Shown piece after piece: positions 1-64,000 of a stretch of DNA of 64,000 nt (positions within the stretch are counted from its first letter, which is position 1; each line of letters starts with the position of its first letter). Source of the stretch: Gammaproteobacteria bacterium (GTDB taxonomy: Bacteria; Pseudomonadota; Gammaproteobacteria; Legionellales; Legionellaceae); NCBI GenBank assembly GCA_024742995.1, contig JANSXK010000002.1:198232-262231 (forward strand), written 5' to 3'. The position numbers were made by a program, and so were the translations under genes. The notes beneath the pieces are model-generated. The model was not told the DNA's origin. It did not search any database and saw only the letters and a program-made list of their open reading frames with translations.

Positions 1-620
1 GAACGTTTATTCGGAAAAGTTAAAATTTCAACCAAGACAATTTGACCATGTTTGGCGTCAAGACTATATTCTCCTGGAATAGAAATATCTTGTGTCAGGC
101 GCTTGCTGTCTGGTACCACAAAAGCAACGCCATGCTCGGTAAAGAAACGTCCGACCACAGATGCATTCGCATGTTCAATGATTTCATGAATTTTCCCCTC
201 TGAGCGTCCACGCCGATCTTCGGATGTTTTGAAGGCCAATACCGTATCACCGTGCATGACCCCGCGCATTTCGGTGGCGGATAACATCATGTCATCCCCA
301 TCATCGTCAGGAATAAAAAAACCAAATCCATCAGGGTGGCCTTGAACCCTGCCGCGGCGTAAATTAATGCGATCAAAAAGACAATAGCGATTACGCCGAT
401 CTTGCATCAATTGGCCGTCACGCAACATCGCGCGCAAACGAAAATTCAGGGCGTCTTGTTGTGCTTCATCAGAGATGGCAAGCTTTTTAATGAGTTGATT
501 TCGAGTCATAGGGCGCCCGAATTCGTCCAAAACCATCATGATGAATTCACGACTGGGAATAGGATGGTCGTACTTTTCTTTTTCTCTGCCGTAATAAGGA
601 TCTTTTGTTTTTTTACTCAC
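1..620 (-). CDS. rnr: Ribonuclease R, N-terminal part (gene runs off the window start)
   Basis: The reverse complement of 541-620 reads GTG-SKKTKDPYYGREKEKYDHPIPSREFI, a typical RNase R N-terminus. I checked every codon of this frame from 620 down to position 3 and found no stop. It is absent from the ORF track, presumably because the window edge truncates it. Confidence 0.8.
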   Translation of the reverse strand, partial: MSKKTKDPYYGREKEKYDHPIPSREFIMMVLDEFGRPMTRNQLIKKLAISDEAQQDALNFRLRAMLRDGQLMQDRRNRYCLFDRINLRRGRVQGHPDGFGFFIPDDDGDDMMLSATEMRGVMHGDTVLAFKTSEDRRGRSEGKIHEIIEHANASVVGRFFTEHGVAFVVPDSKRLTQDISIPGEYSLDAKHGQIVLVEILTFPNKR

Positions 621-1105
621 GATGCTCTCTTGCCTGAACTGGAGTTTAAGCCATAACCTTGTCGTTCAATGTAAGCCTTTAATGGTGCGATGTCCATATT
701 CTCGGCTGCCCAAAAAACGCCTGAGTCTGCTTTGGGTAATTTAGAATTTGACCATTGGCAAATAGCCAAGACGGATTCACACGAAATTTGTTGCTCATGC
801 CCGGGCTTAGACTCTATACATTGTAACGCAAAGGATTTACTGGTTTGACTGAACGCCAGGGCTGACCATTTTCCCGGCTGGAGCAAACTGCTGAACCCTG
901 CTTGTGCGCTGGGATCTTCTACTGGGTGTGTGATCCATAACTCTGTATCAGATACATTATGCAGCATGATCACGATTGGTGTTTTAGCGCTGAGGTTAGG
1001 CATCGCGTCATGAATGACCCAAGGCACACATCCCTTAGGGTACATCTCTTGTGCAAAGGATGTCAGGGAACTGATTAAAATAATGAGGGAAGCCAAAAAT
1101 TTCAT
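617..1105 (-). CDS. Small secreted protein of unknown function (162 aa)
   Basis: ORF with an N-terminal signal-peptide-like segment MKFLASLIILISSLTSFAQE. Its stop overlaps the rnr GTG start by 4 nt, which suggests co-transcription. No recognisable domain. Confidence 0.55.
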   Translation of the reverse strand: MKFLASLIILISSLTSFAQEMYPKGCVPWVIHDAMPNLSAKTPIVIMLHNVSDTELWITHPVEDPSAQAGFSSLLQPGKWSALAFSQTSKSFALQCIESKPGHEQQISCESVLAICQWSNSKLPKADSGVFWAAENMDIAPLKAYIERQGYGLNSSSGKRAS

Positions 1106-1151
1106 GCTGTGATACTTCTAAATAAAGGGATAAATTACAGTCAATAGCTTA

Positions 1152-1739
1152 TCATCTTGGCGTATTAAAAGCCAGGTTTGCGTCCCAGGGTTGGGTTAAA
1201 CCGGACTCGATACCAAACAGATCGAGTATTCTGCCGACATTATCATTGACCAGATCTAAAATAGAATTCGGTTGTTGATAAAAAGCAGGCGCAGGTGGAC
1301 AAATGATGCCACCCATTTGTGTGACCGTCAGCATATTTTGTAGATGACCTTGGTGGAGAGGTGATTCACGTGGTACCAATGCCAAGCGTCGTCGTTCCTT
1401 CAACACCACATCTGCGGCACGGGACAACAAATTGCCTGATAAACTGTGCGCAATCTCTGCTAGTGTATTCATGGAGCAAGGGGCGATGATCATGCCCAGC
1501 GTGGGATAAGATCCACTGGCGATGGGTGCGGTGATGTCTTCAGGATGATATGCAACGTCGGCCAGGGTTTTGAGCTCGGTATAGGTTAGCGCAGTTTCGT
1601 AGGTGCGCGTGACTTGGGCAGCTTTGGTGACAATCAAATGGGTTTCTATGGGCAGCGCTTGCAATGCTTTTAATAGCTGAATGCCATAAATAATGCCAGA
1701 TGATCCGCTGATGCCTATGATAAGTCGTGTTGGAGTCAT
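1152..1739 (-). CDS. ubiX: Flavin prenyltransferase UbiX
   Basis: 195 aa. The N-terminal RLIIGISGSSGIIYGIQLL flavoprotein fold motif and ...APCSMNTLAEIAHSLSGNLLSRAADVVLKERRRLALVPRE... are typical of UbiX/Pad1. Confidence 0.9.
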   Translation of the reverse strand: MTPTRLIIGISGSSGIIYGIQLLKALQALPIETHLIVTKAAQVTRTYETALTYTELKTLADVAYHPEDITAPIASGSYPTLGMIIAPCSMNTLAEIAHSLSGNLLSRAADVVLKERRRLALVPRESPLHQGHLQNMLTVTQMGGIICPPAPAFYQQPNSILDLVNDNVGRILDLFGIESGLTQPWDANLAFNTPR

Positions 1740-1852
1740 GTTTTTTTTGTCGCAACCTCGTCGTTTTGCGTAAGTCCTGGTATAATTCAGCGTTTTTATT
1801 GGGTTTTCTTATCGATTGACCCGTGCTGAACTTAACCAGTGAGTGCTATCTT

Positions 1853-3487
1853 ATGACAAATCGGCGCAAAATGCTAGTCACAAGTGCGTTACCTTATGCC
1901 AACGGCCATTTGCATTTGGGACATTTGGTCGAGCATATTCAAACAGACATTTGGGTGCAAGTGCAGCGCATGCTTGGGCATCAGTGCATTGCCGTGTGCG
2001 GCGATGATGCGCATGGCACGCCGATTATGCTCAAAGCGCAACAAATGGGTATCAGTCCTTTAGAATTGACGCAATCGATTCAAGCCAGCCATGCTGCAGA
2101 TTTTGCAGGATTTGGGATTCATTACGATTGTTACCATACTACCCACTCTCCAGAAAATGAGGCGTTGGTGGCAGAGATATACCAACGTTTGCATGCACGC
2201 GGTGATATTACAACACGCGTGATCACCCAGGCGTTTGATCCTGTCGAACAGATTTTTTTGCCGGATCGTTATGTCAAAGGGACGTGTCCTAAATGTGATG
2301 CGCCCGACCAATATGGTGATAGCTGTGAAGTTTGTGGTGCGACTTATGCGCCTGTGGATTTGAAAGATCCAGTGTCTGCTATTTCAGGTGCGACACCGAT
2401 TGAAAAAGAATCCGAACATTATTTTTTTGATTTGCAGCGCTATGAAGCTTTTTTGAAAGAATGGACCACAAGTGGGGCATTACAAACGGAAGTTGCGAAT
2501 AAATTAGCGGAGTGGTTTGAGGCTGGTTTGAAAGCGTGGGATATTTCCAGAGACGCACCTTATTTTGGATTTTTGATCCCAGGTACGACTGATAAATATT
2601 TTTATGTTTGGCTAGATGCGCCGATTGGTTATATGGCGGCATTTCAACACTACTGTGATCAAAACGACGAATCGTTTGCAGCGTTTTGGGATCAAGATGC
2701 AACCACGGAACTCTATCATTTTGTTGGCAAAGACATCATGTATTTTCATACATTGTTTTGGCCCGCGTTGTTATCGGGCAGTGGACATCGTTTGCCGACA
2801 GCGGTTTTTACCCATGGATTTTTGACCATCAACGGCCAAAAAATGTCGAAGTCACGCGGGACCTTCATTGAAGCCCGACAGTATTTACAACATTTGCATC
2901 CAGATTATTTGCGTTATTATTTTGCTGCAAAAATGAATGGCAGTGTGGACGATTTGGATTTGAACTTTGCTGATATGTTGCAGCGGGTGAATGCAGATTT
3001 GGTTGGAAAAATGGTAAATATTGCCAGTCGTTGTGCGGGTTTTATTCAGAAAAAATTTGAATTGCGTTTGGCGGATACTTTGGCCGATCCTGATCTATAT
3101 CAAGTATTGGTTGATTTACGTGAGTCTATTGTGACTGCGTACCTGGGCCGTGATTATGCACGTGCGTTGCGTATCATCATGGACGGTGCGGATAAGGTGA
3201 ATCAATATATCGATGCGGAAAAACCATGGGTACTGGCCAAAGATGAGGCGATGTTACCGCGAGTTCAGATGGTATGTACTATGGGATTGAATGCGTTTCG
3301 AGTGTTGATGACTTATTTGAAACCGGTGTTGCCACAAATGGCAGCAAATGTGGAAGCATTTTTAAATTGCGACCCCCTGGTATGGGATAGTATTCATCAG
3401 CCTTTATTAGATCACACGATTCAACCTTTCATTCCTTTGATTTCGCGCGTAGAGCAAAGTAGTATTGACGCATTGCTAGAGGTTTAA
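1853..3487 (+). CDS. metG: Methionine--tRNA ligase, short form without the C-terminal tRNA-binding domain
   Basis: Class I HIGH motif ([11 protein letters not shown]), the Zn-knuckle cysteines ([18 protein letters not shown]) and KMSKS (QKMSKSRG). The track ORF starts at GTG 1823; ATG 1853 ([18 protein letters not shown]) is the more plausible start. Confidence 0.95.
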
Positions 3488-4090
3488 ATGACGAAAGTGC
3501 AAGATATCGATGCCCTACTGCCGCAAACCCAATGTGGCTTATGTGGCTACGCGGGTTGTCGTCCCTATGCCGAAGCATTGGCAGCCGGAACAGCCGAAAT
3601 CAATCATTGCCCGCCCGGTGGCATCAAAACATTGCAGGCATTGGGCGCGTTATTAAATATTGATCCCAGTCCTTATGAGGTGCAAGTGCTTGCAGAAACA
3701 CGTCCGCCAGCATTGGCCGTGATTCGTGAGTCAGAGTGCATTGGGTGCACCAAATGTATCCAAGCTTGTCCTGTGGATGCTATCGTAGGTGCGGCCAAAT
3801 TCATGCACACGGTTTTGCCACATGAGTGTACGGGCTGTGATTTATGTGTGGCGCCTTGTCCGGTGGATTGTATTGATATGGTGACAATACCAGAGGCAGA
3901 TTATGACCCGGACGTGGCGCGTGCTCGGTATGAGGCTAGACAGATCCGCTTGGTGGCCGCAGAGCACGAAAAATCTCAGCACTATCGAACCAAACGCCGT
4001 TTGGCTGCAGCAGATCAAAATCAAGAAGACAGCGCCGCAAAAAAAGCATATATTTTAGCGGCATTGGCTCGTACAAAAAACAAAACGTAG
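3488..4090 (+). CDS. rnfB: RnfB/RsxB-type iron-sulfur ferredoxin
   Basis: N-terminal Cys cluster [12 protein letters not shown]...HCPPGG plus two 4Fe-4S motifs, [12 protein letters not shown] and [12 protein letters not shown]. Its ATG directly abuts the metG stop (TAAATG). Confidence 0.85.
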
Positions 4091-4091
4091 G
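4018..4091. repeat. Direct repeat copy A, the functional 3' end of rnfB
   Basis: By hand alignment about 76 nt are roughly 83% identical to 5376-5449. Both copies keep the reading frame and stop (..[22 protein letters not shown] versus ..[22 protein letters not shown]). Confidence 0.8.
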
Positions 4092-4099
4092 GTTGCACT

Positions 4100-5281
4100 C
4101 TAGGTTCCGAACTCGTATTTCCCTGACCATAAATGCTCTAGGAAGTCTTTCCAGGGTAATATTTCGATAGGTGTTTTCCCGATGGTTGCAAGGATACGTT
4201 TGCGAGGTGCTTGGCAAACCACTACTGCGTGGCGTGGTTGATAATCTTCACAAAATGAGACCAAACCTTTGAGATCTGTAAGTTGTATATTGGCAGATAT
4301 TTTTACTTCAATTGCCATTTTACCGTTATCAAGCACAAAATCTACTTCTAAACCAGATTTGCTACGCCAATAATTCAAGGGGACATCTAATTCTTTTAAG
4401 CCTAAATAGGCGACAAGTTCTGTTAGTATATAATGTTCAAATATATTCCCTGCTTCCTCACCTTTAAGAATGTTAATACTTCGACGTTGCAAATGATTCG
4501 CGATACCAATATCAAAAAGGTAAAATTTTGGCGTGGACTGTATCAGGTCACGCTTCACTTTTTTATGGAAAGGCGTTACAAAATAACCAATTAAAGTATC
4601 TACTAGTATTTGGTAATACTCTTTAATCGTTTTTGCATCAATTCCCACGTCGCGTGCAATATTTGCGAAATTTAGCATTTGTCCGTTGGTAAATCCTACC
4701 AAATCTATGAACCTGGCAAATCCAGCGAGATTTCTTACGAACCCCTCTGCTTGAATTTCTTGCGTTAAATAGTCACCAATGTAGGCACGCAGCATACGCT
4801 CAGGTTGTTTGGAGAAATAGTTTGCTGGCAATAAACCGCTTTTAAATGCGTGTAATAAGTCAAAGTCAGGAATTTCAGGGTAAACCAAAGGATAAAAGTG
4901 GAATCGCCAAGCTCTGCCACCCAACAGGTTAGCGGCACCTCGTTTTAATTTCCGAGCACTTGAGCCACATAAAATGAAACTTATTTTTTTATTTTCAATT
5001 AACCAGTGTACTTCATCTAACAAGGCAGGTGCTTTCTGCACCTCATCAATAATAACGGGATGAGCGAGCTCTTGTTCGCTGAGGCTCAGTAACTCTTCTC
5101 TTAAATGATGTGGTGCTGCTAATAGTCGTGCTAATTCGTCTGTTTTTAATAAATCATAGGAGATGGCGTTGGGAAAGTGTTGTGCCAAATAAGTAGACTT
5201 TCCTGTTTGGCGTGCCCCCCATAAAAAAGCCGATTGTCCTTGTGGTAAATCCATTGTTAGTAAGCGCGGTAAGTGCATCAA
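4100..5281 (-). CDS. AAA+ ATPase of the AAA_14/DUF4143 type
   Basis: 393 aa. Walker A is GARQTGKST and Walker B-like is VIIDEVQ. The C-terminal ..YWRSKSGLEVDFVL.. segment is typical of the DUF4143 nuclease-like fold. Confidence 0.8.
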   Translation of the reverse strand: MMHLPRLLTMDLPQGQSAFLWGARQTGKSTYLAQHFPNAISYDLLKTDELARLLAAPHHLREELLSLSEQELAHPVIIDEVQKAPALLDEVHWLIENKKISFILCGSSARKLKRGAANLLGGRAWRFHFYPLVYPEIPDFDLLHAFKSGLLPANYFSKQPERMLRAYIGDYLTQEIQAEGFVRNLAGFARFIDLVGFTNGQMLNFANIARDVGIDAKTIKEYYQILVDTLIGYFVTPFHKKVKRDLIQSTPKFYLFDIGIANHLQRRSINILKGEEAGNIFEHYILTELVAYLGLKELDVPLNYWRSKSGLEVDFVLDNGKMAIEVKISANIQLTDLKGLVSFCEDYQPRHAVVVCQAPRKRILATIGKTPIEILPWKDFLEHLWSGKYEFGT

Positions 5282-5375
5282 GCAGCCTTTTTTGATTGTA
5301 ACTTAAAAGAAGTATATTCCATTTAAGTATAACTTAAAAGGAGTAAGGTCCTTTTTTGTTATCAAAATCATCCAA

Positions 5376-5449
5376 AAATCAAGAAGACAATATCGTAAAA
5401 AAGGCGTATATTTTAGCAGCATTGGTCCGCACAAAAAATAAAATGTAGG
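5376..5449. repeat. Direct repeat copy B, an orphaned diverged copy of the rnfB 3' end
   Basis: See copy A. It lies on the far side of the ATPase gene, immediately upstream of the LysE-family gene. Confidence 0.8.
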
Positions 5450-5457
5450 AAATTATC

Positions 5458-6069
5458 ATGCTTCATGCCTTTATCTATGGTGCTATTTTAGCACTGGGCC
5501 TTATTTTGCCTTTGGGTGTACAAAATATTTTTATATTCAACCAGGGTGCCAATCAGCGACATTTTTTACATGCCATGCCAAGTGTTTTAATGGCGACACT
5601 TTGCGACGCCATTTTAATTGTTTGGGCGGTTTTGGGTGTTTCCATGGTAGTGTTGGCCATTCCATGGTTAAAAACAATGGTATTAGGGATAGGATTTTGT
5701 TTTCTTATCTATATGGGATGGGTGACTTGGCGTCATAAGCCTACGAAATTACAAGAGGGTAAAAAGCCGTTGTCAGCAAAGAGACAAATGGTGTTTGCAG
5801 CATCAGTGTCTTTGTTGAACCCACACGCGTTGTTGGATACCGTTGGTGTGATTGGCACCAGTTCATTGCACTTTGTGGGCAATGAAAAAATTATGTTTAC
5901 CTCAGCATGTATTTTGATATCTGCTTGCTGGTTTTTCGGCTTGTCGGTCATGGGCCATTTTTTGCATCGATTAGATAAAACGGGACGATGGCTGCAAATA
6001 ATTAATAAAGTATCTGCAGTGATTGTATGGAGCATCGCGTTTTACATCATGTGGTTGCTGCTTAATTAG
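5458..6069 (+). CDS. LysE/ArgO family amino-acid exporter
   Basis: 203 aa with about 6 hydrophobic segments. The N-terminal FIYGAILALGLILPLGVQNIFIFNQG is typical of LysE/ArgO. Confidence 0.8.
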   Translation: MLHAFIYGAILALGLILPLGVQNIFIFNQGANQRHFLHAMPSVLMATLCDAILIVWAVLGVSMVVLAIPWLKTMVLGIGFCFLIYMGWVTWRHKPTKLQEGKKPLSAKRQMVFAASVSLLNPHALLDTVGVIGTSSLHFVGNEKIMFTSACILISACWFFGLSVMGHFLHRLDKTGRWLQIINKVSAVIVWSIAFYIMWLLLN

Positions 6070-6436
6070 CATCCAAAAAATGCTCGAGTGCTTTCTGAGA
6101 ACGATTGCCTTTCAAAACTGTTTTCATATTATTTTTATAGGTATACGGGTAGCCATCAATTTGTTTGCCACATACGCGCCACAAGTCATCAGCAATGATA
6201 TTATAAAAGGTCCAGTCTTTGTATTTGTCTTTATTGGAAACTTTTTCATAAACAGGCAAGAATTTTTTGCAGTGAGAGCACCAAGTTGCACGGACCAACA
6301 AAACAGTTTTGGGCTTTGCCAAGTCTGAGCAATTTGATTCAGTAAAAGGGACCAAGGTGGCGGAAGCAATCATCGGCACGGTGAGTGTGTATCCTATCAT
6401 GATTAAGCTAATCATTTTTTTATAATAGTGTGTCAT
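6062..6436 (-). CDS. Secreted thioredoxin-fold protein (CxxC)
   Basis: 124 aa with an N-terminal hydrophobic signal or anchor (MISLIMIGYTLTVPMIASA) and the WCSHCKKF redox motif. Confidence 0.7.
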   Translation of the reverse strand: MTHYYKKMISLIMIGYTLTVPMIASATLVPFTESNCSDLAKPKTVLLVRATWCSHCKKFLPVYEKVSNKDKYKDWTFYNIIADDLWRVCGKQIDGYPYTYKNNMKTVLKGNRSQKALEHFLDAN

Positions 6437-6529
6437 TTTTTACCTCTCGTTGTGAATTTGTGTGCAGATGATAGCATTTATTTTAATGTCCAACAAAAAC
6501 CTGGTATTCATGCTATGTATAAACGCTAT

Positions 6530-6940
6530 TTAAAGATCTGTTTGATTGACTTTTATGCCATCGCAACTGAGATCCCAAATGACATTGGCGTTGTGCTGAA
6601 TATTGGCTGAGGCACTATATGAGTGGCATTTTGGAAACGCGATGCTGCCACCACAAAAAGAAAAATGCAATGTGTAAACCCCGGATAATATTTTAGAAGT
6701 ATTTTGATCTAAATTGATGATATCTGTACTGGGGTATATATGTCCTTTATGTATTACGCCTGTTGGCTCAGTTAACTCATAACGTATTTTGATCCAACTG
6801 TTATGATCAACGAAGCAGTTGTTCACCACAACATGCTGAATATAGTCAACAGTAGGCGTATCATTTTGTTCAGCATGCGCCAGAGGCATAGAAAACACTA
6901 TTGCCAACATCAGCGCGGAGAGAGAATACAATTTTTGCAT
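6530..6940 (-). CDS. Secreted hypothetical protein
   Basis: The ORF is open to 6997. The internal ATG at 6940 gives MQKLYSLSALMLAIVFSMPLAHA|EQ, a clean signal peptide. No known domain. Confidence 0.5.
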   Translation of the reverse strand: MQKLYSLSALMLAIVFSMPLAHAEQNDTPTVDYIQHVVVNNCFVDHNSWIKIRYELTEPTGVIHKGHIYPSTDIINLDQNTSKILSGVYTLHFSFCGGSIAFPKCHSYSASANIQHNANVIWDLSCDGIKVNQTDL

Positions 6941-7224
6941 ACTAAGATCCTTACAATTAAAGATTTTTATAGTACAATATACATTTATATTGGTCAATAT
7001 GACCTTTCTGTTTCTTTTTCAAAAACATTGTCTGTTTAAGAGGGTATTTATGGGAGAAAATTTATAAAATCATAGGGGGTGATCATTATGACTTTTATTA
7101 AAAGTTGATATGCATAAGAAAACGTTGATTTTGAAGTGGCGAACCACGAAGTTAAAACGTAAGCAGACAAAGAAACAAAAAAAGCGTATATTTCCGCAGT
7201 ATGGATTCGTAACAAAACACCACC

Positions 7225-7851
7225 ATGAACGCTGCAATTATTTCTGAAATTTTCAAACGCTTTAAAAAACAAAACCCGCATCCCGCGACTGAATTGCAGT
7301 ATCAGTCTACCTTTGAATTACTCATTGCCGTGATGTTATCGGCGCAAGCGACGGACATTAGTGTGAATAAAGCTACGCAGCATTTGTTTCCGGTGGCTGG
7401 TACGCCTGAGGCTATCTTGGCTTTGGGAGAGGAAGAATTAAAACCCTATATCAAAACCATTGGTTTGTTTAATGCCAAAGCCAAACATATCATTCAAACG
7501 TGTGCCTTATTAATCGAGCAATATCACAGCCAAGTACCGGATACGCGTCAAGCATTGGAATCATTGCCTGGGGTTGGCAGGAAAACGGCGAACGTGATAT
7601 TAAATACGGCTTTTCGGCAGCCTACCATGGCTGTGGATACCCATATTTTTCGTGTGGCCAATCGTATTGGTATGGCAAAGGGTAAAACCCCTTTGGCTGT
7701 TGAGCAGGCATTGGTGAAGCGTATTGATCCTGAGTATTTATTGGACGCACATCATTGGTTAATTTTACATGGTCGCTACGTATGCGTGGCCAGAAAACCG
7801 CATTGTGCTACTTGTATCATTCGTGATTTGTGTGAGTATCCATCCTCTTAA
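7225..7851 (+). CDS. nth: Endonuclease III
   Basis: 208 aa. The HhH-GPD motif is LPGVGRKTANVILN, and the C-terminal 4Fe-4S ligands are C-x6-C-x2-C-x5-C (CVARKPHCATCIIRDLC). Confidence 0.95.
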   Translation: MNAAIISEIFKRFKKQNPHPATELQYQSTFELLIAVMLSAQATDISVNKATQHLFPVAGTPEAILALGEEELKPYIKTIGLFNAKAKHIIQTCALLIEQYHSQVPDTRQALESLPGVGRKTANVILNTAFRQPTMAVDTHIFRVANRIGMAKGKTPLAVEQALVKRIDPEYLLDAHHWLILHGRYVCVARKPHCATCIIRDLCEYPSS

Positions 7852-7860
7852 TGCCAGGTT

Positions 7861-9237
7861 TTATTTATCTGACTTTCTTTTTCGTTGCCAGCCGCGAATG
7901 GTTTTTTGTTTCGACATGGTCAAGGTCAACTCTTCAGGCGGTGCATTTGTACGAATGGTACTGCCTGCACCGATGGTGGCATTTTTGCCGATGGTGATGG
8001 GTGCTATCAATTGCGTGTCTGAGCCGATATGAACGCCATCCTCTATGGTGGTGTGATGTTTATTGGCACCATCATAATTACAGGTGATGGTGCCCGCGCC
8101 GATGTTGACTTCTTTGCCGATGGTGACGTCCCCCAAATAAGTCAAATGACTGGCTTTACTGTGTTCGCCCATGATGGCTTTTTTGGCTTCAACAAAATTA
8201 CCAATTTTGCAGTGTGCAGCCAATTGTGTGCCGGGTCGAAGCCGTGCAAAAGGACCGATATGACAATCATCGCCAATCACACAATCTTCGATTACCGTAG
8301 AGGCTAAAATATGACAGTTTTTGCCGATGGTGACATTGGTCAAGACACAGTTGGGTTCAATAATACTGTCGGCGCCTATGGTGACGTTGCCATTGAACAC
8401 ATTATTCACATCAATATACACGTCTTGTTCGCAGTTGAGATGACCACGCACATCAATCCGATTGGCGTCAGCCAAGGTCACTCCGGATAGCAATAAATCT
8501 TGTGCCACACGATGCTGCCAGATGCGCTCTACCACTTGGAGTTGACTGCGATCGTTTACGCCCAAAATATCACGATAATCTTCTACATGTGTGGAGACGA
8601 TAGGAAGACCTTCGGTTTTTGCCATGGCAACCACGTCGGTAAAATAATATTCTTTTTGCGCATTTTTGACGGTTAATTGGGGGAGCCAACGTTGCAGGTT
8701 CTCCATGGATGTACAGCAAATGCCTGGATAAATTTCGGTGATCAAGCACTGTTCTGGGGTCGCATCTTTTTCTTCCACGATGGCAAGAATATTATTGTCG
8801 GCATCTCGGATAATGCGTCCTAAACCGTACGGATTAGGGACTGAGGCTAATAATAACGCCAAGGTAGAGGGCGGATTGGATTGGTAGAGCGTGGTGAGAT
8901 TCATTAGAGTTTCGGTACGGAGTAACGGTGCATCGGAAAAAAGCACCAAAACATGCGCATGATCTGGAATTTGCGGGAGTGCTTGATGTACGGCGTGACC
9001 GGTGCCTAATTGTTCTGCTTGAATCACCCAATTTACTTTTAGATGTTGGCAAGTGGCTTGAATTTTTTTACCTTCATGTCCAATAACGACATGAATTTGT
9101 TCGGGATTGAGTGCTTCTGCGGTTTGTATGACGTGTGCCAACATCGATTGTCCGGCAACTTGGTGAAGCACTTTGGGCAAGGATGAACGCATGCGCATCC
9201 CTTGACCGGCAGCAAGAATGATAATGTGTAAAGACAT
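7861..9237 (-). CDS. glmU: Bifunctional UDP-GlcNAc pyrophosphorylase / GlcN-1-P acetyltransferase
   Basis: 458 aa. N-terminal LAAGQGMRMRSSLPKVLH, with C-terminal left-handed beta-helix hexapeptide repeats. Confidence 0.95.
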   Translation of the reverse strand: MSLHIIILAAGQGMRMRSSLPKVLHQVAGQSMLAHVIQTAEALNPEQIHVVIGHEGKKIQATCQHLKVNWVIQAEQLGTGHAVHQALPQIPDHAHVLVLFSDAPLLRTETLMNLTTLYQSNPPSTLALLLASVPNPYGLGRIIRDADNNILAIVEEKDATPEQCLITEIYPGICCTSMENLQRWLPQLTVKNAQKEYYFTDVVAMAKTEGLPIVSTHVEDYRDILGVNDRSQLQVVERIWQHRVAQDLLLSGVTLADANRIDVRGHLNCEQDVYIDVNNVFNGNVTIGADSIIEPNCVLTNVTIGKNCHILASTVIEDCVIGDDCHIGPFARLRPGTQLAAHCKIGNFVEAKKAIMGEHSKASHLTYLGDVTIGKEVNIGAGTITCNYDGANKHHTTIEDGVHIGSDTQLIAPITIGKNATIGAGSTIRTNAPPEELTLTMSKQKTIRGWQRKRKSDK

Positions 9238-9433
9238 GAGGGATCAATATAGTTTAATATTTTTCAAAGATAGCATTGTCTTGAATATATGTAAAAATTT
9301 TATATGAGATATGATGGCGAGATAGTTGTTCACAATCTTAGCTCGTGATGTTGACGAGAGGCTTTACAATTGTATATTGCACCACTACATTATTTATATC
9401 CAATCTTTGAATTTAACTCGAAAGGATATCATT

Positions 9434-10095
9434 ATGACGACAGCTGGAGGTTATCTTGCACAACGACTTTATGGTATAGGGCTTTCAACTTATTTTGCTA
9501 TCCCAGGAGATTAGAATCTCACGTTATTGGATGAGTTATTAACGCAGCCGAAATTACAGATGATTAACTGTTGTAATGAATTGAATGCAGGTTATGCGAC
9601 GGATGTATGCTCATATGACGGTACACGCCGTGTGGATTCATCGACCTAGTGATGCGCCTGCTCAAATTGATGAGGCCATTGCCCTTGCAATTCAACACAA
9701 AAAACCAGCATACATTGAGATGGCATGTAATATTTTGCATCTTGAAGTTTCCTTTCCCACAAAACGTTCTTTTAATTTTCGATCAGTAAGTGATGCTGCA
9801 GCGTTGGCCGCAGCGCTACGGGATGCGTCGACGCGATTCAATGCTGCGGTGAAACTTGTTCTAGTCACTGGAAGTAAGGTTAGGGCATGGCGTGCGGGAA
9901 AGTTAATTGAAACCTTGAGTCAAGTATGCGTTAGCGGTTATGCTGGATGCAAAGGAGTTTGTTTCTGAAGATCATCCTAATTATATTGGTGTGTACTGGG
10001 GGCTTGTGAGTTCGCTTGGGTGTGCGGTTATTATTGAATCAAGCGACTTATATTTATTTGTGGGCCCTAATTTTAATGATTACTCCACAATGGGA
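9434..10095 (+). pseudogene. Degraded TPP-dependent (indole)pyruvate decarboxylase-like gene
   Basis: MTTAGGYLAQRLYGIGLSTYFAIPGD is followed by a stop. Homology continues in other frames (NLTLLDELL..NELNAGYA; ..KKPAYIEMACNI..; ..DHPNYIGVYWG..SDLYLFVGPNFNDYS). That makes at least 3 frame changes and internal deletions, and only the first ~40% of the gene remains. Confidence 0.7.
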
Positions 10096-10097
10096 CA

Positions 10098-10556
10098 TTG
10101 CCTATTTTGTTGGATGTGGGTACCAATAACCAAGAGCGCACTCAAGATCCATTGTATATTGGTTGGAAGCATGAATGGATTCGAGGCCAAGACTACGATG
10201 ATTTTATAGCGGCTTTTGTCGCGGCGGTTAAAAAACATTTTCTTCATATTTTATTACAGTGGGAAGATTTTGCGCAACAAAATGCAAACCCAATTTTAGA
10301 AAAATATCGAGATCAACTGTGTACGTTTAATGATGATATCCAAGGGACTGCGGCTATTGCGACAGCGACGTTACTTTCTGCTGTGCAAGTAACAGGCACA
10401 GGGTTGATTCATCATAAAATTGCTGTGTTAGGCAGTGGTTCCGCGGGTTGTGGTATCAGTAATTTAATCGTAACTGTGATGGTTCATGATGGCCTGTCTG
10501 AAGCGGAGGCATTGTTTTTTCCGTCTCAAAACGAATCCCATTCGGAGATGAAATGA
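10098..10556 (+). pseudogene. Internal fragment of NAD(P)-dependent malic enzyme
   Basis: LDVGTNNQE..DPLYIGWKHEWIRGQDYDDF...LQWEDFAQQNA..LEKYRDQLCTFNDDIQGTAAIA..AVLGSGSAGCGI matches the central region and start of the NAD domain of malic enzymes. The N- and C-terminal parts are missing, and it abuts the decarboxylase remnant. Confidence 0.75.
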
Positions 10557-10969
10557 GGAGTCAAGGACTCGAAGACCGAACCAATTGAGTTCATAATTGT
10601 TGGGATGTATCATCAATGAATTTTAAGTATTTAACGCATTTACATGGCGCAGTAAAATGTGGGTGGCAGTTAAGAGAACGACATGAGATAAGTTAAGCGA
10701 TATCGCTGTCATAATGGGTATTGTTATCAATTATCGTATTAATTTTCTTACAGTTAATGTTAAACTCAGCGATGCAAAAAAATAAAATATATATATAAAA
10801 TCAATGGCGTAAATTTAAAGTGCCGAGATTGGAACCAACGTGTCAGTGATTCGAAAGTCGCCGAGTGCACCATTAAATTTTCGAATGTGCGTTTGCACTC
10901 TCTGTTTTATGGGAAAGATCCAGGCCGCACTCATTTTTGAGTTTTGCGAAACTCTGGTTTTTCAAGGAA

Positions 10970-11548
10970 ATGATGATGCCTTTTAATAAAATACACGAAT
11001 GGCTGGAGAGCGAGCGCTCATTAGGAATTTCAGAACCCGAATCTGCAATTTTATCTACTGCTTCAAAAAATACGCCTCATAGCCGTGTTGTAGCAATTCG
11101 TGAAATCAAGGACGAAAGCGCCGTTTTTTTTACATCGAGTAAAACAAGAAAAGTAGACGAATTATTGAATAACCCCACGACTACAATTAACTTTTGGCTC
11201 TCAGTGCAAAAAAGACAAATTATTTTGGAAGGAAAGACATATCCTTTGATGCAAGAGGAAAATGAACAGTATTGGAGTACATTATCTCGAGATAGACAAT
11301 TACGCTTTTCTGTATACGCACCTTTTTCAGGTCGAGAAATTGGTAATGTAAGTGAACTAGAAAACATGAGAGAAGCTTTATTTCAGAATTCTATTGATCA
11401 AAATATTCCTAGGAGTGAGTTTTATATGGGGTTTCGTTTCATACCAGAAACAATTATTTTTTACACATTGATAAAGGATGGTTTTTCTGAAGTTGTGCGA
11501 TTTACAAAAGAAAATGACTACTGGAGACAGCAACAGCTGTCACCTTAG
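10970..11548 (+). CDS. Pyridoxamine 5'-phosphate oxidase-family (PdxH/PhzG-like) FMN protein
   Basis: Length and pattern fit the PNPOx fold (..PHSRVVAIREI..FFTSSKTRKVDEL..NP....NFWL..RQIILEGK...YW..). Three consecutive ATGs at 10970/10973/10976 follow an AAGGA box, so the exact start is uncertain. Confidence 0.65.
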   Translation: MMMPFNKIHEWLESERSLGISEPESAILSTASKNTPHSRVVAIREIKDESAVFFTSSKTRKVDELLNNPTTTINFWLSVQKRQIILEGKTYPLMQEENEQYWSTLSRDRQLRFSVYAPFSGREIGNVSELENMREALFQNSIDQNIPRSEFYMGFRFIPETIIFYTLIKDGFSEVVRFTKENDYWRQQQLSP

Positions 11549-11792
11549 TGAGAAAGAGCTCGACAGTTTAGACCTCTTCCGTTGTTGCAGGCACAATATT
11601 TTTGGTGCTGAGCAAAGTATGTCGCTGCCTTTTTTAGGATTTCTTTTTCCTCCTTTGCGATAGCGAATTCCTTTGTGTATCTTCTTGTTGTCCTGCTCAT
11701 CTTTTCACGCCTCTTTGCTTTTTTGTTGTTTTAACAAATTAGCGTCTGCTTTTCTGGTGCAAGATCATGATGCGCCCTGGTCATAAACAGGT

Positions 11793-13244
11793 TCACAACA
11801 TTAAAAAATAAGGATACAGATCAGAGAAGTGTCGGAGGCGCAGTGTGTCTTTGCAGCAGGGTCTTTTCTCAACCTGATATCCATATCCTACTGCGAGATC
11901 TTCGTAGAGATGGATGATGGACAAGGTTTGTTCTATTTTATGTTCGTTTACGACAATTTTGATTTCATTTAAATGGATTTTTTTCTGTAAGAGATCAAGG
12001 TAACTACTGATACCCTGCCGATAAAGACTTTGATGTAAATCATACGCGTGGCGCACTGCCTCTTTCGCTGCCACTGTTTTATCCAGTCGTTCAGTTTGGT
12101 AACGATGAGCCGCTAGATCGGTATCAACGTCACGCAATGCTTTACGTAAGGTATTAATATACCGGTAATACGTTGCTTTCGATTCGCCACGGGCACGATC
12201 TAATTCTCCAAAAGAGGAAAGTGTGATCAACGGTTGAGATAGGATGGCTTGATTAAAGTAGATGGGCATGCCTAAGGTATGGCCATTGGGAATGGTGGCA
12301 ATATCCCCTCGCGCGATACCCAATTGAAATTCGGGGAGAAACTTACTCAGTGCAACACCAATACCGGAACGGTGTGCTTTTAATTCATTTCTAGCGGCGA
12401 CCATATCAGGACGATGTTCGATGACGGCTAAGGGTAGAGAATCAACAACCATATGATGGCTATCGATGCTAGCAAAAGATTTTTTAAATACAAAAGGATG
12501 TGGGTTTTGGTTGATCAGATAACGTAATGCATTTTGTGTGGCGACCAGGTTTTTTTTCATCACGCGTTCTTCTGCCTGCACCAAATCCAACTCGGCTTTT
12601 GTACGATTCACATCGATATTCGTGGTTAAGCCTTGGGCGTAAGTTTCCTTGTAGATATGTAGTGTTTCTGCCAACTCTTGTTCTATTGCTTCTAATAACT
12701 CTAAGCGTTCTTTTTGTGCCAAATGACTATAGTACGAACTTGTAATTGCGGCAATGACAGTTAATTTCACCCCATTCCGCATGGCCTTGGTTACTTTTAA
12801 GTCATAATAAGCGCGTTGTTGTGATTTGATTTGATTAAAAATATTCACCATATACAGTGGGATGCTGATGGTTGCTAATACCCCGGGATATCCCAAATAA
12901 GGAAACGAAGAAAAACCCAAATTACTATTGATACTGGGGATCCAATTTAATTCGACGCGTTTCAATTCTCCTTGCGCTGATTCAATATTTGCCATGGCAA
13001 TGCGGATATCATTATTATTTTTTAAGCCTTGCCGAACCAATTTGTTTAAGTCTGGATCGTGGTATTGGCGCCACCATGCGAGACAACGTGCATCGGTAAC
13101 TGGGCGCGTCACGAAAGGATCTTGGGTCGACCATTTTTTAGGAATTTCTACGGGTTGTTTTAGCGAAAACTCGCGATCAAGTGAGCATGCGGTAAATGCA
13201 AGCAGGGGTAGTAACCATCCAATTTTCAACCATCGTGCAATCAT
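11793..13244 (-). CDS. Outer-membrane efflux lipoprotein (TolC/NodT family)
   Basis: 483 aa. Lipobox LLAFTAC, two OEP-type repeats and an ending ..AVGYGYQ. It is the last gene of the efflux operon. Confidence 0.85.
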   Translation of the reverse strand: MIARWLKIGWLLPLLAFTACSLDREFSLKQPVEIPKKWSTQDPFVTRPVTDARCLAWWRQYHDPDLNKLVRQGLKNNNDIRIAMANIESAQGELKRVELNWIPSINSNLGFSSFPYLGYPGVLATISIPLYMVNIFNQIKSQQRAYYDLKVTKAMRNGVKLTVIAAITSSYYSHLAQKERLELLEAIEQELAETLHIYKETYAQGLTTNIDVNRTKAELDLVQAEERVMKKNLVATQNALRYLINQNPHPFVFKKSFASIDSHHMVVDSLPLAVIEHRPDMVAARNELKAHRSGIGVALSKFLPEFQLGIARGDIATIPNGHTLGMPIYFNQAILSQPLITLSSFGELDRARGESKATYYRYINTLRKALRDVDTDLAAHRYQTERLDKTVAAKEAVRHAYDLHQSLYRQGISSYLDLLQKKIHLNEIKIVVNEHKIEQTLSIIHLYEDLAVGYGYQVEKRPCCKDTLRLRHFSDLYPYFLML

Positions 13245-14110
13245 CGTTCATCCAGGGGTAAATACTGTTTTAACTTCGCCAACATCGTTTGAATAGAATT
13301 GCTTAAAGCATCTATAGAGTTTGGAGATAATATGAATAATAACCGAATATCATGCAAGGTTTTACTGACCAGTGCATGAAAATCATCGACATGATGCAAG
13401 CCATGTTCTAAGTTCACGTCATGTGTGGCCGTTTGCTCAAATGTATGTAATGCATTGATTTTAACTCGACAAGCAGCACTACCACGTAAAAATTTATTTT
13501 GTTTGGGCGGAAAATTCGTTGCAGTTTTATATAAGTGCTCTAATTCTTCGATGATGCTTTTTTGCAAATCAAAATAAAATTTTTCGGTGAGATTGCTGTT
13601 TTTGAAAATCCATCCTTCAAATATATAACAAATAAAAAAAGCTACGGTGGTTGCTCTTAAATAATCAAAGAAAAAATAGTAAGTGTCATAATCTTTGGGA
13701 TCAAAATAGGCGGTGCCAAGGAAGGTTAAGGTGACCGTGAAAATCGTAGGGTAGGAGTAAAATTTGTTTAAAGAAAAAAACGAGAAAAAAACCACGAGAG
13801 GGATAATCACGAGTATCAAGCGATAATCAAGCAGGCAGAGCAACCATATGAAGTAGGATAATAGTAGTCCTTGCAGGGTTCCCCAAAAACGCAGCAAGGT
13901 TCGATGGATGCTTGCGCCCGAATCAAATCCAACATAAATCATCATCACGACAAAGCCGATCCAGCCTGCGCGATTTAAGTTTAAAAGACGCTCAAGACAT
14001 AGTGTTGTGACAAACACAATGCAAATTTGTAAGGCTCTTGTCGTTCGATACTCAGATATGTGTGACACAGTGATTCCAAGAAAGAATGATCTTTTGTACC
14101 ATGTTGTCAT
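13241..14110 (-). CDS. FUSC (fusaric-acid-resistance/AaeB-like) efflux protein, second half
   Basis: 289 aa. RALQICIVFVTTLCLERLLNLNRAGWIGFVVMM..GASIHRTLLRFWGTLQG is typical of the FUSC domain. It overlaps the upstream ORF by 59 nt in another frame. Confidence 0.7.
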   Translation of the reverse strand: MTTWYKRSFFLGITVSHISEYRTTRALQICIVFVTTLCLERLLNLNRAGWIGFVVMMIYVGFDSGASIHRTLLRFWGTLQGLLLSYFIWLLCLLDYRLILVIIPLVVFFSFFSLNKFYSYPTIFTVTLTFLGTAYFDPKDYDTYYFFFDYLRATTVAFFICYIFEGWIFKNSNLTEKFYFDLQKSIIEELEHLYKTATNFPPKQNKFLRGSAACRVKINALHTFEQTATHDVNLEHGLHHVDDFHALVSKTLHDIRLLFILSPNSIDALSNSIQTMLAKLKQYLPLDER

Positions 14111-14957
14111 GATCCTCTACCACAATACAAGGTTGTTCATCCTCAATGGCTGTTAGGAGCTGGCGCAGATAGTGCACAATGTCTTGGAATTGTTTTTGGG
14201 TAAAAATGGGTACAGGGGTCTCTGAGACGCAACTCATGAGATATAGTTCGTGAATGAGCAGTGTTATTTTTAAGATGGAAAAGGTCGGAAATTTATAAGG
14301 CAGCATATTGGCGTACATTCTTAAGTTCACAATATATGCTGGAATATCTGTCACATTTGTTTGCCCGTTTTGCAGAATTAGAAAATTTTTTAAGCAGAGG
14401 TCTACCACTTTATGTAGTGTTCTCAGCCAAATACGATAATGAAAACTTAAGGGAAACAACACCAATGCGCCCAAGATGATGAACATGGCGATCAAGGTGG
14501 TGACTCCATTATTTAAAATGGCCCAGGGAGAACCATTAACCACCCGATAATTGAGCGAATATGAAACCAAGCTTAAAATAATGGGTACCCAAAATAATTG
14601 ATTGGGCTTTTTCATTATATATTTGTACAACAAAAAAGTGATCACAAAAGCGCAAAACAAAAACAGCATCGGGATTGAGAACAGTAGATTCAAAATCATG
14701 ATGATCACAATCGTTCCTAAGGTGACACCAATAAAAAAAGTATATCGCTCAGGTAAACTTGTGCCTTGAATCTCTGCTGTCATTGCCGTCAGTGGAACGT
14801 AAAAAAAGTAGAAATATGAATTGGGAATATCGAGCAGGCCATTGAAAGCAAATAAGATCATTAAGATATAGACAATTTTGATGCCATGCACTTGAAAAAT
14901 TCCCAAGGGATCATAGTTGTCAACCGTGCGTATGAGCTTTGAGATAAACATAAGCAC
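14052..14957 (-). CDS. FUSC/AaeB-like efflux protein, first half (membrane domain)
   Basis: 301 aa with multiple hydrophobic segments followed by a soluble tail. Position and orientation fit an AaeB-like pump split into two ORFs. Confidence 0.6.
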   Translation of the reverse strand: MLMFISKLIRTVDNYDPLGIFQVHGIKIVYILMILFAFNGLLDIPNSYFYFFYVPLTAMTAEIQGTSLPERYTFFIGVTLGTIVIIMILNLLFSIPMLFLFCAFVITFLLYKYIMKKPNQLFWVPIILSLVSYSLNYRVVNGSPWAILNNGVTTLIAMFIILGALVLFPLSFHYRIWLRTLHKVVDLCLKNFLILQNGQTNVTDIPAYIVNLRMYANMLPYKFPTFSILKITLLIHELYLMSCVSETPVPIFTQKQFQDIVHYLRQLLTAIEDEQPCIVVEDHDNMVQKIILSWNHCVTHI

Positions 14958-15930
14958 TTGCTCCTGGGTGCAGCGGAAACTTGGGATCAGGATCTATGAT
15001 TTCAATTTGTAGGGGTAATCTTTGCGGAATCAATAGCCATTCATTTTCGTTTTTAACAAGTTGCTGCTGACTGCGAGAGGCTGTTTTTTGTCTATCTGCG
15101 GCCCAGATATGATTGACGATTCTGCCGTGATATATCTTGTGAAAATAATACATTCTAAGGAAAACAATGGCTTCGTCCCCAGGGCGTATGCGTCGCAAAT
15201 CGGTTTCATCAAAATTTGCTTGTATCCACCAATGCGAGGTATCTACAAATGAAAACAAGGGCTTATGAATTTTGACGGGGGTGCCGTTTGAGATGTACAT
15301 ATTGTCAGCGTAACCATCGCTGGGGGCGGGAATGATCGTCAAGTTTAAATTCACTTGAGCATTGTTCATGGCTGCTTTTAAGGCATTGACTTTTTTATGT
15401 TGCTTTACGATTTCTTGATCTTCGATGGCAATTTGTTTTTTTAAGGCATCACGTTTTTTTTCTGCGGCTTGCAAGCCATAGCGTAATTCTCTAATTTCTA
15501 ATAAAGGCACAGCTTGGCGCACGGTTTGACTGTCTTTAAACCGGTAACGAATTTTTGCTTTTTCATAGTCATAATTTGCGGCAGCTAGTAAATCACGGGT
15601 TTTTTTTGTTTCTTTCTCAATGACAATGATTTTTTCCTGCGCTTCTTCATATTTTGCTTTGGCGTAATCGTAAGCCAATTGGTATGGTTTGGGGTAGATT
15701 TGAATGAGAGGCGCCCCTTTTTTTACGGGTTCGCCGTTTTTAACATAGATCTTACTGACAAACCCCGACACATCGGCAGCCACAGGCATGGTGTTGGTGG
15801 CAACAAAGGCATTGTTCGTAAATGGAATGAAATAAGAAAACCAATGATAAATACCGATTGCTAACCCGATAGAAATGACAATCACAGGCAAATTGGCTTC
15901 TGATTTTATCCATTTGATGACGGGCAGCAT
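14920..15930 (-). CDS. HlyD/EmrA/AaeA-family membrane fusion protein
   Basis: 336 aa with an N-terminal anchor, a lipoyl-like motif (VAADVSGFVSKIYVKNGEPVKKGAPLIQI), a coiled-coil hairpin and a beta-barrel. Confidence 0.85.
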   Translation of the reverse strand: MLPVIKWIKSEANLPVIVISIGLAIGIYHWFSYFIPFTNNAFVATNTMPVAADVSGFVSKIYVKNGEPVKKGAPLIQIYPKPYQLAYDYAKAKYEEAQEKIIVIEKETKKTRDLLAAANYDYEKAKIRYRFKDSQTVRQAVPLLEIRELRYGLQAAEKKRDALKKQIAIEDQEIVKQHKKVNALKAAMNNAQVNLNLTIIPAPSDGYADNMYISNGTPVKIHKPLFSFVDTSHWWIQANFDETDLRRIRPGDEAIVFLRMYYFHKIYHGRIVNHIWAADRQKTASRSQQQLVKNENEWLLIPQRLPLQIEIIDPDPKFPLHPGASAYVYLKAHTHG

Positions 15931-16040
15931 GGCTTATTTCAGTGATAGAGAAGTCTTATTTGTGCCATGTAAGGACTAGGATGTCAATATTGAAGTTTTT
16001 CATTAGGCTGGGGTAAAATCCCGATACCGAGGGCTAGGAA

Positions 16041-16982
16041 TTAAGGTACGTGCTTTGGGTTTATTGGTTTATTTTTATCAGAATCAGAACCTTTGATTTT
16101 AGATAAGCCGTCCTTAATTTCAATGACTTTTGTTTGAACCTCCAAGGCACGTTTCTCCGAGCCTTTTACCGCCCTCAAAAACAAATAGTCATTACCGTTG
16201 GTTATTGCCAATTGAATAGCACCACAGATTGCTGGGACAATCATCAAGCTGAGTAGCACTGAATATAAGATAGGTTTGGATGCTCTATTTTGAGCAAGGA
16301 TTTCCAGACACACTTTATTTGTTTCAAGATAATCATCGAATGCATGTTCTTGTCCCGCATTATATTTTGATATGCGTCCTTTAGTGTCAGCGATAAACGA
16401 GTCAATTTGAGCCACTTTATCTTTGGCTAAGGTATCTTTGGAATCTTTCGTTAGTGTTAATTTATATTTCTCTAAGGCTGCAATATAGTCTTCCACATCT
16501 TTAAAAGGGTTATACTGCTCGATTATGGGTCCTCGCTGAGGATTATTGAGTCGAGACTTGATTGTATGCAACTCTCTTTGCACCACCTTCAAGTGCACCT
16601 TATAAAAGCGGTCTTCTTGCTTGTAAATTTGACCAAAATCTACCGGAAATATTGTATCGTCTTTGCCAGCAATAAAATTTCTTTTATCACGGCAATCTAC
16701 CATAATAAATCCATTTTGCAGCATTGCTTCACAAACAGCTAAGCGTTCCTTGTCATTAGGATGGGACCCTTCAATATACGGCGTTGACAGTTTTCCATCG
16801 TCATTCACGAAGACTGTTGCATAAATTGTACCCTTATAGTAGTCATTCCATTTTATTGCTTGCTCTTGATAAGGTAATTCAAAAAAACTGGCGCCATTAG
16901 GATTTGGCACTTTTAAAACACGGTCACCTTCAACTTTGGTTAAATTATTGCTTCCTTGTTGAAGTGCTTTTTTACCTGGCAT
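16041..16982 (-). CDS. Hypothetical tail-anchored protein with protein-kinase-like motifs
   Basis: 313 aa. It carries RVLKVP, MVDCRDKRNF and PVDFGQ motifs (see finding) and a C-proximal hydrophobic segment PILYSVLLSLMIVPAICGAIQLAI. It is a monocistronic orphan between the efflux and atp operons. Confidence 0.5.
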   Translation of the reverse strand: MPGKKALQQGSNNLTKVEGDRVLKVPNPNGASFFELPYQEQAIKWNDYYKGTIYATVFVNDDGKLSTPYIEGSHPNDKERLAVCEAMLQNGFIMVDCRDKRNFIAGKDDTIFPVDFGQIYKQEDRFYKVHLKVVQRELHTIKSRLNNPQRGPIIEQYNPFKDVEDYIAALEKYKLTLTKDSKDTLAKDKVAQIDSFIADTKGRISKYNAGQEHAFDDYLETNKVCLEILAQNRASKPILYSVLLSLMIVPAICGAIQLAITNGNDYLFLRAVKGSEKRALEVQTKVIEIKDGLSKIKGSDSDKNKPINPKHVP

Positions 16983-17188
16983 GTCGTTTCCAATTTGTTA
17001 TTGCTAGCATTAACAATTATAGACCATAAAGAATATTTTCGAATACAACCTTGAGTAGTTGATAGTGATGCTGTGGTGCAGAGGTAAAAAAGGTGCTTGC
17101 ACGAAAATAGATTGCGGCTGTTTCTCGCATTTTTTCCGGATCTTAACAGATCTCTGCCCTTTGCTTGAAAAAAAGATGTTCATTTCGC

Positions 17189-17217
17189 TTGCAGGGGTTC
17201 CAGGATTATTTTATAAT
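17189..17217 (+). promoter_or_regulatory. Candidate sigma70 promoter of the atp operon
   Basis: TTGCAG (17189-17194), a 17-nt spacer, then TATAAT (17212-17217). It lies 27 nt upstream of the atpI TTG start, which has a GAGGA Shine-Dalgarno box. Confidence 0.4.
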
Positions 17218-17244
17218 TCGGTCCCGAAAAGATGAGGATATTCA

Positions 17245-17607
17245 TTGAATCACCCCAAGCATGTTTTGCGTAAACTCATGTTGATTGAGTTGATCACCTG
17301 TTTTGTGCTTATTGGTATCGCAGGTTTTTATGTGGGAGCGATGGGGGTGAGATCGGCTTCGTTGGCGGGGTTGGCGTATATTGTGCCTAATGGGTATCGA
17401 ACTTATCGGATGTTCCAATACCAAGGAGCACGAGCAGCGCGCTTGATTCTCAAAGGGTTTTATCAGGGAGAAGCGCTGAAATTTGGGTTGTCGGTTGTGA
17501 TGTTTGCCTTGATTTTTGCTGCAACCACAGTCAACCCAGTGATTTTTTTTGGGACATATATTGGGCTGCAATTGTTGGTTTGGTTTGCGCCATTACTTAT
17601 AAAATAG
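17245..17607 (+). CDS. atpI: ATP synthase protein I
   Basis: A small 120-aa four-helix membrane protein at the head of the atp operon. It has a TTG start with a GAGGA Shine-Dalgarno box 6 nt upstream. Confidence 0.75.
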   Translation: MNHPKHVLRKLMLIELITCFVLIGIAGFYVGAMGVRSASLAGLAYIVPNGYRTYRMFQYQGARAARLILKGFYQGEALKFGLSVVMFALIFAATTVNPVIFFGTYIGLQLLVWFAPLLIK

Positions 17608-17613
17608 GTTTAG

Positions 17614-18450
<837 letters not shown>

Positions 18451-18459
18451 GGGTTTTAA

Positions 18460-18759
<300 letters not shown>

Positions 18760-18788
18760 TTTTTTAATGAATTCACAGGAGATTTGCT

Positions 18789-19259
18789 TTGTCGATTAAT
18801 GTGACTTTGATCATACAAATGCTGGTATTTGCTTGTTTTGTATGGTTCACCATGAAGTTCGTTTGGCCGCTGTTGCAAAAAGCGTTGACTGAGCGACAAT
18901 CCAAAATCGCAGAAGGCTTGGCGGCAGCAGAACGCGGTCAGCGTGAGTTTGAATTGGCGCAGCATCGTATTGTTGACGAATTGAAAGAAGCCAAGCATCA
19001 GGCGAATGAAATCATTGAGAAAGCATCTTTACGCGCAGCTCAATTGGTGGAAGAAGCCAAAGAGGAAGCGAAGGTTCAAGCTGAACATGCAGCCAAAGTT
19101 GCGGCGGAACATTTGGTGCAAGAAGTGAATCGAGCACGCGCTGTGTTGCACAAAGAAGTGGGCAAACTAGCCGTGGTTGGTGCTGAAAAGATTTTGAAGC
19201 GTGAGATTGATGAGACATGCAATCGCGGATTGATTGATAATTTGATTGAAGAGATTTGA
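18789..19259 (+). CDS. atpF: F0 subunit b
   Basis: 156 aa with a single N-terminal TM segment followed by a long charged helix. TTG start after AGGAGA. Confidence 0.9.
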
Positions 19260-19260
19260 T

Positions 19261-19812
19261 ATGGCGGACTTAACCTCTATTGCGAGACCCTATGCCAGAG
19301 CGGCGTTTGATTTTGCATTAGAACATCAACAAATCACTGCTTGGTCGGATGTGCTCGAGCGTATGGCGCAGATTGTCGTGGATCCTTTATGTGAGGCATT
19401 TATCACCAATCCTTCTGCGACACCGGAGCAGCACGGTCAATTGATGCTTGCAATGTTGCAGCACTTGAATACGGGTGAGGATATCAATCATATCCAGGCT
19501 TTTATTGAATTGTTGGCGCAGAACAAACGCTTGTTGGTGATACCGAGTATCGTCAAACAATTCCAAGAATTGCGTGCGGTGTATGAAAAAACATTGACGG
19601 TGGATGTCATCAGTTTCTCAGCGTTATCCAAAGAACAGTCTGAACAATTGGCTGAGCGATTGAGTCGTCGATTACAACGTGAGATTACCCTTGCTGTGGT
19701 GATTGACCCTTCCATTCTAGGAGGGATGATCGTCCACGCTGGAAATTTGGTTTTTGATGGTTCGGTACGAACCCAAATTGAGAATCTTGGTGCTGCATTG
19801 GCAGCAGCCTAG
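19261..19812 (+). CDS. atpH: F1 subunit delta
   Basis: MADLTSIARPYARAAFDFA is a typical OSCP/delta N-terminus. ATG 19261 is preferred over the track start at 19246. Confidence 0.9.
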   Translation: MADLTSIARPYARAAFDFALEHQQITAWSDVLERMAQIVVDPLCEAFITNPSATPEQHGQLMLAMLQHLNTGEDINHIQAFIELLAQNKRLLVIPSIVKQFQELRAVYEKTLTVDVISFSALSKEQSEQLAERLSRRLQREITLAVVIDPSILGGMIVHAGNLVFDGSVRTQIENLGAALAAA

Positions 19813-19834
19813 GTTATTTTGAGAGGAAAGATTC

Positions 19835-21385
19835 ATGGCACAGGTTGCATTAAATCCGTCAGAAATCAGTACGGAACTTAAAAAACAGATTGAGAAATTC
19901 AAAATTGCGGCACGTACGCAAGATGAAGGCATGATCACCAGTATCAAAGATGGGATTGCACGCTTACACGGTTTAAATGGTGTCATGCAAGGAGAAATGG
20001 TCGAATTTGATGGCGGTGTTTCCGGTTTGGCGTTGAATCTTGAGCGCGATTCAGTGGGTGTGGTGATTTTGGGTGATGGCAGTAGTTTATGCGAAGGCAT
20101 GATTGGTCGTTGTACCGGCCGCATTTTAGAGGTGCCTGTTGGACCCGCATTATTGGGTCGTGTGGTGGATCCCTTGGGTAACCCCATCGACGGTAAAGGC
20201 CCGATTAGGACAGATAGCTATTTGCCGATTGAGCGGATTGCACCGGGTGTTATTGAACGTCAATCTGTAGATGAACCAGTACAAACAGGTCTTAAAGCGA
20301 TTGATGCGATGGTGCCGATTGGTCGTGGCCAGCGTGAATTGATCATTGGCGATCGTCAAACAGGTAAATCTGCGATTGCGATTGATGCGATCATCAATCA
20401 AAAAGACACAGGCGTGATTTGCGTCTACGTGGCGATTGGGCAGAAAAATTCTTCCGTATCGTCCATTGTTCGTAAATTAGAAGAACATGATGCCTTGGCT
20501 CACACGATTGTCGTTGTTGCGGGTGCTGCAGATTCTGCGGCATTACAGTTTATTGCGCCATATTCTGGTTGTTCCATGGGTGAATATTTCATGGAGCGCG
20601 GTGAGAACGCATTGATTGTTTACGATGATTTGACCAAGCAAGCTTGGGCGTATCGACAAATTTCATTGTTATTGCGTCGTCCACCAGGTCGTGAAGCCTA
20701 TCCCGGAGATATTTTTTATCTGCACTCACGTTTATTGGAGCGTGCTGCTCGTATCAATGCAGAAGAAGTGGAGCGTTTGACCAACGGTGAAGTGAAAGGT
20801 AAAACAGGATCTTTAACGGCGTTGCCGATCATTGAAACGCAAGCTGGAGACGTTTCGGCCTTTGTACCGACCAACGTGATTTCGATTACCGATGGACAAA
20901 TTTTCTTGGACAATAATTTGTTCAACTCAGGCGTACGTCCGGCGATTAATTCAGGCTTGTCGGTATCTCGTGTGGGTGGTGCGGCACAAACAAAAATCAT
21001 GAAAAAGCTTGGTGGTGGTACACGTTTAGCACTAGCACAGTTTCGTGAACTGGAAGCATTTTCGCAATTTGCTTCGGATTTGGATGAGGCAACCCGCAAA
21101 CAATTAGAGCGTGGCCAACGCATTACCGAATTGATGAAGCAAAAACAATATGAACCGTTGTCCGTTGCAGAAATGGGCTTGTCGTTATACGCCATTGAAA
21201 AAGGGTTCATGGACGATGTGCCTGTTGCTGAAATCACAGCATTTGAAACGGCCTTGCGTGGCTTTATGCACAGCGAGCATGCAACATTGATGAAGCAAAT
21301 TGATGCTGATGGTGCGTATGATGATACGATTGATGCCAAGCTCAAGGCAGCATTGATTGACTTTAAACAAACTGGTAGCTGGTAG
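19835..21385 (+). CDS. atpA: F1 subunit alpha
   Basis: 516 aa with Walker A GDRQTGKS. Confidence 0.97.
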
Positions 21386-21391
21386 ACGATT

Positions 21392-24107
<2,716 letters not shown>

Positions 24108-24230
24108 TGTTGTTCTGGGCGTAAAGTGAGTTGGTGATGCGCCTTGGTTTGTTTGATGTATTAGAAAGTACATAATGACTATGATACGATTTCGGTATAT
24201 TTTAACCTCATATTTGCTTGTACCATTACG

Positions 24231-24860
24231 ATGCCATATCAAAGAATCATATGTTTTTTATTTCTTGGATTCACTTCATTATTTTCATTTGCCTATGCCG
24301 CTACTAGCCCAGACCTTTCTAATCAAATAACGCATCGTTTTACGCATGAGCTCGCTGCTTATTTACCAGAAAAAGCCAGCGAAATAGGTTTTACCGAGTA
24401 CGATGATAAGGCTGGAAATTTTACAGCGGATTTTGATGAGAAATTATTATCTTTTTATCAAGGCTGGTATAAAAAATTACTTGGTTTCGCATTGTTAAGC
24501 ATTGCCCGGGATGATTTTATTGATTTAAAATTATTAAGTGATTACGTTCAAAATCAAATCAACGAAATAAAGCTCAATCACGCTGAAAAGGTCGTTCCTT
24601 TTGTTCCTGGCACACAAATTGTTTTTCAAAACTTAAAAACCTTGATTAATTCTCAAGCCAAACAAATACGAAAAACTAACGCGGTGAAACGTTTTCATGC
24701 TTATGTGCAATCCAATTTCCTTCAAAATAATCAAGCCTATATCGAAGCGGCTATTCAAAAATACGTGGATTCAAGTCATAAGTGCAACCACTTAATCTAT
24801 AAAATTTCTACCCACATTTTTGACCACGTGTATCTTTGTCACTACTTATTTCTTGTTTAG
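24231..24860 (+). pseudogene. Truncated DUF885-like secreted protein (only about the first 190 aa)
   Basis: It has a signal peptide (FLGFTSLFSFAYA). The ..YLPEKASEIGFTEYDDK....IDLKLLSDYV.. pattern resembles the N-terminal third of ~600-aa DUF885 proteins. The reading frame degenerates after ..QKYVDSSHK and its tail overlaps the 3' end of the convergent 1482-aa ORF. Confidence 0.45.
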
Positions 24861-27800
24861 CAGTGCTAATCGCATGTTGTTGACGGCGATAAGAAAATAT
24901 ATTACCAGGAATAATAGGATCAGAATTATTTATTTCAGCTTGATACACGTCAACACACACATCTAAAGTACTGCGTAATCGCTCAGGTATGATGCTTCGT
25001 TTGCTAGATGCTACACTTTTATCAACCGGTCCTTGCTTCACACAAAATGCGCTGGCACCGTATTTAGGATGTACAAAAGCAAAAGGCTTACCCTCTTGTA
25101 CAATCACCCAACCCGAATGATCAAGAATGGCTTGATAAGTTGGAGTATCGTGAACACCAACTTGTTGAGAAAGTTTATTATGCTCTGTACGACCCATTGA
25201 AGTACGCATCCCTATTTGACAAAGCTCTACCACAGTTTTTCTTTTCATTGGTGTCGTTGTTTGACTTGTATTGGGCAAACTGGTTCGCACCCTTTCAAAA
25301 TAACCAGGATATTCTGAGTAAGCGTGCTGTTCATTACTCGTAGCATAATGAATAATCCTTTTTATAGCTAACTCGGCTAATACAGTAACTGACATATCCG
25401 GCATATGGTATAACTCCGGTGACAGCTCAACAGCTAGTTTTAACGCAGCTTCAGTAATTGCATTAAAACGCTGTGTCTCATCTTCCGGAAACACGTCACA
25501 CCATCGTTTCATTCTCTGCTTATCTAGGTAACTGTTAACCATCACAAACAAATCAATGATACCTGCAACTACTGATGGAATATTGATTTCTATACCCCCA
25601 ATAAATGGAATATTTACACCAGTAGTAATTTCAGTGCTTCTAATAATAGAACTCACTTTCTCCATCGCGTTTTCTTTCGTACTTTGTACCTCTTCATTCA
25701 ATAACACATAAAATAACCGATAGGTTTTTTCTATAAAATGAATAAAAGCAGACTTAAAGACCGTCATTTTCTGATCTACTTGCCGAATCTTATCTTGATA
25801 TCTTATGCCACTATCCGTTGCAAACAGCCCGCTATGGTCTAGAGTCAATACGTGACCATGAGCCATCATGTTCTTTGGAAACAGTGGTTTCCAGTAATCC
25901 TTAATATACTGCACCATATCTGTTGCAAATTGAGAATGAGGCTCTTGTGGTGCATTCATTCCAAGCTTATAAAGTGCTTCCACCTTTTGCTCATCAAGCT
26001 TTATCACATTTAAAAGATACAAATCCTTTTGCTCACCACTTGGTACATCATGAATACTACGATAAAAGCCTAAAATCTCAGCACGACGCTTAGGGTCCCC
26101 AAACACACCGAGCTCCAAACTACTCAGCACAGCAGTCAACCGTTGTTGATTTTTGCCCACAACAGAGTATGTCTCTCCTCTTAATGTAGGCTTATAGTTC
26201 TGAAAACAATTACGCATACGTGCAGATAGGGTCACTAGCATGCTTTTTTCTTCTGCTGTTTCACCTGTGATATCTTTTGTGACAACCAATGCAGACCAGC
26301 AGTGCTCTATATAAGCCGCCACATTTTGAGCAAACGCCAGTTGATTACTATATCCTGTGTCCTCTTTTACAGGTTGATACATTTCTTGAATTCGTGCTGC
26401 ATCATAGGTAATGAGTGCAATTAAATACTCCTCCTTTTCCCTCAATCTAGGAATATTCTGCTCCGGAATATCGCGATGATGGCTCAGTAATACTTGTCGA
26501 AACTCCCCTCTCTCAAATATCCTTTCTAGACTCCCTACAACGTTTGGCCTATATTTGTCACGCTTTATTGATGTTTTAGTAGCTAAGTAGTTATCTACAT
26601 GTGACAATATTTTTTCTTTTATACTGTTTAAGAAATCATCCGCGCGCTGCAATTCACCGCCTATAAAAATTAACTCATTAGGACACAAAATGGGTATTAA
26701 TCTCAATGGATCGCTATCTTTTAATACTAGAAGTGGTATTTCATGATTGTAATTACGTCGATATCGGTATCCTTGTAATTTAAGGGCACCAGCTTGAACC
26801 TTCTCAACCAATCTTACATCCCGTGTTTGAAAACAAGTCAATAAATGCAACATCGTATCGCCTGTGCGCTCAGAAACAAGATGTGCAATTTGGCTTGCAT
26901 TTCTCAGCAACTCATCTAACCACTGCTCTTCATTATCAAAGAAAATACCAAAATCACGCTGTACCCTCGCTAAAAAATCAATCGGAACCCTAATATCTTG
27001 ATATATTCCGTTTGAAATAGTTTGTTCTTTACCCAGAATATTTGCGATGTTTAAAAATGCTTCTATACGCAAGCTTCTACCATCAACCCATGTCGCATAA
27101 AATTTAAGTATAAAAGATTCCATGAGATTAATAGTTGCTGATATTGTCTGATTACGTCTCATTTCAGGATATTTGCTTTTGTAATCTCTCAATAAAATTG
27201 ATGCATGTTCAAATCTTTTTAGTGCTAGTGTTCTTTCAACGTTCCTTTCTGGCGTATTTCCATTTAAAAACTTAAAAACTAACATGTGCTTTACATCGGG
27301 TTCTAAATAATCAGAATTCACATGCCCGAAATAATCTAGAATAGCGCCCTGATAAAATGTGCTTACTACTTCTAAAAATGCACCATAGCCATTCGCATAG
27401 GCTTTTAAAATAAAGAAATTATCTGCCATCAAAAATAAATTTGCTTCATCAATTATATTTCGTCTGTCGATTGTCATTTCTGCTTCTGTCAGTAAGTGAA
27501 GACTTTTAAAACGAAGTGACCAATCTTGCAATCTTTCAATGATATACCAATAATATTCTGTAAACCCTTCAGTAAACTCTTTAGTCAATTCTTCAACGAT
27601 TTTCTCTGCTTCTTCTTGTCTATTAAGCTCTTGATCACGGGTAAATAATATTGATTCGGAAACTTTAACTGTAAACACTTGCTCCGGCAGACTGTTTTTT
27701 AACAACTCAAGCAGCTGCAACTTTGCTATAAATGCCGCAGATTTTTTCTCGATGCTCTGCGCAGCCTTGTAAGTTAATATAAAATGGTCGTAGGCTTTCT

Positions 27801-29256
27801 GTAGGTTTCCCATTTTTCTAGCGCATGATGCAACAAAAAAATGCATAAGCGTTTCATGCTGTTTCGTTAAAAATAATTCTCGAGTTCCCAAACTCCACTG
27901 CTGTAATTGCCTGTCAAGCAACTCAGCCGCCTCATCATATAATTCTCGACTAAGTAATTGATTGACGGTGTCCAAAGCTTTTTCATATTCAACTGCACAT
28001 GATTTTCCCCACCATGATGCACCCATAATAGCAACGAAAAAACCTACTGCAAGAGGAATCCCTGCATATGGAATTAAAGCAATGCCAATCCCCGCACCAG
28101 CAATTTCACCCATGGTAACAGCACCAACAGCCGCAGCACCGGCAGTTAGTCCTACACCACCACTCTTAACCATCGAACCCGCCCAAGACCATGGGCCGCC
28201 TATTTGGGCTTTAACAACAACAATATGCTCTCTATCTTCAAGTTTCTTTTGTATTTTAGGTAAAAAACTTCTTAATTGCTCAATAGTAACAGGGTGTTGA
28301 AACCTTGCTTCATTGTCCTCTAATTCTCCATACTCTAAAAAGGCCGTTGTAGTAGCTCCGGTTTCCCCGCAAATTGTGTAATCAAATCCAGTTTGACCTA
28401 TATTTGCATAAATAATTTTTTGCTGGGTGCAACCTTCACGCGGGACAGGTATAATGTCATAGCTATGTGTCAATTGAACTTGCTTTACAACCGTTCGAAG
28501 AGTTCGTAATTCAGTTTCAAGATTAAATCTCAAAACAAATTTAATGTCTGCAGGACTTAATGCGCTACCAGTAGGTTGCATGATATCTGCATTCTTAGAT
28601 AAATTATCTAGATGCTGATTTTCATCAGAAACAATTTGAAACATATCTTGCAAAAGATTTTTTGACTTAGCTTCCTGAAATTGAACTAAATCTACTGTTT
28701 CAGATATCGGAGCAGGGACTAGAGGAAATAATTCTCTACGCAAACTTTCAGGTAGTACATCAGATTCTACAAAATAATAATACAGTCCATTTCGGATAGA
28801 AAAATATAAATTGGGGGCAGTATCGGGATTCCCAGGTTCTGGGTATAATTCTTGTATTATTTCTATTCTAACGTTTAAGTAGTCTGATAAGATTTTTTGC
28901 TCAAATTCGTCAGATGGAGAATCTGCACGTCCAAGTAATCCAAGTCGTGACCTAAAAGCTTCTTGCGAATCAAAGAATGATTGGTATTTTTTGTTATGTA
29001 AATTAGCATATGTAACTAACCGAGGTCTTAAGTGGGATTGAAGCAATGCTATAAGCGTGGGGAATTGATTTAAATTAGCATGTTCAAGTTCATTTATAAT
29101 ACCAGCGGTGAGCCTTCCTGATATCTCACCAAATAAGCTTATTCTAGTCGCATCAAATAACTCATCATTATCCAAAGTTGGCAATAATACACATAAAGTA
29201 AATGCTGTAATAAAAGAATTACTTTGTGCCGGAACACTTAATGGTTGTAATGGCAT
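24808..29256 (-). CDS. Very large orphan protein (1482 aa) with a central Gly/Ala-rich bilobed hydrophobic segment
   Basis: An uninterrupted 4.4-kb ORF in very AT-rich DNA with an AAGGAGA Shine-Dalgarno box 7 nt before the ATG. Residues ~353-416 (nt ~28009-28200) read GGPWSWAGSMVKSGGVGLTAGAAAVGAVTMGEIAGAGIGIALIPYAGIPLAVGFFVAIMGASWW. I cannot recognise any catalytic domain. Confidence 0.7.
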   Translation of the reverse strand: MPLQPLSVPAQSNSFITAFTLCVLLPTLDNDELFDATRISLFGEISGRLTAGIINELEHANLNQFPTLIALLQSHLRPRLVTYANLHNKKYQSFFDSQEAFRSRLGLLGRADSPSDEFEQKILSDYLNVRIEIIQELYPEPGNPDTAPNLYFSIRNGLYYYFVESDVLPESLRRELFPLVPAPISETVDLVQFQEAKSKNLLQDMFQIVSDENQHLDNLSKNADIMQPTGSALSPADIKFVLRFNLETELRTLRTVVKQVQLTHSYDIIPVPREGCTQQKIIYANIGQTGFDYTICGETGATTTAFLEYGELEDNEARFQHPVTIEQLRSFLPKIQKKLEDREHIVVVKAQIGGPWSWAGSMVKSGGVGLTAGAAAVGAVTMGEIAGAGIGIALIPYAGIPLAVGFFVAIMGASWWGKSCAVEYEKALDTVNQLLSRELYDEAAELLDRQLQQWSLGTRELFLTKQHETLMHFFVASCARKMGNLQKAYDHFILTYKAAQSIEKKSAAFIAKLQLLELLKNSLPEQVFTVKVSESILFTRDQELNRQEEAEKIVEELTKEFTEGFTEYYWYIIERLQDWSLRFKSLHLLTEAEMTIDRRNIIDEANLFLMADNFFILKAYANGYGAFLEVVSTFYQGAILDYFGHVNSDYLEPDVKHMLVFKFLNGNTPERNVERTLALKRFEHASILLRDYKSKYPEMRRNQTISATINLMESFILKFYATWVDGRSLRIEAFLNIANILGKEQTISNGIYQDIRVPIDFLARVQRDFGIFFDNEEQWLDELLRNASQIAHLVSERTGDTMLHLLTCFQTRDVRLVEKVQAGALKLQGYRYRRNYNHEIPLLVLKDSDPLRLIPILCPNELIFIGGELQRADDFLNSIKEKILSHVDNYLATKTSIKRDKYRPNVVGSLERIFERGEFRQVLLSHHRDIPEQNIPRLREKEEYLIALITYDAARIQEMYQPVKEDTGYSNQLAFAQNVAAYIEHCWSALVVTKDITGETAEEKSMLVTLSARMRNCFQNYKPTLRGETYSVVGKNQQRLTAVLSSLELGVFGDPKRRAEILGFYRSIHDVPSGEQKDLYLLNVIKLDEQKVEALYKLGMNAPQEPHSQFATDMVQYIKDYWKPLFPKNMMAHGHVLTLDHSGLFATDSGIRYQDKIRQVDQKMTVFKSAFIHFIEKTYRLFYVLLNEEVQSTKENAMEKVSSIIRSTEITTGVNIPFIGGIEINIPSVVAGIIDLFVMVNSYLDKQRMKRWCDVFPEDETQRFNAITEAALKLAVELSPELYHMPDMSVTVLAELAIKRIIHYATSNEQHAYSEYPGYFERVRTSLPNTSQTTTPMKRKTVVELCQIGMRTSMGRTEHNKLSQQVGVHDTPTYQAILDHSGWVIVQEGKPFAFVHPKYGASAFCVKQGPVDKSVASSKRSIIPERLRSTLDVCVDVYQAEINNSDPIIPGNIFSYRRQQHAISTAKQEISSDKDTRGQKCG

Positions 29257-29293
29257 GTATTCTCCTTGAATGTCTACTTTTTAAAAACTAGAA

Positions 29294-30520
29294 TTATTTT
29301 CGTAACGAAAGGGCTTCCTCCGGCAATTCTTCTACAATCAACACTTCTTCCGCATCAATATCATCATAACGTGAACGATAAGATGGTATGCTGAGCTGAT
29401 TTTTAATACATTCCCGAGTATGCGTTATTTCTTGTTCACGTCGAAGTAATATTGTTTCTTGTGATGTTGCTAAAGCCCCATCTGAGCCAGTCTTTAATAA
29501 CGATGCAATCGGAGTTATAGTGTATTGCTGAATAAAATTTTGTTGTTCTAAATCAAAGATTAAAAAATTTGAAATTTTTACCAATTCTGAATGAACACTA
29601 GCAACAATGTCATGTTCTGGTATAAAAAGTGCTTCATCTAGTCCATAATATTGATCATGTCCACTGACTCTAAAAATAACAATCAATAAATGTCTGATAA
29701 CACTAAGGTGTGGGAAAGCGGAAATAATAAAAGGACTTAATTTTGTGTATGGATCAAACATCTCCCATGCTTCATCTATGTTTTGTTCACTTATACACTC
29801 AAAAATTATTTGGTAATGTAACCGAATTGCATTCGCAGTTTCCGAGACTGTTTGATAGTTATTCGGCAAGCAATTTAGATAGTACGTCATCTTTTTTTTA
29901 GCGGCCGGAGCATGTCGGTGAAAATCTGGAGAGGATATTAAATAATCACAATACTTGCCGTATCGATTAATTAAGCACTCAATAATATGAACACGCTCCA
30001 CATCATTTGCTGCTAATTTATAAGCAGAAAAATACAATTCAATATTTTTTTTATCTATCCCTTGAGTTTGCTCAGCCTCATTTAAAACACTTTGCATGGT
30101 AGATGTGGTCCAAAAAATCAAATCACGACACGCGGACCCGATCGTACTAAGTTCTGTAGAAAGCGCAGATTCATTTACAAAATCATGTTTTTGCGTATAT
30201 GCTGGAGCTTGGATTTGGGATGGGAATGGTAGAATAATTGTAATTTTTTTCTTCGGACAATCTAACCATCTAAAAGAACATTTTATATCAATATTAATAT
30301 AGTTTGGGATTGACTGAGATAGTCTGTAAGTTGCAATCAAAGGACTTCCAGCTTCGGTCCTTACTTCTTTGGAAGCTCTCATCGAGTCTGTAATACTATT
30401 TGAATAAACAAGTAGATCCTCAGCAATCTTTTGGAAAGCGGTATTGGAAGGATCTTTCTCTGCTGATACAGAAGCGGTTGGATCAATTAATGAGTCACCT
30501 TCATTGGATTGTTGCATCAT
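29294..30520 (-). CDS. Orphan protein (408 aa), first gene of an operon with the 1482-aa ORF
   Basis: The ORF stop lies 37 nt upstream of the next start, on the same strand and with the same AT-rich composition. No recognisable domain. Confidence 0.65.
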   Translation of the reverse strand: MMQQSNEGDSLIDPTASVSAEKDPSNTAFQKIAEDLLVYSNSITDSMRASKEVRTEAGSPLIATYRLSQSIPNYINIDIKCSFRWLDCPKKKITIILPFPSQIQAPAYTQKHDFVNESALSTELSTIGSACRDLIFWTTSTMQSVLNEAEQTQGIDKKNIELYFSAYKLAANDVERVHIIECLINRYGKYCDYLISSPDFHRHAPAAKKKMTYYLNCLPNNYQTVSETANAIRLHYQIIFECISEQNIDEAWEMFDPYTKLSPFIISAFPHLSVIRHLLIVIFRVSGHDQYYGLDEALFIPEHDIVASVHSELVKISNFLIFDLEQQNFIQQYTITPIASLLKTGSDGALATSQETILLRREQEITHTRECIKNQLSIPSYRSRYDDIDAEEVLIVEELPEEALSLRK

Positions 30521-30812
30521 ACTCTCACATGTAGCTATTATTCTTAACCTCCAAAGAACGCAAGCATTTTAATATCACTTCTCCGTGAAAATGGCGTCAT
30601 TTAAATGTTGCTTGATATTTTTTCATGCTTACTCCCTGTCACAATACTAGAATGCTATCATATCCCTGTTTTTTGCAACGGAGCCCAAAATTTTTACAGA
30701 GATAAGAGCGGCATCTGGGTTTTGAAATATCCAGCTAGATTTTGCGCATCACATTAGCATATTTTGACCTGATAACACAAATGATTTACCTTTTATCTTT
30801 TAAATATACTCG

Positions 30813-30866
30813 CAACATAAGTGTCTACTAAGTAGTAAAAAAACGATTTAGTAGACACTTATGTTG
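30813..30866. terminator. Perfect 19-bp stem hairpin
   Basis: caacataagtgtctactaa (30813-30831) pairs perfectly with ttagtagacacttatgttg (30848-30866), with a 16-nt A-rich loop. It lies downstream of the minus-strand hydrolase gene. No clear U-tract follows on the minus strand. Confidence 0.4.
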
Positions 30867-30876
30867 TAGGCATTTT

Positions 30877-30912
30877 CAACTGTCACCTAATTCATGAATT
30901 AGGTGACAGTTG
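30877..30912. terminator. Perfect 36-nt palindrome (18-bp stem)
   Basis: caactgtcacctaattca/tgaattaggtgacagttg, followed on the plus strand by tgtttt. It lies 10 nt from the first hairpin and ~90 nt downstream of the hydrolase stop. Confidence 0.4.
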
Positions 30913-31000
30913 TGTTTTAGGCTCATCAAAGAAATAGAAAGACTGATGTGGTCACTGGGACTTAGTTCCTAAGTCAAAAAATCCGTTACGATTCTTGAGA

Positions 31001-32032
31001 TTATGGTACGATCGGAGATGGATTCGTGAATTTATCGGTGACATCACCGGCTAAATTATGATTTGATAAATCTAGTTTTAAGATCGGCGCGCCAGATGCA
31101 AAATTTAAATGGTCTAATAATACCCATACGGCACTAAAATTTTTAGTTGAATCAAAATAATAAATTCGATGGTTTAAATCGGATATGGCTTTCCATAAGG
31201 TTGTGAAGATGGCTGTTTGTCCTGGATTAGGTACAGCAGCAGGCTGGCTCACGTTTTCAAGGACAGTGAGCAAATTAAAAACATTTTCTGTAGTTGAATC
31301 TGTATTTGGTAAATGTTTTGTATAAAATGCGGCTCGAATAAAGCGATCTGTTGATGTCGTGGTACCTGGCAATTGCGCGTTTTCCCAATAGTCGGAGTCA
31401 TTGTCTAATTGTGCTAATATTTTGTCGTAAGTGGGTTCATTGGTTACAATGGTATACTTTCTGCTGTGATACACATGAACAGTACCGTCCGTATATTCAA
31501 TAATAGCTGAGTCGCCGGAGGCATCTTCTACTGCCAAATGTAGAGCGATGGGTTGTGCGGTTGTAGGATCTGTGTAACCTTCAATTTGAATGTGATTTTG
31601 CTCATGATACTTCACGACTTCTTCGACAGTTTCAAAATTATCAAGACAAAACTGAGCCCACAATAAGACAGACAGCCCCATCTTATTGTGATAGCGGCTG
31701 CCATAATCTGTGCCAGGCAAATTCAATAAATGGGCTGCCAGCCCGCGTTCATTCATGCCATTAGTCGTCATCTTATCATAAGCCGTGGTGGCAACACTGC
31801 CATATATGGATGTCCACTGTATGCTAGGTTGCGATGCCATGCCGTTATGGTTTAAGCCTCGTGGATAAATCCATAAGTTTGTTTGCATATCTGCATACCA
31901 ATCCATCGTATTGCCAACCAATACGGCTTGATTTGGCTTTGCGTATAAAATACGAGTACATGGATCGCAAACACTGGCCCAAAATAGAGCTATTACGATG
32001 AGTAAACTATGTTTTTTATGGGTGGAAAAGAT
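31001..32032 (-). CDS. Choloylglycine hydrolase / penicillin-V-acylase family Ntn amidase (secreted)
   Basis: The mature N-terminus CTRILYAKPNQAVLVGNTMDW.. carries the nucleophile Cys, with ..GMNERGLAA.. downstream. The track ORF (TTG 31921) omits the Cys. The frame is open upstream to 32080, and an ATC codon at 32030-32032 is preceded by AAAGGAG with a 7-nt spacer, giving the signal peptide (M)FSTHKKHSLLIVIALFWASVCDP|C. Confidence 0.8.
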   Translation of the reverse strand: MFSTHKKHSLLIVIALFWASVCDPCTRILYAKPNQAVLVGNTMDWYADMQTNLWIYPRGLNHNGMASQPSIQWTSIYGSVATTAYDKMTTNGMNERGLAAHLLNLPGTDYGSRYHNKMGLSVLLWAQFCLDNFETVEEVVKYHEQNHIQIEGYTDPTTAQPIALHLAVEDASGDSAIIEYTDGTVHVYHSRKYTIVTNEPTYDKILAQLDNDSDYWENAQLPGTTTSTDRFIRAAFYTKHLPNTDSTTENVFNLLTVLENVSQPAAVPNPGQTAIFTTLWKAISDLNHRIYYFDSTKNFSAVWVLLDHLNFASGAPILKLDLSNHNLAGDVTDKFTNPSPIVP

Positions 32033-32121
32033 ATAATTGCTCCTTTCAAGATTAAATAGTGGATGTAATAAAATACTATATTAATGACTGTTGTGTCGAT
32101 TTTTTTTGAAACCGAGGTGTT

Positions 32122-33261
32122 ATGTTTCAGGAGCCACTAGCTTTAAGGGATACACGTGAATTGGTTATGTCCAACACGTTAAGCCAACAGACTGATATAC
32201 TAACGTTTTTGGAAGGCTATCAGAAACTGAGTGAGCATAGCAATGAAGAAGATAAATTAGAGATAGAAAAATTAAAGCTAGCGTATATCCAATGTATCGA
32301 GCTTCATTTAAAACGAGACCTACAATTATTACCAAGTCAATTGAATGACGAAGAAGCGCCGCCTCGTGAGGCGCTTCAAAGCTATTGTAAAAAAATACTT
32401 TATTATCTGTTAATGATATTTGGCACGCTCAATGATGCGGTTAGAAACTATTTATTTGGAAGTGCGCTGTTTTCACTTATTCCCAATCTTGTTCTACCTA
32501 TACGAATCATACTGTCAGTTTTTTACATTGTTTTTGAAGCTATTTTATTTTATGGATTTGAACTTTTCTTATTGAGAAGTGCTTTGGGGATCTCTAATAG
32601 TAAAACTAATGCACATAAGTTTCTTAGTGTAAATATAGAACAAGTTCGAGCAACAACGCGTATTAATCAATTACTGATGAGCATCCAAGTCTTAACTTTA
32701 GATGATCAGTTGTATCAAGATTACCGAACTGTTGTGGCCAGCTTGAATGATGATTTAGAGGTAAAGCGCCATTCGATACAGTGCTATGATGAGTTGTTTT
32801 CTAAAAAGCTGTTAAAAGCGTCTGTGCTTGGATTTGGTATTATTACTAATATTGCAAGTAGTTATTTTATGATTCATTCTGTTTTAACAACATGGGCGGC
32901 AGCTTTACTTGGTACACCATTAGGGTGGGGGATTATTTTTTTAGCTATTTTAGTGGAGTTAGGGTTTTATTATTTTATGGGCGCGGCTGGTGTGATTCGT
33001 TTGATGAATGCAAACCATGATGATTTTAAAACTTTAAAAAATGAACTGAGTATATTCAATCAAGAACACCTAACTTTATTTTCTACGCACGTTAGAAAAA
33101 AAGAACACTGTACCCAAGCAACTGTGTTGCATGATATGGGAACACAAACCGATGTCTCTGGTGAGTTAGGAAGGATTCTGAGCAGGGATTTCAGGACGAA
33201 GTGTGTGAGAAGTGACATAGCTTTCACAAATGGTTGCCCTGTTAACCCAAAATTTATATAA
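32122..33261 (+). CDS. Hypothetical polytopic membrane protein
   Basis: 379 aa with an N-terminal charged or coiled region followed by at least 4 hydrophobic segments. The 3' end overlaps the convergent MATE gene by 96 nt, so the true stop or extent is uncertain. Confidence 0.5.
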   Translation: MFQEPLALRDTRELVMSNTLSQQTDILTFLEGYQKLSEHSNEEDKLEIEKLKLAYIQCIELHLKRDLQLLPSQLNDEEAPPREALQSYCKKILYYLLMIFGTLNDAVRNYLFGSALFSLIPNLVLPIRIILSVFYIVFEAILFYGFELFLLRSALGISNSKTNAHKFLSVNIEQVRATTRINQLLMSIQVLTLDDQLYQDYRTVVASLNDDLEVKRHSIQCYDELFSKKLLKASVLGFGIITNIASSYFMIHSVLTTWAAALLGTPLGWGIIFLAILVELGFYYFMGAAGVIRLMNANHDDFKTLKNELSIFNQEHLTLFSTHVRKKEHCTQATVLHDMGTQTDVSGELGRILSRDFRTKCVRSDIAFTNGCPVNPKFI

Positions 33262-34554
33262 AGTTATGCCAGCGAGAAGCATACCAAGATCGTACGCTAT
33301 CAACATTCCTATTAAACCAAAATGGTATGTAAATCCTAAAATATACGCTAATGGTAAGGCAAGTAACCATAAACAAGCCATACTAACGAACATCGGTTGT
33401 ATGGTAAAACCCATTGCTCGGAGAGCGCCTGAGCAAATATTTCTCAAAACATCAAAAAATTGCCCCAAAACAATCACGGTGAGTGAGATTGATGCCAAAT
33501 GCACACTCATTTTATTGGCGATGTCAGAGGTGTTCATAAAGACAGTCATCAGAGCTGTTGGAAATAAAATAACAATAATAAATGCTATTCCTACCGGCAC
33601 ATAAGCTAATTTCATAGCTGACCATCCGAATGTTTTTAACAAACTTTCTTGGCGTGCGCCTAGTAAATGGCTGGTTAATATTGCAATTGCTTGCGAAATA
33701 CCAAATATAGGGATAACTAACAATAGAAGGTATTGCGACGTAATTTGTATCGCATTAAGTGCGTTTATGCCTAACCAACCAGCCATGATAGTGATAGCGA
33801 ATAAAGATAAAATTTCTCCTGTAATACTGATGCTGATAGGCCAACCTATATGAAATAATTTGCATAAGATTTGTTGGTCTATTTTAAACTTAAAGCTATC
33901 AAAGAACGAATTCATATTGACACAGTACAATAAACCAAACGTAAGAACCCAAGCTTGTATGACAATCGCGTATGCGAGGCCTGAAACACCAAGCTCTGGG
34001 CATCCAAATTTGCCGTAAATTAGGCCCACACCTAATACGGAGGTAAGCACGAGACTGATGAAGTCAACTGCTAATGCTAAGAACTGTTTTTGTATTGCAA
34101 ACAAAGCTTGCTGCGTGGCGGTGATCATCAAAATGGCTGGAACACCAAAAGAAAAAACTTGAAAATATTGCTCAACAACTACGATGATAGGTTTTGGTTG
34201 TTGCAAAAAATGCAAGATGGGGCCTATAGACCAGAAGATCATCATCAATAACAGTGAGATGAGTAATGCAAGTATGATGGCTTGTTGCAGCACATTGTTT
34301 ATTTTGTCATATTGTTTACCACCGAACAATTGTCCAACCAAAATGCTTGTTGAGAATACAATAGACATTCCTGCTGAGATGAGAGTTACTTGTGTGGCGC
34401 TTATTAAGGCGCTTGCGGCAAGTGATGTTGCGTTATAATGAGAGAGTAGTATGGCGCCTACAAACCCCATAAATGTGGATATTAATCGAGATCCAGCTAA
34501 AGGGAGGGCGAGTTTGAATACTTGAAACATACTACTAGGATGGTTAGTTTTCAT
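33166..34554 (-). CDS. MATE-family efflux transporter
   Basis: 462 aa with 12 predicted hydrophobic segments and a NorM-like N-terminus (FKLALPLAGSRLISTFMGFVGAILLSH). Confidence 0.9.
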   Translation of the reverse strand: MKTNHPSSMFQVFKLALPLAGSRLISTFMGFVGAILLSHYNATSLAASALISATQVTLISAGMSIVFSTSILVGQLFGGKQYDKINNVLQQAIILALLISLLLMMIFWSIGPILHFLQQPKPIIVVVEQYFQVFSFGVPAILMITATQQALFAIQKQFLALAVDFISLVLTSVLGVGLIYGKFGCPELGVSGLAYAIVIQAWVLTFGLLYCVNMNSFFDSFKFKIDQQILCKLFHIGWPISISITGEILSLFAITIMAGWLGINALNAIQITSQYLLLLVIPIFGISQAIAILTSHLLGARQESLLKTFGWSAMKLAYVPVGIAFIIVILFPTALMTVFMNTSDIANKMSVHLASISLTVIVLGQFFDVLRNICSGALRAMGFTIQPMFVSMACLWLLALPLAYILGFTYHFGLIGMLIAYDLGMLLAGITLYKFWVNRATICESYVTSHTLRPEIPAQNPS

Positions 34555-34558
34555 AAAT

Positions 34559-35134
34559 TTAGTTTGACTGAGTTTTGATTAAAGAGGTGTCAGTAGTGTG
34601 TTCTTTATTTTGAAATTTATGGACAATCATTTGGTGTGGATGAGGCGTTTGAATCTGTGTCAGTGTTTCCGTGTATTGCCCTCCTGTCAATTGTTGGATG
34701 ATTTTTCTCCAAAAAGACAAAGCGGGTATATTGTTAGGAATTTGCATCACTTCCCATACGCCTGAAAATTGTGCGAAAAGGTGCATGGCAATATGGCGGC
34801 CAATACCCTTGTTTTGAAATTTTGCTACGATATAAAACTCAGCCAAATACCAGTCTATATCAACGCTACTGCCTTTTTTATTGATGAGTGCAAATCCAGC
34901 GAGCTGGTTATCTACGTGAAAGATAAAAGGATAATAGTTTTTATTGTCCCAATATTTGTCAAAATTAAAAGAAGTTTCAAATGCCTCAAATAAACCATCT
35001 TTTGGAAAGTCTTCTCCAGTGTATCGAGAAAACTCATATACGTAAAAGCGAGCAAGATTCTTGATGGTGGGTTTTAGATCAATTGGAGCAAGTACACATT
35101 CTATTTTATAGACATGTTGGGAATTTTTTAACAT
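34559..35134 (-). CDS. GNAT-family N-acetyltransferase
   Basis: 191 aa. The acetyl-CoA binding motif is FYIVAKFQNKGIGRHIA (Q/R-x-x-G-x-G/A). It lies 4 nt upstream of the MATE gene and diverges from the NRPS operon. Confidence 0.8.
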   Translation of the reverse strand: MLKNSQHVYKIECVLAPIDLKPTIKNLARFYVYEFSRYTGEDFPKDGLFEAFETSFNFDKYWDNKNYYPFIFHVDNQLAGFALINKKGSSVDIDWYLAEFYIVAKFQNKGIGRHIAMHLFAQFSGVWEVMQIPNNIPALSFWRKIIQQLTGGQYTETLTQIQTPHPHQMIVHKFQNKEHTTDTSLIKTQSN

Positions 35135-35335
35135 GGGTCTATTCCTTACGTAAATGATGCGAATCTAAAAAACATTGTTTTTTAAAGTAATTTGGAGTAT
35201 AAAGACTCGAAAAAAAAATACTCAAGCAAACATTCTTTATCCATTGGATATATAAAATAGTGGATTGGGTTTGCGATAGCAAGTTTTGAATGAATCTTAT
35301 AAGGACAGATAAAACACGAGCCGAAAGGAGAGATA

Positions 35336-38300
35336 GTGCTTACCACAGATGACATTCAAGCATTATCGCGAGAAGAACAAGAATTGTTTTTTTTGCTTTT
35401 ACAGGAAGAAGGGATCGACCTTCAGTCTTCGCCAATTACGCCCCAAACAACAGATCAATCATCCTATCCTTTGTCGTATGCACAGCGTCGAATATGGCTT
35501 TTAAATCAATTAGATCCAAAAAGTACTGCATATCATATGTTTGGTGTGTTGCACCTGAACGGAGCCGTTGATCACGCTGTACTTGCGCGATCTTTTGGTG
35601 AGGTGATAAAACGACATGATATACTACGAGCTTCTTTTCATATAGAAGATAATCATCCGATCATGAGGATAAATGACTCATGTGCTTTTCAGTTAAAATG
35701 GGTCGATTTTTCATATTTGCAGACCGATGAGTCGAATGCCACTGTTCAAGATATTATCCGTGAAGCGCATATGCAAGCATTTGATTTATCGCAACCAGGG
35801 TTGATCCGGGCTTCTTTGGTCAAGCTCTCAGATATTAAATATTTATTATTATTTGCAACCCATCATATTATTGCAGATGCTTGGTCTTTGAATGTTTTAA
35901 TTCGTGAACTGAGTCATTTTTATCAATCCATGGGAGCAGGACATACGGATGGTTTACCTGAGCTGCCTATTCAATATTCTGATTATGCAGTGTGGCAACA
36001 AAATTTATCACAAAGCTTTGAGTTTAATAAAAGCGTTGCGTATTGGATAAAGCAACTAAAAGATGGCGAAAACACTTTGAATTTACCTGCGGATGCAATG
36101 AGGCCTCCTTTGCAAACGTCAAAAGGTAAAAAGCTGATGTTCACAATTTCAGAGGCGCTCAGCGATAAAATCAAAGCCTTGAGTTCCTCAGCTGATGTTA
36201 GTTTATTTGTGTTGTTACTATCCGTATTTCAAGTGTTGCTCTTTCGTTATTCCAGTCAAACCAACTTTATGATTGGCTCTGTGATTAGTAATCGAAATCG
36301 TCGTGAATTAGAAGCTTTGATAGGGTTGTTTGCTGATACCTTGGTTCTAAGAACTGATTTGTCGGGGAATCCAACATTTCAGGAACTATTAATCAGGACA
36401 AAACGAATTGTTTTAGAAGCATTTCAGCATCAAGCGGTTCCATTCGATCTCATTGTTGAAAAACTCAATGTGAAAAGAGAACTCAGTCATCATCCTCTTT
36501 TTCAGGTTATGTTTGTTTATGAGAGTCGTTCTGAACATTTTAATATAGCCGATATTCAAGGAGAACAATTAGAGTTTGAGTCAGGGCATGCGAAATTTGA
36601 TTTGACTTTTTTTGTTGAAGACAAAGGGGCGTTTCTAAGTGGCGCTATTGAATATAATATTGATTTATTTTTACCAGAAACGATTCATAGTTATTTAGAA
36701 AGTTATTTGGCCTTGTTAGAAAATATTAGCATTGATGCCAGTAAAAAAATATCAGAATTACCCTTGGTAAGGGAACAACAAGCAAAAAAACTCTTGTCTT
36801 GGCAAGATGATTCAGGTCCCGCAAAAAATTTCTGCTTACATCAGTACTTTGAGAAATGGGTGGATTTAACACCTAATGAAATCGCTGTGTCTTTTATGGG
36901 ATTAGAGATTAGTTATCAACAGTTGAACCAACGTAGCAATGAAATCGCTCATAAATTAATTCAATTGGGGGTAAAAAAGAATCAATTTGTGGCAATCATG
37001 CTGGAAGTTGGTATTGACCAAATTGCTGCTCTTTTAGCAGTTTGTAAATCTGGGGCAGGTTTTATTTGTTTAGATCAGCATTACCCTAAGCTACGTTTGA
37101 TGCAAATATTGGAGGAAGTAAAGCCGTTTTGCGTGATTTCAGATGCTTCTAGTTTAAAGAGTCATCATCAAAATTTTTTACTTGCTCAGCAAGAGGCACA
37201 TTACGAGGCTTCTATTATCAATCTTTCTGAAGATGATGTTTTGGATGTTTTTACAGGGAACCCTAAAGTTGATGTTGTACCCAGTGATCCCGTTTATATT
37301 GTTTATACATCGGGCTCGACGGGTAAACCTAAGGGTATTTTGCAGACACATGGTTGTTCAATACAGTATATGGAGTGGCAAAGCAATCAATTTCAAATCC
37401 AACCTAAAAAACGTATGGCGCAATGGGCATCCATTACCTATGATGCGTCTTACAGCGAAATTTTTGGTGCACTTTGTTTCGGAGCAACGTTATGTGTCAC
37501 GGCGCCTTTGGATAGAAGAGATCCAAAAGTAATGATGGGTTGGCTCGAATTGGCTAAGATAACAGTGATCCAATTGGTGCCAAGTTTTTGTAAGCTTTTA
37601 TTACAGTGCATGATTGCTGAATATGCAACAAAACAAACGCACGTACTGGAAAACTTGGAGTATGTTTTGCTTGCAGGGGAGAGTCTGCCCGTTAAGCTGG
37701 CACGTGAGTTTCAGGGATACTTTAATCATAAGACAAAACTTTATAATCTCTATGGCCCTAGTGAAATTGTGTTGGCCACCCAGTATTGTGTTGATAACTT
37801 GCCGCCTGCTTTAACCAATATTTCTATCGGTGCGCCATTTGTGGGTAGACAAATTTTGATATTAGATAGCCACGGTGCACTTTGCCCATTGCGAGTTCCT
37901 GGCGAAATTTATATTAAAAGTCCTTATTTGACACAAGGGTATTTCCAGCAACCTGAGGAGACAGGAAAAGTTTTTATTCAGAATCCACTGCATGATGATT
38001 ATCCTGATAGGGTATACAAAACAGGTGATCGAGGACGTTGGCTGAATGAACATGAAATTGAATTTTTAGGAAGAAAGGATAATCAAGTTAAAATTAGAGG
38101 TAGTCGTGTTGAAGTTGGGGAAGTTGAAGCCGTGCTTTTAAGGCATGAGGCTGTTCGTGAAAGTGCAGTGATTGTTAAAAGACATTTCGATGATACGGTT
38201 TATTTGGATGCATTTGTTTCTGGTGAACGTGAGATTGATACCCAAGTTCTCAAGAATTTTTTGGTGAGCTATTTGCCAACTTATATGATGCCATCCCATA

Positions 38301-38713
38301 TTTTTTTCCTTGAAAATTTTCCTCGTACCATTAGTGGAAAAATCGATCGAAAAATGCTGGCGGTACAATCTTATGAAAGGCAAGAAACGTCGGAGACTGC
38401 AGTAGCTCCAGAAAATGAAATTGAGAAAGATATCGCAGCTGTTTGGCAAGCACTTCTTGGTGTGTCTTCGGTTTGTGTGAATAGCAACTTTTTTGATCTT
38501 GGTGGGCACTCATTGTTGTTGGTTCAGGTCCAGATGGCATTGAGTGTGCGATTGAAGCAAAATATAGCGTTGATAGATCTATTTAAGTACCCCACCATCA
38601 AATCTTTAGCGAATTTTTTGAGTCAAACAACGGAATTTGCTTTACCACAGGGTCAACAGCGCGCTCTTTTGCGCAAAAAATTATCAAAACGGCGACACAA
38701 TTTAACTGTATAA
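35336..38713 (+). CDS. NRPS module C-A-T (1125 aa)
   Basis: GTG start after AAAGGAGAG. The C domain has HHIIADAWS. The A domain has IVYTSGSTGKPKG, YDAS, NLYGPSE, YKTGDRGRW and GKIDR. The T domain has FFDLGGHSLL. Confidence 0.95.
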   Translation: MLTTDDIQALSREEQELFFLLLQEEGIDLQSSPITPQTTDQSSYPLSYAQRRIWLLNQLDPKSTAYHMFGVLHLNGAVDHAVLARSFGEVIKRHDILRASFHIEDNHPIMRINDSCAFQLKWVDFSYLQTDESNATVQDIIREAHMQAFDLSQPGLIRASLVKLSDIKYLLLFATHHIIADAWSLNVLIRELSHFYQSMGAGHTDGLPELPIQYSDYAVWQQNLSQSFEFNKSVAYWIKQLKDGENTLNLPADAMRPPLQTSKGKKLMFTISEALSDKIKALSSSADVSLFVLLLSVFQVLLFRYSSQTNFMIGSVISNRNRRELEALIGLFADTLVLRTDLSGNPTFQELLIRTKRIVLEAFQHQAVPFDLIVEKLNVKRELSHHPLFQVMFVYESRSEHFNIADIQGEQLEFESGHAKFDLTFFVEDKGAFLSGAIEYNIDLFLPETIHSYLESYLALLENISIDASKKISELPLVREQQAKKLLSWQDDSGPAKNFCLHQYFEKWVDLTPNEIAVSFMGLEISYQQLNQRSNEIAHKLIQLGVKKNQFVAIMLEVGIDQIAALLAVCKSGAGFICLDQHYPKLRLMQILEEVKPFCVISDASSLKSHHQNFLLAQQEAHYEASIINLSEDDVLDVFTGNPKVDVVPSDPVYIVYTSGSTGKPKGILQTHGCSIQYMEWQSNQFQIQPKKRMAQWASITYDASYSEIFGALCFGATLCVTAPLDRRDPKVMMGWLELAKITVIQLVPSFCKLLLQCMIAEYATKQTHVLENLEYVLLAGESLPVKLAREFQGYFNHKTKLYNLYGPSEIVLATQYCVDNLPPALTNISIGAPFVGRQILILDSHGALCPLRVPGEIYIKSPYLTQGYFQQPEETGKVFIQNPLHDDYPDRVYKTGDRGRWLNEHEIEFLGRKDNQVKIRGSRVEVGEVEAVLLRHEAVRESAVIVKRHFDDTVYLDAFVSGEREIDTQVLKNFLVSYLPTYMMPSHIFFLENFPRTISGKIDRKMLAVQSYERQETSETAVAPENEIEKDIAAVWQALLGVSSVCVNSNFFDLGGHSLLLVQVQMALSVRLKQNIALIDLFKYPTIKSLANFLSQTTEFALPQGQQRALLRKKLSKRRHNLTV

Positions 38714-38725
38714 GGAATATACTTC

Positions 38726-39604
38726 ATGTCTGATCTAAAAGAGGAACTTAAAAGCGCTATTTCGGCTAGGAGACAAAAGCTCACACCTGATAAACAGCGA
38801 TTGTTGAAAGAGAGGCTAGATGGACAGTTTTCCCGATCGTTTTCTCAAAGGTTGCTGGCTGAAATCGATGATAAAATCAATGTGGCTCGTTTGCAATACG
38901 GAAAGATAGCTTTAGAACGACTTGAGCAAAGTATCGCTATTTTTAAGGGAGGCGCCAAATCTTCTGATGCAGATCCTAGACAAGTTGCTGATGCACTTTA
39001 TTTTCCTGGTCTTTCTGCTAAACCATGGCATGAACCGGAGGATTTTGATTGGGTTCCTAAGATGGAAGCGAGTGCTGCTGTGATTCGTTCTGAGCTATCG
39101 AACTTATTTAAAAAAGAAGCTGAGTTTAACCCTTATCAGCATCCCTATACTAAGGAGTTTGGATGGAAAGGATGGGGTACTTATTCGTTTTATCGTGTCA
39201 ACAAATGGGATAATGAACATTGTTTATCCTGTCCAAAAACGATAGAATCCATACGTCAAACGCCACATGGATTGCGTGAGTGTATGTTTACAAGGCTACT
39301 TCCTGATTCTCACATTACGCCTCATTCGGGTGGTAGTAACATTGTATTGACTTGTCACTTAGGCCTACATATTCCAGAGGGTTGTGCAATACGTGTGGAA
39401 AATGAAACACGGACATGGGAAGAAGGCAAATGCCTTATATTTGATGATAGCTATATGCATGAGGTTTGGCATCGAGGACAGGGAATCAGAACAGTGTTGC
39501 TGTGGGATATTTGGCATCCAGATTTAACCGAAATTGAGAAATCTGTGTTAACCATGATTTTTCCAATCATTGATAAATATTTGGAGCACGCTGCGAAGGT
39601 TTAA
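38726..39604 (+). CDS. Aspartyl/asparaginyl beta-hydroxylase-family Fe(II)/2OG oxygenase
   Basis: 292 aa. HITPHSGGSNIVLTCHLGLHIPEGCAIRV....WEEGKCLIFDDSYMHEVWH is typical of the AspH/LpxO family. Confidence 0.85.
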   Translation: MSDLKEELKSAISARRQKLTPDKQRLLKERLDGQFSRSFSQRLLAEIDDKINVARLQYGKIALERLEQSIAIFKGGAKSSDADPRQVADALYFPGLSAKPWHEPEDFDWVPKMEASAAVIRSELSNLFKKEAEFNPYQHPYTKEFGWKGWGTYSFYRVNKWDNEHCLSCPKTIESIRQTPHGLRECMFTRLLPDSHITPHSGGSNIVLTCHLGLHIPEGCAIRVENETRTWEEGKCLIFDDSYMHEVWHRGQGIRTVLLWDIWHPDLTEIEKSVLTMIFPIIDKYLEHAAKV

Positions 39605-39642
39605 GTCGTACATTAGGAAAGTTCAAAAGGGAGTTGAATCAG

Positions 39643-42600
39643 ATGGAATCTAGTATAGCTGTAATTGGAATGGCAGGACGATTTCCTGGTGCTGAAACGT
39701 TACCGCAGTTTTGGCGTAACCTGATCAATGGGGTTGAGACCATTCGTTTTTTTTCTCAAGACGAATTGACGCCTTCTTATACTGATCCTGTATCTTTTTC
39801 GCATCCTGATTATATCGGAGCGCGTGGCATATTAGAAAATATTGATATGTTTGATGCGGGATTTTTTAATATTAATCCCCGTGAAGCAGCGGTTATGGAT
39901 CCACAACATAGGCTTTTTTTAGAGTGTGCATGGGAAGCACTTGAGCACTCAGGTTATATGCCTGGATGTAGTTCTGGCACAATTGGTGTTGTTGCGAGTA
40001 GTTATCATAATACTTACTTGTTAAATAATCTGTACTCCAATACATCACTGATGACATTGGTGGGGGGAGATGTGATTATGCATGGTAACGCACATGATCA
40101 TTTGGCCACTCACGTCGCGTATAAATTAAATTTATCAGGCCCGAGTTTGACGGTGCAAACAGCATGTTCATCATCGTTAGTTGCAGTGCATCTCGCATGC
40201 CAGCAATTGTTAAACGGTGAATCTGACGTGGTATTGGCGGGAGGTGTTTGTGTCAATGTTCCGGAAAAATCCGGATATTTATATCAAGAAGGGGGCATTT
40301 TTTCCTCTGATGGACATTGCCGTGCTTTTGATGAGAAAGCTCAGGGCACGGTATTTGGTAATGGCCTGGGCATTGTGGTACTAAAGCGCGTGGATGAAGC
40401 ACTTGCGGCGGGGGATTGTATTCACGCGGTTATTAAAGGGACGGCCATCAATAATGATGGTGCAGCTAAAGTCGGTTATATGGCGCCGAGTGCCGAAGGT
40501 CAAGCAGCTGTCATAACAGAAGCTTTGGCTGTTGCAGATGTCGACCCTGAAACGATTGCGTACATAGAAGCACATGGTACAGGAACTGCTATGGGAGATG
40601 CTATTGAAGTAGCGGCATTGACATCAGCTTATGGTCACGCGACTCAAAAGAAAAATTTCTGTGGAATCGGTTCAATCAAAACCAACATTGGGCATCTGAA
40701 TGCAGCATCAGGTGTTGCGGGATTAATAAAGACTATTTTATCTTTACAGCATAAAATATTGCCCCCTACTTTAAATGCAAATAACCCAAACCCAAATTTA
40801 AATATAGAAGATAGCCCTTTTTATATTCATTCACAATGTACGGATTGGGTGGATGGTAAGTTTCCACGACGTGCAGGTGTGAGTTCATTTGGTGTCGGGG
40901 GTACGAACGCGCATGTGATTCTTGAGGAAGCACCAAGGACCCAAGCCACAATAGAGTCAGGACCGCAGCTCATTATTTTGTCTGCAAAAACATCAACAGC
41001 GCTGGAGGAGATGACTGCGAATTTTATTCGCCACTTAGAAGATTATCCTGATCAAACGCTTTCAGACGTTGCTTTTACATTGCAAGTGGGTCGGCAAGCG
41101 TTTTCACATCGAAGGATGATTGTTGCCCAAGAGCGTGATGTGTTGATACAGCAATTGGCCAACCATGATAAAAACCATGTATTTACCCAGCGGCTATCTG
41201 AGTCGAGCTCGAAAAAAATAGTCTTCATGTTTTCGGGTCAAGGATCACAATACGTGAATATGGCCAGTGATTTATATCAGCAGCAGCCTATGTTTCGCCA
41301 ACATATTGATTATTGTTCGGAACAATTAATACCACATTTAGGTTTGGATTTACGAACAGTGTTGTATTGTGAGTCACAAGAGCAAATAGAGAAGTCTTCC
41401 GAGTTGTTGACACAAACAGCACTAGCTCAGCCTGCTATTTTTGTGATTGAGTATGCTTTAGCCAGGTTGTGGATGGCTTGGGGCATTGAGCCGGACTATA
41501 TGATTGGACATAGCATTGGTGAATATGTTGCTGCGTGTTTGGCTGGCGTTTTTGAATTAGAGGATGCATTAGAATTAGTCGCTTTGCGTGGTCAAATAAT
41601 GCAAAATGTGCCGGAAGGATCTATGTTGGCTGTGGCGTCTTCTGCAGAAAAAATAGAGCCTTTGATCATTGAGAAACCGCTTTGTGTTGCAGCAATAAAT
41701 ACCTTTACCTCTTGTGTGATATCTGGTGAATGTTTGGCGATTAACGATTTGCAAACATGTTTGACAGCAGAAGGAATTTCTCACCAATTGCTCCATACAT
41801 CGCATGCATTTCACTCGTGTATGATGGACGGTATATTAAAAGAGTTTGGCTCCAAATTAAAGTCATTACAATTACAGTCTCCGCAAAGGTTGTATGTTTC
41901 TAATTTGACTGGAAAACTGATCACAGATGAAGAAGCGACGGATCCAAACTATTGGGTCAATCATTTGCGGCATACTGTTTTATTTGCAAAAGGTGTCGAA
42001 TCACTTCTCATGCAGTCGCCTGAAGAAAGGGCGTTGATATTTTTAGAAGTGGGCCCTTCTAATGCTTTGAGTACTATGATACGCCAAGTTGTATCGCCCA
42101 TGAATCATCATGAAGTGATATCGTCATTGAGACACCCAAAGAAAGTAGAACATGATCTGGTTGTATTACTTAGGGCTTTAGGACAGCTTTGGTTGCATGC
42201 TGGCACTGTTATTCATTGGCAAATGGTTCATGATGAGCCGAGTGGTCGGGTGCCATTACCTACTTATCCATTTGAGCGGAGTTCCTATTGGATAGAGCCT
42301 CAGTATTCAAGTGTTATCGCTGAAAAAGGCGATCAATTAGGCAAAAATCAGAATAGCTTAGAGTGGTTTTATTTACCGAGTTGGAGGCAAGCCGTATTAC
42401 CCTTAAATCATCATCTGTTTACCGAGGCGGATGAATGGTTGATATTTGAGGATTGCTGTGGAGTAAGTGACAGTATTATTGAATATTTGTTAGATCATCA
42501 ACAACGCGTGACAAGAGTGGGTGGTGGTGAAACATGGAGCTGTATTGACTCGAGCACTTTTGCTATTGACTTTCAAATGCCAGAGCATTACGAAGCGTTG

Positions 42601-44214
42601 TTCGATGCACTTTCGAAGCAAAACAGATGTCCTAAGAAAATTTTATATTTTCCAACTGTGACGATGGTTACGAAAAAAAGTGAGGATATGACTCCAAGGG
42701 TCGATTATTCCCATTTTCACCAATTGCTTTATATTGCCAAATCCCTAGGCGCAACATTTAAGAATGCGCCAATAAACTTATATGTTTTGACAAATAATAT
42801 GCAAGAAATAAGGGGGCAGGATTTATTGTGTCCAGAAAAAGCCACTGTTTTAGGGCCATGTCGTGTGATTGGTCAAGAATATCCGACAGTGACATGTTCG
42901 TGTATAGATGTTGAACTGCCTACATCCAGTCAGCAGTCGCATGAGCTTACAAAGCAACTTTTGCAAGAATTTACGTCCGAGACGAGTGATACTGTGGTTG
43001 CTTATCGGGGGCGTTATCGTTGGATACAAACCTTTTTACCCTGGAAAGCACAGTCATCCACCAATATAGAGGCACTGTCTCTCTTGCGAAAGAAAGGGGT
43101 ATATTTTATTACTGGGGGTTTAGGAGGCATTGGCTTAACTTTGGCTGAGTATTTTGCTGAAACGTGCCAAGGGACGATTATTTTAACAAGTCGTTCTGAA
43201 TTTCCAGAAAGATCAACATGGACGGATTGGCTAGAGCAAAAAGAAGAAAGTAACAAAGTGAGTCAAATCATTAAAAAACTGTTGCAAATAGAGGCATATG
43301 GGGCAACAGTTTGTGTTTTGTGCGCTGATGTGACTGAGGAATCGTCGATGCGCGGAGCAATAGATCATGTTCATCAGCATTATGGAGATATCCACGGGGT
43401 GGTGCATGCTGCCGGTCTTGCTGGGGGGGGATTGATTCAAGTAAAAACGAAGTCGGTGTCTGAAGAAGTCTTGAATCCTAAGATCCGTGGTGCGATGGTT
43501 TTGGGTAAGGTATTGGAAGGATCACGATTAGATTTCTTATTATTTTGTTCCTCTATCAATGCACTGCTCAATGCTATTGGTCAAGCGGATTATTGTGCTG
43601 CAAATGCTTTTTTAGATAGTTATGCGCATTATTTAAGGGCTACTACAGGGGTTTTTGCTGTTAGTGTGAACTGGGATACTTGGCAAGAAGTGGGTATGGC
43701 GGTAAACACATCAGTGCCGGATGCTTTAAGAGCATTACGAGATGAAAGTTTAAAGCAGGGAATACGTCCAGACGAGGCAAAACGTGTATTTCGTTATATT
43801 CTTGCCGCAAAATTACCACAGATTATTCTCTCAACCCAAGATTTAACAGCAGTGATGAAACAACATCAAGATGTCACTATGGCAATGTTGGATGAATATT
43901 CTGACCGAAATAAAAAGACTGTGGTGTCGCATCACAGACCTGATTTGAAGGTTGCATATATTGCGCCTAGTAATGAGATGGAATGTAGGGTTGCGGCGAT
44001 ATGGGAAGAGTTGCTTGATATTAAAGGGATTGGTATCGAAGATAATTTTTTTGATTTGGGTGGTCATTCTTTGCTTGCCAGTCAAATTTTGGCCAGATTA
44101 CGAGAAGCCTTTGGAGTAGAAATACCTCTGGATGTTATTTTTGACAAACCCACGATTGCAGATATGGCAATCATTGTTGAAGATAAAATTTTGGAAGAAA
44201 TTGAGATGGCGTAG
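39643..44214 (+). CDS. Type I PKS module KS-AT-KR-ACP
   Basis: KS (about 39646-40932) has TACSSSLVA, EAHGTGT and NIGHLNAASG. AT (about 41215-42288) has GHSIGE and HAFHS, the malonyl-type signature. KR (about 42355-43713) has ITGGLGGIG, SSINA and YCAANAFLD. ACP (about 43975-44178) has FFDLGGHSLLA. ATG 39643 is preferred over TTG 39634. Confidence 0.95.
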   Translation: MESSIAVIGMAGRFPGAETLPQFWRNLINGVETIRFFSQDELTPSYTDPVSFSHPDYIGARGILENIDMFDAGFFNINPREAAVMDPQHRLFLECAWEALEHSGYMPGCSSGTIGVVASSYHNTYLLNNLYSNTSLMTLVGGDVIMHGNAHDHLATHVAYKLNLSGPSLTVQTACSSSLVAVHLACQQLLNGESDVVLAGGVCVNVPEKSGYLYQEGGIFSSDGHCRAFDEKAQGTVFGNGLGIVVLKRVDEALAAGDCIHAVIKGTAINNDGAAKVGYMAPSAEGQAAVITEALAVADVDPETIAYIEAHGTGTAMGDAIEVAALTSAYGHATQKKNFCGIGSIKTNIGHLNAASGVAGLIKTILSLQHKILPPTLNANNPNPNLNIEDSPFYIHSQCTDWVDGKFPRRAGVSSFGVGGTNAHVILEEAPRTQATIESGPQLIILSAKTSTALEEMTANFIRHLEDYPDQTLSDVAFTLQVGRQAFSHRRMIVAQERDVLIQQLANHDKNHVFTQRLSESSSKKIVFMFSGQGSQYVNMASDLYQQQPMFRQHIDYCSEQLIPHLGLDLRTVLYCESQEQIEKSSELLTQTALAQPAIFVIEYALARLWMAWGIEPDYMIGHSIGEYVAACLAGVFELEDALELVALRGQIMQNVPEGSMLAVASSAEKIEPLIIEKPLCVAAINTFTSCVISGECLAINDLQTCLTAEGISHQLLHTSHAFHSCMMDGILKEFGSKLKSLQLQSPQRLYVSNLTGKLITDEEATDPNYWVNHLRHTVLFAKGVESLLMQSPEERALIFLEVGPSNALSTMIRQVVSPMNHHEVISSLRHPKKVEHDLVVLLRALGQLWLHAGTVIHWQMVHDEPSGRVPLPTYPFERSSYWIEPQYSSVIAEKGDQLGKNQNSLEWFYLPSWRQAVLPLNHHLFTEADEWLIFEDCCGVSDSIIEYLLDHQQRVTRVGGGETWSCIDSSTFAIDFQMPEHYEALFDALSKQNRCPKKILYFPTVTMVTKKSEDMTPRVDYSHFHQLLYIAKSLGATFKNAPINLYVLTNNMQEIRGQDLLCPEKATVLGPCRVIGQEYPTVTCSCIDVELPTSSQQSHELTKQLLQEFTSETSDTVVAYRGRYRWIQTFLPWKAQSSTNIEALSLLRKKGVYFITGGLGGIGLTLAEYFAETCQGTIILTSRSEFPERSTWTDWLEQKEESNKVSQIIKKLLQIEAYGATVCVLCADVTEESSMRGAIDHVHQHYGDIHGVVHAAGLAGGGLIQVKTKSVSEEVLNPKIRGAMVLGKVLEGSRLDFLLFCSSINALLNAIGQADYCAANAFLDSYAHYLRATTGVFAVSVNWDTWQEVGMAVNTSVPDALRALRDESLKQGIRPDEAKRVFRYILAAKLPQIILSTQDLTAVMKQHQDVTMAMLDEYSDRNKKTVVSHHRPDLKVAYIAPSNEMECRVAAIWEELLDIKGIGIEDNFFDLGGHSLLASQILARLREAFGVEIPLDVIFDKPTIADMAIIVEDKILEEIEMA

Positions 44215-44260
44215 TGATGACGTTTATTTTGGAAAATATTGTATTAAATAAGGGTGTCGT

Positions 44261-45814
44261 ATGTGTGGGATAGCTGGAATCATCGGATCTGCGGCAAATG
44301 AAGCACGCTTAAATAGTATGTTAGTGCGTATTGCTCATCGTGGTGAGCCAGCATATCAACAAGAGAAAAAATTGCTGAATCAAACTGTAATAGGTATGAA
44401 TCGTTTGGCTATTGTTGATGAGCAATATGGTCAGCAACCATTTACTGATAATGCAGGTGTTTTTTGTATTTTTAATGGCGAAATCTATAATTGTTTACAG
44501 CTTAGGCAAGAACTATCCAAACATGTAACGTTTCGTACCAGCTGTGATACGGAAGTGGTGCTCCAAAGCTATATTTATTGGGGTGAGCATTTTGTTGAGA
44601 AACTTGATGGGAAGTTCTCATTATGCATCATTGATGTGACGAAGGATCAGTTTATTTTAGCCAGAGATCATATTGGTATAAAGCCTTTATATTATGCCAA
44701 TTGGGGTGACAGTATTTTGTTTTCATCAGAAATGAAATCATTTTGCGATATGGCAGAGGTGCATGAGATTAAAAGCATCCCGCCTGGTGCTTATATGATA
44801 AATGGCATAATAAAGCGATATTATGATGTTCCTCCTCTGGTGGAGAGTAATGAAACCACATTACGTGGTTTAAAAAATCGTTTGATTGATGCGGTAAGAA
44901 AACGCATTCCTGATGATGCTAATAAAATAGCTTGTTTACTCAGTGGTGGCCTTGATAGCTCTATTATCCTTTACATTGCTAGTCAGTTATCTGTCGAGGT
45001 CGAGGCATTTACTTTTGCACATCCTAGCCAGTCTTCGGCTGATTTGGATGCAGCTCGACGACTTTGCCAAGATTTAAATATTCATCACGTCATCGTTTCT
45101 CCCGATGAAGAAGAACTCATGGATTTTTATTTAAAGCAGGGTGTCTATTTAACGGAATCTTATGAACCTGTTCTGGTTCGTAATGCAGTCAGTTATCACT
45201 ATGTATGCAAAGCAGTCAGGAAAAAGGGATATAAATTTGTATTAAATGGGGAAGGCGCTGATGAGTTATTTGGTGGTTATGCTTTTTTTAAAGAAATTAA
45301 TGTGGGTATCAGGGATGAAGCGATCAGGTATTCTCTTTTAAAACTTCACCAGACTTATTTGCAGATGGCTGATCGAGCTTCCATGTACACTACCCTGGAA
45401 GCTAGAGTGCCCTATATGGATAAAGCTTTGATTGATTATAGTATGACTTTCCCATCAAATTTTCGTATCAATGGTGAAGAGGACAAATGGGCACTACGAC
45501 AAGTGTTTAAAGAAGAATTGCCTGTCTATATTACTCAGAGAGCTAAGACGGGTATGAATGAAGGTGCTGGCTTTGGACGCAATAGTTCAACAGAAAGTAT
45601 TTATCACAAAGCAATTAAGCGGTATTACGAACGCAATCCTTCCTTAAAAAAACAGGACCTAGATGTTTGTAAAAAATACAACGAATATCTAGTGAATTTG
45701 GATAATCTGGAAGAAGTTTATTTGTTCCCGAGGTTTGTCGAGAATAATTATCATCGTCATGAATGGGCAAAAGAGCGTTTACAATTGAATACCCCACTTA
45801 TACGCGAAATATAA
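44261..45814 (+). CDS. Asparagine synthetase B-type glutamine amidotransferase (517 aa)
   Basis: N-terminal nucleophile MCGIAG, with the PP-loop SGGLDSS. Confidence 0.9.
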   Translation: MCGIAGIIGSAANEARLNSMLVRIAHRGEPAYQQEKKLLNQTVIGMNRLAIVDEQYGQQPFTDNAGVFCIFNGEIYNCLQLRQELSKHVTFRTSCDTEVVLQSYIYWGEHFVEKLDGKFSLCIIDVTKDQFILARDHIGIKPLYYANWGDSILFSSEMKSFCDMAEVHEIKSIPPGAYMINGIIKRYYDVPPLVESNETTLRGLKNRLIDAVRKRIPDDANKIACLLSGGLDSSIILYIASQLSVEVEAFTFAHPSQSSADLDAARRLCQDLNIHHVIVSPDEEELMDFYLKQGVYLTESYEPVLVRNAVSYHYVCKAVRKKGYKFVLNGEGADELFGGYAFFKEINVGIRDEAIRYSLLKLHQTYLQMADRASMYTTLEARVPYMDKALIDYSMTFPSNFRINGEEDKWALRQVFKEELPVYITQRAKTGMNEGAGFGRNSSTESIYHKAIKRYYERNPSLKKQDLDVCKKYNEYLVNLDNLEEVYLFPRFVENNYHRHEWAKERLQLNTPLIREI

Positions 45815-45854
45815 GGTTCCTTTATTTATTAGTATCAATGAACAGTGTGGGAAA

Positions 45855-46583
45855 ATGAAAGAAAAATCAAATTATATATTAGGAGTGTTGGGTGGGGTTG
45901 GTCCTTTGGCTTCTGCAAAGTTTATTGAGTCTATTTATAAAACCCAGTCCAAAATTGTTCATGTAGAGCAAGAACATAGTCAAGTGTTTCTTTACTCTGA
46001 TCCGTCTATGCCAGATCGTACGGCGTATTTTAGTCAGGGTTTAAAACAGGACCTTTTTGTCCGGCTGACTCAAAATTTGTATAAATTACTGGAAATGGGG
46101 GTTGATGAAATTGTTGTTTGTTGTTACACACTACATCATATTTTATCAGATCTACCCCAAGATCTTATACAGAAAATTGTTTCTTTACCCTGTTTGGCGC
46201 TGTTTGAAGTCATACGGTTGAAAAAAAAATCGTTATTGTTATGTAGCTCTGGAGCCATGCGTCTGAAAGTGTTTGAACATAGTCCATTTTGGCCAGATGC
46301 CCAAAACTATATTGTGAAGCCGGACGATGATGATCAACGATGTATTCATCAAACTATTTACCAGTTAAAACGGAATAGTGGTCACGTTGAAGCCTTTCAA
46401 TTGCTTAAAAACATGCAAAAAAAATATGAAGTGGATACTTGGATTGCAGGATGTACTGAGTTTCATTTGTTGAGTGCAGAATTACATTTTTCTAGTAAGC
46501 GGAGTGTTGATTTTGATGCTGGTATTGATCCACTGCTTATGATAGCAGATCGGATGGCTCATGAAAGATGCGCTAAAGGGTAA
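45855..46583 (+). CDS. Aspartate/glutamate racemase-family enzyme
   Basis: 242 aa. It has LGVLGGVGPLAS and two catalytic-Cys contexts, VVCCYTLH and AGCTEFHLL. Confidence 0.85.
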   Translation: MKEKSNYILGVLGGVGPLASAKFIESIYKTQSKIVHVEQEHSQVFLYSDPSMPDRTAYFSQGLKQDLFVRLTQNLYKLLEMGVDEIVVCCYTLHHILSDLPQDLIQKIVSLPCLALFEVIRLKKKSLLLCSSGAMRLKVFEHSPFWPDAQNYIVKPDDDDQRCIHQTIYQLKRNSGHVEAFQLLKNMQKKYEVDTWIAGCTEFHLLSAELHFSSKRSVDFDAGIDPLLMIADRMAHERCAKG

Positions 46584-46590
46584 AACAGTT

Positions 46591-49500
46591 ATGGATACAA
46601 TAAATCAACATCATGATACTTTGATTGCACTATTGGAGGAGCGCGCTCTTTCTCAGGCGAATGATACCGCTTTTATTTTTTTGCGAGACGGAGATAAAGA
46701 CGAAGTACAGATTACTTACCAAGCGCTTCGTCGTGCAGCAGTGACAATAGCCGGCTATTTGCAAACGGTGACTCAACCCAATGGTAGGGCTGTTTTAATC
46801 TATCCATCTGGTTTGGAATTTATTTGTGCGTTTTTTGGATGTTTGTACGCAGGCATTTTAGCTGTACCGGTGCAAGCACCTCGAGTAAATAGGGGTTTCG
46901 CTGCGTTACAAGCCATCATTGATAATGCTGAGCCGACTGTGATTCTTACAGAAGATAATCTTTTTCTTTTTGTGAAAAAAAACTTATCAATGTTTTCAGT
47001 TGTTGCAACAGATACTTTGGATGACTCTTACTATGGCAGGTGGGTGAGTCCTTCTGTGAATGAGCAACATATCGCTTTTTTGCAATATACTTCTGGGTCG
47101 ACTGGTTTGCCCAAAGGGGTTATGGTCAGTCATCATAATATTCTCCATAATCAACACATGATAAAAGACGCATTCCAGCACGATCGGCATTCAATCATTG
47201 TCGGGTGGTTGCCTTTTTATCATGACATGGGATTGATTGGTAACATGTTACAGCCTATATATTTGGGTAGACCATGTATTTTTATGCAACCAATGACTTT
47301 TTTGCAGCATCCTTTTCTTTGGTTGCAAGCAGTATCACGTTATCGCGCTACTACCAGTGGTGGCCCAAGTTTTTCTTATGAGTTATGCCTCAAAAAAGTT
47401 ACTCCAGAACAGCGTGATACTTTGGATTTAAGTTGTTGGACAACGGCGTTCAATGGCGCCGAACCTGTGAAAGCAGACGTGCTTAGACGTTTTTCAGATT
47501 ATTTTGCAGCGTGTGGTTTTAAAAACAATTCTTTTTTACCCTGTTATGGTATGGCAGAGGCAACTTTATTGATTACGGGAGGTGGGCAATCATCACGACC
47601 TGTTGTTCGAGACGTAGAACAAAAGTCGCTTGAAAAAAATAGGGTGTTGTTAAATACAGATGCAAGTGGTGCGAGCTTAACCTTAGTAGGGTGCGGACAG
47701 CTTCATGCAGATCAAGATGTGGCTATTGTATCCCCAAAAAACTTTAAACAATGCTCTCCAAACGAGATTGGTGAAATATGGGTTTCAGGCCCTAGTGTTG
47801 CTCAAGGATATTGGAATAACCCAACCGCTACTGAGGAAACATTTAGATCGCGATTGCACGCCACAGATCAACGACATTATTTACGTACGGGTGATTTGGG
47901 TTTTGTCTACGACCATGAGCTATTTATTGTGGGTAGATTGAAAGATCTGATTATTCTTCGTGGACGTAATTACCATCCTCAAGATATAGAGCAGCAAGTT
48001 GAAAAAAGCCATGTTGCATTAAAGCCAAATTGTGGTGCCGCATTTTCCGTTGATGTGGAAGGCGAGGAGCAATTGGTGATTGTGCATGAAATTGAGCGCA
48101 GTCATATTAGATCATTAGATGTGAAAACAGTTCTTGCTGCCGTGCGGAAGGCGGTTGCAAATTATTTTGATTTGACGATTCATGCAGTGTTGTTATTAAA
48201 AACAGGCCAGATCCCGAAAACATCTAGTGGGAAGGTGAAACGACGCCAGTGTAAGCTTCATTTTTTAAATGACAGTTTTCAAGTTGTTGGCTCCAGTGCT
48301 AAATATGGTGATTCAAATTCACAGTTTGGTGATATGGCTAGCATATCTGAGCATGGGCAATTGCAATTTGTTAACTGTCTTGCTGATGTGCTGAAAATTA
48401 AATCGTCTGACATTGATATAACACAATCATTAAATGCAGTGGGTGTGGATTCATTAATGGCGGTTGATCTCAAAACTGATCTTAAACTACGTATGGGTAT
48501 TGATTGGCCAATGGTGCGTTTTTTACAAGATGAGACAATCAAACAGTTGGCACTATGTGCCGAAGCGGAATGTAATACAAACCTGATGTCTGTTTACCCC
48601 AGTGAGGGTACATCAAATTTAAATGAAGTTTCATTGTCTGCAAATCAACACGCGATGTATTTTTTGTATAAATTGGCTCCAGATAGTTCTGCACACCATG
48701 TTTTTTTTGCCGTTACCATTCAACAATCGTTGAATCAAGAAATGTGGGATTTGGCTTGGAAACGTTTGATAGCTCGGCATCCAGTTTTACGTACAACGTA
48801 TCATGCTCAGGATGGTAAAACGATACAAAAAGTGCATGAGGATGTAGCTATTCCTATACAATGGGAGCAGTGCGTTGAATACGATCAGCGTACTTTGGAA
48901 CAAAAAATGCAATTAGAAATAGCACGGCCTTTTGTGCTCGACAGAGAGCTACCATTAAGGCTGCACATGTATTCAAAGAAGCAAGAAGAAAATATTTTTC
49001 TATTCATAGCACATCATATCGGCTGTGATCTTCATTCTATTATGATACTGATGCGTGAGTTTGGGTTGATTTATCAAGGTCTTATGCTAAATCGTGCGGT
49101 TTCATTACCAAAAATCGCAATAACCTATACAGACTATACGTATCATCAAATAAGGGCGTTTGAGGGTGATAAAGTAAAACAACAGGAACGTTATTGGAAA
49201 AAGAAATTATCGGGGCCTTTACCCACTTTGAATTTAATTACGGATACTTGTCGGCAACCTATGCAAACATTTAAGGGCACAGCGACTTTTTTCAAAATAA
49301 GTCAAGAAGTGTTGCATCCATTAGTCGCGCTAGCAAAAAATAATTCGGTAACCCTTTATACCTTATTAGTGGCGGTATTCCAGGTTTTATTACACCGTTA
49401 TACAGGGCAAGATGATATTATCATTGGTAGTCCCGTTTCGGGGAGAACCCAGCCTGAAATACAGTCAGTTGTTGGCTGTTTTATCAATACGATTGTTCTA

Positions 49501-51900
49501 AGATCAAAATTTGATGTTGATTTAAGTTTTGTCGGTTTTTTAAGTCAGGTTCGGCAGACGGTATTAGAAGCATTTGAGCATCAAGACTATCCTTTTCATA
49601 AATTGGTTGAGCACGTGCAGCCCCAACGTGATATGAGTCGCTCTCCAATTTTTCAAGCGATGCTTATTATGCAAAACGCAAGACAATTGGAAGATGCGGC
49701 TCCTTTCTTAGTGAATGAAGAAAATGTTGTTTTAAATTTAAATGGTTTGTTGTTGCAATCATTTCCATTGGCGAAGCAAACAGCACTACATGATCTGACT
49801 TTACAAATGATAGAAACCAAAGAAGGACTATCTTGTTCTTTTGAATATAATTCAGATTTATTCGATGTTGATACGATAGAAAGTTTATCCAGATCCTTTA
49901 TGATCCTGATTCAAGAACTTATCTCTGCTCCCACCCAAAAGATGAAACATTTATTGGTTGCTGCGTCTCCAGAAAAAAACAACGTTGTTAAGCAATCTGT
50001 CATAACAGGATCTTTGAAAAGCCATGATAATTTTCTGGATGATTTTGCAGCGCAGGTTGCGAAGCACCCTGAAAAGATTGCAGTACAATTTGATGGACAA
50101 TGTTTAACTTACCAAGCATTGCATGAGCACTCCAACCAGTTAGCGCATTATTTACAAAAACAGGGTGTGTGTTCAGACGTATTGGTGGGTGTTTTTCTGG
50201 ATAGATCGCTGGATATGATGGTAGCGTTGCTTGCGATTCTTAAGGCAGGGGGGGCTTATCTTCCTTTAGATCCTAATTATCCAAAAGAAAGATTAGCGTT
50301 CATGATGAAGGACTCTGAATTAGAGTTACTGATAACTCATCGAAATATATTGCATAAGCTGGGTAGTGATGCACTTAAAATCATCGATTTGACACGAGAT
50401 TTTGATGTGATAAATCAGCAAGGCACAGAGACACCAGAGAGTATTGTGAGACCTTCAAGTTTGGCCTATGTGCTTTACACTTCCGGATCAACTGGGCAAC
50501 CTAAAGGGGTGATGATTCAACGTGATGCACTGAATCATTTTTTAGACGCGATATCAGCCGCTATTACTTTCAATGAAAACGATACCTTGTTAGCGGTTAC
50601 CACGATTTCTTTTGATATTGCTGTTCTTGAGTTGTTTCTGCCATTAAAAGTGGGTGCGCGAATTATTCTGACGGACTCCAAATCTTTTAATAATGTTGAT
50701 TACCTCATAGAGATGTTGCATCGACATCAGATTTCCGTGATGCAAGCGACACCTGCGACATGGCAGCTGTTGCTTGCAAATCAATGGCAATGTGAAAAAG
50801 GATTTAAGGCATTAGTGGGTGGAGATGTGATGCCGCCTATAGTAGCAGAAAAACTATTACAAAGGCATTGTTTAATATGGAATTTATATGGGCCGACTGA
50901 AAACACAGTATGGTCATTAGTACATGCTGTAAACGAGATCAAAAAAGATAAACTTGGGCATCTAAAGCCTATCCCTATTGGAAAACCAATTGGCTCAGTG
51001 CAAGCCTATATATTAGATTCTATTCATCAAACAACACTGACAGGTGTTCCGGGTCAACTGTACCTTGGAGGTGATGGTTTGGCACGAGGATATTTAAATC
51101 AGCAAGAGTTAACACAAACAAAATTTATTTCCCATCCATATAGTATGAATCCGAGAGCACGTCTTTATGCGACAGGCGATTTGGCCCGATATTTACCAAA
51201 TGGCACGATTGAATTTCTGGGTCGTATTGATAATCAGGTCAAATTACGGGGATATCGGATTGAATTAGGGGAAATCGAGAATGTGTTGTTGACACATGAG
51301 GCTATACTGGAATGCGCAGTGATTTTACACCAACAATCTGTAGATAATCCTCCTTGTTTGGTTGCATATATCGTTACCACATTACCTGTGAGTAGTACGG
51401 ATCTTCAGCAGTTTTTAATGAGGTTTTTGCCATCTTATATGATACCTGCAATATTTGAAGTTCTTTCTTCGCTGCCAAAAACTCAGAATAGTAAAATTGA
51501 TCGTATGGCACTTACTCAGATGTCACCACATCGGGCTTCCACAGCAGATACGCCTCCAAGTACAGAAACGGAAATTTTGTTGAGCAATATTTGGTGTGAT
51601 GTTTTGAAAATCAATCAGGTAGGGATCCATGATAATTTCTTTCATTTGGGCGGACATTCTTTATTGGCATTAAAAGTATCAAATTTATTAATTGAACGGT
51701 ATGCTATTTGTGTCCCATTACATCTTTTATTTGAGCAACCTACTATTGCCATGTTAGCACTAGAGATTGATAGGCAACAGAAAGCGTTATGTAACAAAAG
51801 TGACAGTGTATCGATGATCTTAGATAAAGTAAAAAATCTTTCACCAGAGGAAGTACGTAGTCTTTTAGAGGAAAAAAGGGCACGCTTTGCCGAGGTTTGA
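46591..51900 (+). CDS. Lipoinitiation NRPS FAAL-ACP-C-A(Gly)-T
   Basis: FAAL (about 46591-48285) has FLQYTSGSTGLPKGVMVSH and LRTGDLGF. ACP (about 48343-48555) has GVDSLMAVDL. The C domain (about 48613-49935) has HHIGCDLHS. The A domain (about 50038-51525) has VLYTSGSTGQPKG, FDIAVLE and NLYGPTENTVW. The T domain (about 51553-51765) has FFHLGGHSLL. ATG 46591 is preferred because it lies 7 nt after the racemase stop. Confidence 0.95.
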   Translation: MDTINQHHDTLIALLEERALSQANDTAFIFLRDGDKDEVQITYQALRRAAVTIAGYLQTVTQPNGRAVLIYPSGLEFICAFFGCLYAGILAVPVQAPRVNRGFAALQAIIDNAEPTVILTEDNLFLFVKKNLSMFSVVATDTLDDSYYGRWVSPSVNEQHIAFLQYTSGSTGLPKGVMVSHHNILHNQHMIKDAFQHDRHSIIVGWLPFYHDMGLIGNMLQPIYLGRPCIFMQPMTFLQHPFLWLQAVSRYRATTSGGPSFSYELCLKKVTPEQRDTLDLSCWTTAFNGAEPVKADVLRRFSDYFAACGFKNNSFLPCYGMAEATLLITGGGQSSRPVVRDVEQKSLEKNRVLLNTDASGASLTLVGCGQLHADQDVAIVSPKNFKQCSPNEIGEIWVSGPSVAQGYWNNPTATEETFRSRLHATDQRHYLRTGDLGFVYDHELFIVGRLKDLIILRGRNYHPQDIEQQVEKSHVALKPNCGAAFSVDVEGEEQLVIVHEIERSHIRSLDVKTVLAAVRKAVANYFDLTIHAVLLLKTGQIPKTSSGKVKRRQCKLHFLNDSFQVVGSSAKYGDSNSQFGDMASISEHGQLQFVNCLADVLKIKSSDIDITQSLNAVGVDSLMAVDLKTDLKLRMGIDWPMVRFLQDETIKQLALCAEAECNTNLMSVYPSEGTSNLNEVSLSANQHAMYFLYKLAPDSSAHHVFFAVTIQQSLNQEMWDLAWKRLIARHPVLRTTYHAQDGKTIQKVHEDVAIPIQWEQCVEYDQRTLEQKMQLEIARPFVLDRELPLRLHMYSKKQEENIFLFIAHHIGCDLHSIMILMREFGLIYQGLMLNRAVSLPKIAITYTDYTYHQIRAFEGDKVKQQERYWKKKLSGPLPTLNLITDTCRQPMQTFKGTATFFKISQEVLHPLVALAKNNSVTLYTLLVAVFQVLLHRYTGQDDIIIGSPVSGRTQPEIQSVVGCFINTIVLRSKFDVDLSFVGFLSQVRQTVLEAFEHQDYPFHKLVEHVQPQRDMSRSPIFQAMLIMQNARQLEDAAPFLVNEENVVLNLNGLLLQSFPLAKQTALHDLTLQMIETKEGLSCSFEYNSDLFDVDTIESLSRSFMILIQELISAPTQKMKHLLVAASPEKNNVVKQSVITGSLKSHDNFLDDFAAQVAKHPEKIAVQFDGQCLTYQALHEHSNQLAHYLQKQGVCSDVLVGVFLDRSLDMMVALLAILKAGGAYLPLDPNYPKERLAFMMKDSELELLITHRNILHKLGSDALKIIDLTRDFDVINQQGTETPESIVRPSSLAYVLYTSGSTGQPKGVMIQRDALNHFLDAISAAITFNENDTLLAVTTISFDIAVLELFLPLKVGARIILTDSKSFNNVDYLIEMLHRHQISVMQATPATWQLLLANQWQCEKGFKALVGGDVMPPIVAEKLLQRHCLIWNLYGPTENTVWSLVHAVNEIKKDKLGHLKPIPIGKPIGSVQAYILDSIHQTTLTGVPGQLYLGGDGLARGYLNQQELTQTKFISHPYSMNPRARLYATGDLARYLPNGTIEFLGRIDNQVKLRGYRIELGEIENVLLTHEAILECAVILHQQSVDNPPCLVAYIVTTLPVSSTDLQQFLMRFLPSYMIPAIFEVLSSLPKTQNSKIDRMALTQMSPHRASTADTPPSTETEILLSNIWCDVLKINQVGIHDNFFHLGGHSLLALKVSNLLIERYAICVPLHLLFEQPTIAMLALEIDRQQKALCNKSDSVSMILDKVKNLSPEEVRSLLEEKRARFAEV

Positions 51901-51968
51901 TTGTGGTTTCAACCTATGGTGCATTGTGGAGATGAAAGCGTGAGATCAATATTTTACTTGAGGTAATC

Positions 51969-54900
51969 ATGACAGATTCACGGACAGAAAAAGAGAAGTT
52001 AAGTCAACGATATGCCAAATTATCTTCTGAGCAAAGGCAAGCATTACAGGCGCGTCTATCTGGAGACAAACCTGCTTCTCATTCCATTCAAATATTGCCA
52101 CGGACTTATCCGTTGCCTGCGTCATTTTTTCAGGAAAGCTTGTGGTTACAGCAAGAATTTGAAGCGAATACAGTCGCTTATAATTTACCCGTTGCTTTCA
52201 GATTGGTCGGCTCTCTGAATACTGAGGCTCTTGATTGGGCCATTAATCAAATTATCAATCGTCATGAAATACTTAGGACGACGTTTTCACTAATAGATGG
52301 CCATTTGATTCAAATCATTGCGCCTGAATTGGAGTTAGGTGTAGCACGTATTGATTTGTCTTCGTGCGTGCTTGAAGATCGTCATCATCAGGTCGAACAC
52401 ATTATCAGAGAAGAAGCGCAAAATGTATTTGATCTAGAAAAAGGTCCACTCTTGCGTACAACGTTAATTCGGTTGACAAAAACAGAGCATATTGTTTCGT
52501 TATGTATGCACCATATTATTTCTGATGGCGTTTCAAAAGATATTTTGGCGACTGAATTAGTAAGGTTTTATACAGCTTTTTTTCAAAGAAAATCTGAGCC
52601 TTGTGAACCGCTCCCTCTGCAGTATGCCGATTTCGCCCTTTGGCAAAGACATCAATTCGCAGAAGGTAGATTGCGACCACAATTAGAGTATTGGTTGAAA
52701 CAGCTTTCTCATTTACCTGCAAGTTTAAGCTTGCCTGTAGATAAACCTTATCTTCCAGAGCGCCAAGTAGAAGGGGAACGGGTATTTTTTTCATTTGATA
52801 AAGACCTGTATGCAAAAGTAAAAATGTTTTGTCAGCAGGAAGGCGTTACTTTATTTATGTTTCTAATTGCTGTGTTCAAAGTGTTGTTATTTCGTTATTC
52901 AGGACAAGAAGATATTGTTATTGGTACGCCTGTCTCAAATCGAAAATTCAAAGAATTGGAAAAATTAATTGGGTTTTTTACCAATACGTTGGTACTTCGT
53001 TCTTGGCCTCAAGGGGATATGCCGTTTCACGCATTCCTTCAAGCATTAAAGCAAACAGCATTAGATGCTTATCGTCATCAGGATTTGCCGTACGAAAAAC
53101 TAGTGTCAGCATTACAGCCGGAGCGTTTTGCAAATCAATCAGCTATCTTTCAATCAATGTTTATTTTTCAGAAAGAAGCACAAGAACATATTAATATACA
53201 AGACCTATCAGTGAGTCATTTTTTTGCTGAAGATAATGGTGCTAAATTTGATCTGTCCCTAGTTGCGGTTGAAAACACTGATACCATAGAGTGTTATATT
53301 GAATATGCAACGGATTTATTTTTTGAAAAAACGATAGAAAGCATGGGCAATCATTTTATCCAACTTGTACAAAATGCAATTCAGAATCCTCAGTGTCCGT
53401 TACAAAGCATTGTTTTGTTAACCGACGATGAAAAAAAACAAATAATAAAAAACGCTGCAGGACCTAAAGTATCTCATGATCTTGTGAAAGGTATTCATCA
53501 ATTATTTGAGGAGCAAGCTATCAAGACACCTGCTGAAATAGCGATAGTTTGTGGTTCTTCAAGTTTGAGTTTTGGAGCGTTAAATGCCAAAGCCAACCAA
53601 CTAGCATATTATTTGAAAGATCAAGGTGCGACGAGCGAAACATTAATTGGTATTTGTGTTGGGCGTTCGTTAGAAATGATGATTGGTTTGCTTGCGGTGT
53701 TAAAGTCAGGTGCTGCTTATGTACCACTTGATCCTAGTTATCCCAAAGCACGTTTAGCGCATATTTTGCATGATTCAAAACTTAATATGCTCCTGACGGA
53801 AGAAAGATTTTGTCCTCAATTTGATGTTCTAAATGAAGCCACGCAACCCCGTGTCTGTATGGATCTAAAAACATTATTGCCTGATTTGATCAACTATAGC
53901 ACAGATAATTTAAACTTACCTATTGCCGATAATCAGCTTGCGTATGTGATTTACACATCAGGATCTACAGGCAAACCTAAGGGTGTGATGGTAGAACATC
54001 GGCATGTCGAAAACTTCATGTTAGGTATGGATAATAGTCTCGGACCAAACGTTGGCACTTGGTTGGCTGCTACCAGCATATCATTTGATATTTCAGTGTT
54101 GGAATTATTTTGGACATTGTCTCGTGGATTTAAGGTTGTTCTGACGGAATCTGAAACAAATGCCACTTCAATGGCGCAACAAAAGGATAAGACTACCATT
54201 GATTTCAGTTTGTTTTATTTTTCTAGTGTAGATGAGCAATACCAAGATAAATATCAATTATTAATTGATGGTGCAAAGTTTGCTGATAATCATGGATTTA
54301 AAGCTATATGGACACCCGAAAGACACTTTCAAAAATTTGGTGGGTTGTTTCCTAATCCTTCAGTCATTTCTGCAGCACTTGCTATGGTGACAAAGAACAT
54401 TCAGCTTCGTGCTGGTAGTTGTGTCATGCCACTACACCATCCTAGTAGAGTGGCTGAAGAATGGGCCGTTGTTGATAATCTTTCACAAGGACGTGTGGGT
54501 ATTTCATTTGCGTCAGGTTGGCAACCCAATGATTTTATTTTTGCGCCTCAGCACTACGAAGCAAGACAATCCATTTTGATAGAACATATTGAAAAAGTTA
54601 GGGCATTATGGCGAGGTGAATCATTAAAGTTTAAAGGTGTTGATGAACGTAGTGTTGATATTCAAATTTATCCAAGACCTGTTCAATCCGAATTGCCATT
54701 TTGGTTAACAAGTTCAGGAAATCCGGAAACGTTTCGCAAATCAGGAGAGATAGGCGCAAATTTGTTGACCCATCTATTGGGGCAGTCGGTTGACGAATTG
54801 GCTGAAAAGATACAAATTTATCGTTCAGAATTTCAAAAACATCATGGTCATGTAAATAAAGGAACCGTGACATTGATGATTCATACTTTTGTATCCAAAG

Positions 54901-57557
54901 ATGAGGATTATGTATTACGTCAAGTCAAAGAGCCGCTGAAGAATTATTTGAAAGATGCTATTGGATTATTAAAACCTTTTGCTGAAGCGAGCGGTAAAGA
55001 TATCAAAAACATTTCAAAAGATGATTTGGATGCTGTTCTTGAGCATGCTTTTTCACGTTATTATCAAACCAATGGTTTGTTCGGCACGCCTGAAAGTTGT
55101 ATGAAAATGATTGATCAACTGCAAGCAATTGGTGTTGATGAGATCGCGTGCTTGGTTGATTTTGGTATATCTGATGAAATCGTGCTTAAAAACTTGAGCT
55201 ACCTTAATGAATTAAAAGAGAAAATGAAGCCCAAAGCTGCAAGTATGCCTGAAGAAATTGCGACACTGATGCGTCAGCATCATGTGACACACTTTCAATG
55301 TACACCAATGGTGGCTCATTTGCTTTCTGGGAATGCTGATGTAAAACATCAATTACAATCTTTAACCCACATGCTTGTTGGAGGGGATGATTTCCCGTTA
55401 TCTTTGGCCAATGCGCTAACCAAACTGATTAAGGGTGATGTTTATAATATGTACGGGCCTACAGAAACAACCGTGTGGTCAACAGTAAAAAAATTATCTA
55501 AGATCACTGACGCTGTTTCCATCGGTAAGCCCATTTCCAACACACAAGCGTATATTCTAGATGCAAACATGCAATTATTACCTAGAGGAATCTTGGGGGG
55601 GCTTTATATTGGTGGTGCTTCAGTAGCGCGCGGATATCTTAATCAGGCTGAATTGACGAGCCAGAGATTTGTTGAAACTGAGGTTGAAGAAGGTTGTGTT
55701 GAACGTCTTTATAGTACAGGCGATCTTGCGAAATATTTACCTGATGGCACCCTGAAATATATGGGCAGAAATGACAATCAAGTAAAAATCCGTGGATTTA
55801 GAATTGAATTGGGTGAAATTGAAAGTATTGCCATACAGCACCCTTCTGTATTAGAAGCTGTTGCTGTTGTACATGAAGATGAGCAATTTATTAAAACAAT
55901 TGTTTTGTATTATACATTGGTTCATAGCAATGCCTTGCCTAATGCGAGAAGTGCGGCGGAAAGCATCAAGCAATTTTTGGGACAATCCTTGCCGTCTTAT
56001 ATGATTCCCGTACATGTGTTCAATATAGCGGCTTTACCTTTAACGTCTAATGGAAAAATTGATCGCTGCTCCTTAGTTTCACAGGAGATGCCTCTGGATG
56101 CTACGATCGATCAGCATGCTCATGTGTTACCTCGGTGCCATGAAGAGATTATTTTAGCAAGTATTTGGCGTAGAATACTTAAAATCAAGCAAATAAGTAT
56201 CCATGATAATTTTTTTAATCTGGGTGGAAATTCTATCTTAGCTATTGAGATGTTATCTTTAGCAAGAGAAGCAAACATTCATTTATCACCAAGACATATT
56301 TTTCAATATCCTACCATTGCAGAATTGATTACACAGCGAGAGATTGATGTTGCAAGGTTGAAAAATGTCACATTACTATTACCTGATGCGCAAATTGAAA
56401 ATCTATCACCAAACTTTCCTTTTAAAGCAAAACCAGTTCAAAATATATTTTTAACGGGTAGTACAGGATTTTTGGGAAGGTTTATATTACATGACTTGTT
56501 AAAAACCAATTCAAAATTGAAATTGTATTGTTTAATCAGAGCTACTGATGAACAACATGCCCTGTCTCGGCTTAAACAAAATCTAGAACGGTATGGTCTT
56601 TGGAATGAGCAGTATTTAGAACGAGTTGTTTTTATATTGGGCGATATTTCTCGAGAGCGATTTGGATTAGAGATTCAACAATATGAAGACCTGTGTTGTG
56701 ACATAGACACTATTGTGCATTGTGCAGCAATGGTAAATTTGGTGCAAACTTATGAGCAATTAAAACCGACTAATATTGAGGGTGTGCAGCATATATTAAA
56801 ATTTTCATGTTGCGGTGCATTGAAACCAGTTCACTATATTTCGACATTAAAAGTTTTTTCTAAGGTTACAGATGAAAAAATAAAATATGAAGATGCTGAT
56901 TTGATGCATGAGACAGTTTTAGAAGGGGGGTATGCTCAAACCAAATGGGTAGCAGATCAAATGATGTTGCAAGCCCGAGAGAAAGGATTACCTATTAACA
57001 TTTACCGACCGGGTAGCGTTAGCGGCAGCAGTCAGACAGGGGCTTGGAATACGCAGGGTTTTGCCTGTCGTATGCTGAAAGGATGTATACAATTGGGTGT
57101 GGTGCCAAAAACTCAAGTAACAACTGATTTCACGCCAGTAGATTATGTCAGCAGCGCTGTAGTCCATATTCTACTAGACGAAGTGAATTTAGGACAAACC
57201 TTTCACTTAAGACATTCTTCGCTAATCTCGATTAGAGATATGGTGCAACGTGCTCGCGAAATGGGATACGTTTTACAAGAACTTTCTTATGCAGAATGGT
57301 ACCAAAGGTTGATTCATTCGCTACAAGATGAGGAGAATGAATTACATACACTCATTGGCGTGTTTGATTCTGATCCAGAATTTGATCCTTGGCGAGGCGA
57401 GCAGTTCGAAGTGAATGATGATAATACCCATCGTGCGCTTGTTCATACAAAGATGACTCGCAGTTATGAGCAGAATCAATTGTTAAGCGTTTATTTTAAT
57501 TACTTGATGGCAGGAAGTTTTTTACCGATGCCTGCAAAAGAAACTGCTGCAGTATAA
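51969..57557 (+). CDS. Terminal NRPS C-A(Gly)-T-R, with the A domain interrupted by a luciferase-like monooxygenase domain
   Basis: The C domain has MHHIISDGVS. The A domain has VIYTSGSTGKPKG and SFDISVLE, then a ~340-aa insert, then TPMVA.., NMYGPTETTVW, YSTGDLAKY and NGKIDR. The T domain has FFNLGGNSILA. The R domain has LTGSTGFLGRF and YAQTK. Confidence 0.95.
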   Translation: MTDSRTEKEKLSQRYAKLSSEQRQALQARLSGDKPASHSIQILPRTYPLPASFFQESLWLQQEFEANTVAYNLPVAFRLVGSLNTEALDWAINQIINRHEILRTTFSLIDGHLIQIIAPELELGVARIDLSSCVLEDRHHQVEHIIREEAQNVFDLEKGPLLRTTLIRLTKTEHIVSLCMHHIISDGVSKDILATELVRFYTAFFQRKSEPCEPLPLQYADFALWQRHQFAEGRLRPQLEYWLKQLSHLPASLSLPVDKPYLPERQVEGERVFFSFDKDLYAKVKMFCQQEGVTLFMFLIAVFKVLLFRYSGQEDIVIGTPVSNRKFKELEKLIGFFTNTLVLRSWPQGDMPFHAFLQALKQTALDAYRHQDLPYEKLVSALQPERFANQSAIFQSMFIFQKEAQEHINIQDLSVSHFFAEDNGAKFDLSLVAVENTDTIECYIEYATDLFFEKTIESMGNHFIQLVQNAIQNPQCPLQSIVLLTDDEKKQIIKNAAGPKVSHDLVKGIHQLFEEQAIKTPAEIAIVCGSSSLSFGALNAKANQLAYYLKDQGATSETLIGICVGRSLEMMIGLLAVLKSGAAYVPLDPSYPKARLAHILHDSKLNMLLTEERFCPQFDVLNEATQPRVCMDLKTLLPDLINYSTDNLNLPIADNQLAYVIYTSGSTGKPKGVMVEHRHVENFMLGMDNSLGPNVGTWLAATSISFDISVLELFWTLSRGFKVVLTESETNATSMAQQKDKTTIDFSLFYFSSVDEQYQDKYQLLIDGAKFADNHGFKAIWTPERHFQKFGGLFPNPSVISAALAMVTKNIQLRAGSCVMPLHHPSRVAEEWAVVDNLSQGRVGISFASGWQPNDFIFAPQHYEARQSILIEHIEKVRALWRGESLKFKGVDERSVDIQIYPRPVQSELPFWLTSSGNPETFRKSGEIGANLLTHLLGQSVDELAEKIQIYRSEFQKHHGHVNKGTVTLMIHTFVSKDEDYVLRQVKEPLKNYLKDAIGLLKPFAEASGKDIKNISKDDLDAVLEHAFSRYYQTNGLFGTPESCMKMIDQLQAIGVDEIACLVDFGISDEIVLKNLSYLNELKEKMKPKAASMPEEIATLMRQHHVTHFQCTPMVAHLLSGNADVKHQLQSLTHMLVGGDDFPLSLANALTKLIKGDVYNMYGPTETTVWSTVKKLSKITDAVSIGKPISNTQAYILDANMQLLPRGILGGLYIGGASVARGYLNQAELTSQRFVETEVEEGCVERLYSTGDLAKYLPDGTLKYMGRNDNQVKIRGFRIELGEIESIAIQHPSVLEAVAVVHEDEQFIKTIVLYYTLVHSNALPNARSAAESIKQFLGQSLPSYMIPVHVFNIAALPLTSNGKIDRCSLVSQEMPLDATIDQHAHVLPRCHEEIILASIWRRILKIKQISIHDNFFNLGGNSILAIEMLSLAREANIHLSPRHIFQYPTIAELITQREIDVARLKNVTLLLPDAQIENLSPNFPFKAKPVQNIFLTGSTGFLGRFILHDLLKTNSKLKLYCLIRATDEQHALSRLKQNLERYGLWNEQYLERVVFILGDISRERFGLEIQQYEDLCCDIDTIVHCAAMVNLVQTYEQLKPTNIEGVQHILKFSCCGALKPVHYISTLKVFSKVTDEKIKYEDADLMHETVLEGGYAQTKWVADQMMLQAREKGLPINIYRPGSVSGSSQTGAWNTQGFACRMLKGCIQLGVVPKTQVTTDFTPVDYVSSAVVHILLDEVNLGQTFHLRHSSLISIRDMVQRAREMGYVLQELSYAEWYQRLIHSLQDEENELHTLIGVFDSDPEFDPWRGEQFEVNDDNTHRALVHTKMTRSYEQNQLLSVYFNYLMAGSFLPMPAKETAAV
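54195..55223 (+). other. Luciferase-like (FMN-dependent) monooxygenase domain inserted in the A domain
   Basis: IDFSLFYFSS...YQLLIDGAKFADNHGFKAIWTPERHF.KFGGLFPNPSV..AALA..T..I.LRAGS.V.PLHHP.RVAEEWAVVDNLS.GRVGISFASGW is the classic LLM-fold N-terminal signature. Boundaries are approximate and were derived by counting residues 743-1085. Confidence 0.8.
56436..57554 (+). other. Thioester reductase (R) domain
   Basis: The SDR Rossmann motif is TGSTGFLG, the catalytic YAQTK (YxxxK) is present, and length and position after the T domain fit. Boundaries are approximate. Confidence 0.8.
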
Positions 57558-57570
57558 TAGGATTAGAACT

Positions 57571-59445
57571 ATGTGTGGAATTACGGGTGTATTTGATACA
57601 AAAGGGTTTCATAGGGTTGAACGGCAGATCATATCAAAAATGTCGCAAAAGTTATTGCATCGTGGGCCAGATGAAAATATGGTGTTTTGTAAAGACGATA
57701 TAGGTTTTGGTTTCGAGCGGCTGAGTATTATTGATATTGAGCATGGTATGCAACCTATGTTTAATGAGAATAAAACCATTATGAGTGTTTGTAATGGTGA
57801 AATATATAACTATCAAGAACTACGTGCCGAGCTGATTTTAAAAGGTCATAAATTCTTAACTCATTCGGATGTGGAGGTGTTGACGCATCTTTATGAGGAA
57901 TATGGCAGTGATTTTATAAATAAACTAAATGGACAATTTGCTTTCGTTATTTATGACATTACAAAAAAGCGCTTGATTGCTGCTCGGGATCATTTTGGTA
58001 TCGTCCCTTTTTTTTACTGTTTTTTTGATGGTTTATTTATTTTTGGCTCTGAGATCAAGGCTATTTTGGAGCATCCGAGTGTCATTAAAAAAGTGAACTT
58101 GTTTGGACTTGATCAAGTTTTCACTTTTCCTGGATTGATCAGTCCCACAACAATGTTTCAGGATATTCATAGTCTCCCAAGCGGGCATTTTATGGAGGTT
58201 TCCTGTCGTAATAATGATCCTATTATTGTCGAGTATTGGGATTTAATGTATCCAAAGTTAGGTGAGATTTCCTATCGTTCGGATGAAAATTATTATTTAG
58301 AACACTTAAGTGATTTGTTAACAAAATCCATTAAATATCGATTGCAATCGGATGTTCCTGTGGGGTTTTATGTGAGTGGTGGTTTGGATTCTTCTATTGT
58401 ATTGTCTTTGGCCAAGAGGTTGAACTATGAGGAAGCACAAAAAACATTTTCCATCACTTTTCCACATAGTGCAGAGATTTCTGAAACGAAGTACCAACAA
58501 GCAATGGTTGACCATTGTGCATCTCAGCATCATGCGTATGCATTTAAGCCGGAGGATATTTCTAATCGAATTGAGAAAGTGATTTACCATACAGAGTGCC
58601 CTTTGAAAGAGAGTTATAATACAGCAGCGCTTGCACTATCTGAAAGTGTGAAAAACGCGAATATTAAAGTTGTGTTGGCTGGTCAAGGGGCGGATGAATT
58701 GTTTGCAGGGTACAATGGTTATAAATTTGATCATTACCTTGCCAATGGCCTGATTGAGGGAGAGCAGGATGAAAAAGATTTAAAACTGAATCATACGTTG
58801 TGGGGTGATAGAAACTTTTACTATGAAAACCGTCTGCATCATTTTGGTGTGGCCAAGTTCAAATTATACTCTGAGCATATTAATGCCAATCGCACAAAAG
58901 CAGATAGTCTCAATCAGTTTGTCATTAACAAAGATAGATTAACCGATATTGATCCTATTCATAGACGCTCATACATTGATTTGAAGCTTCGCTTATCAGA
59001 TCACTTGTTAGGTGATCATGGTGATAGGATGGTATTGGCTAATTCAGTAGAAGGTCGTTACCCTTTTTTGGATAAAGATTTTGTGGCATTTGTTACAACA
59101 ATCCCGCCATCGCTTAAGCTTAAAGAACTTAATGAGAAATATATTTTAAAAAAAATGGCAGCAGGACTGTTACCCAAAGACATCATCAATCGAGAAAAAT
59201 TTGGTTTCACTGCGCCGGGCAGCCCTTATTTATTAAGGCAAAATGATGAGTATGTTCATGAGATGTTATCGATAGACAACATTAAAAAACAAGGGTATTT
59301 TGATCCCACTGAAATTGCTGCACTTAAAAAGAAATATATGCATCCAAATTTTAAAATTAATGCGCCTTTTGAAAGTGATTTGCTTATGACTGTGTTAACA
59401 TTCAATATTTTTTTAGACAAATTTAAGATGCCTAATTATGTTTAG
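57571..59445 (+). CDS. Asparagine synthetase B-type glutamine amidotransferase (624 aa)
   Basis: MCGITGVFD nucleophile, PP-loop SGGLDSS, and a long C-terminal synthetase domain. Confidence 0.9.
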   Translation: MCGITGVFDTKGFHRVERQIISKMSQKLLHRGPDENMVFCKDDIGFGFERLSIIDIEHGMQPMFNENKTIMSVCNGEIYNYQELRAELILKGHKFLTHSDVEVLTHLYEEYGSDFINKLNGQFAFVIYDITKKRLIAARDHFGIVPFFYCFFDGLFIFGSEIKAILEHPSVIKKVNLFGLDQVFTFPGLISPTTMFQDIHSLPSGHFMEVSCRNNDPIIVEYWDLMYPKLGEISYRSDENYYLEHLSDLLTKSIKYRLQSDVPVGFYVSGGLDSSIVLSLAKRLNYEEAQKTFSITFPHSAEISETKYQQAMVDHCASQHHAYAFKPEDISNRIEKVIYHTECPLKESYNTAALALSESVKNANIKVVLAGQGADELFAGYNGYKFDHYLANGLIEGEQDEKDLKLNHTLWGDRNFYYENRLHHFGVAKFKLYSEHINANRTKADSLNQFVINKDRLTDIDPIHRRSYIDLKLRLSDHLLGDHGDRMVLANSVEGRYPFLDKDFVAFVTTIPPSLKLKELNEKYILKKMAAGLLPKDIINREKFGFTAPGSPYLLRQNDEYVHEMLSIDNIKKQGYFDPTEIAALKKKYMHPNFKINAPFESDLLMTVLTFNIFLDKFKMPNYV

Positions 59446-59471
59446 TTTTTAACAAAAATGGATTTTTTTCT

Positions 59472-60260
59472 ATGCCTCAACCATTAGACAACAGTTGGAC
59501 ACATTTTATTTCTCAAAACCCCAATGCAAAACTAAGGTTATTTTGTTTTCATTATTCTGGGGGTAATGCAAATATTTTTAACACATGGGCACAATTTATT
59601 CCCAATGAAATTGAGCTGTGTGCGATTCAATTGCCTGGGAGAATGGACTTAATGCATTTGAATCCTTTTCAGCAGTTTGATGAGGTTATTCAACCACTTT
59701 GTGAACAATTATTACCTTATTTAAGAGACAAGCCATTTGTTTTTTTTGGACATAGCTTGGGCGCTCTGCTGGGCTATAGTTTGTCACACTACTTGTTGGA
59801 AAACCATCATATTACGCCTCGTGGATTGATGATTGCAGCGTGTGCAAGTCCGAGTGTTAGGAAGAGTGGAGAGCCAATCCATCTCTTACCAGAAAATGCA
59901 TTTATAGAAAAATTAAGCTCATATCATAGTGAGGATAATAGTGAGGTACGTCAACTATTTGAAAATAGAGAATTTATGCAGTTGATGCTGCCTATTTTAA
60001 GGGCAGATTTTGCTCTTTCGGCAACTTACAAATATGTAAAAAAACAGCCATTTGATTTTCCAATATTTGCTTATGGTGGAGATAAAGATCCCCAGGTTTC
60101 TCCCGATGAAATTACAGCGTGGCATATTGAAACCACTAATACGTTTGAATACTCTATGTTTGACGGAGACCACTTTTTTACCAAAAAACAACAAGAGACA
60201 TTTCTTAAGACACTGATCAGCCATTTACAAGAGGGCATGGTTGGCTTGGGCCTGGTTTAG
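59472..60260 (+). CDS. Type II (editing) thioesterase
   Basis: 262 aa. It has FCFHYSGGNANIF, the nucleophile elbow GHSLGA and the C-terminal GDHFF motif. Confidence 0.9.
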   Translation: MPQPLDNSWTHFISQNPNAKLRLFCFHYSGGNANIFNTWAQFIPNEIELCAIQLPGRMDLMHLNPFQQFDEVIQPLCEQLLPYLRDKPFVFFGHSLGALLGYSLSHYLLENHHITPRGLMIAACASPSVRKSGEPIHLLPENAFIEKLSSYHSEDNSEVRQLFENREFMQLMLPILRADFALSATYKYVKKQPFDFPIFAYGGDKDPQVSPDEITAWHIETTNTFEYSMFDGDHFFTKKQQETFLKTLISHLQEGMVGLGLV

Positions 60261-60353
60261 CATGCTTGCAATTTATTGAAGGTATGTCAGCTGTAGGCGT
60301 GTCTCCTTTCCTCACTCAAGACATATAACTATTAATCTGTTGTAGGCTGTGCT

Positions 60354-62642
60354 TCATGATCTTAAAGATGTGCTCGGTACTTTCTCTTCCTCATCAGTAC
60401 AGTCATTAACAGCAGCTGCAGCAACTGCATTGTACACTGGTCTTTGTTGGGCTATGAGGCGAGCCACCTTAGTGGTTTGAAATAGCGTTGTTTTACTGAT
60501 TGTTGCATAATCTTCTGCAAGTTGCTCAAGGTTAGAGTTGGTGAGGAAAATAGAGGCAGAAAGACTCCATAATCCGACTGGATTTGATAACGTTTGGCCA
60601 GCTTTAATGTACCATTCTGGAATACACTTGCTGTTGAAAGATTGAAAAAAACTGTCGTCTATTATCTGAGTCACCGTCCCGGCTTTTATAGGAACGTTGA
60701 ACCATGCTGCATAACTTCCTGTAGGTGTTTTTTCCGGAAGATGCATGCCAAGTTGTGTCCTAAAAGCACAGTCAATAATATTAACGCCGTAGACTTCTTC
60801 ATACATTTCACAAACCCGTGCACCGGGCGGACGCGCTGCCACTTCCAGGAAGGTTAGTTTTTCTCCTTGTACAAATAGCTCCATGTGTGTCACAAAATTT
60901 TCAAGCTGTGGCAAACCACTAAGAATCTCAGCAGAAAATGCTTCAATCCTTGAGAATAAGGGATCCGATTCTAGTACAGGGAAGCTTCCAAGCAGGACAT
61001 CATATAAGAAGTCTGCGCAAGGCGCGTAGTAACGCCCAATCATGGTTGCAACGATTCTGCCATCTTGTATGATGCTATCGCAGTGATATAAATCACCCGA
61101 AATAAACTCATCAATTTCAAACTGCTCCTGGGAAGATTTGATTTCTTCTAGAAAAAAAGCCAATTCATTATCAGTGTGACATTTTTTTACATTTCTGGAA
61201 CTGGAACCATTGGTAGGCTTAACGAAAACAGGAAATTGCATACCCTGGGCTGCCAAAGAGCTTTGGATTTTATCCAATGATGTCTGGTTGGGGTTGAAAG
61301 CAATGTACTTAGGTAAGTGTTCTGGTGCAATACGCTGCTTCATTTTGTCTTTATTTAGATAATAATCAGTATACTCGGAAGGGATATGCGTGCTGTGGTA
61401 AGCGACATCTAATTCAGCACATACCAATAGCATGTCTTCATTCGCAGTGACAAATTTTATATCATTCAAACATGTTGCGGGTAAGTTTCCTTCTAATAGT
61501 TTACGAATATTCATAAACTCAAAATTTTCCGTAGATACCACAAAATCGAATAAATCTATCCAATCATTTTGTCGTAATATGTCCATGATAACGGGCGTGC
61601 CTATCATCACATAGTTGCAATCAAATTCTCGCTTGATATTTGGCCAATTTTCAAATATCTCTCCTGAACGCAGCACTATAATCGTTTTTTTCTGATCGTC
61701 TAGTGCAACTTTTCGCACAAAAATTTCTTCTTGGGCAAGTTTCGCTTCTACGTTTACCACTGGAACTGTTCGCAGCTTGAGATCTGAATGGACTTTGAGA
61801 GTCATTAGTTTCACTTGATCATCTGGTGTTATTTTAAATGTAATGTTTAGGGCAACTCGTTGGAGGCCAATAGTGTCCACCCATCGTAGTAGGGTAGTGG
61901 CTACATGAGATTCTAATATAGAACTAGCTTCTAAATCTCTAGGTTGGGGAGCTGTTTGATCAGATTTTATTTCATCTGGAGTAGAGATGCTTTCAATGCA
62001 CCATTCGTTTTCCGCACTATCCCAAAATATTTCAGCATTAAACGCTACTCCTTCAACATATTCTTCAACCAATGCTTGGGATGCTAATGGGTGTTCTTCT
62101 GCAGTGACTGTTGCCTCATGAATGGCTTTGATCGTTTCAATATATTCTTCATGATTTGCACAAGGCTTGATGTTTGTATATTCTTTACCATCAATGGGCT
62201 TAACGATACATGGGTAACCTATTGGTGATTCATTACTACTGGCAGTAGTCACCATGGCAAATCGAGGCACGCCTGGCTCAGATTGTAGCGCCTCTAGCAT
62301 AGCATGCTTAAACATTATTTTTTCAAGTGCAATGGTTGAACAGCTTGGTAGATGGAGGCGTTCTGAAACAGTGGCTGCGTATAAGAGTTGTCTGTCATCC
62401 AATGCAACAATTGCTTTAATGTCAGGTATACTAGAAAGTGCTGTGGCTATAGCCTCAGCATCATAGCCATTCACATCTAAAATAACAGTCGTTTTTTCTA
62501 ATAGATTTTGGGGTAATTGCTCATAAAAAAACTTGTTTTCGGTGACAAAAACGATGGAGTATCCCATGCGTTGCGCTATCTCCATGGTGTTATATGAAGC
62601 ACCATGGCCACTTGCATCTAAAAACACGATATTCAATGCCAA
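60354..62642 (-). CDS. Tandem ATP-grasp domain protein (762 aa)
   Basis: The N-half has CIVKPIDGKE and LVEEYVEG. The C-half has FPVFVKPTNGSSSRNV, IDEFISG and FLEVAARPPGARV. The start is TTG 62642 or, with better spacing to AAGGAG, TTG 62636. Confidence 0.8.
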   Translation of the reverse strand: MALNIVFLDASGHGASYNTMEIAQRMGYSIVFVTENKFFYEQLPQNLLEKTTVILDVNGYDAEAIATALSSIPDIKAIVALDDRQLLYAATVSERLHLPSCSTIALEKIMFKHAMLEALQSEPGVPRFAMVTTASSNESPIGYPCIVKPIDGKEYTNIKPCANHEEYIETIKAIHEATVTAEEHPLASQALVEEYVEGVAFNAEIFWDSAENEWCIESISTPDEIKSDQTAPQPRDLEASSILESHVATTLLRWVDTIGLQRVALNITFKITPDDQVKLMTLKVHSDLKLRTVPVVNVEAKLAQEEIFVRKVALDDQKKTIIVLRSGEIFENWPNIKREFDCNYVMIGTPVIMDILRQNDWIDLFDFVVSTENFEFMNIRKLLEGNLPATCLNDIKFVTANEDMLLVCAELDVAYHSTHIPSEYTDYYLNKDKMKQRIAPEHLPKYIAFNPNQTSLDKIQSSLAAQGMQFPVFVKPTNGSSSRNVKKCHTDNELAFFLEEIKSSQEQFEIDEFISGDLYHCDSIIQDGRIVATMIGRYYAPCADFLYDVLLGSFPVLESDPLFSRIEAFSAEILSGLPQLENFVTHMELFVQGEKLTFLEVAARPPGARVCEMYEEVYGVNIIDCAFRTQLGMHLPEKTPTGSYAAWFNVPIKAGTVTQIIDDSFFQSFNSKCIPEWYIKAGQTLSNPVGLWSLSASIFLTNSNLEQLAEDYATISKTTLFQTTKVARLIAQQRPVYNAVAAAAVNDCTDEEEKVPSTSLRS

Positions 62643-62765
62643 CTCTCCTTAGTTTATAGTTTAAAACGACATTTGAAGTGTGTAACTAGCGCGTGTAATT
62701 TCTCATAAACGCTATATTGTGTCAAGTCTCACCACTGCTTTGGGCCGCTTGGCAATGTACAACGA

Positions 62766-63185
62766 CTATTTTTGAATGGTGGTAGAAAATTCGCAAGAAT
62801 CGGTTGATGTTGGTGGTGCGGATTTTACATGGGAGGTATACAGATCCATCATTACATTTTCTATTCTGGGATATCCCAACCCATGCCACGGTTGAGAGAA
62901 GAAAAAGCTTTTCGTAAACTCATAAATTTTTTCATGGGAAACGTTTAAATTAAATCCTGCTGGATGGTGTTTGTTGTGGTTTACTGGAGCAGCGGTTGAT
63001 ACTAATGATGAGGTTGAAATTTTCCTGGGACAACATACAAACAGGAGGTCGCTAGATTGATTTTTACTGAAAAGGCTAAGTATGGTACAGCTGGTAGTGG
63101 GTTTATTTGATTGAGCGAATTTGTCTGAAGGCGAGGCTGGTATTGGAGTTGGTCGAACGCAATTAGATACAACTGATTTCCTGTT
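62766..63185 (-). pseudogene. Start-less 139-codon open frame, a probable 3' remnant of an unknown gene
   Basis: The frame is open from 63185 to stop TAG (62766-62768). The only canonical in-frame starts are a TTG and an ATG-ATG pair near its end (there is also one in-frame CTG). The translation ..KHHPAGFNLNVSHEKIYEFTKSFFFSQPWHGLGYPRIENVMMDLYTSH.. has no recognisable family. It abuts the IS remnant. Confidence 0.3.
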
Positions 63186-63259
63186 TTAAATTATCTTTGG
63201 TGTCTTTAAATTATGAAGGTTTAACACCTATATGTAAAACACGGTCAAATCAAATATAA

Positions 63260-64000
63260 AGGGAGTATATTCGTGATGCGACCTGTATACAAACATATAC
63301 CAACGCTGTTATCAAAAAAGAGTTTGATGAATCTTTTTTTCCTATCTTAAAAGAAGGAAGTCGTGGACTACATATTGTCCTTGATTTACACAGGATGTTA
63401 GTGGTATAAATTACCGATTGATAAGGATGAAAACGGGTGCAAATAAATTAGTCATACGCGCTTGTTACCCCCTTACCTGAAGCGTTCGAGGAGCATTGAA
63501 GACATATTATCTTGGTTATATTTGCAATGTTTATCCAGCGGCGATTATGGTGAGGCCCTTGGGTCCTTGCTAGATGAACAAGCGGTTGGATTGATGAGCA
63601 TACGTTATGGCGGAAGGAAGATTTAAGCGCTAAGAAATATGCTTATTTTTGAGCTGATGGGATTTATAGCCATGTCCGCATGGACGACCGGTTATGCTTA
63701 TTGGTTATCATTGGTGTTACAGAGCATAGTGTTAAGGAGTTGGTGGCTGTTGAGGATGGTTTTCGTGAGTCAACAGCAAGTTGGAGCGAAGAGTATTAAC
63801 CGGCTTGCGCCAGCGAGAACTTACTTTTTCGCCTAAATTGGCTGTTGGTGCTTTAGGTTTTTGGGGTGGTTTGACAGATGTATCCTACATGCCTTCATCA
63901 GCGGTAAGACAGCCAATATATTGAATAAATTACCCAAATCTATGCAGCTTAAGGTGAAAGAAGCATTGCATTATATTTGGATGGTGGAAAGCCATGACGA
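63260..64000 (+). mobile_element. Degraded IS256-family (Mutator-type) transposase gene, running off the window end
   Basis: Conserved blocks are spread over three frames and separated by stops and deletions. They read LLPPYLKRSRSIEDILSWLYLQCLSSGDYGEALGSLL; ADGIYSHVRMDDRLCLLVIIGVTEHSVKELVAVEDGFRESQQSW; KLAVG-ALGFW; and KTANILNKLPKSMQLKVKEALHYIWMVE. The 5' boundary is uncertain. Confidence 0.75.

What the first reader, a model, noticed from the sequence alone, without database searches (positions are those of the whole stretch)
51969..57557. A glycine A domain split by a luciferase-like monooxygenase, followed by T and a reductase instead of a TE
The A domain runs normally through the A3 motif (YTSGSTGKPKG) and the FDxS motif (SFDISVLE). 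It is then interrupted by ~340 aa with an LLM-fold signature (nt ~54195-55223) and resumes at VTHFQCTPMVA...NMYGPTETTVW. I aligned it by eye to the GrsA landmarks (FDxS; ITVIT278LPPT; LI299TA301G; NA322YGPTETTI330C331; K517). The specificity residues read D-I-L-Q-L-G-M-V-W-K, which matches 8 of 10 positions of the canonical Gly code DILQLGLIWK. An A(Gly) domain with a monooxygenase inserted between A4 and A5 is the arrangement described for MtaG/MelG in myxothiazol and melithiazol biosynthesis. There, alpha-hydroxylation of the tethered glycine leads to a terminal amide, but those modules end in a TE. Here the module ends in an apparently intact SDR reductase (TGSTGFLG, YAQTK). If both domains are active, the release chemistry could be a reduced alpha-hydroxyglycyl thioester, an aldehyde, or amide formation with the R domain doing something else. 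As far as I know, none of these has been described.
Basis: partly seen in the sequence, partly recalled or inferred. Interest (0 to 1): 0.8.

Follow-up and report, generated by a model that had tools for sequence, protein, structure and literature searches.

The report
Glycine-oxidising NRPS end module with reductase
The last enzyme of an uncharacterised lipopeptide-polyketide pathway in a Legionella-like bacterium loads glycine, hydroxylates it with a built-in flavin oxygenase and ends in a reductase rather than the usual hydrolase, a real and recurrent domain combination whose product nobody has yet determined.

Summary
ORF 51969-57557 (1862 aa) reads C - A(A1-A4) - luciferase-like monooxygenase (TIGR04020, 504 bits) - A(A5-A10) - T - thioester reductase (TIGR01746, 325 bits). 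All core motifs are intact. The specificity code is DILQLGMVWK, the standard code of about 129 MOx-split glycine A domains. The MOx sits between a4 and a5, as reported for MtaG/MelG. It keeps 92 of 93 near-invariant family columns. The R domain keeps TGxTGFLG, the Ser/Thr and YxxxK.

The gene is the last synthetase of a tight nine-gene operon in a Legionellales-like MAG. Four orthologues (65-75% identity) show the same architecture, and the two whose contigs I read show the same gene order.

The combination is not unique. A(MOx)-T-R modules occur in at least four further lineages, including actinomycetes. The corallorazine paper (2024) noted MOx-split Gly A domains next to T-reductase in 38 Serratia/Pseudomonas clusters. 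I found no characterised product for any of them.

Most likely mechanism (inferred): alpha-hydroxylation of the tethered N-acyl-glycine, then reductive rather than hydrolytic off-loading, giving a C-terminal primary amide plus a C2 aldehyde. Retention or cyclisation of the hydroxyglycinal is a serious rival.

Verdict: a new variant of a known kind, of moderate interest.

The parts
51969..57557 (+). Whole gene: terminal NRPS module C-A(MOx)-T-R, 1862 aa
   Evidence: ORF list and translation; Pfam and NCBIfam domains; identical to P0001 'MAG: Gammaproteobacteria bacterium'
52113..53444 (+). Condensation domain (aa 49-492), HHIISDG at aa 181-187
   Evidence: PF00668 E 5.6e-110; motif
53505..54164 (+). 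N-terminal part of the adenylation domain, motifs A1-A4 (aa 513-732)
   Evidence: PF00501 stretch 1, profile positions 1-243 of 384; A1, A2, A3, A4 located
54204..55217 (+). Embedded FMN-dependent luciferase-like monooxygenase (MOx; aa 746-1083), inserted between A4 and A5
   Evidence: TIGR04020 1-341/341, 504 bits; PF00296; PDB 6KET PuwE E 1.6e-121; agrees with 92 of 93 columns that are >=95% conserved in 130 MOx domains
55248..56078 (+). C-terminal part of the adenylation domain, motifs A5-A10 (aa 1094-1370); with the N-terminal part it gives the code DILQLGMVWK
   Evidence: TIGR01733 and PF13193; motifs; code
56154..56330 (+). Thiolation (carrier) domain, aa 1396-1454, LGGNS serine at aa 1422
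   Evidence: PF00550 E 1.1e-12; motif
56442..57521 (+). Terminal thioester reductase (SDR; aa 1492-1851) with TGSTGFLG, YIST, YAQTK
   Evidence: TIGR01746 325 bits, PF07993 E 1.5e-68; alignment to MxaA 4U7W E 2.6e-79; motif conservation in nine R-bearing homologues
35336..38713 (+). NRPS module C-A-T (code DASQLALLAK, substrate unknown); first gene of the operon
   Evidence: Pfam; code; homologue lies directly upstream of AspH-PKS-C-A(MOx)-T in L007
38726..39604 (+). Asp/Arg-hydroxylase-family 2OG oxygenase, nearest to the lipid 2-hydroxylases OlsC and LpxO
   Evidence: PF05118 E 2.4e-49; NCBIfam OlsC/LpxO below cut-off
39634..44214 (+). PKS module KS-AT(HAFH, malonyl-type)-KR-ACP; probably feeds the terminal module
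   Evidence: Pfam; AT motif; a PKS lies immediately upstream of C-A(MOx)-T-R in L005, L006 and L007
44261..45814 (+). Glutamine-dependent AsnB-type amidotransferase (517 aa, MCG start)
   Evidence: Pfam and NCBIfam; N-terminus; conserved in L001 and L003
45855..46583 (+). Asp/Glu-type amino-acid racemase
   Evidence: PF01177; TIGR00035 below cut-off; conserved in L001, L003, L007
46561..51900 (+). Initiation synthetase FAAL-ACP-C-A(Gly, DILQLGLVWK)-T
   Evidence: Pfam; code; conserved in synteny
57571..59445 (+). AsnB-type amidotransferase (624 aa), 13 nt downstream of the target; conserved in the family only
   Evidence: TIGR01536 471 bits; 68-82% identical in L001, L003, L007 and absent from L005 and L006
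59472..60260 (+). Discrete type II thioesterase; last conserved gene of the operon
   Evidence: PF00975 E 9.5e-41; conserved in L001, L003, L007; a TE gene is also near the module in L006

Best explanation
This is the chain-terminating module of a hybrid fatty-acyl/NRPS/PKS assembly line in a Legionellales-like bacterium. Shown by sequence: a C domain, a glycine-type A domain, an intact FMN-dependent luciferase-like monooxygenase looped out between A4 and A5, a carrier domain, and an intact MxaA-type thioester reductase. Inferred mechanism: (1) the A domain loads glycine on the T domain; (2) the C domain couples it to the upstream chain, most likely the beta-hydroxyacyl product of the KS-AT-KR-ACP module; (3) the MOx uses reduced FMN and O2 to hydroxylate the glycyl C-alpha, giving an N-acyl-alpha-hydroxyglycyl thioester (a carbinolamide), as proposed for MtaG/MelG/FshJ; (4) the R domain takes the place of their TE and uses NAD(P)H to cleave the thioester reductively. 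It acts either on the intact carbinolamide, giving N-acyl-alpha-hydroxyglycinal or the diol, or on the glyoxylyl remnant left after the amide has departed. Either way the net product is a C-terminal primary amide, and the glycine carbons leave as glyoxal or glycolaldehyde instead of glyoxylate. The discrete type II TE would serve as an editing or back-up enzyme.
For: Domain identities and intact motifs. Gly code: DILQLGMVWK, shared by nearly all of 129 MOx-split A domains, which read DILQ[L/M]GM[I/V]WK. The literature reports that FshJ is called Gly-specific once the MOx is excised (PMC13548996). Insertion site: between A4 (aa 706-709) and A5 (aa 1160-1166), the same as reported for MtaG/MelG, where hydroxylation gives a terminal amide (PMC10204066; PMC11411415). 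Both catalytic domains appear to be under purifying selection in five orthologues: MOx 78-83% and R 59-68% identity, against 27-57% in the linkers. The MOx+R pairing occurs in at least three groups whose MOx domains are nearer to non-R MOx domains than to each other, plus P0254 and the crz-like clusters. That pattern argues for a working combination. A PKS lies directly upstream of the module in L005, L006 and L007, as MtaF precedes MtaG (from my own knowledge).
Against: No product is known for any A(MOx)-T-R module. N-acyl-alpha-hydroxyglycine can be stable: solanimycin B, spergualin and skyllamycin retain it (PMC10204066). About 22 multimodular NRPSs carry a MOx-split A domain and no R, many with further modules after it, so the carbinolamide often survives downstream processing and need not collapse. 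If only an amide were needed, a TE would suffice, and releasing glyoxal is not obviously advantageous. An AsnB amidotransferase sits immediately downstream and could make amides by another route. No flavin reductase gene was identified in the operon.
Confidence: 0.45

Rival explanations
1. The alpha-hydroxyglycine is retained. R reduces the intact N-acyl-alpha-hydroxyglycyl thioester, and the resulting alpha-hydroxy-aldehyde (or 1,2-diol) is trapped intramolecularly. The trap could be the beta-hydroxyl from the KR step or an upstream amide N, giving a cyclic N,O-acetal or hemiaminal or, after dehydration, a heterocycle. That would be a new end group rather than a plain amide.
For: R-generated aldehydes cyclise to hemiaminals in corallorazine biosynthesis. 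MOx-split Gly A domains occur at positions followed by further modules in many multimodular NRPSs, and solanimycin B keeps its alpha-hydroxyglycine, so the carbinolamide can persist. Repeated pairing of MOx with R rather than TE in separate lineages hints that reduction adds something hydrolysis cannot.
Against: No such product is known. Acyclic amide-glyoxal adducts are reversible (general chemistry, my inference). The authors who saw MOx+TD in crz-like clusters predicted truncated linear products instead.
Confidence: 0.27
2. Hydroxylation is partial or skipped, and the module mainly acts as an ordinary C-A(Gly)-T-R (MxaA/MxcG-like). It would release an N-acyl-glycinal or, after four-electron reduction, an N-acyl-ethanolamine. 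The amide would be only a side product.
For: The R domain's best structural relative is MxaA (E 2.6e-79), which I recall makes an alcohol. The second half of the protein aligns to the myxochelin synthetase MxcG model (627 bits, below cut-off). Solanimycin A arises by skipping the MOx step.
Against: MOx is the best-conserved catalytic domain among the orthologues (78-83%). It keeps 92 of 93 near-invariant positions, which is hard to reconcile with a dispensable domain.
Confidence: 0.15
3. The R domain is catalytically idle or structural. Release is MtaG-like hydrolysis performed in trans by the discrete thioesterase encoded at 59472-60260.
For: A TE gene is conserved with the module in the family and lies near it in L006. 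In L007 the R region is called as a separate 278-aa fragment.
Against: NAD(P)H motif, Ser/Thr and YxxxK are conserved in the target, its four orthologues and the three actinomycete-group proteins; only P0127 deviates (TRATGFLG, YVRSR). R identity (59-68%) is far above linker identity. L007 is fragmented throughout (C, A and T called separately; AspH and PKS split), so its R break looks like an assembly error. Discrete type II TEs are usually editing enzymes (general knowledge).
Confidence: 0.08

Closest known systems
MtaG / MelG (myxothiazol, melithiazol) and FshJ (fischerazoles): C-A(MOx)-[nMT]-T-TE amide-forming termination modules
   Same: Terminal module with a glycine-type A domain and a luciferase-like MOx inserted between a4 and a5. 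A PKS probably lies upstream. The expected chemistry is alpha-hydroxylation of tethered N-acyl-glycine.
   Different: Those modules end in a TE that is proposed to hydrolyse the glyoxylyl thioester. This one ends in an intact SDR thioester reductase, with a TE present only as a separate gene.
Corallorazine-like (crz) clusters of Serratia/Pseudomonas with MOx inside the Gly A2 domain plus Crz2 T-TD (PMC11342130)
   Same: Gly A domain + MOx + T + terminal thioreductase. This is the only published notice of the combination that I found.
   Different: That is a different pathway: Cstarter-A(Ser)-T-CmodAA-A(Gly), with the T-TD on a second ORF and no PKS. It was noted only bioinformatically, no product is known, and the authors guessed truncated linear products.
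SolF module 4 of solanimycin biosynthesis
   Same: Gly-activating NRPS module with an embedded flavin monooxygenase that makes alpha-hydroxyglycine.
   Different: There the MOx is inserted between a8 and a9, the module is internal, and the hydroxyglycine is retained and extended.
MxaA (PDB 4U7W) and MxcG terminal reductase domains
   Same: Same SDR thioester-reductase family, with the nucleotide motif and catalytic residues conserved.
   Different: Those act on ordinary aminoacyl or peptidyl thioesters. Here the substrate is expected to be an alpha-hydroxylated glycyl (carbinolamide) or a glyoxylyl thioester. Identity to MxaA is only about 39%.
PuwE monooxygenase domain (PDB 6KET), puwainaphycin pathway
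   Same: Closest solved structure of the MOx (E 1.6e-121). It is proposed to hydroxylate alpha to a carrier-bound thioester.
   Different: PuwE's MOx is a separate domain between the aminotransferase and the NRPS module, acting on a beta-amino fatty acyl chain. It is not embedded in a Gly A domain.

Membership tests
MtaG/MelG-type amide-forming termination module | Glycine-specific adenylation domain | tested here: met
   Code DILQLGMVWK, 8/10 to the canonical DILQLGLIWK and identical to the consensus of MOx-split A domains. No biochemical test was done.
MtaG/MelG-type amide-forming termination module | Luciferase-like monooxygenase inserted between A-domain motifs a4 and a5 | tested here: met
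   FDIS at aa 706-709, MOx at aa 746-1083, NMYGPTE at aa 1160-1166. The a4-a5 site for MtaG/MelG is taken from PMC10204066.
MtaG/MelG-type amide-forming termination module | C-terminal thioesterase domain that releases the glyoxylyl remnant | tested here: not met
   There is no PF00975 domain in the protein. The C-terminus is PF07993/TIGR01746 reductase. A TE exists only as a separate gene at 59472-60260.
MtaG/MelG-type amide-forming termination module | Product carries a terminal (carbox)amide whose N comes from glycine | not testable with these tools
   Needs product isolation or isotope feeding.
NRPS/PKS terminal thioester reductase (TIGR01746, MxaA type) | Rossmann nucleotide motif TGxTGFxG | tested here: met
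   TGSTGFLG at aa 1496-1503
NRPS/PKS terminal thioester reductase (TIGR01746, MxaA type) | Catalytic Ser/Thr-Tyr-Lys triad on alignment to a solved R domain | tested here: met
   HYISTLKV and GGYAQTKW align with MxaA HYVSTVSV and GGYAQSKW. The assignment of these residues as the triad rests on general SDR knowledge.
NRPS/PKS terminal thioester reductase (TIGR01746, MxaA type) | Full-length match including the C-terminal subdomain, above the curated cut-off | tested here: met
   TIGR01746 1-370/371, 324.6 bits against a cut-off of 213; 4U7W residues 55-419 aligned
NRPS/PKS terminal thioester reductase (TIGR01746, MxaA type) | NAD(P)H-dependent 2- or 4-electron reduction of the thioester | not testable with these tools
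   Needs an enzyme assay.
TIGR04020 natural-product luciferase-like monooxygenase | Full-length profile match above cut-off with the family's near-invariant residues retained | tested here: met
   504.2 bits against a cut-off of 244, profile 1-341/341. 92 of 93 columns that are >=95% conserved are retained; the single deviation is A->S at aa 925.
Corallorazine (crz) gene-cluster family | Bimodular Cstarter-A(Ser)-T-CmodAA-A(Gly) NRPS with crz3-6 acyl-chain genes | tested here: not met
   The cluster here is FAAL-ACP-C-A(Gly)-T, C-A-T, KS-AT-KR-ACP, AsnB x2, racemase and a 2OG hydroxylase. No Ser-type code was found in the three A domains. Only the terminal A(MOx)-T-R logic is shared.

The most novel reading that the evidence does not exclude
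The MOx-R pair is not just another way to make a primary amide. It would be a dedicated device that delivers an N-acyl-alpha-hydroxyglycinal, a masked glyoxal at the 1,2-dicarbonyl oxidation level. This is then kept in the natural product as a reactive warhead, or cyclised to a new N,O-acetal, hemiaminal or heteroaromatic end group. That release chemistry has not been described for any NRPS.
Probability: 0.25. Interest if true: 0.7.

Novelty: new variant of a known kind. Interest (0 to 1): 0.5.

Why it matters
Chain release decides the end group, and often the pharmacophore, of nonribosomal peptides and polyketides. In the literature I could search, the only described logic for a MOx-split glycine module at the end of a line is hydroxylation, loss of a terminal amide and TE hydrolysis of glyoxylate. 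An intact reductase in place of the TE recurs in separate lineages: a Legionellales-like family, actinomycetes, several metagenomic lineages, and the crz-like clusters of Serratia and Pseudomonas. It must therefore yield either a reductive route to primary amides, useful as a TE-free amidation module for engineering, or a new aldehyde- or hemiaminal-type terminus. The locus offers a compact single-protein test system (A(MOx)-T-R), five natural orthologues for comparison, and an entry into the barely explored natural-product chemistry of Legionella relatives.

Tried and rejected
(1) The genome-contig scan with the MOx-to-R region found only one unrelated Pleurocapsa NRPS, so it gave no named close relative. 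I inferred taxonomy instead from the AtpD 90% cluster, which holds Legionellaceae and Legionella MAGs.

(2) The exhaustive representative search was dominated by giant multimodular NRPSs whose many A-T repeats sum to high scores. It gave only one further MOx+R protein (P0254) and is not a true census.

(3) A Biopython NJ tree of 130 MOx domains timed out. I replaced it with nearest-neighbour identities.

(4) The literature search for 'luciferase-like monooxygenase' + 'thioester reductase' + 'adenylation' returned nothing. The MelG/MtaG/'reductive release' search added nothing new. Two Legionella natural-product surveys do not describe this cluster. The bosamycin 'monooxygenase domain' is a P450 and irrelevant. 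The hectoramide/vatiamide terminal amidation uses a different, unrelated domain.

(5) I considered that the MOx might hydroxylate the upstream polyketide alpha-carbon, as PuwE does. I rejected this as less likely because a domain embedded in the A domain should serve that module's own T domain, which carries glycine. MOx sequence similarity cannot discriminate: the target's median identity to the other 128 MOx domains is about 56%, and the PuwE match is of similar strength.

(6) I considered a non-redox R* (Dieckmann-type) domain and rejected it because the catalytic Tyr and Lys are present.

(7) The ATP-grasp gene at 60354-62642 is not part of the cluster, since it is absent from the syntenic loci L001 and L003.

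(8) The substrate of the C-A-T module at 35336-38713 (code DASQLALLAK) could not be assigned.
Full report
**1. What is in the sequence**

The coordinates 51969-57557 are one ORF of 1862 aa on the + strand.

Pfam and NCBIfam give an unambiguous domain order:
- Condensation, aa 49-492, E 5.6e-110.
- AMP-binding in two stretches. The first, aa 513-732, covers profile positions 1-243 of 384. The A domain resumes at about aa 1094 (TIGR01733).
- The luciferase-like monooxygenase between them: PF00296 at aa 755-1058, and TIGR04020 'MupA/Atu3671 natural-product LLM' at aa 746-1083 over the full 341-position model (504 bits, cut-off 244).
- AMP-binding_C at aa 1283-1363.
- PP-binding at aa 1396-1454.
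- NAD_binding_4/TIGR01746 thioester reductase at aa 1492-1851 (325 bits, cut-off 213).

All canonical motifs are present: HHIISDG, A1-A10, the carrier LGGNS, TGSTGFLG and YAQTK. The insert lies between A4 (FDIS, aa 706-709) and A5 (NMYGPTE, aa 1160-1166).

**2. Substrate code**

A MAFFT alignment to GrsA-PheA gives DILQLGMVWK, with or without the insert. It returned DAWTIAAICK at positions 235-517, which validates its numbering.

I then extracted the same ten positions from 129 other MOx-split A domains found. Nearly all read DILQ[L/M]GM[I/V]WK.

The initiation synthetase in the same operon has an uninterrupted DILQLGLVWK domain. The literature reports that the MOx-split FshJ domain is called Gly-specific once the insert is removed (PMC13548996). 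Glycine is a well-supported prediction, but it has not been tested biochemically.

**3. Are MOx and R intact?**

The MOx matches the solved PuwE monooxygenase domain (6KET) at E 1.6e-121. It agrees with the consensus at 92 of the 93 columns that are at least 95% conserved across 130 MOx domains. The only deviation is Ala to Ser at aa 925.

The R domain's best solved relative is MxaA (4U7W, E 2.6e-79, about 39% identity). The nucleotide motif, the YIST Ser/Thr and the YAQTK Tyr/Lys align.

Among the five orthologues, identity to the target is as follows:

| Region | Identity |
|---|---|
| MOx | 78-83% |
| T | 78-92% |
| C | 69-80% |
| A (N-terminal part) | 68-75% |
| A (C-terminal part) | 62-73% |
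| R | 59-68% |
| Linkers | 27-57% |

Both tailoring domains are therefore maintained by selection. This is not a redox-dead R* domain.

**4. Context**

The gene is seventh in a tightly packed nine-gene operon, with gaps of 68 nt or less. The gene order is:
- C-A-T (code DASQLALLAK, substrate unassigned).
- An OlsC/LpxO-like 2OG hydroxylase.
- KS-AT(HAFH)-KR-ACP.
- A 517-aa AsnB-type amidotransferase.
- An Asp/Glu-type racemase.
- FAAL-ACP-C-A(Gly)-T.
- The target.
- A 624-aa AsnB.
- A type II TE.

Upstream, on the opposite strand, lie GNAT, MATE and choloylglycine-hydrolase-family genes, and then the ATP synthase operon.

NCBI labels the identical protein only 'MAG: Gammaproteobacteria bacterium'. 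The window's AtpD falls in a 90% cluster with Legionellaceae and Legionella MAG proteins. The host is therefore a Legionellales-like organism, which fits the 37-46% GC.

Orthologous contigs L001 and L003 keep the order PKS-AsnB-racemase-FAAL synthetase-target-AsnB-TE.

A more distant relative is L007 (53% identity), whose assembly has many split gene calls. It has C/A/T-hydroxylase-PKS directly followed by C-A(MOx)-T, an R fragment and AsnB. This supports the assembly order FAAL-Gly module, then C-A-T, then PKS, then the terminal module. The predicted scaffold is fatty-acyl-Gly-X-(CHOH-CH2-CO)- followed by the processed glycine. That scaffold is an inference.

**5. How unusual is C-A(MOx)-T-R?**

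Outside the family I found these proteins with the same architecture:
- P0132 (Actinophytocola xinjiangensis), P0168 (Nonomuraea sp.) and P0130, which form one group.
- P0127, from a JGI metagenome. Its R motifs are less canonical (TRATGFLG, YVRSR).
- P0254, a 3263-aa multimodular NRPS that ends in A(MOx)-T-R.

In L005 and L006 a PKS again sits directly upstream.

The MOx domains of the three R-bearing groups share 46-55% identity with each other. Their nearest non-R MOx domains, TE-bearing or other, share 55-63% with them. The pairing has therefore been assembled more than once.

Among the 129 proteins analysed carry R (5 of them the target family) and 9 carry TE. By their Pfam lists, the rest have no release domain, a formyltransferase, an FkbM-type methyltransferase or further modules.

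Published precedent exists. The corallorazine study reports a MOx within the Gly A2 domain in 38 crz-like clusters. Its text attributes them to Serratia and Pseudomonas, and Table S3 also marks one Deinococcus cellulosilyticus cluster. In these clusters the NRPS ends in Crz2 = T-thioreductase (PMC11342130). The authors only speculated on truncated linear products.

I found no characterised product or enzymology for any A(MOx)-T-R module in the searchable literature. Subscription-only papers were not searchable.

**6. Mechanism**

Established or published: MtaG, MelG and FshJ are C-A(MOx)-[nMT]-T-TE modules. Glycine is proposed to be alpha-hydroxylated on the carrier, the upstream chain leaves as an amide, and the TE hydrolyses the glyoxylyl thioester. 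Related MOx domains are proposed to hydroxylate alpha to carrier-bound thioesters in puwainaphycin biosynthesis.

Inferred here: the same hydroxylation occurs, followed by NAD(P)H-dependent thioester cleavage.

MOx-split A domains also sit at positions followed by further modules in many large NRPSs, and solanimycin B retains alpha-hydroxyglycine. The carbinolamide thioester is therefore probably long-lived enough for R to act on the intact chain. The first released species would then be N-acyl-alpha-hydroxyglycinal, or the diol after a second reduction as with MxaA.

I judge collapse to the primary amide plus glyoxal or glycolaldehyde the most likely fate (0.45). Intramolecular capture into a new end group is the main rival (0.27). 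A mainly non-hydroxylated aldehyde or ethanolamide product (0.15) and an idle R with trans-TE hydrolysis (0.08) are less likely, given the conservation data.

The downstream AsnB is family-specific. It is absent from L005 and L006, so it is not part of the MOx-R logic.

**7. Verdict**

The module works like an MtaG/MelG amide-forming terminator but fails that family's defining TE feature. It shares its terminal logic with the MOx-bearing crz-like clusters, but not their pathway.

It is a new variant of a known kind. The architecture has been seen before, and the chemistry has not been determined. Interest is moderate (0.5): a specialist would want the experiment, but would not be astonished.

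Noticed in passing
proteins P0135-P0231 (e.g. P0144, P0209, P0223; Methylibium, Caldimonas, Ignavibacteriales MAGs): A large, widespread group of ~1550-aa proteins combines formyltransferase domains (PF00551/PF02911) with a MOx-split glycine A domain and a T domain. N-formyl-glycine that is then alpha-hydroxylated is not a chemistry I know to be described.
   Followed up: no
P0131, P0133, P0169 (Nostoc), P0052, P0058: C-A(MOx)-T proteins that also carry an FkbM-type methyltransferase domain (PF05050). This may O-methylate, and so stabilise, the alpha-hydroxyglycine.
   Followed up: no
P0258, P0259, P0272, P0284, P0288, P0353, P0399 and others: MOx-split A domains sit inside 4000-7000-aa multimodular NRPSs with further modules after them. 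Alpha-hydroxyglycine would then be passed on rather than cleaved, which runs against the textbook 'MOx = terminal amide' reading.
   Followed up: partly
window 38726-39604 (+): The OlsC/LpxO-like 2OG hydroxylase has a ~95-aa N-terminal extension containing 'LTPDKQRLLKERLDG'. This resembles the N-terminus of the target ('LSSEQRQALQARLSG') and the C-terminus of the FAAL synthetase ('LSPEEVRSLLEEKR'). It may be a docking element that recruits the hydroxylase to the assembly line.
   Followed up: no
window 31001-31921 (-); L007 20292-21350: A choloylglycine-hydrolase/penicillin-V-acylase family gene lies next to a pathway that starts by making fatty-acyl-glycine. It could remove an N-acyl(-Gly) cap in a prodrug-type activation. 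L007 carries only a weak (24%) counterpart.
   Followed up: partly
window 44261-45814 and 57571-59445 (+): Two glutamine-dependent AsnB-type amidotransferases (both start MCG) sit in one operon, one paired with an Asp/Glu-type racemase. Their roles are unknown (precursor supply, or side-chain or terminal amidation).
   Followed up: partly
window 24808-29256 (-) and 29294-30520 (-): ORFs of 1482 aa and 408 aa have no Pfam hit. The large one is a singleton cluster in the 15-billion-protein collection. They may be effector-like proteins, as is typical of Legionella relatives.
   Followed up: no
window 35336-38713 (+) and 46561-51900 (+): The C domains of the other two synthetases have HHIIADA and HHIGCDL instead of HHxxxDG. 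The A domain of the first has an unassignable code, DASQLALLAK.
   Followed up: partly
L007 (contig_8033, 3.8 Mb): A rearranged version of the same cluster carries an extra A-T-TE protein and a PF00175 NAD-binding (flavin-reductase-like) gene. Nearly every large gene is split, which suggests a long-read assembly with frameshift errors.
   Followed up: partly
window 60354-62642 (-): A 762-aa protein with two ATP-grasp regions lies just past the cluster. It is not conserved in the syntenic loci.
   Followed up: partly
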